A DNA stretch of 64,000 bases from Psilocybe cubensis (GCA_017499595.2 CM039001.1:434001-498000), one strand, 5' to 3'; counted from the first letter of the stretch, positions 1 through 64,000 are shown. Notes: generated by a model from the letters alone, not told the origin. Numbers and translations: made by a program.

Positions 1-2847
1 GAATTTGTGGAAGGCTGGCATGCACTGCCGACTCATTCTCGGACCAAGGAGGTATACACTGGCCCATATGGGTCGAAAGTTACCCTACCTCGAACATTGC
101 CACTTCCTGAACGCGAATTTAGCGTTCCACGCATATACAAGACCATCATATCTGCACATCGCCACGCAGCTTTCAAAGCCTACTCATGCCTGTACGAGGC
201 TGGATTACTCAATGATAGCCTGTTGCCAATTACAAGCGTAGTCGAGCCAGAGTTAGAGGAGGAGGTAAAGGCTATGTTAGCAGATGTGGAGAGGAGAGAT
301 GGGTTTGCGAAAGTGTCGATGAGTATTGACCCATGGTCTGGTCAAAATAACACCGATGATCTCTGGCATTCGTCGCAATTGGAACTCGAAGGCCTGCCGC
401 CCTTACTGTTGTATACGCGTGCTGAGGTGGTTTCTTCTGCTATTTACGGCGGCCCAACTCTCTATCGTTCTGGACAGCCTCCCATAAGAACAACAATTCA
501 ATATTTAGGACACATTCAAGTGAAAAAAGAAACGATTTCTAAAGCCAGGAATTTCACTCGGAGGGTTTTCTGGGGTCTGAATAATTCTCGCATGGATTGG
601 GACGATCTTGACTTTTCGTATCTCTTTTTGCCAATGGACGACGTTGACACGGAATGGGATGTTCGCCGGTCCTGGCTTTCCAGTCTTGCGAACGAGAACC
701 CCACGAGGCACCCATATCGTCTCATGGTCCACGCGGATGATTTTGGGGAGAAGTTTGGCTACCCTTCGGATTTGACGTTGGTTCATCGGCATATGGGTAT
801 GGGGAGGCCTTTCAAATTTATTAGATGGCAATACGAACGAGTGTCAGAAGAGGAAGAAGAAGCAATCATCGAGCGGTACAGTAAGGTCCAGGATGTGGTG
901 CAGGTCACATACCCCTTACTCGTCGTGCAGCAATACCCGGCGAGAACCAACTTTTTGATACCCATAGTTCCTAAACCAGCATCAGGGGAGCCAGCTTCGG
1001 ATCCACCACCGTTGATCTTCCTCCTTCCGAGATTTTCAGGAGTGGTTTTGCTGTCATCAGAGGAGACCGAGTATTCGTTCCTTTTGCCTTCTGTTCTTCG
1101 TTCCCTGTCAATGACGATGACTGCGAACTCCATGTGCAAGACGTTGTTCCGGGAGACGCCACTGTCATCTATCTCTCTTTCCTTGCTTACTACTGCTATC
1201 ACCGCACCTTCTTCTGGTGAAAAGTTCAATTATCAACGTATGGAAACATTAGGGGATACAGTGGTCAAGTTTATGGTTGGGGTGCAACTCATGGCTGAAT
1301 ATCCACTGTGGCATGAAGGATACCTGACGAGAAAGAAGGACCACTCCGTGTCCAACGTACGTCTCGCAAAAGAGGACATTGCGAGAGGTGTTTTTAGGTG
1401 GATCATTCGAGGTAAGGTGTTTCCATATGATGTACGGAATGGTCGTTCTGATTGGTCGCAATTCGTTGAAAGACATTATGCTTGGCAAGAAGTGGAAACC
1501 GAAGTATTTCACCACTATCAAAGGAGCTATCGCCGATGCTACCTCGCCCCTTACGGAAAATGCCAGTGAGACAGGGACACCAGCACCAGAAGGAAAGAAA
1601 CCAGACAATGACAAGTCAAAGAAGAAGAAGTCGAAAAAGCCACAGCAGCTATCGACTAAAGGTATGTACTTTGCTTCTCTATAGGAAGTATGCCCGTTGT
1701 ACGCCGTAGTCTAATTTGTCTTTCAGTGCTAGCCGATGTTGTTGAGTCTGTCATAGGAGCGGCTTACCTTCATGGAGGATTTGAATTAGGCTACGAATGC
1801 GTCAAGTTCTTCAATTTGGGGTTAAAATGGGAACCCGTCTCGACCCGCATCGCGCAGATCCTATCACGAGTCCAATCACTGACGCCTGAAGAAACGGAAA
1901 ATCTCCCACCCCAATTGGCAGACGTCGAAACCATGCTCGGATACACGTTCCAGCGCAAGCTCCTTTTGATCGAAGCCCTGACTCACGCAAGCTACCAGCA
2001 CGACAGTCGCACACCATCCTACGAACGGATGGAGTTTCTCGGGGACTCGGTGCTTGATATGATTGTGACCAACTATTTGTATCATGCCCCAGGGAAGAAC
2101 TACAGCCCTGGACATCTTCATTTGCGAAAATCTGCGGTTGTAAATGGTCACATTCTTTCGTATGTATGTCTGAAAACGTCTATCAGGGTGGAGGCGGATA
2201 TGCCCCGGCCGAATGCTGATGGGAGGATCGAAGTGTCGAGGGAGGGTCAGGACATTCATTTGTGGAAGTGTCTCCTTCATTCGAGCCCGAAAGTCATGGA
2301 AGATCAGCTGAACGCGTCAACACGGTATCGGAAGTGCAAGGATGAGATAGAAGAGAGTCTCATGACGGGAACGGTCTTTCCCTGGGCGGCTCTCACGAAA
2401 CTGCAGGCTCCCAAATTCTTCAGCGATATGATCGAGAGTCTCATCGGTGCCATATTCCTAGATTCGAACGGCTCGGTCGACATTGTACATCAGGTTCTTA
2501 CCAAGCTCGGAATCATACCACTTTTGGAATATATCGTAAAAAATGACGTCGATATATTGCATCCTGTTTCCCGACTTTCATTATGGGCGCAAAAGCACGA
2601 CAAGACCATCGAGTATGTGATCGAGAGAGGTGGTGGCAAGGTCACCTGCGCTGTCCTGGTGGACGACAAAGAAGAGGCGAAGGCTGAATCGCAGTGGAGA
2701 GGTAAACCTAGTCAAGAAGAGGTCAAATTTGCTGTCGCGGAAATGGCGATCAAGGCGTTCAAGTTGCGGGATGTTGGTGTCAATTACGAGACACTGAAAA
2801 AGAAGGGATCGAAGCCGAAAAAGAAAAAGGATGTTGGTGGAAAGTGA
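1..2847 (+). CDS. DCL: Dicer-like ribonuclease III, 3' part (5' end lies outside the window); introns near 1412-1470 and 1662-1727
   Basis: Two RNase III signatures (YQRMETLGDTVVK...LADVVESVIGA and YERMEFLGDSVLD...FSDMIESLIGAIFLD), C-terminal dsRBD-like segment (HPVSRL...KFAVAEMA), and an N-terminal AAFKAYSCLYEAGLLNDSLLP segment typical of the Dicer dimerisation domain end. Confidence 0.95.
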
Positions 2848-3094
2848 AGAAATCATTCAAATATTCGACGAACTGGAAGCTCAAAGCATTTGTACGAGAT
2901 TTAACACATGGAACGTGCCGTAGATATAGTTGTATCATTACTACCATTGCCACTCTGCTAAAGACTGCTTTGATCCAATGACACGATCAGTGTTTTGTGA
3001 CCGTGAGAAACCGTTTTCCATGACACGGAACGGATTGACTACGCGCAGTTTCTCTCATTACTTTGCTCTATCATTATACCCTTAATTCTTCAAA

Positions 3095-4768
3095 ATGCCT
3101 GTAGAGAAGTCTCCAGATAGCTTTACGTTTACCGTTGGAAAGCTGGGTACGCAGATTTACGTTGAATCCTGTTCGCATTAACTCAACGAAACGGAACATT
3201 TATAGACGCGGGAATGGCGGTATGCTGTGTACAACTCGTTACATTTGCAACGATTCTCATCATTCATCCTAGATTCTTCTCGGGGAGAGGGCGCACTTGA
3301 TTGAATTCCCGTCTATTCTTTTACCGCCTGGAGCGACGACAGGATCCATCGTTAACATTGCAGTGCACCAGAACCACGCCGAGGAGAAAAAGCGCGAGAC
3401 CGAATTTTGGTCTCTTCAGGAGGATATACTGAATCACTTTGGGCAGGAATCTCCTGAGCCACCAAAACTATCGGTGAGCAGTCTTACTTCTTTCTTTCCC
3501 TGACCTTAATCTTATACCTATTGCCAAAGGTTCGCAACATCACACAGACGTCGGTGACGCTGGAATGGCCACCTATCAAGCTGGCGACAGCCAAGCTTCG
3601 GTCTCTCGATATCTACAGAAATGGCGAACGGCTCTCTTCTGTCCCATCTCCTTTGACAAATACCTCGACGAAACATTCCGGAATGGACATCAACACCGAA
3701 TATTCGTTCCAACTCATTCTTCGCACTACAGCTGGAACATTCCCCTCGAACGTGCTTAAAGTCAAGACACACACTATGTCGGATACATCTGGAATTTCCG
3801 TATGCTTTGGGAATGTGCAGGACCCTGTCCTGCTGGAGAACGCAAAGTTAGCGTTGAGGGAGATGGGTGCGAAGTGGAGCGATACCATTCAAATTGATAC
3901 CTCGCACTTTGTGTGCACAACGCCAGCAGCTACCCCGACAGGTGCGAATGCAACTGGAAACGCGAGTAGTGCCCCGGGGGTTGCGTATCAGCGAGCTCTC
4001 CAGCTAAGTATACCTGTGGTGCAACCTCATTGGATCTTGGCGTGTCATGCAGAGAGGAGGTAAGTCATTCTCCTCTCTCAAAGTGGGTCTTATTTCTGAT
4101 TTGATGATAGAATGGTCCCTATTGCCTCGTTCTACCTTGGTGCAACAATTACCCCAACAACGGCCACCAGCTTTAACCGCCCGCAATCCATGTCTCAAGC
4201 GTCGATACCTCACACTCCATCAAGCCCTACTCCCAACTCGGGCAAGGGTAATCCAGCCTCGTATCGCGCTTCTATGCCACCTCCGTCAAGAGTACCAGAA
4301 ACCCCACCGGTTGCATCAGCATTTGTTAACCAACCTGCCCAGCGGCCCTTTGAGCCTACTTTGGAAGAAAGAGAGGACGACCTCGACGCGCACGATGTGA
4401 ATCTCGAGAGATCGACGAGTGTAGAGTCTAGCATTAGTTCAAACAAGGAAAAGAGGAAGAGCAGAATGGGGAGTATAAATAAAGCCTTCAAATTCCCACC
4501 CACCCCTACCACAGCTACGTCGAACACTGGAACTGCCGCTGAAGCTGCCCAAGAGAAGACTTCGCAATCTGCTCCTGCCGAAGATGGACCGGTCAAATCG
4601 GCTTCAGACGAAAGTAAAAATGAGAACAGGCGGTCTGTGGTCGACCCAGAGAACATTGAGGTGCCTGCACCCCCGCCGATGGAGAAGGAGAAGACTATGA
4701 GCCAAATCTCGTTGGATGATGATGGCGAGGACGAATTGGGTGATACCGTGGACATTCCTTTGAATTAA
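3095..4768 (+). CDS. CHS5: Chs5-like exomer subunit (CHS5_N + fibronectin III + BRCT, low-complexity tail)
   Basis: Spliced N-terminus TVGKL|DAGMA|ILLGERAHLIEFPSILLPPG; FN3 segment VRNITQTSVTLEW; BRCT segment DTSHFVCT...SIPVVQPHWILAC. ATG at 3095. Confidence 0.93.
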
Positions 4769-5096
4769 TGGGCTTTTTGGCTGTCGTTTTTGTTTCTTGT
4801 CTTAGATAGGATACCTTTTTTGTCTACGAGTAATATACCTACGCTTTGATCTAACTTTTACTCGACAAATGCAACTGCAAGACTAATGTCTGTCCAGGGG
4901 TTTGAAGAGCCCCTAAGCGGCGTATGTCATTGTCCGACCATAAGCAGTAATTCTTTCCCAGTCTCTAATTGGGAATCATGCGTCCAGAGCCCACTCCGAA
5001 GGTACACTCCCTTCCATGTTCACGTTGCCTGCACATCTGTAGAGATTCCCCTGTTGTCATTGTACAATATACTTATCTGGGACGACATATGCGACT

Positions 5097-8000
5097 ATGT
5101 CCTCGACTGAGACGTCAACAGGCGAGTCGCCTGTAAAACGCGAGGCAACGGGCACCCCATACGACGAGAAAGCGGACAACCATGTACCTTCGAGGCTCTC
5201 GGACAGTCCAACGCCCATGTCTGACTACGATGAGCAAGAATTAAGAAAGGAACACGAAGGCAAGAATGGCAAGGACGCGGAGTCGGATGAGAGTGAGGAA
5301 GAGGAAGATGATGAAGCAGAGTCCGAAGAGGAGGAAGACGAGGATGAGGATGATGAAGACGAAGAAGATGACGAGGAGCCCGCCTTGAAATACGAAAGGA
5401 TAACGGGAGAGATACCTGACCTGCTTAAGAAGGACTCTGCTTCTGCGCTTTGCGTGTCCAACAAATTGCTGGTACAATTGTTGCCATTTGCTTCGTACAG
5501 AGCTCTAAGTATATTACATTTCTTTACAGGCTATGGGCACTCATGCCGGTATCATTCACATTCTGGACATAACTGGAAAGCGGATAAAATCCTATAAGCC
5601 TCATCTGGCGTCTGTTGTAGATATCTCCATGGACGCGACGGCCGATTTCGTGGCTACAGCATCGATAGATGGTCAGTACCTCTTGCCCAGGGTGAGACGA
5701 TCGCGACATGTTTACACAGTTTGTGTCTAGGACAGGTCGTAGTCCGCTCTCTTTCGACACCAGAGCGATATTCATTTGACATGAAGAGGCCTATGCGAAC
5801 TGTGGCTATGGAACCTGATTTTGCGAAGAAAGGAACACGAGCATTTGTATGCGGTGGTTTATCTGGATCTCTGGTTTTGCGCGAAAAAGGCTGGCTAGGG
5901 CACAAGGAAACTTTGCTTCACTCGGGCGAAGGGCCGATCTGGCAGGTAAAATGGAAAGGGAGGCTTATAGCTTGGGCAAATGACAATGTATGTTCATATT
6001 TTCTTCCTCCTTTTCGCGTCCATCTACGTTACCAACCCTCCTTTTAACCTAGGGTGTCAAAATATACGACAACGTTTCTCAAACACGGATAGCCTTCATC
6101 GACCGACAGGCAGATAGCCCTCGTGCCGACCTATTTAAATGCACGCTTCATTGGCAAGACAACTCCACCCTCCTCATTGCATGGGCCAACTTCATCAAGG
6201 TTGCTCGAATACGAGAACGGCCACGGACCAACACAGCGCAAAATATTGCCAATGCACCACCTCTTATCGTCGAAGTCACGGCCGTGTTCCAACTTGACTG
6301 TATGGTATCAGGAATCGTCCCCCACCCCACCCCTGTCCCCGCTTCCATGATCATCGACGGACTCCCAACTTCTCTAAAACCTGATGGTTCGATTCAAACG
6401 CACCCTCAAACCCTTACCTCCTTTCTCATTGTGGCATACACGCCACCAGAAACCTTTGACGACACGGACGAAATCACCGACGACCGACGACGGCAGGCCC
6501 GCAAGGCGGCTGAACGCCCTGAAATGCGGATCATTTCTCGTGCGGGTGAAGAACTCGCCACGGACGCGCTTAGCGTGGCGGATTACCACCTGTGGGGGTG
6601 TAACGACTACACGGTGGTGGAGGTAGCGAGTTCAGATGATCCCTTGATTCGTGATGCCGATCGGTCCTATGTGGTGATGAGCCCGCGAGATCTTGTACAT
6701 GTTATGCCGCGAGATAAAAGGGACCATGTTGAGTGGTTGGTTGAGAGGCGACAGTATGAGGAGGCGTTGTCCGCCGTTGAAACGATTGAGGCGGAGGAAG
6801 CCGTCACGGGTTTTAAAGCCCCTGAAAGCCAGGGAAAGGCACATTTAACTTCACAGGATATTGGGCAGAGGTTTATTGAACATCTCGTACAGGAAGGTGC
6901 GTATTCTGTACCAACTCTTTTCTGCTTGCAGCTTAACAACGCTTTTCTACCCTGCTAGGCGACTTTGTCAAAGCCGCAAGACTGTGTCCCAAAGTTTGTG
7001 CCCAAGATGCCAAAAGATGGGAAGATTGGATATTTACTTTTGCGCATAGGAAACAACTCCACGTAGGTGTTCCTATTGAAATAGTTTTTTTTTTTTTTCA
7101 TCCTCTCCCAAACTTACGAAACCTTGTCAGGCAATTATCCCATACGTACCCAAAGAAAATCCGCGACTGGACCATGTCATTTATGAAATGATGCTCGCAG
7201 ATTTCTTGAAACACGATCGGAAGGTTTTTCTTTTCCTTGGATGACAATGCTAATCTATACATACTTATTTATGACTTTGATAGGCTCTTCTGCAAACAAT
7301 CAAAGATTGGCCTAGAGGACTCTATGATATATCAGCGGTCATTGTCGCCGTTCGTGCTGAACTTGACAGAACGGCATCAACGTCGTCAACAATATCGTCA
7401 AGCGGAGATTCGACTATTCTCATGGAATGTCTCGCCGAATTGTAACTTCCTCACTTTTTGTCAGACAAAACTAAGTAACTAATCACCGACTTACTTTAGG
7501 TACACCGCAAATCGTCAGCCCGGGAAGGCACTGCCATTTTACCTTCGCCTTCGCAAGTCCAACGTGTTCGATCTCATTCGCGACAACAATCTTTTTACGG
7601 ACGTGCAAGATCAGGTGTTATTGTTAGTCGAGTTCGACCACGAGTTGATTCAAAAGCGTAAAGAAAGTTTGGGCAAGGGCGAACAGCCTGATGTCAACGT
7701 TCAGAGTGACGCCATCACTCTGCTCGTGGACAACTTACACTCCATCCCAGTGCGTTTTCACATATTGTCATCTGTATTTATGGCTAAATAATTATTATTC
7801 TATAGATTAGCAGAGTGGTTCAGCAGCTAAAGCAGAGACCTTACTACTTGTTCCTTTATCTGGATGCCCTTGTACACAAGGATGCACAGTTGGTCACAGA
7901 TTTTGCGGATTTGCAGGTAAACCTTGGTTCGAGCGATCTAAAATAGTTTCCTTGTTTACCCATGCCAATTTTTCTACAGGTCAAAATGTATGCGGAGTTC

Positions 8001-9003
8001 GCGACATCTCGTCTTATTGATTTCCTGAGAGCCAGCAGTTCATACAATCTTGAGATGGTATGTTAGGTGTTCGGTTCTTCCTCGTATCCTACTCTGACTT
8101 CTCTAACTTCAATCTTCAAAACCAGGCCTACAAAGAATGTCAAGAACGCGATCTAGTTCCCGAAATGGTTTTCTTGTTAGGACGAATGGGCAATAACAAG
8201 AAGGCTCTCAATCTGATCATTGAACGACTTGGCGATGTCCATCGAGCTATCGATTTTGCAAAAGAGCAAAGTGATGACGATCTATGGGAGGATTTGCTAA
8301 AATATTCCGAGACTCGACCAGGTGAATTGATTCTGCCAAATTTGTGTCTACCCCAACTTGTCCTAATACAACACCCCTAGCATTCATACGAGGTCTTCTA
8401 GAGAACGTTGGGGTTGAAATCAGTCCTATTAGACTGATTCGGCGGATTAAGAACGGACTGGAGATCCCTGGGTTGAAGGAAGCGTTGATCAAGATTTTGC
8501 AGGATTTCCATCTGCAGATATCACTTCTGGAGGGATGTCAGACAATCCTGGACGGTGATAGTTCAGACTTGTCGAGGAAGCTGCAGAGAAACCAGTCGAG
8601 CGGGTTCTTCCTATCTTGTGAGTCAATTAGTTCTGTTTCAAGTTCTCTCATTTACTAATGCCATCTGAATAAAGCCACATCTAAATGTACACTCTGCCTG
8701 CGTCCTCTACAAGACTCCCCGCCATCGCTTATGTTCCTTTTCCTATGTCGACACGTTGTTCATTCCACTTGTGTCAGTGGCGCGGAAGATCTTCCACTTC
8801 CAACGCCAGATCCATACTTCTCCTCAACCTCCGATATAGATGGTGGAATGTCGCGGGGGATTAGTGGTGCCATCGCATTGTGAGTCGCATTTTTCCAGTT
8901 GTCAGTGTTCTCTGTATTGATAAATGACTCAAGCGAAACGATGATAAGATCGCGGTTACGTCGTGGATGTCCGGTTTGTCATAAGAACGGCGAAGGACAT
9001 TAG
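5097..9003 (+). CDS. VPS41: Vps41, HOPS complex subunit (acidic N-terminus, WD40, clathrin-repeat region, C-terminal RING-like)
   Basis: EEPALKYERI after a D/E tract; HSGEGPIWQVKW...IAWAND; LVPEMVFLLGRMGNNKKAL; DDDLWEDLLKYS; GLEIPGLKEALIKILQDF; terminal CxxC..CxH..H..C..CPVC; stop TAG at 9001-9003; many GT-AG introns. Confidence 0.95.
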
Positions 9004-9401
9004 ATCTCTATGGGCCATTTAGTTGTCATTCTCTTTCATTCATTTCATTCACTTCGATTTGTCCCTGTACCTTTACTCATATACCCGCTGGTCTATGTTG
9101 GCTTAATCTTTCACCTGACATTACCCATGGTGTTTGATTTGATGTGACGCCATTAAGCTTGCCCTAAACACATTCACGTGTTACTTTATACCGCGAACGC
9201 GCTTCGGTGTCTGTTTGTAGGTCTTTCATGCAAGACCACGATATGAATGGTCTTTTGGTTGATCGGTGGATCAGACCAGATTTTCCACCATCAACAGAAA
9301 GACTCTCTAATAAAACGTTTTACTTGACAATCATACCTCCAGGTTTTGTGGCTACTATTATTGAAATCAGCCATCCCAGGCTGATGGACCATCGGTGATC
9401 T

Positions 9402-10320
9402 CTATATGGTGGACTCGGCGACAGGTACTATAATCAGAAATTCATGCCCGTCGAGAAGATCTCCCAAACACCACCTTCCTGCGTCAACGTATGATTTCAA
9501 GGTGCTCAATGGCTCCTCATGGTCGACGTAAAAGTCGGTAAATGCAGATGAAACCACGCCACGTGTAGCCAGGTCCTTTTCGAATATGCTTCCTTTCAAA
9601 TGCGAAGAAGCGTCTCTGATATATGGGACCGGCGAGGCTTTCATAATCTCCCTGGCGTTTTTAGAAATGAAAGAAAGGTCGAGCTCTCCAGGAGAGAGGT
9701 CTTCAATATTCCATATAAACGTCAGATGTGTATATCATTGTAAAATGTTAAACAGCATTTACAGGAAAATTTGGCGAGAGTGTTTATTGAGGCTGGGTGG
9801 GTAGATGCAAGACCGATGGCATCTATTGGCGCATTTATATCGCAGAACAGCGGATTCAGTTTCAAGTTTTGAAGAAGAAGCGTCGCAATGTAACGTCTCC
9901 TAAAATTCTTATGGACGACTAGCTGTGTGACCCATGCAGCATGGCACCCTCACAAAGCAAAATCTGGTTATTACAGAAATCTGAATAAATCATACACGAA
10001 GTAACCCACCAGGTTTATACTCCCATACAGTAGCAAACGCTTGTCCAATAAGGTCGTCACCTCGTTTACATCGGCTCACCACCGTGTTGGCAGGATCGCT
10101 AATTAATTGGGATTTTAGTCTTGCAGGGCTAATCGATACGTGTTTTCCCGCTGGTGTGATAGAATAATGAGCATGATCAAGCTTCGAGTGTGTGACATGT
10201 CATATATTCTCCGTACCTTTGGTGCCCATTTGAGAAGACCAGACACCATAATGGTCGCTGAAGAGCTTGGCACATTCTTTGAGCATTTCATCGGTGAAGT
10301 TCCTGCAGTTCACTGTATCG
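9402..10320 (-). CDS. GNAT-fold acyltransferase-like conserved fungal protein (start codon uncertain, possibly 10426)
   Basis: Manually spliced exons read EMLKECAKLFSDHYGVW, IGQAFATVWEY, CWVTQLVVHKNFRRRYIATLLLQ (GNAT motif-A-like) and TDFYVDHEEPL...LGDLLDGHEFL. Confidence 0.65.
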
Positions 10321-11137
10321 AATACCAGAGAGTCAGAGATGTGCATATCTGTGGCAGGCGTATTTTTAAAGGTCGAAGTTTGGTAGAATCCAAGTAGAAA
10401 AGATGAAGATGACTATCGATCGGCATGCTTGAGTGTCGTAAATGGATCGCATTTAGCCGTGTGGCTTGCGACTCCGACTGAAAAGTATTTGATTCAAAGT
10501 TTCGTTACATTTGACCTATTTGTACTACATTCGATATATTTACATAGACTTTGAATAAACAAGTGATGGAACTTTAGAGGGTTTTGACTCCTACTACTCT
10601 CTAGGAATTGATAACATTTGGATTACCCATGATTGCAATCCTGTCAATGACCTAAGTCGACAATAGCTCACTGTGAGTAAGCTGCCGAAAACACAAATAG
10701 CACTTACTAACCTCTGATTCGAATTAGCTTTAGTAAGTTCCTGGTAAGTTCCCAAAACGGCTCCACATGTTCCTTGATACCTTTGTCTGCGTTTGATCTA
10801 AAAATAAACAGGCCACCCAAGGCCATTGCATCGTGATGCCATTATTTCTGCTATAGATATGGCCATCCGATTGAAGGTTGGGCCCTATATTCGTAGCGTG
10901 CCACATATCAACAACCATCAAACCTCCAACGACACTTTTAATATATATAAACTAGTGTCTTTGGTTTGATTGTAAGCCACACCATATCAGCTGCTCTTCA
11001 GGACACTCTGCAGCTTCGACTTCAGCGAATAGTTTCATTATCGTGACCGATTTCTCTTGTCTGTCGTCTTCGTTTCCCCTGCTATATCTCTGAATTCATA
11101 CTACACCTAGGAAATTGCATTTTCATCTGAACGAGAG

Positions 11138-11701
11138 ATGGAGAACCTTTCAAGACTTGTTAATCGTTTTCTTTCTCACCTTGGGTTTTCCGTCCCCGCG
11201 TACGAGGGTTGCTCTCTTCGCAATCTATCTGCGGCCAACAAGATTATCTACGATTTTCTTGCACTTATGCAATCAGACGAGGACATTGCTTACGGTGCAT
11301 TACTGCTACTTCAGCGATTCAAGGACATAACCCACAAAAAATCTTCTACTCAGGACGGCCACGTATATTTTATGGCTGCCTATACGCTTTCTGCGGGCAC
11401 ATTGCTTGCGGCAGAGAGATCGGCATCCATTCGATTCTCAACTCAGTCGTTCACCCTCACACATCCCTATACACCTTGGATTGAAGTTGAAAAGGCTCGG
11501 TTAAGCATCACTCATACTCTCACAAACAACATAGCTTTCGACGACAAACTGCCACTCTTTAAATTGGTCATCCAAAGAGACTTTAGATCGGACCCAAGCC
11601 AACAACTTCCTCCATATCCTAGAAATCTTGTAACAAACCATCCACAGTTTCTAACATCCACAAATTCTCGATGTAACCCAGGCTATAACGCGTACCAGTA
11701 G
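11138..11701 (+). CDS. Diverged cyclin-fold (Pcl/Pho80-like) protein 1, intronless, 187 aa
   Basis: IAYGALLLLQRFK...DGHVYFMAAYTLS...FKLVIQRDF...PPYP resembles the fungal Pcl-type cyclin box and is paralogous to 12445-13134 and 56236-56823; TATA-like TATATATAAA near 10942. Confidence 0.65.
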   Translation: MENLSRLVNRFLSHLGFSVPAYEGCSLRNLSAANKIIYDFLALMQSDEDIAYGALLLLQRFKDITHKKSSTQDGHVYFMAAYTLSAGTLLAAERSASIRFSTQSFTLTHPYTPWIEVEKARLSITHTLTNNIAFDDKLPLFKLVIQRDFRSDPSQQLPPYPRNLVTNHPQFLTSTNSRCNPGYNAYQ

Positions 11702-12444
11702 GCGGTGTAGGCTTCTTGACCTCAGTTTGTATTCTAAAAAAGCTCCCCAGTTAATAATTGGCTTGGAACTACGGAATATTGATGTTATAGAAAAATTTTC
11801 TTAATAAATTGAACTGATATTTGTGCATTTTCTGTCTTCTTCATACTCTGTCCCTCCTTCAAGTCTATTCGATTTAAGCCATCTAGTGCCACTAAGTCAA
11901 CAAAGCACGTGTTTCATCACCTGTGCGTTCCCACGCTTGTGGACAGGGCGTAGTTCTGGTATAATGATGTCCAGTTGTCCTTTGAACCTTCTTGTCTAAA
12001 AAGAATAATCCAGACACGCGTTTTACCCTCGTAAAAGTGTTGACAAATTCCACCTCGCATTGAATTTAATTGAAGTATGCTAGTAGTGACATGACGGAGT
12101 GCCTTCAACAATGGCCAAGTTGGGCCATGATCATTGGGCACAAAGGGTGGTTAGAGATTGCCGCTTACCTCATTGGTCAAATTCAATGTTTGGCCCATCA
12201 TTGGCCCTGGGCCATGCCATTCCGGGTATACTCAACGTCGCTTTGGCAGTGGGAAGGTACCGTGACTGTCGGCTACAATGGGATGTAATGCGTGCTGTTA
12301 ATCCTAAATCGGACGCAGTGAATCCAGTCAAAGCCAGCCTGGTGGCGTTCAGTCTTTAAAAGCAACTTTTTTCCACATAGTGCAAAGGTGTCATTACAGA
12401 AATTTCCCTCAATCCTCAACTTGAACCCTTTTTGATCCACCACC

Positions 12445-13134
12445 ATGACCTCACAGTCAGTCAGTTCGCCACTTATTGAACAGGCAACATTCGTCCACGA
12501 AGCCAAACCGCTGGTCCTCAAGCCCTCTAATCGCCGCCCACAAAGAGCTGTTCGTACCAAGAAACCTTTGAAAGTCAGCGTCAGACAGAAGGGCATCAAC
12601 AAACGGACAAAAGCCAGCAATATTATGCCCAAAGACGATACCTCCAAGGCCGTCCGGATTGCGGTGGTGGTTGTAAACTACCTTGATACAGACCCAGAAT
12701 TCAAGGATAAATCCCAACAACAGACGCACCTCCTTTCCCGAATTTCAAACCTCAGCAAAGAAATCAGGGCGTGTACAAAGGGTCTGAAGGATGACTCCTG
12801 GATCATTTACAATGCTTTGATTTTACTCTTACGACTCAAAGTCAACAAACCTGGTCAACAACTCGGAGATGGTCTAGATCTATTTTTCACGGCTTACATT
12901 TTGTCTTTCAAATACCTGGCGGCTGGATATGAAGAGCTCCGATGGACCTTGGAGTCCTGGAAAATACTCACCGGCAGCAGACACGAGCTCAAGGAGATGG
13001 CCAAAATGGACTTAGCCATGTGTAAGGATCTTAACTGGAACCTTGGTTCCCAGACAAAACTTCAGGAATTCCGGAAGAAAATCGAGATCGACTATGACAA
13101 AGGTCTAGAGGTGTCTATAGAGAGTTACATATAG
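12445..13134 (+). CDS. Diverged cyclin-fold (Pcl/Pho80-like) protein 2, intronless, 229 aa
   Basis: IIYNALILLLRLK...DGLDLFFTAYILSFKYL...SWKIL...LKEMAKMDLAMCKDLNWNL...FRKKIEIDY follows the cyclin-box helix pattern (AL.LL.RLK / LF..A.IL..K / SW / ME..M...L.W.L). Confidence 0.75.
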   Translation: MTSQSVSSPLIEQATFVHEAKPLVLKPSNRRPQRAVRTKKPLKVSVRQKGINKRTKASNIMPKDDTSKAVRIAVVVVNYLDTDPEFKDKSQQQTHLLSRISNLSKEIRACTKGLKDDSWIIYNALILLLRLKVNKPGQQLGDGLDLFFTAYILSFKYLAAGYEELRWTLESWKILTGSRHELKEMAKMDLAMCKDLNWNLGSQTKLQEFRKKIEIDYDKGLEVSIESYI

Positions 13135-13514
13135 CTCTCATTTCTCTTGCAGAACCTTTCCAGATACCCATTCAACGATCATCTTTTCCCGTGCTTGGAC
13201 TGCCGTCACAATATTAGACAGGGCCTGTACTCAACAACTCGTCGGCATTGGTGTCTAATCGACTCGTCTTAGGCAGACTACTCTCACAAGCATTGCCTGC
13301 TTTTGATAAGACAGACGTCTTCTTTCTTCACCCCTTTCCATTAGATTCAATTGTTTCTTGGTTAATTCAGTGGTTGGCAGTGGTGGATGATCCCTTAATT
13401 TACAACACGCTTAGACGATAATGTGATGTAGTTTTTACTCTGACTTCGTTATTACAGACGAGGAACTAGTATTTTATATATGTGATAATAATTGAATAGT
13501 GACCTATCAAGTTA

Positions 13515-13632
13515 ACGCGGTATGGAAATATCGGTCACCAATATGAATATATACACGCGACAATACGCGACAATTACAAACGCGGTCATGTGGTGTAATA
13601 TATTGTAATATTACGCGTTGCGCGTGACGCGT
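13515..13632. promoter_or_regulatory. Cluster of ACGCG (MCB-like) motifs upstream of FunK1 copy 1
   Basis: Seven ACGCG cores (13515, 13555, 13565, 13580, 13613, 13621 on minus, 13627), two of them perfect ACGCGT, in AT-rich intergenic DNA. Confidence 0.4.
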
Positions 13633-13969
13633 ACTTTCAAAGCTGGTTCAACAAGACCGGGATCTCCGGGCCTTATTTACAATCTCACTGACCACCTATT
13701 TAGGACAAATCTGTGCCTAGATGGTTAAAAATAATTGACGGTCCAACACTTGAACTTGAACTAACACGACGCGGGCACTTGACGAGCCTTTGATAAGCTC
13801 TAATCCCCCAAGTTGACCTTCTCCCATATCCTGTCCTCCTCTACATCGAGTACACAGCTCGCTGCACATACCTCTCCCACCTATCTGAAGGACGTGACAC
13901 GCTCTATAAGTCACTCCCGATTCTTCACCACTTGCAATCGACCAGTTAGTCGTAGTTAAGTCACTGGCG

Positions 13970-16516
13970 ATGTCTACAGTCCCGCTGTCTCCTCACTGGG
14001 AAGATATCGTCGATGAATCGCCCCATGCACCAAGAATATTTCCGTCCTATGCTTACCTTCATATCGACACCTTCCTTCACGCGTCTAAGTCCTATGATAA
14101 AAAGACCAAAGAATGGACACGAATGATCACAGTGGCCAATGCGTCGACGCTGGTCAATGCGCTCTTCATGCCACTCGAAGATATCATAAACGAGATTCTG
14201 TGTCACTTTCAAGAAAAAGATGCACTAGTTCGAAATGAAATAATACAAACCCACGAAAATAGATTATCTGTCATTGAGGACGACGACGTCGAAGAAGAAG
14301 AATACTCACGCCGGGTTTCCGCGAACAAGATATCCCCAGACATGGCTATTATGGGTAGAGGAGCAAACTTTTTCATTCATGATAAATATCCAACCGTACC
14401 GGCCTATACGCACTGTCTCGTTCCAGTGGAGGTGAAGCGGGAGAGCGATTTTGACTATGAAGCCGCTGTCACCCAGGTGCAACGATACGCGAGGTGAGGC
14501 CTCGCGTCCCTTGATATATCTTTAAGTACTTAACATGGCTCATAGGAAATGCTTTGCTCATCAGCCCCATCGACGATGGGTCCCTACAGTCATCTTCACG
14601 GAGATGAATGCGCATCTGGTGATTCACGACCGTTCTGGAACCTTAACATTTGACCGCCCAATCAACTACCACAAAGATCCATTAGCATTTGTCCGCCTTC
14701 TTTTGGGCGTCTCCACCGCCGTAGATGATCTTAGGAAGTCTTCGTTTGATCCAAGAATATATTGGGAAGAGCCTAGAGGCTGGCCAATAATCATAGTTAT
14801 GCGAATCGAGGGTGTCTCCGACTCTCAGAAAACGACATCTGAGTCGCAGCTTGTGTATTCGGAATACCAAACTGCAGGGAAGGTTCCGATGGTCAGACCA
14901 TTTGATCCTCGAGGCACAGTCTGCTGGAGAGCTTTACCAGTTTCCGCCGAGCATATGAACCTCATTGGACCAGTCCTTATTAAGGATTCCTGGAGAGACG
15001 CTAAGCGGCAAAGCGAATGGGAGCTTTTGGAAGAGGTCAAAGGCCTTGACGGTGTAGGCCAGATGGTGACTTACGAGGAAGACGTCGACTTTTCTATTTC
15101 TCAATTCCGCAATCATATCACTCAGGGACTGTATGGGGAGCGCAATCCGTACAGAAAAGACCGCATTTTTACTCGGCTAGTCCTCAAACACTATGGACGA
15201 TCTGTCAAATATTTTAGCAGCAAATTACAGCTACTTCATGCGCTGTATGATGCTGTCGCTGGTAAGATACGATTATTTGCCTCTGAACCAATATAATTTG
15301 TTGACCTTGATATTCATACAGGCCACAAACGAATGTGGCTCAAGGGAGTTCTACATCGAGATATCAGTCTGGAAAACATTTTATTTGGGCAGGAGGGGGC
15401 TCAAGTGGGAAATCGCGGGATTTTAATTGATCTCGATTCAGCGATCAAGGTGAATGACAGTCAGAGGTCGAATACTGCTACCCGATCGGGGCGCCTTCGA
15501 CCGGTAAGCAATCTTTGTTATGCTTCTTCAAGTATGGCTACAAACGTAGCTGACTTTATTCAAAGGGAACATGCACATACCAATCCATCGCTCTTCTCTA
15601 TGGTCCACAATGGGATATTTCTGGTGTGGAATCACCCCCTCAAGATCACCTTGATGACCTCGAGTCTTTCTTCTACGTGTTAGCCTGGATTTGCATGAGA
15701 TATAATGGACCCGGAATCAAAGCTCAGAACACCGCCAAATATCTCGATAAATGGGACTCTTCTAATACAGCTCTTTGCGCAGAAATTAAGGAAGGGCTTC
15801 TGTCTGCTCCATTGGCGTATCTACAACCCTACTTTGCTAAGGATAAAATCTTCCTCCGGCTTGTTGCAGACCTTGCGAAGGTTTGCGTGCGCCATGTTAC
15901 GGAAAAACTGAAAGTTGTCGACTCTATGGGAGAATTTCCTGATCTTGTGGAGATCCATCAGGCTCAGGTCGCTTCGTCTGGTAAAGACCATGATGAATTC
16001 TTGGCAATCATCGGCAAAGCAATTAACGCCTTAGAAAAGGCGACCAAGGCACAAAAACCCTTCAAGGCGTCACGTAATACTCAGCCTGCCACAACAGCCC
16101 AAGTTGTGGCCGGCGGATCAGGTGTTACACCGACAGAAGAACCTACGAAATTTGGCGCTGCTCTGAAGCCAGCGGAGAAAAAGAAAGAATCGTTGGCCGT
16201 CTTCAAAAAATCTAATGATCACAACTTGAACGCTTCGGTGGCACCAGTGACTCAACGTCCGGAGCCATCTCCTCTAGGAGACTGCTCCAACGTAACACCA
16301 CAAACCCCATCAAAAAAGGAGGTCGTTTCTGCCAGTACATCTAATATCGCGCATAAATTGTCAAAAGCTAGAGAGAAGAAGCGAAAGATCACGATGGACG
16401 ACTCGGATGCTGAAGATAGCAAATTGGAAGAAGTCCAGAAACGTTCCAAGGTCAACCACTTGAAGGAAAACAGGTCAGACTATAAAGGCGAATGTTCTTC
16501 GGGATCTGCGAAGTGA
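13970..16516 (+). CDS. FunK1-type fungal-specific protein kinase, copy 1; introns 14494-14545, 15262-15321, 15504-15565
   Basis: RGTVCW, VLIKDSW, VLHRDISLENIL, GILIDLD, GTCTYQSIALL, DHLDDLESFFYVLAWIC; frame stays open across three canonical introns; N-terminal PD...EVK...QxxxY motif. Confidence 0.92.
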
Positions 16517-17012
16517 TCGTAGCCCTGCCACTTTCATGTTACGCTCACTGAGTATGCTATTCATTGCTTTTCTGTCGCTTACTATTCAACAACACCATGT
16601 AAAGTTTGTAACATTTTTTGATATCTCAACGTTCCATTACACACCCATAGGCCTATTAATCAAATTACGAGTGATGTCCAATCGACAACCGTGAGCCTCC
16701 TAGCATGAACAAAAACCCCATGAAGCCAAATTACGTGAAGTCTTAAGCAAGTTAAATCGGAGATCTGTTAAATTGAACCCAGATTCGTTGTGTTTGTTAC
16801 AAACTAAAGCCGATGGCTTTTTAAACAACAAGTTTTCATTGGCTGCCCCCTTCCTGCGCGTTAAACTTAGCCCAACCTAGTTCGCCACCGCAACGACTCA
16901 ATGAAACGTTCTAAAATTCATAAACTTCTTAATCTCTTTTCTTTCTACTGCCCCGAAGTCGTCCTTCTCACTTTCCCTTAGCTATCCACTTGAAAGTGCG
17001 CGGTATCGTTGG

Positions 17013-18976
17013 ATGGCAACAGTGGACATGTCGGATCTGCATTCGGAGAAGCATTTGGAAGGAGGACAACTCGTTTTCTTGCCACATGACCAATCATATT
17101 GCACCGCGGATGCTCAACAACCACGCAGACACAGTGAAAATATTAGATATCATGACGACACAACGTTCATCGCTGGCGAGAACAAGCGTGCGGAGATTCG
17201 GGAGGAAATAGTATATGAAGGATGGAGTCCTAGTGAAGTCAGATTTGTTGACCGTTGGTTACGCCCACGCCGTGCTACTTTAACCATGTTGTTGCCGCTG
17301 ATTGCGCTCTGCCTTCTTCTGCTGCATGGATGTGTACTTTGCATCGCTAAGAAGCCTCCAGTCATCAAGGGAAATACCCAGTTCTTTCCGCCAACCATCC
17401 AACAATCCTGGGCGGCCTATACGCCTTATTTTCCTGTGAAACAATACTCGCCTCCACCAGCGCACTGCAAGATTACTCAAGTAAGTATATGAGTTTATAT
17501 CCTACATATTTTTGTTCACAATTATTTAGGTCAACATTGTGGGTCTTCCCCGCCATAATCAGGTGTTTCTCACTCTGATGGTTTTGTAGATTCAACGCCA
17601 CGGAGCACGATTCCCGACCTCCGGTGCCACAACTAGAATTCTGACCGCAGTGAATAACCTTAAATCTGCTACTGATTTTTTGGATCCTCGGCTAGATTTC
17701 CTTCGTAACTATACGTATACACTTGGCAAGGACAACTTGATACCATTTGGGGCCCTGCAGTGCGTATTTATTTTATTTTATATTCCATTCATTCAAAATC
17801 TGATATCATCTAGATCGGTTGATGCAGGTCAAGGAGCATTTCAACGATATTCACAACTTGTATCTTCAAAAAATCTACCTTTCGTTCGCGCTTCCGGTAG
17901 TACTCGGGTAGTTGATTCTGCTACCAATTGGACTTCAGGTGAGTAATATTTGTACAAATCGCAGAATTAAGGCTGACAATACCTAGGATTTTCGTTGGCA
18001 AGTCATAAGGCATTCAACCCAGTCCTGTCAGTAATTTTGGATGAATCGGTATTTAGTCAATTTTTGTTATCTTAGTTCTATCTGAAATGTGGTGTGTTAG
18101 CTTAACGACACTCTGGACGATTCAATGTGTCCCAATGCTGGCTCTTCAGATCCTCAGACCAACATTTGGACATCCATCTACGGAGCCCCTATCGCGGCCC
18201 GTTTAAACGCCCAAGCTCCGGGAGCGACGGTCACAGCAGCTGACATTTCGAACCTCATCCCACTCTGCGCGTTCGAAACGCTGGCCAAAGAGATACCCAG
18301 TCCTTTCTGTTCCCTTTTCACAGAAGATGAATTTGCACAGTTCGAGTACTTTGGCGACTTGGACAAGTTTTACAACACAGGGTCAGTTGTAACTATTTTT
18401 TTCAGAATAATAGGAGAATCACATTAACTTGTTTTCTTTTTATCTTATCTTTTCAGATATGGGCAAGCTCTGGGACGCGTGCAAGGCGTAGGCTACGTCA
18501 ACGAACTGATTGCTCGGCTCACCGAGTCTCCCGTGCGCGACAACACGCAGACAAACCACACGCTCGACGCTTCACCTGTAACGTTCCCGCTGAACCGGAC
18601 CATCTATGCAGATTTCTCTCATGACAACCAGATGATCGCGATCTATGCCGCTCTCGGGCTGTTCAACCAGACTGTCCCGCTGGATCCCACTGCACCCGAT
18701 CCGGCCAGGACATGGATCGCTAGCCATCTCACGCCGTTCAGCGCGCGCATGGTGACCGAGCGCTTGTCGTGCGGCAGCACTGGTCCTGCCGCCGGCCATG
18801 GACAGGGGAAAATCAAGCCGCAGACGTTCGTGAGGATCCTTGTGAACGACGCTTTGCAGCCGCTCCCTTTCTGCGGGGGCGATCGCAACGGCCTGTGCAC
18901 GCTCGATGCGTTCGTGGAAAGCCAGTCGTACGCCCGGAATGATGGCGAAGGCGACTTCGAGAAGTGCTTTTCTTGA
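17013..18976 (+). CDS. Histidine acid phosphatase / 3-phytase (start may be 17013 or the later ATG before the hydrophobic LLPLIALCLLLL segment)
   Basis: Catalytic RHGARFPT near 17596 and HD in YADFSHDNQM; EYFGDLDKFY..G; QGVGYVNELIARLT; VRILVNDALQPL. Confidence 0.95.
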
Positions 18977-20140
18977 GAGAGAGGGCTGATTGGTGATATA
19001 CGATAGCGGATCCCCAGAGCAAATCGCGGTGCAGGGAGATATGACTTGACTGACTGAATGATTGATCATGTCAGCCCTTTCATGAATTCTCCTGGCCCTT
19101 TTGTGCTCGGATCAATGCAGGTCCCCCCTGGTCATGAAATTGTTCACTCTATCTATACTTATATGAAGACGCTGTGTCCAATCGCTCATTTCTTGTGCTT
19201 CCCCTCTCGTTGTTCTTTCACCGGAATTTGGCTCTTATACATCGACTCCTTTGTCCTTTGTCTCACTGCGGAACCGTGTGCGAATGCGATTGCTGTGGCG
19301 TCACCTTCTCACTAGAAAGCGGAGGACATGTGCCTTGATATCGTGCCTATCAACAGTGACGGCTCTCTCTCATCTCCTTTCTTTAGAACCTTCAGTCCCA
19401 GAATATAACGCAGACGTCGCGAATCGAAATGCAACGAATAGACTATTCATCTCACGGGGGGGGGGCAAGTCTGTTGTCCATCCACCCAGCCATTGGAAAG
19501 CTCCAAGGCAAGATAAGTTATCGTTGCATTTTTAAACATAATGGCTTTGAACGAGTCCGATTCCCGAAATTCCACTCCTCGACAAAGGGAGATCAGAATC
19601 CCAAAAATATGAGCCCAAAGTACACTCCATCACAAAGCCCAATTCTGTTAGCGACAATACACGCTCATTCAGTCTATATTTAAACTTCCAATAGACGAAT
19701 CTCAAGCTCTATTTCTCAACATGAGAGTTGCTCTGTGGCGGGGACCATTCATGTGCGCTATTGCATTAGCCGTTTCTCTCAAGCTTTAAGGGGTATTGAT
19801 CCATCTATGGTTTTTGATTCCCTGCGTTCTCTAATACTTTCTATTCTATTCTGTGCCTTCGGAACACTTGCCGCCACACAGATCAAGTCGCCTTAGCCCA
19901 CGCAAAGACGTAAAATTTGTATCCCTGCTAGCCGTGAGTGAGTGAGCCCTCCCGTGTGATTTTGGAAAAGAATAATCCCTCGCCCCTCGTCTGCATTCCA
20001 TGTCTATTATCTGCAAGCACATAAATACTACGGCTCCAAAGGACTCTTCTCAGAGTGGGTTCTGTTTCCCTCTTCCTCGATTTTGCCTCTAGCCTTCTGG
20101 GGTCCGCAGCAAATCACCTTTCTGACTGCCCATCTCCCTC

Positions 20141-20169
20141 CTCTTCTCTTCTCTTCTCTTCTCTTCTCT
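20141..20169 (+). repeat. (CTCTT)n pyrimidine microsatellite upstream of the acetate transporter
   Basis: ctcttctcttctcttctcttctcttctct read directly. Confidence 0.9.
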
Positions 20170-20257
20170 CCGGGAAGCTACGTAGTCAAGAACAGCTTAC
20201 GATCTCATCTACGAACAGACCAGACATTCCATACACACGCGCGATTAAACCACTAAA

Positions 20258-21279
20258 ATGTCCACAGAGAAACACGACATCGAGCAGGTTAGCATGTCCA
20301 ATGCGCCCGCACCCATGATGCGCCCGTCGCGCATAGCAAACGCAGGCCCCGCGTACGTTTCTCTCTCTCTCTCTTTCTTTCTGCTGCCAGCTAAATATTT
20401 TGCACCTTGGAATTCGTTACTTCCTTCTAGTGGCATATTCTCATTTGCATCGACGACGTTCATGCTCTCCATGTACAACGTGAACACGCGCGGGGTGCAC
20501 ACGCCCAACGTCGTCGTCGGCATGGCAGCCTTCACGGGCGGCCTGCTCCAGTTCATGGCAGGCATGTGGGAGTTTCCCAGAGGAAACGTCTTCGGAGCTA
20601 CAGGTCAGTATCCCTCCACCCGGTGTAGCATCCCCACCACACATATATACACACACGAACTTTAAAAAAAAACAATCAACTTTCTATTTCTATTCCTGTT
20701 TTCGTTCTCATTTTCCTTTCCGATTCCGTGTGTTTCTGATGTTCTTTTTACAGCATTCTCATCATACGGCTGCTTCTGGATGTCCTACGCTCTCATCTTT
20801 ATCCCAGGCTCCGGCATTCTCAGCGCCTACAGCAGTCCACAAGAACTCGGCAATGCAATCGGTGTTTACCTCATCACCTGGATGATGGTCACCATCCTTT
20901 TCACGTACGTTATTTTTTTTTTCAAGAAGAAACAATAACTGCCTCGATGTAAACAACTGACGACTGTTCCGTTCATAATTTTTTTTTCTAGAATTGTCGT
21001 TCTTCGCCGGAACGTGTCCTTTGTGGTTCTTTTATCGATTCTGTCGCTCGCCTTTGCTCTTCTTGCGGCTGGGTCGTTCACCGGTAAAGCAAAGTGCGTG
21101 CTTTTCGCGATTCCAAAATTACCGGTTGATTTACTGATTTGAATGCATCTAGCATAACGAAAGCAGGAGGCATCGTGGGCATTATCGTCGCGCTGATTGC
21201 TTACTACATCGGATTGAGCGAGATGCTTGAGGCGGAGAGACGACCCGTTATGAGGCTTCCTCGTGGTGTTTACGACTAA
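20258..21279 (+). CDS. GPR1/FUN34/YaaH (Ady2/SatP-like) acetate/ammonia transporter
   Basis: IANAGP|GIFSFASTTFMLS (variant of NPAPLGL), GGLLQFMAGMWEFPRGNVFGAT|FSSYGCFWMSY, KAGGIVGIIVALIAYYIG; stop at 21277-21279. Confidence 0.93.
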
Positions 21280-21835
21280 CTCTAACGATAGTGTTTACTT
21301 GCATTCAATCTTCCACTGTTTGTATTTGTGATGCGATTCAAAGTATTCAATTAACATTACATTTCCACGAAAGCGATAACTAAGGAATACATATTAAAAG
21401 GGAGAAACGATTAAAGACCGAATAGTTACCCCACAACCTCCGAATAATGGTAAAGGTTGAGAGGGGAATGACAATAAGTTAAGGGTCAAACGAAGGTTAT
21501 TAAGGTGTGGGGAATAAGATAACTGGGTATTTCAATGAAAGGACAGGAAAGGTATTATGGAATGGGATTATAGAGCTGCTGGTGGTGATTAGACGACGAA
21601 AGCCCAAACCGTAGACTGGAGAGGGATCTGTATGATTAGATCCATAGAAAACAGAAAGGAAAACATAAACAAAATCAAACGAAAGCTAAACCAAGAAAGC
21701 GAACAGACAACTACTTAACAAAAAGAAGTATGGAATGCAAGGAGGCCAGTTATGGCGAAAGCGATGCGGTACAGAGCAAGCGAGGAATGATCCGATGGAT
21801 CTGGCGTCGAAATGGACACGACAGTAGAGGGGCGA

Positions 21836-23876
21836 TTAATAGGTAGCGCGAGGGGTGAAAATAAGTTTGCATTCCATAGCGGAGGGGAAGATAACCTAGT
21901 GACATTCTGTCAATGCGAAATGAATATACCCAACTCAAGGGAGACCTACAAAGCTATCTTTGATATCCATACTTTGTGCCGTCGTTTCGCTCGGAGCACT
22001 GATATCGAAGTTCCTCACAAATGCAGCAACAGCCAATCTGAGCATCATCAGCGCCAAATTCTGACCACCGCAAACACGGGTCCCCGTTCCGAAGGGCATC
22101 ATATGGGCCGCCATCATTGCCAGGTCACTGCGTGTGGTAGACGAGCTTTCGAGCCAGCGCTCGGGGATGAATTTATCGGGAGATGGGAAAACGGTGCTGT
22201 CTCGATGCATCGACCATGCTTGTGTGGCCACAGTGGTTCCGGGAGGAAGAGCGTAGCCCATCAAGTCGAAAATCTCATCCGTCGCTCCATTCTTGGAGGT
22301 CGAAGAAGGTACGACACGCTCAAGAAGGCTAGGGACGGCTGTATACACGCGGAGGCCTATAGAGACAAGATTAATACTCCCAGATAAGAAACAAATGCTT
22401 TTTAAATATTTAAACGACCGACCTTCTTTCATGAATGCACTCAGGTAGGGCAGGTCTTGCAGAACGGCCATTTCTGGGAGAACCTTGGAATCGGGAATTG
22501 CCTCATCCAATTCGCATTGAAGTTTCTTCATTATATCGGGACGACGGCTTAACTCCCAAAACAAGTATGTGATAGATGTCGACGTAGTGTCTGTGCCAGC
22601 CATACTGGTCTACAGTTTCAGAAGATCCGCTCGTGATAAATGATAGCTCGTAGAACGTACAAATGACCTATGCATTCCGAGATAATATCGTGATCAGGCA
22701 TCTGCTGATTTGGGGTATATTTGTATTGCAAAAGGCGTTGCAGCATAGATGTCTTTTCGCTATCGCCCAGTTTTCCAGCGTTGAGCTGACCACGCATCTC
22801 ATACACCCGTGCGCTCACAAACTGCGCATATAGTCAGTAAAAAAGGTTAGATTTAACCAAATCTAGACTGACCTCGGCGAGAATTTTGTCGGAGTCGCAC
22901 ATTTGTCTCCATCGGTTGTTAGGGATGCGGCAAACTAAATTCCAGGTCCAAGCTGGAACGATGCTGCGCTAAAAACCGTATATATGCGCTTTTAGGCGAA
23001 AAAGAAACTATGCAGAGTGTATTTAAATGCTCACAAGAATACCGCGCTTAGGGAAGTCGTTTATCGCCGTGGACAGGGGATCCTCGACGTCCATGGCCCA
23101 TTTGCCCACTGCTCCGAGGCGATAACCGAAGGAAGAAGAAACTACAACATCGACCATTAGGTGTCGGAAGAGTGCCAGGCACTCGACGGGAGATTTCCCG
23201 CCAATATTCTCGAGCGACTTTACCCGCATATAAGCACTGATTTCGAAGTTGGAGCCGTGCAAGACGTACATTAATAAGCTGGAAAGTGAATTCATGCATT
23301 TCGGGCTGGAATTGCGCGACGTTGCTTGGAGTATAGTGCTGTGCGTATGATTTACGTCGGATAGAGTGACTAGCGTGGTCTAAAGTTGTCATACTAGAAA
23401 CCGGAGCTCAGAAATCGCGATTAAAGTGCATATATGCGCGTTTATACGCACGCGTGATCGTTGTCGTTGCTGGAAAAAAGGGGCTAAGTTAGATCGAGGC
23501 TCGGCGGGCGGAGTACAGAAAGGACTCGCGTTAATAAACTTTTGTAAAAAGTGCTCTTATCGAACTTGTGCACAGAGTACACGTTGCGCATGGTCGAGAT
23601 ATCACGGAAGACGACCTTGTTGGGCCCGATGCGGACGACGGGCCCATAGATTTCGAAGAGAGACTGAACCGCCTTGCACTGACGCAGACGGACGACCTGG
23701 GAGGTGATGAAAAGGTCGGAAATGGAATAGTACCATGGACCGGGTATCGCAGAGAGAGGAGAGAGAAAGAGGTTGTAGAAAGCGTGGAGAAGAAAATACG
23801 CCACGGCGATAGAGATGGCGATGAGGAAGAAGTTGGTGGTGCACCAGGAGGCCGAGAAATGAACGGCAGAGAACAT
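21836..23876 (-). CDS. Cytochrome P450 monooxygenase
   Basis: N-terminal TM plus PLSAIPGP, YGPVVRIGPN, I-helix AGTDTTS, ExxR (KEG|LR), PERW, heme motif PFGTGTRVCGG; last exon VIFPSAMECKLIFTPRATY* with stop at 21836-21838. Confidence 0.95.
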
Positions 23877-26800
23877 AGTCGGCTTAAGGGATCAGAAAGG
23901 CGTCACAGAGCTGCGTGAGAGAAGAACCTGCTACGCTGCAGGTTATCCTTGGGAGAAGAGGGGGAGATGAATGGGGGAGAAAAGAAGGAAGGTGGGAAAT
24001 TGAAACATGGACGGACGAGTATATATACGGGCGGAAAAAAGGCTGAGTCAGCGACATGTATTCTTTTTGTCGCCAACGCCAATCTGGATAGTATATGATA
24101 GCTCAGAGATGAAGGTGAAGGGCGGAAAGGACAACTTGGCCATTCACACTCCGCCGTACGTCACTGCCGAATTGAGCTATTCAAATGCCGCTTCTGGCCA
24201 TCACGTGTTTGTGATGGGTGTCTCCCTCAGACTTTAACGCCCGGCATCTAATCACGTCTATTATCGTTCGCTGACGCGCCACTAAATGACCGGTGTGCGC
24301 AGAGAGTCGACGCCAGCGACGAGTGCGACTCAATCGTCGTCTTTTGCTGCATATTCATTTGCCCATTTGCATCCGGCTCGGGCCGCAGTCAATCCAGACA
24401 TCCTTCGTACTTCTCCGAGTTTGTTAAACGGCACTTTGTGACCCACTCCCGATGTGCGCAGATGCAAGGGGACAATCTCCATCGCGCCGCCACTAGATCG
24501 CGTCTCCAGAATTTACTGTCTCCGTCTCCCACCTTGCTTTGACAGCGGCCCACTATGTGCACGCCTCGCTCGCGGAAGAATGATTTCTTCTTGTAATCGA
24601 ATCTACAATCCGGCCGTTACCGTTCTCTACCTTTGCTTTCCCCAGAACTCTATCAGTTTACGACACCCTGGGGATTTTGCGTGTCAGATAACAGTGCGAA
24701 TCACCTCTCGCCGTGCGCGCCTTTTCATGTTTTGTCCTCCTCTGCTCTTCCTCGCGCCACAGGATCTCATGGAGATCGTGCATTGTATCTGTCACTGCAC
24801 TGTAAGGTTAGCCTTCAGATCTCACCGTTCCAATTTCAAGCCTATACTCTATTGCTACTACGAGGGTTCATTTTGCCATCATGGCACCACACCATTTATC
24901 AATAGGGGCACTCGTTGCTTATAGAACAGCTCATAATTAAACACTCCTTGTCGCTCTATAAAGAATCCAGAATACTTGCGTAAACCCATCCCTTCATGGA
25001 CAGCAGCAGCAGTCCATACGTCACCATTTACTCACCAATTGCACAATTCGCTACGATGAATGGCCCTCTTTCTCTTGTTCTGAAAACGTACGCTGCAACC
25101 TAATCTGCTACGTCGTTCAAAGCATCGCAAATGAAATATAGCCTTTGCTCTCAACCAACTGACCAAATCTGGCGTCGCGGTACGTGCGCATTCTGCCCGA
25201 GCTATTGGCCCCTTAGTCATGTACATCAGATTCATATTCGAATTACGCCGGCTCGTCTATCCATCGAAGGCGGTAAACTGTAAAAAATTTCCTCCTTCTC
25301 AAACACCCAGCAGCGCGCCGAACGGACGACCGTTTGTTCTTTTTTCCTCAATGACCATCTGATGCGCACACAACCGCGAGAGCTAGAAGAGTGGGCGACC
25401 GTACCGTCGCGCCTATGGATCATTTCCCGAGTTTTCTCTCCGATGTTCAAGGTAAATCGGTCGTATCGTACTTCCCGTCATGTCATAGACAGAAAGCTAG
25501 TACATATCTATCACTAGCGCTTGGCGGCTGCTGTCGCGCCAAATGCCCCAGCGTATTAAGCGACACGCGACGGCGACGTCCACTGCACCACATAATTATT
25601 CTGCCAACGCAACATCACCTCGTCAACGAAAAAAGGCATATAACCTCTGACAGTGAATTATTTCAAGTTTATCTGCACGATATCAAAGTGTCCTAGGCGC
25701 CGCAGTCTATCGCGTAGCTCCAGCGTAGAACACTTTGGGGAAGATATGCACCTTTATCTAGTATAAAGGAGTAGCATTTGATATTAAAAGCTGTCGTGTG
25801 GATGTAATCATTCATATGCATAGACCAAATGGTGTATGGAACATGTAGCCTGGACTAAGGATCACGAAGCTGATAAGATGGGCGTAGCCACAGGTTTGCT
25901 TGCGGTGATTGCGGTGCTCGAATTGCTGGTAAAAGCGTAAAAATTACGCTCATGCGTCCCCAAGTGCCGGACGCCGTAATAGAGATGGTAATTTAGCAAT
26001 AGATAATCTCGCACGGGAACCCGGCACGAATCACAGCGAACATGATCACGATATACCATCCAGAAGCCCAACTCGAATCATGCGAGAGAGTACGCATCTA
26101 CAACCACCCATACCAAGCGCGAACATAAAGGTGGTAACGCACAGTCGGCAAACGCAAATCACGGAACAAAGGAGTGTCACCAAAGACCCGACGCCAGTAC
26201 GTCAAGTGACGGATTTCTCAGGGCCTCGTCTGACGATGATCAGCGTCAAGCGATTGGACAGGATGCTCGCATCGCAAATGTCGCCAAAGAGGCACATTAC
26301 TACGCGCCGCTCGAGCTTCAAGGAGACAAAGAGGAGAAAGCTTGAAGCCAGCAGGCAAGACGATCCGGCCAGATATAGGGCACGAGGCCTGTCAAGCGTC
26401 CTTCCTTTGCCTGCAAAGTTGACAGATGTAGGTCAGCCCTGTAGACCTGTACGTGATGTAGAGCTTCAAGAGGAACAGGAATCACACATTGACTTCTGCG
26501 GGCCCGTTCATAGCCAGTCATTGATTTGCCATGAAAGGAACAAGAGAACGCAAGGGGCAGCAGCCGTAGCTCCCACAGCTTGGCAGATGGATCCTACAGG
26601 TCATCCTATTCATCCCGAGTTCCCTCGAAATAAAGCATAATTATATTAAATGACGCACCAATATACTTTCGCAATCGCAGGTCCACACTAGGCGATCCGC
26701 CACCTCCCTTCTGAAGGTACTGTCCGGCCCCTTTTGTGCGAGACATCTTCCAGGAGTTGTTTCTTTGAGGTGAATGTGTAGCTATCAACCATCAAATCCG

Positions 26801-28126
26801 ATGATGTAGGCTCCGAATGCGAAGTTAAAGCAAAGAGTCGCCTATTTAACGATGTTGATCGATGCGCCCCAACAAAGCGTTTGTAGAGCAGCTCCGGCGG
26901 CGACACCTTGAATTTTATGGTGTACATAAGAATTGGGCACCTGGATAGGCCATAATACACTGCGATGTGTAATACAGATGGCCAGCTATTCAGAGAAAGT
27001 TGAAAACAGAGCGTATCAGGATAGTTTTTGACATTGGTGAGCCAAATATTCGAGTGTGGCGGTGGCGAATGCGGTGGTGCGCACCGAACGGCGACTTGGG
27101 TGCCTTGGATGGGCTGAATTGACCCTCAGTCATACGATACACTATACAGAGTAACTTGATGCCATTGTAGTCGGAGGAGGGGAAGGATCGAGTGAGAGAG
27201 CCTTGTAAGGCATATGTCAGCATTTTTAGACCAATGAAAATTACGGCTACTCACTAAAGCAATCGAATTTACTCGCTCATGTGTCGAGGACAAGGTTTCT
27301 TGTTCAATTCAGGATATATTGGCATCGATTCAACCATAAGCAATGGCCTCAATCGTCCTCAATAACGTTGTCATTCATAAACAGCGTAAACATGCAATTT
27401 TCCCAATGAAAAGTGAAAGCTTCGCTGCTATGTAACCTGGGATTTGTGCCGTACTGCTTTCAAAGTGACTACGATACCATTAGATGCTTGCCAGCCTAAA
27501 ATTAACGGTAAGAGGACTCACTGAAAATACTCGTACTAGGACCCCTTTGGTTGCTGTTGTATTCGGTTCTGCCTTTTCTCCAGATCAACTGCGGGCGTCG
27601 ACTGTGACCATGCATTCGGCACTCTTTTCATATCAGAGATAGTCATAGAACCGAGTTTACATTCGCCTACGGCCTTCTATACAATGTCCATTAATGAATT
27701 CGAGAAAAGCGTTCTGAGGATGGTTGCAAGTAGAGAGCAAAGAGCTACAAGCGAACCGAACACCGAACCGCAACCGTGCTGTGCCGAGTGCCCTGCGGAC
27801 CGGCAGTGCATGACAACCGTGAGACTGGTTCGGTGCCTGAGTCGCTTGTTTTGTCCCAGGCTCACGGTGTCTTGACATAAGCGGATCGGCTTGGTTCAGA
27901 TTGATTAGATGGGTCTCCTCTCCTTGAAACTGGTCTAACCACTACTACCCTCACATTTCTCGAATTGTCGCGCCAGTATAGGTATAGAGACTGCGAAAGG
28001 ATAGAGTCAATAATTGTTGAAAGGAGGCTATCAGTGTCCGGATCCAAAGGCAGTCCAGAACCTCGTCGCGAGGCAGAAACGAGGCCGCAGTGATACACAC
28101 CCAAAGACCGGAACCTGAATCCGAAA

Positions 28127-30018
28127 ATGCCTGCCCCAGTGGTCTACGTATTAGCTATCGTTGGCACTGTCGGTGCTGTTCTGGCTTTCAAAGAGGTGCG
28201 TGTATTCATAGATTAGCCAAAGAGCACAATTGACTCCGAAACTTACAGTTTGTCTACGAGCCTCATATCTCGCCCGCCATCGATAGATGGAAGCTCGAGT
28301 ACCAGGCTGCTCGAAGAAGGAGAGAAGCGGCCAATGCTTCAGAGGGGGATCTTCTGATGTCTCAGACGGACGGTCGAAGGCCAGACGCTGGGCGCAATTT
28401 CGACGAAGATGGCGATTCCGATGATGACAAGCCGTTGGCTGAACTTGGGAAAGGCAGTAGTAGATTTCTCAAAGGTGGACTCCTTCTCAGGCGACAAGTT
28501 CCAGAAAGTCAAGGAGACGTAGAACTCGAGGACCTCGTTGCACGCGAAGTCAGTGAGTGGAGGAACGATGATGCCGGACGTGTTTTGAGGCAGAGAAAGA
28601 ACGCATCAGAAAACAATGCTATGGACGAGGTATTTTCTCCCTACTAATCTTGTGGTAAACATCTAACGCGGATGCTTCAGTCAATACATGCCATTCCTTA
28701 TGCACCGTTATCACCTTCTCGCACCCATGTTGTATTTGATCCTTCTGCTCCTTCTACCCCAGCAAGTGGGAACGGGAGTGCCGGTAGCCGGCATCAGTCT
28801 CTTCCTCATTCACCTGCTGTAGCTTCCGGAATCGAAATTTCTAGGGACGTTGGCTCGCCCAAACCCGCTACAAGATCTTCATCCCCTCAGGTGCCTTCAC
28901 CCAAAGTTACGTCAAGACCAAGTTCGCCGCTTGCTCCTCAACCCCCACCCCCAGTGTCTCCTTTGCAGCAATCAATCACCCAATCAATGCTACTCGGCGC
29001 CGGGAATTTACCAACCCCAACTGCATCGACTTCTATTATTTCGTATTCGACTCACCCTCTTCAACACTCGTACACGGTTCCTTCCCTTTCCCAGTCGTAC
29101 CCCCAGGATTTGGACTATGAACACGGTCTGGAACTGCTGTCCCCACCTTCTTCACGCTCTGAATCTCCATTTTCCATGGCTGGAATGAGCCCGACCCCTG
29201 GTCCTGTCTCCGGCGAAGGCTTGAGAGCTCTGAGTCCCAGTGGCAGTGCAAGCAATTTTTCTACTTCCAGTTTCTCCTCCGCTGTATCCTCTCCATCCCC
29301 TCTGCGTATGGGACTTGGAAATGAGTCGTTCGATGCGGTATCCCCCTTCCTCGATCCTACTCCGCCCAGGATTCAAGGATCAAGCGTGACGGATTCTGCA
29401 AGGAGTACGACGTATCTTTCCTTCTCCGAGAATTCATCCGAGGACGAGGCTGGTGGTATTCATTTTCTACCACCTCCGCAAATGGGAGCTAGTGTTGGAG
29501 TTACCAGCGCTTTTGGTCCCATTAGCCCTCCGCCCGTAGGAATGCAAAATCTCCCGGTGCAGTCGGGTCAATCAGGCAGTTTGCTAAATGCCAGAACTAC
29601 TTCAAGCTCGAGGGAAGAATCCAGGACCACCGCTGGCTTCGGCACAACAGGTAACCACTTCACGAGTTCAGAACGATCATTCGATGGGACATTTTCCACC
29701 AGAAGCCATTCCAGTGCCTTTTCTTCGCCTGCATCTACGTTCCTGCGCCCCACCCCAGTTCGCGGGTCAGGTAACCCACCGCAGGCTCAGAGCGATGCGG
29801 ACTTGTCCGACCTTGATTTGATGTCTGATTACGCGCCGAGTGAGAGCGATTTTGGTACTGGTAATGAAAGTGATTCTAGTTGGAGCATGGCTGGCGGTTC
29901 CGCTGCGGCCAGCCCTCGCATGGGACACAATTCTGCTAACAATGCAGCAACTACGGCGAACATCACTCGAGGAGGCACTGTCAGGGACTCTAGGGGTGGT
30001 CGCTTTGTCCAAAGATGA
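28127..30018 (+). CDS. Hypothetical protein: N-terminal membrane anchor followed by a long Ser/Pro-rich disordered region
   Basis: MPAPVVYVLAIVGTVGAVLAFKE|FVYEPHI..., canonical introns near 28196-28248 and 28630-28680, then a 448-codon S/P-rich ORF. Confidence 0.75.
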
Positions 30019-30276
30019 TCATTGTATACTGGCTTTTCAAGAGGATAATGTATGGACCCACACTACACCGGCTTATCATGTCCGTCCGACCTGGGCAAGC
30101 CCGATTCCCGACTTAAATTATCTCAGCATCGTTTTGCGTCCTGAAACACGGCAGTTAACACTCTGGAACATTGCTTTATTTAAATATCGCGGACGCCACA
30201 TTCTGATTCATTGGATTACCTTCTATTCCATCCTCATCATCTGCATACATCACTTTGGCCACACATACACGAACAC

Positions 30277-30305
30277 AAACATCAAACATCAAACATCAAA
30301 CATCA
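30277..30305 (+). repeat. Short (AAACATC)n tandem repeat, about 4 units
   Basis: aaacatcaaacatcaaacatcaaacatca read directly. Confidence 0.85.
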
Positions 30306-31267
30306 CATACACACAGAAACCTACACAATGTGCCGATCACCTAGTAGATCCATCAATGCAAGATGGCATTGGTGCTTATTTACCAAGTTTGGTTTTCTTT
30401 CTTTTTTCTCCAAGTTCTCTGACTCCGTAATTTATCTGACCATTTCTTTTTGTCATTCCTACATCCCTGCTCATTGTATCATTCTTTCCCTTCCAGTTTC
30501 ATAAACATATTTCATTGTCTGCTCTCTGTACACTCACTTGTTTGTACTCATCTTTTGCTCCTTTCTTTCTTTGTTGTCGTTCCCTGCCTGGTTTTCCTTG
30601 TGCCATCTGTTGAACGTTTTCTTTTTTTCATTGCCTGTACCCAATAACAAGAATCTAAACACAATTCCAATGTTTTTTAAAAAGCCTAGGTTGACATACT
30701 TTTTTTTGGTCAAACTAGAAGTCGAAACGTGATGTAGGGTTGGAGCCGAGCACATGCCATTGGCTACGGAATTACTGCCGTCAGCGTGTGTCAAACTTGC
30801 TTAACCTTTCATTGAGCAAGCAATGCTATTAACCCGGTATGTCGTTTTATATTGAATACCGAATGCAAACAGCAAGCTGAGCTACTATCATGATTAGCCA
30901 TTCCGTGGCAATGGTTTTTTGAAGTAATTTGCAGGTAAGTAGCGAACTTGTTCTCTCAAAGTAAACAATTCGTCGGATAATTGAAGACAAAATGATTGGC
31001 CTCATCTCGTAATGACAACCGTGGTTGGATTTCTCGTCGAGCCCGCATGAAAAATGAATCTAAAATAGTCCAAAAGGCTTGGCCTTTAACTCGGTCTTCA
31101 GGGTTGACGTTGGTGGAGGACAACACGCCTGTGCCTGACGACTTCTGTTGACCCGAAAGGAACCAGACGGTCTAACCACATCAACCACTAGAGCGGCGAA
31201 TGGTCAACGATACCCGTCTTGTTCTTCTTTCCTCTTTCCCACTCAGTCCTCCCCATTTTTTGACGCT

Positions 31268-32786
31268 ATGCAACGCCTCCAACGGCTGAGCGTGTTTTAC
31301 GCTCTTACATACCTTCTTTCTATCGTCTCTGCTGACTACCTGCCCTTTCGTGAACACGCTGGCGCATCCTTTTTCGATGGGTGGGCATATTATGGCAATG
31401 TTGACAACACGACATGGGGTATGTTTTTTTTCTTTTCTCGTTTTATGCAAGGTGCTTACAGTGTCCGTCATGGACTAGGAAATGTCACATATCTAGACCA
31501 GCCTGGTGCTCAAACTAAAGGTCTTACCTTCATCAACGCAGCGGGAAATGCTGTTATCAAGGTCGACAACACATCAACTTTGGCGCCCCCGCTGGCGCAA
31601 GGCGACGTAGTCAACAGAGACTCGGTGGGCCACTAACCTGATTATGTTATATCCGGGCTTCTCTTACATTTGTTTCCCGAACGTAGATTCGTCTTACCTC
31701 CATCGACACCTATGGCATTGGTTCGCTAATTATCATCGATGTCCTTCACCTCCCTTACGGATGCTCTGTAAGTCCAGCACAACAGCATCCTAGTATTTAA
31801 CTTAACATGTCGAATATAGGTTTGGCCTTCGTTTTGGACTTATGGAATGCAGGAAGAGTGGCCCAACGCCGGAGAAATTGATATCATCGAAGGAATCAAC
31901 AATATGCAGCACAACCAAATAGCCTTGCATACGCCCACTGGTTGCTTCCAAGCCCCAAACCCTCCCCAATCTGGAACAACTTTGGAGACTGATTGCTCGA
32001 CCGACCGTGGTTGTATCGTTGCGGAAACGAAGCCCAATAGCTTTGGTCCTGGCTTCGCACAGGCAGGAGGAGGCGTGTACGCTGTTCAGATGGATACTTC
32101 CGGTATCTATGTCTGGTTCTGGAGTGTATGTCTTCTTAAACATTTCTTTTTATTTATTCTCTTATGTCTCTCTGATAGAGGCCTGATGTCCCTATGAATA
32201 TCCAAACTGCCACGTCGACGGATAAAATGAGTCTCTCCACCTGGGGAATGCCTTCTGCTGCATACCCAGTTTCTGCTTGCAACGTTACCCAGTATTTCCC
32301 CCCTCAGAATCTAGTTTTGCTTACTAGTCTGTGTGGCGCCTGGTATGTATCCCGAAAATACCAGTTACCTTATATCTAACATGCCACTAGGGCTGCAGTT
32401 CCTGATATCTATCAATCGACTTGCAAAACACCAACCGGGTCTTGCGTGAGTACTTTTCAAGTCAGGTATCGATGTCCCCGGATAGCATCTAATCATATTC
32501 GCAGTTCTTTGATAACGTTTTGGGTCCTCCCAGCAATTTTGATGAAGCCTACTGGGAAGTCAAATATGTCAGAACTTACTTCTCAGAGGATCTTCCCAGA
32601 CCATCGTCCTCCAGCTCCAGCATTTCGAGCACCCCGACCGCCTCGGCCACGCAATCAGATGCCTCCGCCAAATCTTCTGGAAAAACCCTCACCTCATCTG
32701 CCATGCTCTCATACATCTTCTCCGAGACCTCTGCTACGTTAACCCTTCTGTTCAGTGTCGTGGTGACCAGTATGTTTTGGGTTTAA
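31268..32786 (+). CDS. Glycoside hydrolase family 16 (fungal Lam16A-like beta-glucanase), secreted, probably GPI-anchored
   Basis: Signal peptide MQRLQRLSVFYALTYLLSIVSA; WPSFW...WPNAGEIDIIEG catalytic ExDxxE; GGGVYAVQ...IYVWFW; LCGAW; FDEAYWEVKYV; Ser/Thr linker and hydrophobic C-terminus. Confidence 0.93.
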
Positions 32787-33651
32787 GTTTTAATGATGAT
32801 GGAATGAGGACTTGCTACGTAAAGACTTGGAATGGTTTCAGTACTTGGATTCTTGGCCAATTCACCATACACGGACATCTGCTATGCACAGTAATACCCC
32901 ATTATATCCAGCTATGTATCGCTCCTTTTGCATCTCTGGTGTTCTCTATACAACATGTCACTACTAACTGTACATATCCGTAATTAATACACACTCGCTT
33001 TGTTTTTTAAATGCTTCCTGGATGATAGCATTTGACGGATGTGATGCACATAAGCATTACCAACTCTTAACTTCTCCGCTTGTCAAACATCCATCGAACT
33101 CTAGAAAAATCTTCCAATGCTGGTAAAGGGTGCTCGGCCATTGAGTGACAATAAAAAGTCCGCTCCGTGCTGCCGTCACGGTGGGGCGCCAAATTGGCGC
33201 CAATCAGAAGTGCTTAAATGGATGACGAACTCAGGAATTAACAGTGAAGCTTCAGTTCACGTCAACGTCACCGGCGGCTGTTAGTATGGTAGTATCACAA
33301 CCGGCGGCATCTGGATCCATATCGAAGGCTGAGCCGCTGGAGGGCTGAAGTGGGAAGCATTGTCCAAGAAGCAAGAAGCCTTTGTACAGATAGGGTTTCC
33401 ATTGCTCAACTGATGAGCTTGGAAAAGGTCTATTGGTGGTTTAAATTTGAAGCAATTCTAGAAGCGCAAATAATGGTAACTGTGAACAGTAGGTCTTGGA
33501 AATTTTTGATAATAACACGATAAAGGGGTATATATATCATAATTGGCTGTCTAGGGTATAGTAATTAGGCCATTTATACAGTTTCGAGAGACGTTGTCTA
33601 TAAAATACATATCACTATCGATAACGCATTATGGCAGAACCACAATCCACA

Positions 33652-34757
33652 TTACTTGGAGTTCTGAGCTCCTTTCATCCCGACGTATTTGGTTAACTCC
33701 TGATATTTTCTCAGTATCCAACTCCATAAAAGCGTCGTGGAAGTCTCATCGCACCTTCTGGGGCTATTGATGACCTCTTTCACGTCGTGGACGGGGACAG
33801 ACTTCCAGTCATGAGCATATGTGCTAAATTCTCGGAATACTTTGTCCTTTAGAACACAATGCATATGCAGATGGGCAATGCTCGCATCGGGTGCAGGGTG
33901 GAAATAGAAATTGAAGAGCTCGTCAACCGATTGCGTTCTAGCTCTAAGAATTTCGTTCAACTGCTTGGCCGACTTACGAACCTCCTGCATGGTGTTGTCA
34001 AATTCCTCGAGAAGCTCCGGTGAGTGCGACTCGACACTCTTTCGGGCAGCAGCAGCACGGTTCTTTACTGCAGTTTCCAGCCAAACTGTAGTCTTATCGA
34101 TAGCCTCCGCTGATTGCCAAAAGGACTTGAAGTGGCTCGTCATCTCGTCTATAAAACCAGTCTCCTTCATGGCAACAATGTTATAGACTACACATATCAA
34201 TCAATACACAGCGCTATAAGATGATCATGATGATATCAAAACGTACTTCGTTTCTTCGGTATCACCAACAGATGGACATAGGCCATGCCAGCGGAAGGCG
34301 TTTTGTCCTTGCCATCGGGATCCCATTTCGCAAGGTATTGCCTGGTGTCGTGGCTTGCAGTATTTCCAATGACATACAGTGTGTCAGTCTCGGAGAGTAC
34401 TTGCGCAGGGTGGTTCAACTTGAAATCCTGTACTAGGCTTAGTATGGATATACATTTCTTGATCAAGGTGCGCTCGTACTGTAAAGAACGTGTCGCTCTT
34501 GCGCCACACAGTTTTACCGCCGGGTGCTGGCTTTCCGACCAGAGGCGGAGGAATGAAACCCTTTCTACAGAATGGTTAGAACCATTTCACACCTTTCAAT
34601 TCCGATCGAATTGCCACACTGACATCACCGTATAGTTATGGGTATCATCTCTCCGATTGTATGCATCGATATCGCTGGCTGAATCGGGGTTGCTTTCAAA
34701 TTCCTTGCGCCTCTGAACAAATAGCTCTTTGGGAGTAGATGCACTTGAAGAAACCAT
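33652..34757 (-). CDS. HIT-superfamily (histidine triad) protein
   Basis: HLLVIPK|..VYNIV and FYFHPAPDASIAHLHMHCV (HxHxH triad); ATG at 34757; first intron GTCAGT...CTAAC...TAG keeps the frame open. Confidence 0.75.
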
Positions 34758-36083
34758 GAGTATGTTCAGGAGATAAGGAAGTTGGAGCTTTGTGTGATTT
34801 CAGGGTCGAGGGGCTTTATGTGAAGTAGAGTTGTAGTACTGCCAGTGCATACTAAGAAAAGACTTCTTGCTGTCTTTTATAGATGGCAGGCTGTCCGGGC
34901 AAGTTCTTTGAACGTGGTAGTGGGTCGGATAGTCACTGGCACCTGCGGCAGTGCACATCATTGCTTTCGCACGCTTTTCACACACACACTTACCCGATTT
35001 GGGCGTTGCGTAAGTCATACTTGGAAGGACAGAATCATGATGGACAGGTAGGCATCCAACTACAAGGATACATCAAGCAAGGTCGCAATATTGACTGGCC
35101 TGTGCAAGAAGTATGTACACTGCAGTGAATCATATTTAATGAATATGACAGAAATTAGACTCCCCTGAGTCGTCGACTCTAACGAGCCACCATGATACCA
35201 TAGTACTAGTAGTGGTACAGGGTCAAGGAGATCGAGATGATCGCACCTCATAGACATAGCCAAAACCTGCGTATAATTTATGGCAGTACATATTAACAGC
35301 ATTCGCGAATAATCACCAACTATGGCCTACGGTCTTTGTGATTTCTGTCTGTTGGAGGCTGGTTTCCATCATGATTCAAGTTGAGACACGCAGTCCCGCG
35401 AATAATCAGAGTCGATAGACACTGAGTTACGCCAGCGCTCAGTGTAACGTTATTCGGTTCGGCGTAGCTCCAGCAAAAAGTGAGACTGCCGAAACATTGT
35501 TGTCAAATAAGGTAAAGATTTTTTAAACTCATCCAGTCTCGGGCCAATAGTAAAAAACGTAGTCATCAGCTGGAACCAAGTTCGCCTGGGCGGTAAGTAT
35601 CAGAATGCAACCATAACAGCTAAACATTTCATTCTAATGTTGTTTTGCAGGGGTATACGGAGATCAAGAGAATATATGTCAGGTCGGACAATTCGGATGG
35701 TGAAACCTGGTCTAAAATCAAGCAGCTTGAAACTTTGAGTTATGATATGGCCCCTACTCAATGGCGTGCAATCGGCGCGACATGACGCCTGGTTTAACAG
35801 ATAGCGCAGTAAAATTGACTACTACATGAAGCATGTCGACAGGAATTATCCAGACCTTAAAACCGGCATGTTGGTGATATTCAAACCATCATCATGACTT
35901 CACTTAGTTTCCGGACAGAGAACTTTCCGAGTAGATATTTTCTGTGGTATTGAATCGAACCCCATTACCTTCTTTCCTGAGAGCGCCCATGGTGATCTGT
36001 GGTCAATTATTTTCCTTGGGCGTCGATCCGCCTTGGTCGTGAATACATTAGTAGCAGTATCTGTAGAAATACAAATATATGAA

Positions 36084-37545
36084 TTAACAAATTACACAGT
36101 CAGCTTCCGATTTCCCAAGACGAGCCTCCAGCCGACCTCTAAGCTTTTCGTCCGGACCGATGTACGCGTTATTTCTGATTAAAAAGGCCCAGTGGTCAGA
36201 AAAAAATGCAAGAATAGTCTTTAGGCATCGGCGTTGATACACACCCGTACTGCAGGTTAACACCTAACGTACTCTCTTCCAATGAGACGACAATACTCTT
36301 CCCCGCATGTCTTCTCCTTGTCCCTGTTGCAGCTTCCAGCTGCTCATTTGAGTTTAGAACAATTGAAATCGTATTTTTGGAATGAAGCTCAGGTGTGGGA
36401 TTGGGTGAAAGAGACAGACTGGGAAAGCGAAAGAAAGAGGAAGGTGAGGTATCATTTGTTGATGGTCCCAGTGGATCCGGAGTTTGCACTTCCGTGGGTG
36501 GCGGTTTGGCTTCTGGGATTAACAGTCTAGCTTGAACGTATGTCGGAGGGCTGGATTCAATCAATGAGAGGGCTATACACCACGAGCCAACACGCGGCGC
36601 ATAAGCAGCTCTATTACGCCGTGGTTCCGAGGCAACGAAAAAAGTGAGTTGCCACATCCTACCTGATAGAATCAACCAATACATTTAGCACTTGTTAAGG
36701 TCATGATGGGGCGAGGACTGACTTCTAGCGATAAATTGCACCTCGATGTGCTTTGATACGACCATGCGTTTATGAAAATGGGGAATCGTGAAATTGACCG
36801 CAAATGAGCCTCCCCCTTCTCCTGGAATATCTTCAAGCTCCACTTCTTCTGGGGGTATTGACACTCCTAGAAGCATTTGGTCCGCCCCAGACACCGGCGC
36901 AAACTCTGGCGACTGTCTCAAGCGTTGAAACAGAGCCTGGTCAGACGTAGCAAGGCAAGCCAGGCGTACTTCGGTCACAGTTGCCTCATTCAGAGGGCTT
37001 GCATAGGATATTAGGGCGGTGAGAAGGTCAGGACATTGCATATCTTCCTTCGCCTGTTGCTCATCCGGTGGTCTCTTGACTATTGCCCAGTACAAAGGTG
37101 TATGGTTCTCTATCGACTTTTTCTGCAAGATGGAAGAAAGCGAGAGGGAATGCGTTGCACAGGCTTCTGCACAGCTTTGAAGAATGCCGGTGGCTGCTTC
37201 AGAGTTAGTTATGTGCTCTTGGATAAGATCTCTTACGAGGCCTAGGACTGTGTTCCTGACCTCGCTTCTCGTCCTGGCCTCTGTTGCAAAAGCAAACCAG
37301 CCCGTCGCCCGTGCCTTTCCCTTCGCGCTGGTTGATGGTGAGATCGGTGTCGTTGGGGTTTTAGGGGGAACTGGTGGGGGAATATCAGACAGATGTGATG
37401 AAGTAGATGGGCTCAACGAATCAGAGAAGCTCCGCTTCGTATCTTGGAGAGGTTGGGAGCTAGGTCCTGCGGTAACTGTATCATAGGAAGGGGGCGCATC
37501 ACTTGGTGTGGGATCGTCCGGTAAAGCCTGTTTGTCGATGACCAT
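36084..37545 (-). CDS. Hypothetical Agaricomycete-type protein with N-terminal PPxY and C-terminal CaaX-like (DCVIC*)
   Basis: ORFs 36685-37545 and 36196-36684 joined by introns; manually read last exon NAYIGPDEKLRGRLEARLGKSEADCVIC* (TAA 36084-36086); DAPPSYD near the N-terminus; ankyrin-like HTPLYWAIV. Confidence 0.75.
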
Positions 37546-38594
37546 CTGTGCCTATCGCAAACTGTGGATAGTGTGGCGACGCAAAAAAATGTGGGTATGA
37601 CTCGATTGTGCGGTTGCCTTTGAGCACTTCTAGTGACTGCGGACACCTGCTACGAAGCTGAAGGCAGACTGCGCACCCCAATGTTTTCAACTGTCAGCTC
37701 CAGGTGAGTCTGTGATGAGAGGAAGGTTCGATGTTGCTGGGAAACGTATTTGGGTTGGCCGACGACTTACGTCGTGTAAGCGTGTGGCGATGCTGTACCG
37801 CCCTGAACGGAAACGCCGAACGGCGCTCAGCGGCGCTCATGTGATGCTGATAAGATTAAGACTCAGAGCGATGTCTGTTCTAGACACCAAGCATCGCGTG
37901 GGCGTATACTGCCCTGTTTATGAGGTAAAAAAGTACTAGTATCCTTGAGCATTGCAAATAGTTGCTATTAGAAAAATAGGATAGAGTCCAGATTTCAGAA
38001 TAGGCTCATTCTGTTTTGTGTAGATCACTAAGTACCGTAATCATATCAAGACTTTGCTCGACTTACTGCGGAGTGCTGTGCCGCATATTACCTTTGCCAG
38101 TGCCTGAGAATCCACCTGTACTCCATATAAAGAGAACTGAGAGTGTGAAATTTGTGATAGATAGTCCAATTTTCTTTTATTGATGGACGTCGGATGCAAA
38201 GGGAAGCTTGAATGAAGCAAAAATTTCCAAATGTGACCATTGGACCATTGACAAAATATGGCACGTGCTTGTCAACGCGACCCGACGCGATCAATATAGG
38301 TGAGGCGTGTCCTGGCGCGTCGCGTCGCGTCGCTACAAAGAGAAGGAGAGGAGGCACCACTGGAGAGAGAATACCAAACTTTGCTAAATTTCTTTCCATT
38401 CAAGTAAGTTGTTCAATTTTCTAATAATTTGTGGCGTATTTGACATGTTGTACATATCTAGAGTGGGTACGAAGTTAATGGTGTAGTTTAGGATGACTTT
38501 TGATACAGATCTAGAGTGGTTAGAATGGCTGTAGTACAGGTGACGAAGATATAAAGCTACACGGTATACATTTTTGAACATGGGCTCCGCTACT

Positions 38595-40285
38595 TCACTT
38601 TGCTTCTTCGGTCTCTGGATTCTCAATAGGATGAGATTCGTAATGGCCATCCTCAAAGTCCCTTACAAGACTTGCCCACCGACTGGGATTCGATGCTACA
38701 TGCTCTTCGTTTACGATGGACACAACATGGGGCCGAGGAGGGGCAAATTGGATTACAGAGACTCGCGACCTGTTAGAATCCTTGGTAGCGCTCCGTAGTT
38801 CCAAGATCAAGCGTGATATCATAGCAGATGATAGGATCAATGTATAGTCGTTGAATATCGTGCTGTATGCACCCTATATGAAAGAAGGTATCCTTAGTAT
38901 GATATTTGTGCACAGTGGAATTGTGTATCCAAACCTGAGGGAGCTAGGAAATTGATGTGAGAACTAATGATAGGGGTTTCACTTTGACTGAGTGGTTGCT
39001 CACGTAAAAAGTAATCAAGGCCGCTGTTTGAAGCCCAGTGATGATTCTGTATGGCATTGAGAATCTGATGCTCAATATGCTCGGATCAACTGCTTACATG
39101 AAATACAGAGTTCCTTGAACGGGGTTTCAGTGTCTGCAAGTGTCGCTAGGGAGACGAACAGGATACTAACCGTTTCTTACCACAATCATAGCAAGTTTTG
39201 AATGACTCCCCAGTCTTTTCAGTCCCAACAATCTGACATTAGAAACTAGCTTGTATAGAATCAATGCAGTGGCGGTGACTTCAAATACAATCAGGGAGAT
39301 AAAAGTTGATGCAAACGCTGATTTAAACAATGAGCATAACCCGAGCGTTTCTGATTAAATATATTTACCCCTGAAAAACATATCAGAAAGTGAGTGCATA
39401 AAAATGAGTTAAGAAAAAATATCATACGGAGGATATGCTGATTGAGAACATGAAAGTTCTTGAATTTGTTCCTATAGATACCTCCGTTCTGCAAAGTCAC
39501 TTCGACGATAGGAACCGTGCTCACGATTATGAATGCAGTACAGACAAGGCCAATCACGATTAGTATCCCTGTGTTAAGCATCGCTTTGTCCGTAACGGCA
39601 TAGACACGCAAGATGAAGGATACTTGAAATTCAAAAACCCATTATTAGCGCATTATACTTTGAAAGGGAGGTTTAGACAACGCACTGATAACCGCCTCTC
39701 TGGCCAGCAGCAAAGATATCACTGAGGTCACCTTTATCCATGTATCACAACTATGCATGGCGTCAACTTGAGTCTCTGCAAAAGCAGTGCTTCAAGAGCG
39801 TTAAAATCTTACTAGATGTCAGCGGCAACCATGTGCCCGATATTTAGAAAACAGTGAGAAAAAGAAGATTGTAAGAACCCACCTGGTCTATCTGGCTTGG
39901 GTCGGAGAACAGGAAAAATATTTGCCTCGCAATTACTGGATATCGCGCAGCGTAGTAAATAAGGCTAGATGGGCGAAACTTTTCCTTCCAGATGTATTCC
40001 TTCTCGCGATCAAGGTTTATTATGGTGTCATAGGCCCAAAGTGCTGTTAGAGGAGAACCGAAAACGCGTTTAATATCATGAGTAGGAAAAAGCATTTGTT
40101 CAGTCAATCGCTTACTGATTCGGGAACACGTTCCATACATATCTATCTGTCTTGAGAAGAGTAAACCTGTAGTCAGATTGTCATTCTTTCAGTCATTCCA
40201 TATGCAAAACATACGCATGTCGTTGTTCGTGAAGCCTTGCCCAGTCAGATGCTACTGGTATCAAGGATGGTAAAGTGGTAGCCAT
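38595..40285 (-). CDS. DUF6533-like multi-pass membrane protein, paralog A
   Basis: ALWAYDTIINLDREKEYIWKEKFRPSSLIYYAARYP; LRVYAV; several hydrophobic exons; ILSSAMISRLILELRS; many short introns. Ends approximate. Confidence 0.75.
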
Positions 40286-42093
40286 CTTGGCAAGAGGCAG
40301 GTGGATGGTGAGGAGGGTGGGAGGTCGTTGGTTGACAGGATCAATGGCGGCGTGCTATTTAACATAAAACGATCGAATGACATGCATAGAAATAGAACGA
40401 AAATAGATTTTTGATGAGTGTATCATTTTCAGTCATCTGATGAGGATCAAATCCAAGCGTGGCTGCAGTAGTGTCGAGCTGATGGTGTAAAGGCTCCCTT
40501 CAAGGCAGAAGAATCTGTAACAGTGGTCGGAGCAATACTATACGACACAGCCAATATCGATTTAGGTGTATCAGATAACAGAAAAGATGTCGACATGAAT
40601 GTAAAAACGCCGCCTTGTTTAATAACAGGCTCCAAAGAGGCGAATGATATAATTGTAACTGCTGATATTATTTGATCAGGTTTGAAAGCTTGATCTACGG
40701 ACCTGGGCATTGACAATGGAAATCTATTTCTATTCGACGGAGGCCGGTTAGAACAGTAGTCAACAGGTCGAAGCGTATGCATTTAACGGATTTCTTACTT
40801 TATTGCTGTCCGAAATGCTCGAAAGTAAACGACAACGAAACTCGCGACTCTGGAATAAGGCCTTGTTTTTTCTGATTCCCACCCGAATGATGGCTGACAC
40901 GCTGTCTACCTCTCTTCAGATGAGAACTATGTTCAATGACTCAAAAATGGAAAGCTACCTTATATGGGATCCAATTGCCCACATTGAGTCGCATTTGGTG
41001 TCCAGGAGCTGAGAAGTTATGTGTAGCAAATCTGGGTCGGGCGTCGTGATTAGAAGGAGATCGCGCATATGTTGCGCAACACGTGTATCTGTCAAGGCTG
41101 ATGCGAAGAGAGAATCCATACCTGTGGAATGACGAAGTCAAAAACGAATGTCATGGCAAGGAACACAGTGGAAGACATGAATCAACCCAACAGAGTGGAC
41201 CGGTATACAAAAAGTATGATCCCAAAGTTTTATCTCTTGAGATGGTGGCGTTTGCATTCCCACAAGTATCAGGAATTTATGAAGTGTCTCCTATTGCTGC
41301 AGTATCGAACAGAGCAACCTTCAGTGAACGTTGGATGTGTCAAAAGTAACGGCCTAGTCGGCAATGAGGAATGAGATGCCAATTGGTGTTTGGTAGTAAT
41401 GCGCGAGGTGGTGCATAGTTTCAGCCGATATAATTACAGCCCCAGAAATATTTAGCCACGTATGCGTTGGATATCATCTGTAGGAGGTTCCGCAGTTGCC
41501 CAGAGCCCAAAGGCACGGACAGCTGGTTTGATATCACCAAGAAACAGAACAATGGATAGAGATTTCAGCAATTAACGAATAGCCAAAATTGAAGACAACA
41601 TTGCAGGCTGTGTTACATTAATGATACCTGAATGATACCAGCGAGTACAAAGTAAGAAAGAAAGGAAGCTCCGCTTCGTAGAAGCGTAGAATTAAAATAG
41701 CATTGTGAGAAAATTGATAAAACGTGACCTTCAATTTAGAATTTGATGTCACGTGCTCGTATTTTGACGCGTCCCGATCTTAACTTAGGAGGTGTGGGTG
41801 CATTAGGGCAGTTGGTTAAGCTTGGTCGAGGTTTTGTGTGTGTGTATGCCTTCACTATGAACTCCGAGTCAATACCTATAACAGCACTCCGAGTTGTGTA
41901 AATGCGATCCCTTCTAGGCTTATATAAGTAGTTATAAGCCATCCAAGATATCACGCACATAGGCTATAGACTGGCATTGGAGAACAGGAGAACTTGAATA
42001 GATGGTGAGAAAACACTTCAACGCTTAACCTGAGCCAACCATGAAGCATATACTTCCGTAGAGAACCGCTAAAATGGACAGATATCGTCAAGT

Positions 42094-43878
42094 TTATTTT
42101 GATTCGACTCCTATACTGGATTCTACTCGTGGTATTGCCCTATGAATCAAGCTCTCTGCGTGTAAAGGCCGAGGATCTCTTTGATCAGATTGTTTTAGAC
42201 TCCTGGATAAATTTGGAAATGCGTTCACATCTTCAAAATCTTTGACAAGGCTCGTCCAGCGGCTTGTTGTCGACCCGCTTAATTGCCCGTTAGAAACAGC
42301 GTTACTGGGTGAGGCCGAGAAATGTAATGAGGAGCTGTGTGTATGACCCGTCGCCCTACTTGCTTCTGCAGAGAGGCTTCTCAACTCCAAAATAAATCGC
42401 GATATCAGAGTAGATGAGACGATCAAAGTATAATCGTTAAGGATCGTGCTGTAGAGTCCCTATCATTCAATGTCATTATGGTCGATGCTAAAGCGGAGGT
42501 CAAATTGATACAAGCCTGTGGGAGCTGTATAATTGAAATACGTCAATTCACGTCACAGTGGAAAGATTTCTGACTTACATAGTACAGAATGACCGCCCCG
42601 GATTGGATTCCAGTGATTATTCTAAGCGATATCAGAATCTGTCAGGTTGGAGGGTGCCACAAAGTGTCTCACTCACACGAAATATAGAGTGCCTTAAAAG
42701 ATTTCTATTGTTGAACAACAGATGATAGAGGTATCATTTTTCCTGGAAGACGTACCATTCCGTATGATCATTGAAACCAGACTTTCACTCCCCAGACTCT
42801 TCAACCCCTGCAATCGAACGACTGCTATCAGTTTCCACAATATCAGCGAAGTCGCGACGACGTCGAAGACAATTAGAGATATGAAGGTCATGACGAATGC
42901 TGGAACAAGCGTCAAAATATGAATCAAAACCGGTCCCGGAGCCTGAATCTCATTGGCTTTATTTACCTCTGCAAAATTAATTCAGAGGTCGCCGGATGAT
43001 TATCAGATTGAGAAATGGGACTTACAGAGGGTTCGCAGACTGCGTGCAAGAAAGCTGCTTGATTTGCACCTGTTGCTGATGTCACTGGATAGGTTGGATT
43101 TAGAAATGAATTATGCTTACTATGTCCAGAGCAGTGGATAAAACACCAAGTACAATTAGAATCCCAATGAAGAACACCGCTCCGTTTGTGACAGCGTGAA
43201 CGCGCAGGATAAACGATACTTGCATTGATATCAGCCCAAGTTTGAATGTCAAGCGCAGCAGCTAAGAAGAGCTCACCTACTATGGCTATCCTCGGTATCA
43301 GAAACGACACTGTCGATGTGAACTTTAACCATGCATCGCAGCTACCCTCCAGTCAATTTTTAATACTCCCGACAGGTATTATTCAGGTCTCACTACAGAA
43401 ATAACACGAACCTTCGGGTGAGAATCGAGGGTAGGATGACAATAGGTGATTACACCCACCTGGTTTATCTGAGTCCGACTGGAGAACAGAAAGAATATTT
43501 GCCTCGCAATTACTGGGTATCGAGCAGCGTAGTAGAGCAGACTGGACAGGCGCAGCCCTTCCTTCCAAATGTACTGTTGTTCACGGTCGAGGTTTATAAT
43601 TATGTCGTATGCCCACAGTGCTAAGTATGACACCAATCGAACAGAACATGGATGTTATATCACCACTCAACTCATGGGTTTAAGTAGTGGAAGATTATGC
43701 TTACTGATACGAGAGCATGTTGCGTATGTGTCGATCTGGCTTGAACGGTCAGGGCAACAATGTCAAATGTCGCAGCAGCTATATTGTGCGTCGGAAAAAG
43801 AACTTACTTCTTCCTTTGGGCGTGCAATGTAGTGGCTGCACGCGCTGCCAGACCCAAGGCGGTCTGAATGGACGGCAT
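42094..43878 (-). CDS. DUF6533-like multi-pass membrane protein, paralog B
   Basis: ALWAYDIIINLDREQQYIWKEGLRLSSLLYYAARYP; SLIVFDVVATSLILWKL; LVSMIIRNG; IVSSTLISRFILELRS. Ends approximate. Confidence 0.75.
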
Positions 43879-44714
43879 GTTAGAGAAGATATCGCTGAGC
43901 TCGAGGAGAACGTAGAGGTAGCGAAGACGCAGGAAGAGGAAAAGGAGAAAGTAGGAATCCACACATGTCACATTGTACCCGCATGTACTCAGTATTTAGC
44001 AGAGGAAATTCCATGGGCTTACAAGGGATTTAGAAATAGATAGCACTCGTGTGTGCGGATATGTATTTGGGCGATGTTAGGTTGTCGTAATTCGGAAATT
44101 GATGTAGAGCAAGTAGAGGATGTACACCAAGCATGTTTTGAATAAGCCGAATTCCTGTCCTACTTCGTGATACCACGTGAACTGAAATGTGGGGAAACAC
44201 GATGCCACCAATTGCTTCTGAACCATTCGGCCATTCTGATTTCGTTTTCCGCTAAATAGTACTTGGAAGAGGATTGAAAAGCTGCTGGATAAGTCATCTT
44301 CAAATGATTTGTCTGTACCCAGAAGAGCTTAGCAACCGCCTGTAGCCAGAGCCGAGTGTAAAAAATACAACCTTAGCTCCACTTGTTCTTCCCTTGAGAC
44401 CTCTCTATGTGAGCGCTAAATTTAGCAGTATTGTATCCGAGTAACTGCATGGTTTGATGCTACATACATACTGTAGTTTCAAGCTAAACATCGGTGACCA
44501 GAAACTTGCGCAAATTTGATATGAAATAGACAGTGCACATTCATTAGGCGCGACAAGCATAAACCTTGAACGTTTGAACACGCGGTTCCAGAGTGGCATC
44601 GGGTTTGAACAGACACGGAAAATAGAGTTTCCAGATGATGGGATTGAATCGACCACAAAGGAAAAAGAGGATTCCACGAACTATGTATGTCGTCACTTCG
44701 ATCGTGAGCAATAA

Positions 44715-46300
44715 TCACCCAATCCGTGCTTTCTTTCTGCTCGAATTACCACCGGACGGCTGATTTCCTCCGTACGGGCCTCCACCACTCAAGCTCGCAA
44801 AACTGGCAGTACTCCCAGGTTTGGAGTGTGACTGTACAAATGGTCCACCGACCATGTGGCCATGTCCTTGGTGTGAAGTGTTCTGAGGCACAGGTACCAT
44901 CGATGGCGCGTCGTCCTGTGTGATTCTTCGTTGAGGAGGTATTTGGTGTGCAGCAACGGTTTGGAACGCGCTAGAGGAAAGATATATAAACAACCCACGC
45001 CATAACAGAAAGAATAGGAATTATGAGATACGCACTTCCAAGTTGGTTTGGGTTCTTCTTGGAACCATTTATGGTGTAGAGCGTCTTTGGCTGTGAGTCT
45101 GGCTTCGGGATCGTAAATGAAGAGTTGACGTAGAAGGTCGTAACCATTAGAATTGCGCAATCTAGAGTTAAACCAATCATATAGACGGTTCGAAAAACTA
45201 AGAAGTGTTCAGTAGTGCATTAACATGTGCCTTCTAAAATTAACATACTGATCAAGACGCTTCATACTTTGATATTCTGGCATATCTACAACACCAGGCC
45301 AATCCTTTTCTAAATGTTTGATCGGTAAATTACCATGCTTAAATTTCATCAAATTAATGACTAACCTTCGGGGGTGCCGATTACTTCAAAAATTTTGATT
45401 AGTTGGTCACGCTGAAATGGAACGTTCTTCTTGGAATCCAATTTCGCTTCTTCTCCCTTGAAGATAGGACGCAAGCTGATCAGTTCAGCCATAACACACC
45501 CGACTGCCCAGCAATCGACGGCCTTGGTATAATGTTTAGCTCCCATAAGAAGTTCAGGAGCACGGTACCAAATTGTTACGACGACTTTGTCTCCAGCAAA
45601 AAGCGGCTGAAGAGGTTCGTAGATGAGTCGTGCAAGGCCCAGGTCACCTATTTTGATGACCCCTCCAGCTGTGATCAGAATATTGGCCGGTTTCAGATCA
45701 CGGTGAAGGATGTGACAGGAGTGCAAGTAAATCAAGCCGTTTATGAGCTGATAGACCATAGACTTCAGAACGCCCTGACTGATAGGTGCCCGTAAAGTCT
45801 GAGAATGATGGTGGATTACTTGCTAAATAAATGTTGTGTAATTAAAATACAAAAGGAAATGTCATGATAGCAAAACGCACGAGGAAATCGTGTTCAGCAT
45901 ATTCAAACACCATAAAAATCGATTTGTCTTCCAGAATGACTTCCTTGAGTGCAACTATGTTCTCATGGTTTATCTCCCTGTTCAACTTTGCATCATCTTA
46001 GTTATGAGGACAAGCCAAACGGTGATATACACGCACTGCAATCTCACGAATCGCACTCTGGCTTATTCCAGTGTATGTCACGACATCGCCTTCTTTGTCT
46101 GGTTTGAACTTTTTGATTGCATGGATCGTTCCATCGTCCTCCAAGCTTTGGGCCTTGTACACACGACCATAGGTACCAGAAGAAATAAAACCGAGGATGT
46201 TGTACTTGGAGGATACCGAACGGTGGTTTTGGTCTCTCTTGGATCGGTAAAGCTGCATAGGGTCATGTTGGAGAATGCTTGTAGCCCATTCGTCCAGCAT
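44715..46300 (-). CDS. SSN3: Cyclin-dependent kinase 8 (Mediator kinase Ssn3/Srb10)
   Basis: [25 protein letters not shown]...GISQSAIRE (CDK8-type cyclin-binding helix), [43 protein letters not shown]...PFQRDQL. Confidence 0.96.
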
Positions 46301-46556
46301 GACTGAGATTGTGGGTCAAGACAGAGGAGACCGAGTACATGGCGGTCACTGTTGCGCTCAACAGTCGACATCACAGAACCCTTGATTAGACTTGAGCTTG
46401 CCCTAAAGTCGGCCACCGGGATTCCGGGGCGGGTTAACGATCGAAATACTTACACGTGATCACTACGCACAGACTTTCGTCGAGGAGGAACGGCTGGTTA
46501 CACCCCCACCTTTTCCTCGCTGACCTCGACAACGGAGGCCCCGTTCTCATTTCCCA

Positions 46557-48763
46557 ATGTCGAAACGAAAAGTGGCCTACTATTACGACTGTGCGTGTAT
46601 AATTACACGAAAAACTTTACGTCACGGCTGACGGATTCGCAGCGGACGTGGGGGCATACACTTATGGTCTGGGTCATCCGATGAAGCCACACCGGATACG
46701 CATAACACACGATTTAGTCACCGCGTACGGGATGCTTGACAAAATGCATATTTTGGTACGTTTTTCTATGTACATGTACACCCCAGGTGTTCAATAACCA
46801 CCTTCGACATAATGTAGAAACCCAAGCGCGCAACACCCGAAGTCATGAGCTCATTTCATACGGACGAATACGTAAACTTTCTACACAAAGTCACCCCCGA
46901 GACTGCTGAGAAAATGACCTATCATGGGACGCGATGTACGTCTCCTTACCATAATTTACATTCCTCGTACAACCGCTTGTTTCATCTCCCTCTTCCGTTC
47001 CGCCGCTGTTGACCATTTCCACAATTCCTACTAATACTTATTATTAATCTTTCAATTCCTCTCTTAGTTCTCGTTGGTGAAGATAATCCTGCATTTGAAG
47101 GGGTGTTTGAATTTTGCTCGATTTCGGCGGGAGGCTCTATTGGTACGTGACGATGAACTTATAAGCCATAGTTACGGTTTTTAATTTAATACCATCAGGT
47201 GCTGCACAACGAATAACTTCAGGAGCAGCAGACATCGCGATTAACTGGGCTGGAGGACTGCATCACGCTAAAAAACGGGAGGCATCTGGATTTTGCTATA
47301 TCAACGATATCGTCCTTGGAACACTGGAACTTCTCAGAACATACCCACGAGTTTTGTACATCGATATCGACTGCCATCATGGAGACGGAGTAGAAGAAGC
47401 TTTTTACACGACGGACCGTGTTATGACATGTAGTTTTCACAAATTTGGAGAATACTTTCCTGGGACGGGAAGTCAGGACGACAGAGGGCGCGGGAAGGGG
47501 AAAGGATACGCGGTAAATGTACCATTCAAAGATGGCATAACGGATGAATCTTTCAAAAGCGTTTTTGAACCGGTGAGATTTTCCAACACTGTGCTTTTTT
47601 TGAGTATGGGCCCACTGACTGATTCCCATCAAGGTCATTACACGAGTACTCGAAGTCTTTCGCCCGTCCGCTGTGGTGCTGCAGTGTGGATCAGATTCAT
47701 TAGCTGGGGACAAACTGGGCTGCTTCAATCTCACTATGAAGGGGCATGCAAACTGTGTCCAATTCCTACGAAAACAAAACATTCCCTTGATTTTGCTCGG
47801 CGGTGGGGGTTATACTGTCAAAAATGTTGCCCGAACATGGACATATGAAACAGCATGTGCACTCGGAATCGAAAATGAGATTGACCCTAACTTGCCATGG
47901 AACCAATATTTCGAGTGGTTCGGTCCTCGCTATCGATTGGAGGTGCCTGAGAATAATATGGAGGATCTTAATGTGAAGGAAGGCACGCTCGATTCTGTTC
48001 GGTATGTCCAAGCCTCATCCTTTTCATTCAATATTCCATTAATTTGTACGTCTAAACTTCAGGGAAGCCGTATTGGAACAGTTGCAGCAGCTACAATGTG
48101 CACCCTCGGTACAAATGCAAGACGTTCCGCGCGAGAGTGTTAGACAACATCTAGGCTTTGGGAGAGATGATGAGGCTGGGCGAGATGAGTTGGACGAAAA
48201 ACTTGCCCGTACGCGCCTATATTCATTTTCAACATTCCAAAGACGCCTTTAACGTTTATTTCCTTATAGAACATGCTCGTTATCTATATAACCTCCAGGA
48301 AACCGATACAACGACGGACGAATCCGAAGAATCTGATTTCTGGGACTCGGATGAATCCTCTACGAGCGCCAACTGGCGAAATGGCTCTCGTCGGTCGGGT
48401 TCCGTTTCTCGCGTCAACGGTCGGCATTCAAGTCTACAACCCCAATACAGGGCCGACGCTGAAAAGAGGCGTATGAGTTTACTGACTGGGAAATATTACG
48501 ACATACCGACACATGAGGATGAGTACGCGCATTACGAGTGTGGCTCTGCGCCGAACAAGTCGACGAAACGGAGGTTCTTCAGTGGGCCAGCGGGCGGAGG
48601 CTGGGATGATTTCGGGGGAGTCGATTCTCGCGTCAACGCACGCAGTAGGATGGCCAATGGTTTCCGAAACGGATTTCTTCTCACTACGCCCTTCATGGAC
48701 ACTAGACATGGTGAAGACGGCGAAGACGATGATAATTACGAAGAAATGCTGGTAGACCCTTGA
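46557..48763 (+). CDS. RPD3: Class I histone deacetylase (Rpd3/Clr6-type)
   Basis: [88 protein letters not shown]; catalytic and Zn-binding residues intact. Confidence 0.95.
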
Positions 48764-49789
48764 TGGCACTTAATTTTGGACTATGGATTCTTGCTTGTCA
48801 TTCGTAAGTTCACTTGATATTTACCTTATTCCTCAGTGCTCTACTAGGCACTGCTTATATGGGCATGTAGTTTGTTGTTGTATTTTTAATTCTATGTATC
48901 TTGGTAGAAATGGATTGTACGCCTATAAAAATCGACGGGGCATCTAACGATGAAGCAAGCCAAAATCCTAGGCAATAAGCAAGGTAGTCGGGATTGCCAT
49001 CTGAAGCAAGCTGAAAATGATGGTTTCTTTGTGCTCCGAAATCCTCAGGCCTCAGGCCTCAGCATTTACCGTCAACTCGAATTCTTGAAGCTAAATCTCA
49101 TGTTAAAATCAAGCGCCTTCTTGGAAGAGATGACGTATTGATGAGTTGCTTATCACAAGACTATTGATGTCGGAAATCAAATGCACTGATGGAAATTCAA
49201 TTTTGCCTCTATCCAACTTGATCTTGGAAGTCCAGGTTTCTTGCACACGTTCATAACGGAAGCGTTGGAAAGGTACGAATTTTCACTTCATTTGCGCTCT
49301 CATACACCCTCTAACTGTAGTCTTAATATTCGACTCGCTGAAGACACCTATGAACATTAATGATTACCTGTAAAGTTGCATCTCGACGTTGTAATGCAAC
49401 ATGGAATTGCCTGGAAAGCGTCTGGCCTGACCGCAAATGCTTTAACATGTTAGTTATGTTCTTATCTCGGCGTATTCCATAGGCAGATAAGATTGAGGTC
49501 GTTGGAAATGACTGGATGATGACTATCAACGTATAGACCTATCGCTGACCATTGTTCAAACTCAACACCTAGTCGCCGACTCGCCGTTATCGCGGACACA
49601 GTATCTGCACTCTTGGCATGCAATGGGGAAGCTCTGTGATGTTCTTTCAACCTCCCAAGATACACCATAATCATATCCATGCGCCAACGAGTTTGAAAAA
49701 CCATGAAAATAGCCGTCTGCTGTGATTGTGTAGCGCCGAAATTTGACGCATATTATACCGTTCGTGTCACTTCCTGCAATATTTCGAGG

Positions 49790-50242
49790 TAAGGCTCCAA
49801 CCGTTTAGTTTCCGTTTAAATTTTATTACAAACTAAACGGAAACGGTAATAAACAGTTTACAAACGTTTATAAACGTTTGTAAACAGTAAGCTCGAGGGT
49901 GGCTACAAGGGCAGGCGTTCAACAGCGTTCAACGCATCATTTGTCCTAATGCGGCCGATTTGCCAAGGAAGATAATAGTCGGCACCTAATTGGTACAAAA
50001 ATGGGACCAAAAAAAGAGTGCAAATGAGTTAGTTTGGTGTAAAGAATAAAAGATGAATCATTTGATGTAATACGCACCCAATATTGTCCAAAAAAGAGAT
50101 ATACTTTAGCACAAAAATCTGTTACCGTTTGAACCGTTTATAAACGTTTGTAAACTGTTTAGCAAGGCTCATAAACTAAACGAAACGGTAAATGGTATAT
50201 ACCGTTTACAAACGATAAACAAACGAAACGGTTGGAGCCTTA
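49790..50242. mobile_element. Non-autonomous hAT-type MITE, 453 bp
   Basis: Perfect 17-bp TIRs TAAGGCTCCAACCGTTT (49790-49806) / AAACGGTTGGAGCCTTA (50226-50242); 8-bp direct repeat TTTCGAGG on both flanks (49782-49789, 50243-50250); subterminal AAACG/CGTTT and GTTTATAAAC/GTTTACAAAC arrays; AT-rich, no ORF. Confidence 0.93.
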
Positions 50243-50477
50243 TTTCGAGGCCTATCTGAAATTTAATGGCTTTCAATCAAAGCCGCAAGCCTGCATTGTT
50301 TATCAAACGGTATCATATCTCCTATTATCTTTCGTTTGACAATCTCGGCTCTGGGTCGACGTCCTTTAAATATGACACTGGAAATTGTGCGGACAGTGGC
50401 GACAGTATCCATCCCTTCGCTGCAGTAATCACTACACTCCAGGGGGAAGCCAGCCTCCTCTCTTCTAACCCTTCTCC

Positions 50478-52695
50478 ATGTCGACACCATACGTACAGGA
50501 GCAGCCTCAGGCTATTGCACCTCCAGCTGTTGCTTCTTCCTCTCGATTTGGCCCACTAAAGGAGAGGGCAGCCCGTTTGAAGAAGAAAGTTACCACCAAG
50601 CAAGGTTGGATCGGTGATTACGACTATGCCTGGTAAGCACTAGAAAACTTTCTATTATCTGAGTTATGGGCTAACGCAATGTATTTCTCTGTTCCTGACA
50701 GGTTATGCTCCCCTAGATTGCCGTTTATGAAGCAGTCGGACAGAGCTCCGCCATTCTATGCACTCGATACCGACCTCCCTCTCGTCCTTGCTATATCAAG
50801 CGGTCTTCAGCATGCTCTTGCCATGTTAGCTGGTCTCATCACGCCCCCTATCATCTTCGCTTCTGCTCTCAACTTGGATGCTGAGACGTCAGCATACATG
50901 ATTTCAGCATCACTCATTGGCTGCGGTATGTATTTCTTTTTAACTTCCTTTTTACGGGTTTTCAACGTTATTATTCACAGGCATCATGAGTCTTGTGCAA
51001 ATGTCCCGGATACATCTTTTCAAAGGCTACTACTTGGGCACTGGGCTTATTACGGTTGTTGGGACAAGTTTCGCCACGCTCTCAACGGCAAATGCGGTTC
51101 GTGAATCCTCACTGTACGAAGACGATATATTTATTTTACCAACCCCACACAGATTTTCGACGCCATGTACAAGGATGGAACATGTCCCTCAACAGTAGGT
51201 CCTAACGGTGCTCTGATTCGAGGTCCATGCCCTGATGCATACGGAATGGTTCTTGGTATGTTTTGCTCATCGCCATGGATTGTTCCGTAACAGTCTTCTA
51301 ACCTTCTGCACAGGAACGTCACTTGTTTGCTCATTCCTCGAAATCTTCATGTCATTCTGCTCCCCCAAAGTCCTTAAACGCATATTCCCCCCTCTCGTTA
51401 CTGGTACGCGATATTCAATTACTACATTGCCTCATGCTCACTCAATGTGCTCTTAGGAACCGTCATTCTCATGATAGGCGCTTCGCTCATCGGAGAATCT
51501 GGAATGGCAAACTGGGGAGGAGGTTCCAACAATTGTAAAGACCGTCCCGATAGCGGTATTTTCCAGCTGTGCCCCACAATCTTCGCACCGAGGCCACTTC
51601 CGTACGTTTTTATAACCTCACCTTGAAATCCACCCGCTCAAATTTTGTTCCCTATAGCTGGGGATCACCAGAATTCATCGGTCTCGGCTTCCTCTCGTTC
51701 TCCACCATCATACTGACCGAAATATTTGGATCACCTTTCCTCAAGAACATCAGCATCATCGTCGGTCTTGTGGTTGGATGCATCGTAGCGGGTGCTACAG
51801 GCTACATGAGTGATTCTACAATCAAGAGTGCTCCTGCAATCACTTTCCTATGGGTGCATACTTTCAAGCTTCGGGTTTACGCTCCTGCAATTCTCCCTAT
51901 GATGGCTGTCTATGGTAAGTACTCTTCGTTCCGATTTTGCTACTGCTGGTTGAACCTTTTTCTCCGTACTAGTGTCCCTCGCAATGGAAGCCATTGGTGA
52001 CATTACTGCTTCGGCCGAGGTTTCCCGTCAGGAGGTCGTCGGAGACGTATTCGACTCCCGAATTCAAGGTGGCATTCTCGGCGATGGAATTAGCGGCTTC
52101 ATGTCAGCTCTTTTCACTGTAACACCCCTCTCAACTTTCGCCCAGAATAACGGAGTTATCGCCATCACCCGATGCGCCAATCGTGGTGCAGGACGTTGGT
52201 GCTGCTTCTTCCTAATCCTTTTCGGCGTCCTTGGCAAACTCTCTGGCGTTTTACTCGCGATTCCCAACCCTGTTCTTGGAGGCGTGACGACTTTCCTCTT
52301 TGCTAACGTCGCCGCGTCGGGCGTCCGCGTCATTTCCAATGTGCAGTTCCAGAGGAGAGAACGCTTTATCCTTTCTGCGGCATTGGCATTTGGATTCGGA
52401 AACCTGTTGCGCCATGATATTTTCAGGCATCTCTTTGACGGTGTAGCCAATCCAAACAAGGGTCTTCAAGGCTTGTTTGACTCCATCACCATTGTCCTTA
52501 GCACACCTTGTGCGTTATTTAAAACTGTCTACTATTTGGTTTCTTTCACTGATCGTTTTTTCTTCAGTCCTTGCTGCAGGTCTTGTTGCTGCCATTCTCA
52601 ATCTTCTTATTCCACAAGAGCCGAAGGAACTCATACCAGATGAATCCTCGGTTGAAGAAGTAGATGTCGAATCCCAAGATGAAAAGAAACACTAA
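50478..52695 (+). CDS. Xanthine/uric acid permease (NAT/NCS2 family, UapA/UapC-like)
   Basis: GWIGDYDYAW, GLQHALAMLAGLITPPI, MEAIGDITAS, RIQGGILGDG, NAT signature FAQNNGVIAITRCANR, IPNPVLGG; ATG at 50478. Confidence 0.95.
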
Positions 52696-53137
52696 AGTAC
52701 CCCAGTATTCCGCCATGTTTGGTATCGCTTAGTACTCACGCAACCCCTCTGACGACATATCATTTTTTCATGATTTTTATCTTAATACTCAAAATCTCTC
52801 ATGCTGTAATTAGATTAATGCGCTGTTAGTTGTTACGCTATACTTTTGTACGATTATACCAACCTGTATTCTATTCGCCGTTGCAATTCCATCGATTCAA
52901 TCTTGATTATGTCCGACGATCTGTTAAGCGGCAATTGAGCCTGATATTTGTATTGCTAATTTACAACATGACATGGCCTTTACAAACACAAGGTGTCAAA
53001 TACATCGAAGATCGCCACTGGTAGAGCTAGATGAAATCAAGAATGGCACCGATAACCACAAACAAAGGTAATGTCGACACCGTGTGAGAACTTAAGAGTA
53101 TCAAAAAAGGGGGGATGGTATATCGTGCTTCGTGGTC

Positions 53138-55707
53138 CTAGGAACGGCGGACTTGTTGCTGCTGCGTAGTTGTTCGACGCGTGGTCCGGGAAGCAGACGC
53201 CTCATGGCTACCTCTGGATCGCTTCTTATCGCCTTGTTCGTCCAAATGAGACTCAACTATCTTTCGTTTCTTCTCTCCACCATGAAGAGATGCGTCAAGG
53301 TTGGAAGTGGAAGTGGAGGCATCCCGATTTTTAGATAGCGTTGAACGTGCTGGTACGATATCGTTGCGTTCGTTGGCAGGACCTTCAATAGGAGCAGCGT
53401 CACTGGACGGGGAAAGCACGCGTTCAGGAGGAAGCTGTTCCAGTGCTACTATGGCGGCCTTGATGATTTCCAAAAATTTATCATGGTCTTTTCCTGAAGA
53501 TCCGTTTTCCGATGCATACACAGTTTTCAAGTCTGGAAAACTTCCGCTCTCTTCTTCGACTTCATACTTCGCGATAACGTGCGTCTCACATAATCGCGCG
53601 AGGCCCTTGAGGAGTTTACGGAAAACCTCGTCACTCTTGAAATATGGTTGAATTTTTGACAAAGGTGCTGTAAGAAAGTCCCTCTTGGCTGTAGCGCAAA
53701 TTTCAGGGTCATTGTCCTCCCACTTTTCGAGGTGATGGACTACAATGCAATTTCCCGGCCCATTGTACTTCATGCATATCCATGATAACACGTAGAGAAA
53801 AGACTCAAGGTCATCAAGATGGTCCTGCGGCGGTATGTTTACAGTTGGTGAGGCCTGTGCCCATCCAGCACTTTTAAGGACTGCAACAGATTGGAACGCA
53901 CGCGTTCCCTATTGATAATATATATGAGCGGACGCTTCATGAATGTCCAAATAAAGGGTACATACCGTTCTGAATTGACTGCCGGACAGATTGGTTTCAC
54001 GATCCACCTTTATAGCCATGTCCAGGTCTATCAACACTCCACGGTTCCCTGGTTCCGCGTTTGGTTTCCCTAAAAGAATATTTTCAAGACTGATATCACG
54101 GTGCAAAATTCCTTTCTGCCAAATATTTTTGTGGCCTGATCATAAAAAAAAAAGGTTTAGAAATTTAAATCTGAAATACAGAAATGACTATTTACCTGCG
54201 ACCGAGTCGTAGAATGCGTGCAATAACTCCAACTTTGTTTGAAAATATTTGATGGATCGTCCATAAGCTTCAAGGACGATTCGGCAAAAAATACGATCGG
54301 CGGTATATGGTCGACTGTTGGTATACAATCCGTTGACGACATGGTTTCTGAATTGGGATATTGGATATTCGGTATCATCCTCATAGGCGACCATTTGACC
54401 AACTCCAGCCAGGCCCTTGACAATTTTTAGTAGCTCCCATTCGTTTTGGCGTCCAGACGACCGCCATGAATCTTTTATAAGGACTGCACTAACAGTGCCA
54501 TTCGGCTGAGGAGGGCTCACTTGCTCAGCATTCCAACACACAGTGCCTCTGCCACGAGCAGATCTACGAATGAAAGGTGTTCCCACCACCTGATAAACGT
54601 AGGAGGCACGCGAAGTGGTCGTCAATCTCAGTGACCGTGCGTGCTCTTTTGGGGTCGAAACAGTGATTTGAGGCCAGTCCCCACCATGCTCCCACTTGAT
54701 TCGCGTGTCAAATGCAGAGATTTTTTGATCCTGTTCAATGGAAGAGATACCAAGGACAATCCGAACCAGAGTCACAGGATCGGTATGATAGTTGATGCTC
54801 GAATCGACGCGAAGCACTCCTGAACGGTCATGAATATTCAGATAGGCATGATTTTCTGTCAAGACGACTACAGGAACATAGCGCCGATGAGGTTGCTGGA
54901 TGAAACACTGTCTTTTTATACGTAGATAAAGTGAGTAAGTAGAAGTGTAGGAATGCATGCCTAGAATACCTCGCATATATCCCAATCTGCTGTGTGATTT
55001 CCTTCTTGTTTGCCTTGAATGTAGCCTCTAATTTGACCTCAAGGGGAGCTAGACAATGTGAATATTCGGAGCGCTCGGCAATGGCAGGATTCATAAAAAA
55101 TCTCGATGTTCTGCCCATAATAGCCAGGTCCGGCGATGACTTGGGGGGAATAACTGGCGTTGTTTGCCCATCTGCTCCTACTTGTAGAATAGTTATCCCG
55201 TCTTCGACATGGGTAATTCGTTTTTTGTAAGTTTCATCTATCCATCTCAATTTTGGGCCACCCTTGTCAAAATAATCAAAAATTGACTGAATTATTTTGC
55301 TCAGAGGTGTATAGAGTAATTCTTCCTGCGTCACACCAGTGACATTTTTTAGAGGAGTCCATCCTTTAGCCTGGTTATCGTAGAGACTGCAGTCCGCAAG
55401 GAATTTGGAGATTGGAAGCGTGTTATATGAAGCAAAGACCTTGGATACAGGTGTTGATTTGTCGACAGTGCTTCCGGAAAGCTCTGCAGCTATCGCTGAG
55501 CTCATAGCGTCGACAGTGAGATCAGGCTGTACTGAATGTGACGATGATTTAACCAGTGTCGCGGGGCCAATACGTGCACGATGCGGTAAAAAGAGGGGCA
55601 CGTATAACAGATACCTCAGACTCGTAGGTAGAGTTTGAATTGAGTGAACGCGCTTCTCTCGATTGCGTAACTTGGTTCAAATTTCGAGGCCTTGAACTTT
55701 TCGACAT
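53138..55707 (-). CDS. FunK1-type fungal-specific protein kinase, copy 2; introns 54912-54969, 54136-54195, 53909-53965 (start uncertain: 55707 or about 55505)
   Basis: GRGTVCW, VLIKDSW, HRDISLENILL, GVLIDLD, GTRAFQSVAVL, DHLDDLESFLYVLSWIC; same three intron positions as copy 1; PD...EVK...QxxxY N-terminal motif. Confidence 0.92.
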
Positions 55708-56235
55708 CGTTAGAGGCAAAACGGGAGTAGATGAAATCCAGAGCTTACCATACGCACATGTAAACAAAACGTCCGCTTTCGAATTGAGAGAACAGTGGTG
55801 AAAACCCAAGAGTCAGAAGTCGTGATGGACGTTCGGTGATTGCAAGAATTGTGCCCTTCGAGACTAATTTACCACCACGTGATCGTATTTTGATGACCCA
55901 TCAATATTTCAATGTTGCCAACTTCGGGATCAAACGAATTGAAAATCCAGTTATCATTATGCGCTGCTTTCAACCAAATTTTGTCCATTATCTTTACTGC
56001 GAAGAGATAGCATACATATCGTAAATTTAATAATGAAATAAACTAGTCAATGGATACGATTTTTTGTGGTTCTTTTCTCCAGTATTTTGCCGCTGTTAAA
56101 AATAGCCGTACTGATGCCAGCCTTACGATTTTCCGTCAAATATGATCGTGAATTCTTCAGACTTCATGAATAAGTTTGTTTAGAAGAGAGTTAGCAAGAG
56201 TAGTACAAGCAATATTTGGGCGATGTATACTGTGA

Positions 56236-56823
56236 TCATACGGATTCAAACTCCCTTGGATACCCAAATCTCGTCCTTTTCTTGTTTGTAGCAAAATCAT
56301 CTTCGAGCATACCTCGGAATTCAGGGATCAGACCCCTGATAGTAGCTGAGCTCCGATTAATATCCCAGTCCATCCTTTCGCCTATCCCCTTTACTATTTC
56401 TGCATTTATTGCTTTATTTCTGCGTTCGACATAGAGGTTCCAGCTCCTGGTCATCGGTTGCTTTACTCCCGTTTCATCGGAGTAGGCCCTCAGGGAAACC
56501 ATATACGCCGTTCGGAAAAGATCCCAGCCATCGATCTTTGAAATAGGGAAGCGATATTTGGAGTTTGCGAACCGCAATAGCACAAGCAGTGCACCGTAAA
56601 GCACATTGTTATCGTTTTCCAGGCTTTCAATTTGCTTGACCTCGGACCTGATGTCGGATATGGATCGAACAAGGGTGATAAAAGCATCCTGGTCTTCTTT
56701 GCTGTTCCTTAACGTTATTTCTGAAGAAAAAATGGCTGCAATAACAGTAGAATTTTGCAATTTCGACCCTTCCTGTCGCTGATTGTTGCTGACATTCGAA
56801 TTGCTGGAGGCGCTCTGGCTCAT
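56236..56823 (-). CDS. Diverged cyclin-fold (Pcl/Pho80-like) protein 3, intronless, 195 aa
   Basis: VLYGALLVLLRF...DGWDLFRTAYMVSLR...SW...MDWDI...FRGMLEDDF...GYP, paralogous to the 11138 and 12445 ORFs; TATA-like TATATATAAA about 80 bp upstream on the minus strand. Confidence 0.7.
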   Translation of the reverse strand: MSQSASSNSNVSNNQRQEGSKLQNSTVIAAIFSSEITLRNSKEDQDAFITLVRSISDIRSEVKQIESLENDNNVLYGALLVLLRFANSKYRFPISKIDGWDLFRTAYMVSLRAYSDETGVKQPMTRSWNLYVERRNKAINAEIVKGIGERMDWDINRSSATIRGLIPEFRGMLEDDFATNKKRTRFGYPREFESV

Positions 56824-57740
56824 GATAGACTAGATGCAGTGTGGTGGGGAATGTAAGCTTGATTATATCTGAGAAAGCAGATGATATAGAACTGCCTATT
56901 TATATATAAAACGGTGGGACAAATATGTCCGAAAATGTCCAATGTGCCCCATTTGCTCGTACTGAGTGCCACTGGTAATAGCATGAACAGGCAGTCAGGG
57001 CAATACCAACTAATCGGCTTTAATAGTGTTCTAAAGAAGGAAGGCTGGCGTGTAATATAGACAATGGCTGTAGTACATAATAGCGAGAACATGGCTGTGA
57101 CTTCCATTGTTGCATGAATAGTGAGCAATCTTCCTTTACCCAAAAGTCATGTATGTGCACACAAAAATTTCAAGAAGTATGGCAATCTGGTCAGGAATAC
57201 AATTAGGTTAAGGAAATTCTGGCGAACAGTTTATTTCAGTTCCATTTTCAGGTCCAGTTTGTTCCTTTTTCGGATAATAGGCGCCGGCCCATTCAGATTC
57301 ACATATGCAAAGTCTGGCATTCTCGTCGGTATTGCCGTCATGTACCGAGTCCAGAAATAGAGAAAATAACGGATCATCAATTATACTCCCTCTGGAAGCT
57401 TCTGTCCCGTAGGTAGAGTTAACAGTACATGATGAAGTGAAACTTTAATTTTCCTGAGACGAAGTCCTCAACTAGTAAAGTTCCCACGAACCACACTTTC
57501 TAACTCCTAAGCCTCGAGCTCTGATATGATGTATGACCCTGGCGCAGCAACCTAGTATCACCAAGGATCACCATGCCAGCATCCCCCCACAACCCAAATT
57601 GTCTTCCAAAATATAACAATGCGCATCTCGCTACTCCATACGCTTGACAGTGAATTTAAGAGTATTATACATGCCCATATACAAACTATATCATACATTG
57701 AGACATACATACATATATACCAGTCGTATATTCACGCAAG

Positions 57741-59316
57741 CTATAACTTGCTCTTGGGGTGGGATGTAGAACTGCCTTCGCGTTCCCCTTCCTTTCGCCG
57801 CCGACGCGCCTCCCTCTTATCCCACGCCTCCACCACACGTCTCGCAGCGCGCAGATCAACCCCGTCCCGCTCACACGCGTCCCGAAACACCTTGCGATTC
57901 AGCAGCGCCCACGCAATCCTTTCTTCGTTCGACGGCGCGTGTGGGGGGCTCACTTCAAAATCCGGCTGCCGCGCGTACCCCACAGTCGCGACCCGAATAA
58001 GCATTGCCCTTGATTTAACAAACATGTCAACAACAACACGGATATATGAAGACGGGCAGCCAAAAAAATGTACGTGAAGGCAGAATGGAAAAGGAAATGT
58101 TGGAGGGAAATGGGAATTGGAATAGTTAACACATACGCAGTCAGCCCGAAAACGGGCTTAATTCCACCGGCCTCGCGGCCAGTCAGGAACTGGTGGACGC
58201 GGAATACAGGCTCGGCTCGGTTGCTGCCCTTGAAGTCGAAGGACTTGTGATAAGGGACTTCGAGTGTGTCGGGTTCGTGTGGAAAGGGTGGGTTGGAGCT
58301 CAGGAACGAGGCAAGCGGGTGTGAGAATAGGCTGGCGACTTCATCTCTATTTAAAATGGGCTATGGCAGGGTGTCAATTGGACTGGTAATCCGACGGAGT
58401 AGGAGTAGGAAAGAGTTGAATTTTTTTGGGACGCGTACCCGGAGTGTATTATCTAGAATTAGTACGACGACACTGTTGCCCGCTTGTTAGATATATGGAT
58501 AGATGGATGTGAATGGGTGAGGTGCGGGGAGGACGTACGGGGTTACAATAAGTTCAGCGGCAAGGAATGGCTCTAATATGCACAGAAGCGGGACCTTGTT
58601 TCTATCGCGCGGCAGCCCAATCTGTGGCAAAGTGGTTCCAAGTCAAGCCAATTATCGAATCGAATTCCAAAGAATACGAATACAATACCTCTTCAAACGC
58701 CTCCCGCCTCTAGCCAAAAACAAGTGTAGCTATGTCTTCAGCTTCACCACCCACAAGTTCAAGTGCACAGAGTCAACGCACCGCAGTGTCCTCTATAGAT
58801 CTATCCTCCGGGTCAACCTTCCCGCCAGGCAGCGATGTGTCCCCAGCGTACGTCCGCAGCGTCGACGAGCGTCTGTAGCAAAGAAGCCAAAAAACGGAGG
58901 TGAAGTGGTGTATTCACAAGTGCATGCGCGTGGGGTGAAGATGATTGGTATACATCGCGTTAAGCGGCCCCGAGGGCAACGCGAACAATGGAAACACACC
59001 TACCGGCTAAGCAGCACGTAAAGGTCGCCTTGTCGACCGACGAAGAGCGCGACGAGCACCGCGGCACTGCGCGAGCGTGGCACGATGATACTCGGTTTCG
59101 GCGGGTGGTATCGTGCCAGGTTCTGAAGACACCTGTAAATAGAATAGAACAGAAAAAGAAGGTGTAACGTTGGCATTAAAATGGCGTGAAGGGTGGGATT
59201 TCGACCAACCTTCTCGACTCCTTGCTCAGCGTTGGTATCGCCTCGTTCCATCGAATCTTTGGTCTGTGAAAATCAAGCTGGCTGGTGCTTCGAGGACCAT
59301 TTGGTTTGAAGCTCAT
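57741..59316 (-). CDS. PCD1: Peroxisomal Nudix CoA diphosphatase (Pcd1/NUDT7-like)
   Basis: SAAVLVALFVGRQGDLYVLLS, YAGDTSLPGGKVDPEDRSIEDTA|RREAFEE|IGLP (Nudix box), FGLTA, C-terminal PTS1 -SKL*; ATG at 59316 inferred by frame. Confidence 0.9.
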
Positions 59317-59544
59317 CAAATCGCAATTAATGAATGTGGGGGAGGTGGTGGTTCCGGTTCAAGTTGTTCCGTAGCCGTTCAGGCACACCAAATTCAACTT
59401 CTTCTGAGTTCTTCACATTGTGATGTCATTATACCCATTCAGGGGTCAACGGCAAGAAATATGAAATCAAGCAAAGAAAAGAAAGTCAAAACGGAAAGAG
59501 AAAACATAGATAATTCTAGCGTAACCTATCCTACGCATGCTATT

Positions 59545-61095
59545 CTATCGGACACTAATTGGAGCGTGCTGCGAAGGCGCAATTTTACTGCTCCTCTTAT
59601 TCATGTTCACATTCGCACCAACGTTCCCAAAGTTTTCAGAGAAACCCAAACCAAAGTCTCGCCTCGTATCATCGTAGATCATCCCGCTCTCTTTCGATGA
59701 TTCAAGTTCACAAGAGAAGTTTTCAGACTTCGCACTGGATCTGGCACTCGAACTTAAATTCGGACCTGGTGCATAGCCGCACTCTTCAAACACTTCTAGC
59801 GTGCGGATAAAGTTACGCGTGGGGTTGAACAGTGGGAGCGCTGTGTAGTCGTTAGTAAGGAAAAGAAAGGAATTTTACAATATACGAAATGTGCACATGA
59901 TGGTTACTCACCTTCGTTTATAACGCCGAACGCCTCTGTCGCCGTATACTGGCGAATCGACATCACTGATTAAACCAATACGTATCAGAATCGAGAAACA
60001 CATCTAATGAAAACACGTACAATACGCGCACACAGCCGCACATGCCCTCGACTCTACCATTGAATGCACAAGCACCCTCCCACCACGTTTAATCGCGCCG
60101 TCAACATAAGCACAGATATCCGGCAGCGTAGAGAGCAGCGCGTCCGGCGCGCGGCTGTCGACATTCACATGGTGGTGGTGCGTTACAGCGCCGGCGGTCG
60201 TCGTTGTAGCGATCTCCGTGGGCGATATGGACAGGAGGTGAGTTATTCCAAGGTCCATGAGTAGTGACCATGTTTGCTGTGGGTCCGATGGGAATTCGCT
60301 GTACGCCCGGGCCGGCACATTAGAAAGGGTTGGGTGTGAGAGAGGAATTCAGGAATCAACGCACCTGCTAAGGAAGAGTTTGTCAGGGATAATAGAGACG
60401 GTATCGACAAGGTGGTTGAGAAAGGCGGTGACGTCCTGCTCGTTTCGTCGCTTCCAGGAGCGGTAAATTGGGTTAGCGAGCGAGGGAGCAAAACCGCATT
60501 TTCGGAACGTATCCAGTTGAACGGCGAACCCATAGTTGAGATGCACCTGAGGGCGCCCTAGAGTTCCCTGATAATGTAATTGGGAAAACAATACATTAAA
60601 AACCCGGCTTACGTTGCCTAACAAACGTGATAGCCTCTGGAGCCAAATATCCCCTCGTTTTCATCACTTACGAAAAGAATTTTAGAATTACATGGGAAAT
60701 GTCGTGGCGATCACTCACAATAAGCAGCGACGACAGCAGGACTGCGTGAGATGCCCATGACGCAGTGGACAAGCACCCGACCACCCTTGCGCAGGGCATC
60801 GTCGATGAACCGACAAGTCTCAGGTAGGTGGATGAGGAGGTCAGCGTACTCTGAATCCTCGATTGAGATGTTCAGGTGGTCCTGCGTCGCACCCGTCGTC
60901 GGGTACTCGGGACATACTGACAGAATGTGCGTGATGCCGTGTTTCTTGCGCTGCTCGACAGAGAGCGCGGCAGAAAGGCTGTGGGATTCATTTAACATAT
61001 TGGCACACCCGTGTACATAGCGAGCGTACGCACTTTCCGACGTAAAGCTGGTCCTTGAGGACCTCACTTAGACTAGCAGGTGCGTTCCGTGTCAT
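59545..61095 (-). CDS. Tandem dual-specificity phosphatase (active N-terminal domain, degenerate C-terminal domain)
   Basis: Domain 1: GITHILSV...VLVHCVMGISRSPAVVAAY (HCX5R intact); domain 2: GITHLLSI...VLVHSMVESRACAAVCAY (no catalytic Cys). Confidence 0.9.
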
Positions 61096-61801
61096 GGTAC
61101 AAGCAGAGCAAGAGTTGGTCGATAATCGATTCTCTAAGAGACTACTGATCGTCGCAGAACAGAAAAGGTGGTTTGCTTGAATGTGTTTGTTATAAACCCG
61201 GCGCGCATATTGGCCAAAGTGTTCGCATGGGTAAAAGTCTCGACGGAATCGGAATCAGGCTGATGATAACATGATCGCCTTCTTTTTCCGGCCCCACAAG
61301 ATAGCTCCACAAAACGATTCACAGGACTGATACTTTGGATAAATTTGTTTCGGCACTGTGGGGGCTCGGAGAATGTGGCAAACCTAGTTTTGGGCACGAG
61401 CCGATAGTGCGTGGGGTAAGATAAGGACAGGTGCGAGCATGGACATTGGCGCTGTGATTATTACATCGCGATGTATATGTGGAAAAAGTCGCAACGAGGA
61501 AGGCGCGTGTTGGTGGTGCTCCACAATTTTGTTTACAGGAATCACGATAGTCCGGCTTTGATGGCCATATGAGACGCTTCTGGTCAACAGTGGCGTACAA
61601 TTAGGCTATACTGTATATTCGGGTACCAAAGTAAAAGAAATATGCCATAGGAAAAGAAATGAGTTAATGAGTATTAATGAGCAAAGGGCGGTGGCAGTCC
61701 ACTTTCTAAACGAATTGTTCGGCGGAGGATTTAGTCGGAGATTCGGAGGTTGAATCGGAGCTTTTCTAAATACGCGGTCACCTGATTTACCTTGCAAATG
61801 C

Positions 61802-62457
61802 TCTACCGCAAAATCATCTCGATGATCTGGAATCATTCTTTTATGTGATAGTCTGGATTTCCATCCATCATGACGGCCCAGGAAATTGTCCAACGTCAAA
61901 CAAAGCTCGTTGCGGCGTTAGTTCTAAGTGGAACCAAGCCTTGCCCCGTGATTGCTTCAGAGAAAAAATCCATTTCATGGAACATCCAGGCTTCCTGCAA
62001 ATTCAGCCGTACTTCAGGGAAGACGAGATTTTTTGCACTATGCTGGAGAATCTGGGGTACCTGTGCCAGGACCGCTATAGCGACAAGGTGGATATCCTTC
62101 ACCAGCTGGACAAGGCCATTTATGATGCTCGCATTAAGAGTTACAAATTGGAGGTTTCAGAATCAGCAGCGTCTGGACAGTGGAAAGGATCATGATGAGT
62201 TCTTGCTCATCGTTAAGACGGCCATCGATGCGCTTGAACAAGAAGAGGCCGAGGAACAGAAACACGCTGCTGTGACTCCGTTAGGGGACCGCTCCAACGT
62301 CGAGCCCGACACACCATCAAAAACCGAGAAATTTTGCAGCACTGTAGAAATTAAGAAACGAAAGCTCGATAGCGTTGATGGGGAGGAGAAAGCGGACCAG
62401 AAGCGTGCGAAGGCCCGCCGCGAGTCAAATGAAAATGACCCTGAACAAGGTCTTTGA
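61802..62457 (+). pseudogene. FunK1 kinase remnant (C-lobe and tail only, frameshifted)
   Basis: PQNHLDDLESFFYVIVWI..HDGPG..QPYFREDEIF in one frame, then SGKDHDEFL..AIDALE..PLGDRSNV.P.TPSK..KKRKL in another; no HRD/DLD exons recognised upstream. Confidence 0.8.
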
Positions 62458-63151
62458 CACTTTGGCGCTTTCTGTTGTTACCTGTGTAATGTGAAATTTA
62501 CGAATGATTTTTGTTTATAGTTAGTTATGATGTGATGTTCACCACTGTACCGTACTCTTTTTCTTCGATCGTTGATGAAATATTTGACTTAAATACGGGT
62601 CCGGCATTCAAGTCATAAATCACAATGATTCTGACGCTCGATACCATCTTACCATCTGATATAGTAGATAAAGATGAAAAGGCAGATAAACTTCAATTAG
62701 AAATAAACGGGATAATTGACGAAGCAAATTCTTGTGTGCGCAGCATGGGGCGCTTCGCTTTGATAGCTGTGGACGCCATGACCCGGCTAGGAATGGCAAT
62801 GTTACCGTTGCCGATGTCAATGCTGTCAACCCAATAGGCGCCGAACCTGAGGCTGGGACCCACCTCTGATTTACCATCTTGTAAGGTGTACATAACTTGA
62901 ACAATGTTACAGGTCCTAAAATTTCAAAGCTTCGAACTAATCATCCATGCAACAATTCCTTTCCTTTCAAAGCTACAGCATACACAGCATACTTGAGAGC
63001 GAGTTTGTTTCTATCCAATCCACTGAAATTGTATCCCACTGAGCACAAGCACAACATCGTCATGAAAAAAAAAGCAACCGATCGCAAAAACAAGAAAAAA
63101 TTCATCAGATCATCCTCGTTCCTCATGCACGCACATACACCTCCCCTCGAT

Positions 63152-64000
63152 CTACCGCACGCCTGTAGGCGGCACCCACTCCGGCACCTTCCCCCACCCA
63201 AACCTCTCCGCAGCCCACGACTCCTTCGCCCACCCAGGCTGCATATCCGTATACACCCCCTCCGGCTGCGGGAGCATCGCGTCATACGGCGTCGTGCCGG
63301 GGATATACCGGAACTTGCTCTGCGAGGGCGAGGCAGAGGCTTGGAGGAGAGGGGTGAAGTCCAGCGCGAGCGCGGAGGATGCGGCGGCTGGTTTGGGTAC
63401 AGAGCCGAAAGAGTTACTACTAGAGGCGGTGGTGAATGAAGAGGGGAAGGCGGGGTTGGATGCACTCGTCGGCGTGTCCATCGAGACGCTCGTCGACGGT
63501 GCCGTGCTTCCGAACGGTCCCGCCCCGCCTCCAAATACAGACCCCGTATTGTTCGCAAGGTTCCCAAACGCACTCTGCGTCTGTGCAGGCTGGCCAAATG
63601 CACTCGGCTGCCCGAACACGCTGCCGCCCGTCTGCTGTTGCTGACCAAACGCACTGGGCTGGCCGAACACGCTTCCTCCCGTCGTCGCCTGCTGCTGCTG
63701 CTGCTGTTGTTGTTGTTGAGTAGGCTGTCCAAACGACCCCTGCCCAAACACACTCCCGCCAGTATTCTGCGCCGCACCAGCACCAGCACCAAGCCCGCTA
63801 AACGCACTTTGCCCAAACACACTCCCGCTTGGGTTCGTCGCCGATGCCTGGGCCGGCTGCCCAAATGCGCCTGTCGTACTAGCAGGCTGGCCAAATGCAC
63901 CCGTAGTTGCAGCAGGTTGTCCAAACGCCCCTGTCGTACTGGCAGCTGGCTGTCCAAACGCGCTGGTCGTAGGCTGTCCAAACGCACCCGTTGTAGATTG
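63152..64000 (-). CDS. FG-repeat nucleoporin, 3' part (Nup42/Amo1-like; 5' end outside the window)
   Basis: Many AFGQP/SVFGQ repeats, a poly-Gln tract, and C-terminal FGWGKVPEWVPP resembling the Nup42/Amo1 terminal motif. Confidence 0.8.
   Translation of the reverse strand, partial: QSTTGAFGQPTTSAFGQPAASTTGAFGQPAATTGAFGQPASTTGAFGQPAQASATNPSGSVFGQSAFSGLGAGAGAAQNTGGSVFGQGSFGQPTQQQQQQQQQQATTGGSVFGQPSAFGQQQQTGGSVFGQPSAFGQPAQTQSAFGNLANNTGSVFGGGAGPFGSTAPSTSVSMDTPTSASNPAFPSSFTTASSSNSFGSVPKPAAASSALALDFTPLLQASASPSQSKFRYIPGTTPYDAMLPQPEGVYTDMQPGWAKESWAAERFGWGKVPEWVPPTGVR

Follow-up and report, generated by a model that had tools for sequence, protein, structure and literature searches.

Why does a gene for a small cyclin-like protein stand upstream of a FunK1 kinase gene, on the same strand, at two sites of one Psilocybe cubensis chromosome? 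FunK1 kinases, which have links to mushroom development, rank with the largest kinase expansions specific to fungi; to our knowledge nothing is known about how they are regulated, and we know of no cyclin-fold protein that regulates a kinase of this type. If a cyclin-fold partner did regulate FunK1, it would provide a first handle on the control of this family and would widen the range of cyclin-box targets. A reading of the sequence alone had proposed that the two genes were copied as a unit and form a functional module. Here, we follow this proposal through the window, that is, the whole 64,000-nucleotide stretch of DNA that was analysed.

A two-gene unit present in two copies

Copy 1 lies on the plus strand. 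Its first ORF, c1 (11138-11701, 187 aa), is the most diverged of the cyclin-box ORFs and is found 743 bp 5′ of c2 (12445-13134, 229 aa), which is itself 835 bp 5′ of the start of the kinase gene K1 (JR316_0004251 in the source; 13970..16516, 790 aa). The four exons of this single gene (13970-14493, 14546-15261, 15322-15503 and 15566-16516, with splice sites read from the sequence) account for the ORFs at 13970, 14535, 15333 and 15695, and its spliced translation equals P0123 (790 aa) letter for letter. The same order and orientation recur on the minus strand, where c3 (JR316_0004263 in the source; 56823-56236, 195 aa) lies 528 bp 5′ of K2 (JR316_0004262 in the source; 53138..55707, 768 aa); by tblastn, the K2 protein P0122 maps to 55707-53141. 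All five genes are intact, and in both copies the distance from the small gene, c2 or c3, to the FunK1 gene that follows it on the same strand is 0.5-0.8 kb. Our ORF calls agree with the sequence-only reading on the position of the small ORFs and on c2 preceding a FunK1 gene, and its repeated cassette is indeed there. Its description of the small ORFs as intronless is true of the ORFs as read: c2 and the deposited protein P0004 have the same sequence, and the deposited model of c3 (P0131, 206 aa) has 194 residues identical to the ORF and departs from it only at the C-terminal end. As for c1, the extra and more diverged cyclin-box gene that copy 1 carries upstream of c2, the protein collection searched holds no entry for the exact ORF; it shares 64% identity with P0006 (199 aa), which comes from a different assembly.

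Judged by Pfam score and catalytic residues, K1 and K2 are both clear members of the FunK1 (Pkinase_fungal) family. PF17667 is matched with 214 bits by K1 (E 3.8e-63) and with 223.9 bits by K2 (E 3.6e-66), the gathering cut-off being 24.1, and the six FunK1 sequences compared all have the kinase residues K363, E374, H467-R468-D469, N474 and D492/D494 (K2 numbering). The two kinases are 46.9% identical over 706 aligned residues. According to the available text of one study, the family is expanded, numerous and developmentally regulated in Agaricomycetes (10.1101/2025.09.11.675558). The window also contains a frameshifted FunK1 C-terminal fragment (61770..62457, plus strand), a relic with tblastn and BLASTP matches to the K1/K2 C-termini in two frames and with no adjoining cyclin-like ORF.

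How did the two copies arise? In an all-against-all BLASTP of the 432 stop-to-stop ORFs of the window, similarity between the two sites is confined to c2/c3 and the kinase exons, the FunK1 relic at 61770-62457 being matched as well. The small proteins are related at 25% identity over 130 aa for c2 and c3 (E 3e-9) and with E 5e-6 for c1 and c3; the comparison of c1 with c2 is not significant (E 9.5), so that these two are linked only via c3 or through a profile. A tblastn search with c1-c3 (E ≤ 0.01) found no further copy in the window. In the kinase tree, (K1,(K2,P0128)) with support 99/99, no paralogue is closer to K1 than K2 is, or to K2 than K1, and in the cyclin tree c2 and P0005 join c3, P0003 and P0002 with support 95/92, c1 taking no firm place in it; P0003 and P0128 are likely orthologues of c3 and K2, respectively. 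On this comparison of sequences, the trees fit a single duplication of the cyclin-plus-kinase unit. The pair was copied as a unit, as had been supposed, since no ORFs other than the cyclin-like and kinase ones are similar between the sites and the two trees agree: the two-gene unit was duplicated once and inverted, and its copies, c2 followed by K1 and c3 followed by K2, now lie ~40 kb apart. Both sit inside an ordinary housekeeping region of the chromosome, with Dicer, Vps41, histidine phosphatase, P450, CDK8-like kinase, histone deacetylase and permease genes as neighbours; no terminal repeats flank either cassette and no transposon context was seen.

Cyclin identity of the small proteins

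The motif that had been noticed in the three small ORFs can be read from their translations and alignment, which give 18 columns invariant across c1, c2 and c3, including Y52, A54, L55, L58, R60, D73, G74, F78, A81, Y82, S85, F141 and D148 (c1 numbering). Is this motif a cyclin box of the fungal Pcl/Pho80 kind? At Pfam thresholds the answer is negative, because none of the three proteins reaches the gathering cut-offs of Cyclin_N (PF00134) or PF08613: c2 matches Cyclin_N directly with E 0.068 and 13.3 bits, under the 23-bit cut-off, and c1 and c3 match no Pfam family at E ≤ 1. Profile comparisons, in contrast, point to homology with accepted cyclins. A profile built from five family members retrieved 121 proteins at E ≤ 1e-3 from 1.84 billion representative proteins, with Cyclin_N in 113 of them and PF08613 in 94, the diverged family itself accounting for only 6 representatives in the whole collection. 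When the seven-member family was compared by hhalign with 44 canonical Agaricomycete Pcl/Pho80-like cyclins, the probability was 99.4% (E 3.1e-21, 162 columns), and a canonical-cyclin HMM of 44 sequences scores all seven members at 20-75 bits (c1 52.7, c2 75 and c3 39.6). A language-model search with c3 returned cyclin families in 24 of its 30 matches.

The AlphaFold2 model of c3, whose input alignment was made up mostly of true cyclins, is all-helical (pLDDT 73.4), and c3 is predicted from it to have the five-helix cyclin-box fold. In VIA-align, the best ten rows for this model are all cyclins (Z 8.0-9.2), headed by cyclin Y (9r2n_D, Z 9.2), cyclin B1 (8.6) and Pho80 (8.3, 142 residues aligned), with p25 (Z 7.7), Pcl10 (Z 7.4) and Spy1 (Z 7.1) among further rows, bearing in mind that Z values of this size can be common among helical proteins. 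Foldseek gave no match at E ≤ 0.001. Columns conserved in all seven family members map to predicted cyclin-box helices. Taken at the level of profiles, HMM scores and structural matches, the evidence supports a place for the small proteins among the fungal Pcl/Pho80-type cyclins, as diverged members with a single cyclin box. Two positions that are invariant in canonical cyclins, K128 and E157 (P0007 numbering), and that we take to be CDK contacts, read K/D in c2 and P0005, R/V in c3, G/R in c1 and T/R in P0006; the first is K in P0002 and P0003 as well, the second lying outside their alignment. These alterations make a classical CDK partnership doubtful for c1 and c3.

Possible meanings of the adjacency to FunK1

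Does the arrangement recur elsewhere? A fourth paralogue, JR316_0004197 (P0002), is the closest to c3 outside the window and lies on the same 4.15-Mb contig; word-limited protein searches by locus tag revealed no K1/K2-clade kinase at a neighbouring tag among the 6 + 3 matches listed. Enrichment beside FunK1 genes, for which the sequence-only reading had proposed a test, did not appear among canonical relatives, whose 80 metagenome loci contain 1 FunK1 in 378 kb of flank, a rate presumably close to the FunK1 background; the figure is 1 of 19 for loci having at least 3 kb downstream. In this one case, on metagenome contig L062, a canonical cyclin is followed by a FunK1 gene 1.7 kb downstream on the same strand. 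Fusions of cyclin and kinase were not found, PF17667 occurring in 0 of the 121 profile matches. Also, the literature library searched yielded no paper linking FunK1 to a cyclin partner, in line with the sequence-only reading, to which no such partner was known. Every cyclin-FunK1 adjacency in the window traces to one ancestral arrangement and hence to one independent origin. Because all the linkage comes from one duplication, its retention does not support the proposal that the two proteins act together, and the 6 representatives, set against the large FunK1 family, leave room for no more than an arrangement private to a single small clade.

We give a probability of about one half (0.5) to the reading that the small proteins are lineage-specific kinase-regulating subunits and that their adjacency to FunK1 is one copied neighbourhood, passively kept. 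The small proteins would still keep the cyclin-box fold and would act like their parent Pcl/Pho80 family, whose known partner is a Pho85-type CDK; one ancestral neighbourhood of cyclin and FunK1 would have been copied and afterwards passively retained, and K1 and K2, in which all catalytic residues are kept, are probably active on their own. Counter to the idea of passive neighbours, order, strand and spacing (835 and 528 bp) are kept, and both members are intact in both copies despite 47% identity between K1 and K2 and 25% between c2 and c3. The best-established role of the cyclin box is kinase binding, and this role, together with deep divergence of intact genes and the kept arrangement, mildly favours co-function.

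Could each cyclin-like protein be a private subunit that activates or inhibits the FunK1 kinase encoded downstream, the pair co-evolving and being kept together? We regard this as possible, though tentative. Two deeply diverged copies with the same order, strand and spacing and with all genes intact speak for it, and so do the matching shapes of the cyclin and kinase trees (c2/K1 versus c3/K2, P0003 and P0128 being likely orthologues), the departure of the small proteins from the consensus of canonical cyclins, which a switch of partner would lead one to expect, their faster evolution (56% identity for c3-P0003 versus 81% for K2-P0128, a comparison valid if P0003 and P0128 come from one organism) and the same gene order on the unrelated contig L062. 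However, the adjacency has a single independent origin and duplication as a unit gives matching trees automatically, P0002 is without a K1/K2-type partner among the matches listed, canonical relatives show 1 FunK1 in 378 kb of flank, the 121 profile matches include no kinase fusion, and only 6 family representatives stand against a large FunK1 family. It is rather doubtful that this clade switched partner from CDK to the adjacent FunK1, which would make it the first case of a cyclin-type subunit regulating a non-CDK, fungal-specific kinase. With a PD-(D/E)XK-like domain placed in that kinase as in SPOK killers, the pair might then work as a nuclease-kinase switch under regulation, or as a toxin-antidote system of two genes. 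It is unlikely that the small ORFs are decaying relics, functionless cyclin paralogues open by chance: although none reaches the Pfam cyclin cut-offs, the canonical K/E positions are lost in c1 and c3, the exact c1 ORF is missing from the protein collection and divergence is fast, the frames stay open over 187-229 codons, full-length relatives (P0003, P0005 and P0006) exist at 53-64% identity, the positions conserved in seven members fall on predicted cyclin-box helices and both listed c2 SNPs are synonymous.

Very unlikely, in our judgement, is a conflict cassette in which FunK1 would be a toxin or self-protecting killer, PD-(D/E)XK-like plus kinase, and the cyclin-like protein its antidote or specificity factor. 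The available text on SPOK describes a PD-(D/E)XK killing domain together with a kinase resistance domain (PMC6660238). All 6 FunK1 proteins compared keep the PD...ExK residues P163, D164, E194 and K196 (K2 numbering), an Atlas model of K1 residues 4-260 has the PDDEXK_12 (PF20516) cluster as structural neighbour (TM 0.57), and the nearest named Atlas cluster by features is SPOK2_N, at a low score (0.76). Nevertheless, the N-terminal part of K1/K2 matches no nuclease family by sequence at E ≤ 10, and K2's own predicted model is too poor to be informative (pLDDT 50 overall and <50 across most of residues 119-371); the label nuclease-kinase, as given to these proteins before, is a lead carried by the motif and one predicted-structure neighbour. 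Strain comparison adds nothing to the antidote-toxin, allorecognition or drive ideas. Cassette 1 is present in 3 of 3 DNA runs from two other studies at ~99% identity or more, one contig from those runs covering 20 kb with 82 differences, which makes a locus that is hypervariable or differs by presence/absence less likely. In one run the cassette piece does hold more SNPs (38 differences in 12615-16953) than neighbouring pieces (6-19 per 1.6-5.6 kb), but the pattern is not a diversifying one, with 8 nonsynonymous and 8 synonymous changes in K1 and 0 and 2 in c2 among the 40 of 102 differences listed. Presence/absence, strong allelic divergence and a mobile or repeat-rich setting, the hallmarks of SPOK-type or toxin-antidote loci, were not found in these runs or around the cassettes, and a numerous, developmentally regulated FunK1 family, as portrayed in the available text of 10.1101/2025.09.11.675558, suits ordinary signalling.

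At present, a lineage-restricted, fast-evolving offshoot of the Pcl/Pho80 cyclins that Pfam misses, and a clean case of a two-gene unit duplicated and then retained, are secure results. The pairs c2-K1 and c3-K2 form a compact and directly testable set for cognate versus non-cognate binding.

Comparison with known systems

The SPOK spore killers of Podospora combine a PD-(D/E)XK nuclease and a kinase in one protein, as the available text describes them (PMC6660238), and K1/K2 may have the same domain order, with PD...ExK N-terminal to the kinase, a likeness for which the Atlas matches are weak leads. SPOK acts as a single gene without a partner; K1/K2 have no sequence match to nuclease families (E ≤ 10), and the cassette shows no presence/absence polymorphism between strains and no mobile context (three runs, two studies). 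The small proteins resemble the Pho80/Pcl cyclins (PF08613; reference structures 2PK9 for Pho85-Pho80 and 4KRD for Pho85-Pcl10) in their small size, single cyclin box and extra flanking helices, in their profile homology to the Agaricomycete branch and in the Z values of the c3 model (8.3 with Pho80 and 7.4 with Pcl10). They differ from them in falling below Pfam cut-offs, in the altered K128/E157 of c3 and c1, in having only 6 representatives and in that their genes adjoin FunK1 kinases and not a CDK. Cyclin Y, the partner of CDK16, is the best structural match of the c3 model, and p25 and Spy1 match too. The activators p25/p35 (with CDK5) and Spy1/RINGO (with CDK2), which resemble cyclins little or not at all in sequence, demonstrate that kinase binding and regulation can outlast strong divergence of the cyclin fold; the partners in these systems, including that of cyclin Y, are all CDKs. 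On the kinase side, K1 and K2 are no different from other FunK1 (PF17667) proteins, and the undescribed part of the arrangement is the cyclin-like neighbour upstream.

Two linked pairs of small genes and FunK1 kinases

Small ORFs and FunK1 (PF17667) kinase genes lie linked at two sites. On the forward strand, the ORFs c1 (11138-11701, 187 aa) and c2 (12445-13134, 229 aa) precede K1 (JR316_0004251, 13970-16516), a four-exon FunK1 gene whose splice sites were read and whose spliced translation matches the 790-aa protein P0123 exactly. On the reverse strand, c3 (JR316_0004263, 56823-56236, 195 aa) is followed by the FunK1 gene K2 (JR316_0004262, 55707-53138; protein P0122, 768 aa). PF17667 membership is strong for both kinases. 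Translation of the ORFs placed the three small frames where the sequence-only reading had put them, recovered its motif in all three proteins, with 18 invariant columns in the alignment, and bore out the order of small ORF then kinase at both sites (c2 then K1, cassette 1; c3 then K2, cassette 2). By BLASTP, c2 resembles c3 (E 3e-9) and so does c1 (E 5e-6), and direct comparison of c1 with c2 gave no significant similarity. When all 432 ORFs of the window were compared with one another, the cyclin-like and kinase ORFs were the sole similarity between the two sites, and no direct or inverted repeats were found flanking either cassette.

The setting is ordinary. Neighbours of the cassettes include a Dicer-like gene with Dicer_dimer and RNase III domains (1-2847), a Vps41-like gene (5000-10400), a histidine phosphatase, a P450, a CDK8-like kinase, a histone deacetylase and a permease, and an FG-repeat nucleoporin-like ORF (63152-64000) occupies the window end. 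The CDK-type gene (44789-46315, minus strand, with introns; Pkinase E 1e-35) has motifs resembling CDK8/Srb10, and its position between the cassettes is probably a coincidence. Other duplications occur nearby: a multi-exon DUF6533 gene is repeated in tandem (38598-40188 and 42097-43654, minus strand; 49-80% identity per exon), as are two dual-specificity-phosphatase ORFs (60007-60348 and 60714-61067, minus strand; 44% identical). The upstream phosphatase copy keeps the HCxxGxxRS active-site motif, and the other, which reads HS... there, may be catalytically dead. At 61770-62457 (plus strand) lies a FunK1 relic, a frameshifted C-terminal fragment nearest to K1 and K2 in the conserved C-terminal helices, with neither an N-terminal part nor an adjoining cyclin-like ORF.

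Cyclin-box identity of the small proteins

Are the small proteins cyclins? We conclude that c1-c3 are genuine proteins with a single cyclin box, strongly diverged from the Agaricomycete Pcl/Pho80-like (canonical) cyclins that gave rise to them, because profile methods are clear though direct Pfam scanning fails; their cyclin-box identity is secure. A narrow profile of c1, c2, c3 and two relatives, searched against 1.84 billion representative proteins at E <= 1e-3, returned 121 matches, only 6 of them from the close family; Cyclin_N was present in 113 and the Pho80-type Cyclin domain in 94, and neither PF17667 nor any other family besides the cyclin ones appeared among them. When the seven-member family was aligned by hhalign with 44 canonical matches, the probability was 99.4% (E 3.1e-21, 162 columns), and an HMM of those 44 cyclins gave every family member 20-75 bits. 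A language-model atlas queried with c3 placed 24 of 30 matches in cyclin families, the top match being an unnamed cluster.

The cyclin-box likeness claimed from sequence alone thus stood in the profile search, in hhalign and in VIA-align, but not in the direct Pfam scan, where c2 reached only 13.3 bits against Cyclin_N and c1 and c3 matched no family, nor in Foldseek, where the c3 model had no match at E <= 0.001 and cyclin Y rows had probabilities of 0.69-0.75. That AlphaFold2 model (pLDDT 73.4) was built from an input alignment of mostly true cyclins. In VIA-align its top ten rows were all cyclins (cyclin Y Z 9.2, cyclin B1 8.6, Pho80 8.3, with Pcl10 lower in the list at 7.4), scores of 9.2 and below not being high among helical proteins. 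Searching PDB sequences with the narrow profile yielded a chance match only, to a thymidylate kinase (E 0.46). At K128 and E157 (P0007 numbering), invariant in canonical cyclins and presumably CDK contacts, the residues are K and D in c2, R and V in c3, and G and R in c1.

Joint duplication, divergence and linkage elsewhere

The proposal that the pair was duplicated as a unit fits both gene trees as well as the restricted similarity between the sites. In the cyclin tree, c2 and its relative P0005 are sister to c3, P0003 and P0002 (support 95/92, with a long-branch warning), while the kinase tree reads (P. cyanescens P0124,(K1,(K2,P0128))), with supports of 100/99, 99/99 and 91/95, and makes K1 and K2 mutual closest paralogues. 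Together the trees match the prediction for duplication of a single cyclin-plus-kinase unit, and we regard the origin of both cassettes from one such event as secure. The position of c1 is less simple: with P0006 it falls amid canonical cyclins in the free tree, as an independent recruit would, but a single clade of all seven sequences is compatible with the data (AU test, p 0.146), and because of this result we do not claim an independent origin for c1. Since P0005 and P0006 are both given a longest contig of 5290 bases, the c1-c2 tandem may be conserved, with the two genes adjacent in another taxon; the kinase search found no kinase fragment from a contig of that length. The nearest relative of c3, P0002 (JR316_0004197, 58% identical), lies about 54 locus tags before K1 and is a fourth P. 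cubensis paralogue of the small cyclin-like genes. No third P. cubensis kinase of the K1/K2 type that might adjoin it was found in word-limited searches of deposited gene models (K2 against longer proteins, 6 matches; K1 against shorter ones, 3).

The most likely reading, to which we give a probability of about one half, is that the cassettes are co-duplicated neighbours whose small proteins are putative lineage-specific Pcl-type regulators. A dedicated cyclin-FunK1 module, with which the joint duplication is also consistent, is a distinctly less probable reading. The evidence points to no general rule of cyclin-FunK1 adjacency: a FunK1 gene was present in one of 80 metagenome loci encoding canonical cyclin relatives (378 kb of flank searched), the same case being the only one among the 19 loci whose downstream flank reaches 3 kb or more. 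That contig (L062) encodes a canonical Pcl-like cyclin (3097-4518, Cyclin_N E 9e-8) and, 1.7 kb further downstream in the same orientation, a FunK1 ORF (6245-7204, PF17667 E 8e-24), the sole such arrangement among the 80. A kinase considered as a second FunK1 neighbour, on contig L075, reads as a casein kinase I. None of the 121 profile matches was a cyclin-FunK1 fusion, and a metagenome search with the c3 trio gave 376 pattern matches and no relatives.

The small ORFs might instead be relics, which we consider unlikely. Full-length relatives exist in other assemblies (c1-P0006 64%, c2-P0005 53% and c3-P0003 56% identical); at 53-64%, against 81% for K2 and its relative P0128, the small proteins diverge faster than the kinase (for c3 and K2, provided that P0003 and P0128 share a source organism), yet their frames are open. 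Less likely still is a conflict cassette, for which the order of domains in FunK1, discussed below, would speak. The suggestion of an allorecognition or drive element did not hold up, the pattern being unlike allorecognition or presence/absence drive loci: cassette 1 is present in DNA contigs of all three runs compared (two other studies), and among the differences listed (40 of 102) those in K1 divide equally into 8 nonsynonymous and 8 synonymous, the 2 in c2 are both synonymous, and c1 has none at all. A single contig across the 20 kb compared carries 82 differences; one run shows 38 in the piece 12615-16953 and 6-19 in the adjoining pieces, which are 1.6-5.6 kb long. Contigs of two runs from one other study (X8, X9) lack three bases in K1 exon 1, at 14237, with the reading frame kept. 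These changes indicate mildly relaxed constraint on K1. Run X13, RNA by guess, has spliced contigs over 5128-~10400 and 16865-~24300 and none over 11003-16338, and is uninformative on expression.

The N-terminal part of FunK1 and SPOK killers

A PD...ExK motif, formed by P163, D164, E194 and K196 (K2 numbering), precedes the kinase core and is invariant in six FunK1 proteins; in K1 and K2 it lies within the N-terminal parts (13970-14900 and 55707-54700). The kinase catalytic residues are all common to the six as well. An atlas model of K1 residues 4-260 compares with a PDDEXK_12 cluster at TM 0.57, and the nearest named cluster by features is SPOK2_N, at a low score of 0.76. By sequence, no nuclease family matched the N-terminal part, and the full-length K2 model (pLDDT 50) was too poor for use. 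The literature searched held no link of FunK1 to a nuclease domain or to SPOK, nor, as the sequence-only reading had supposed, to a cyclin partner. SPOK killers combine a PD-(D/E)XK killing domain with a kinase resistance domain, as described in PMC6660238. FunK1 proteins are alike in domain order, with the PD...ExK motif preceding the kinase core, a resemblance that we offer as a lead rather than a finding.
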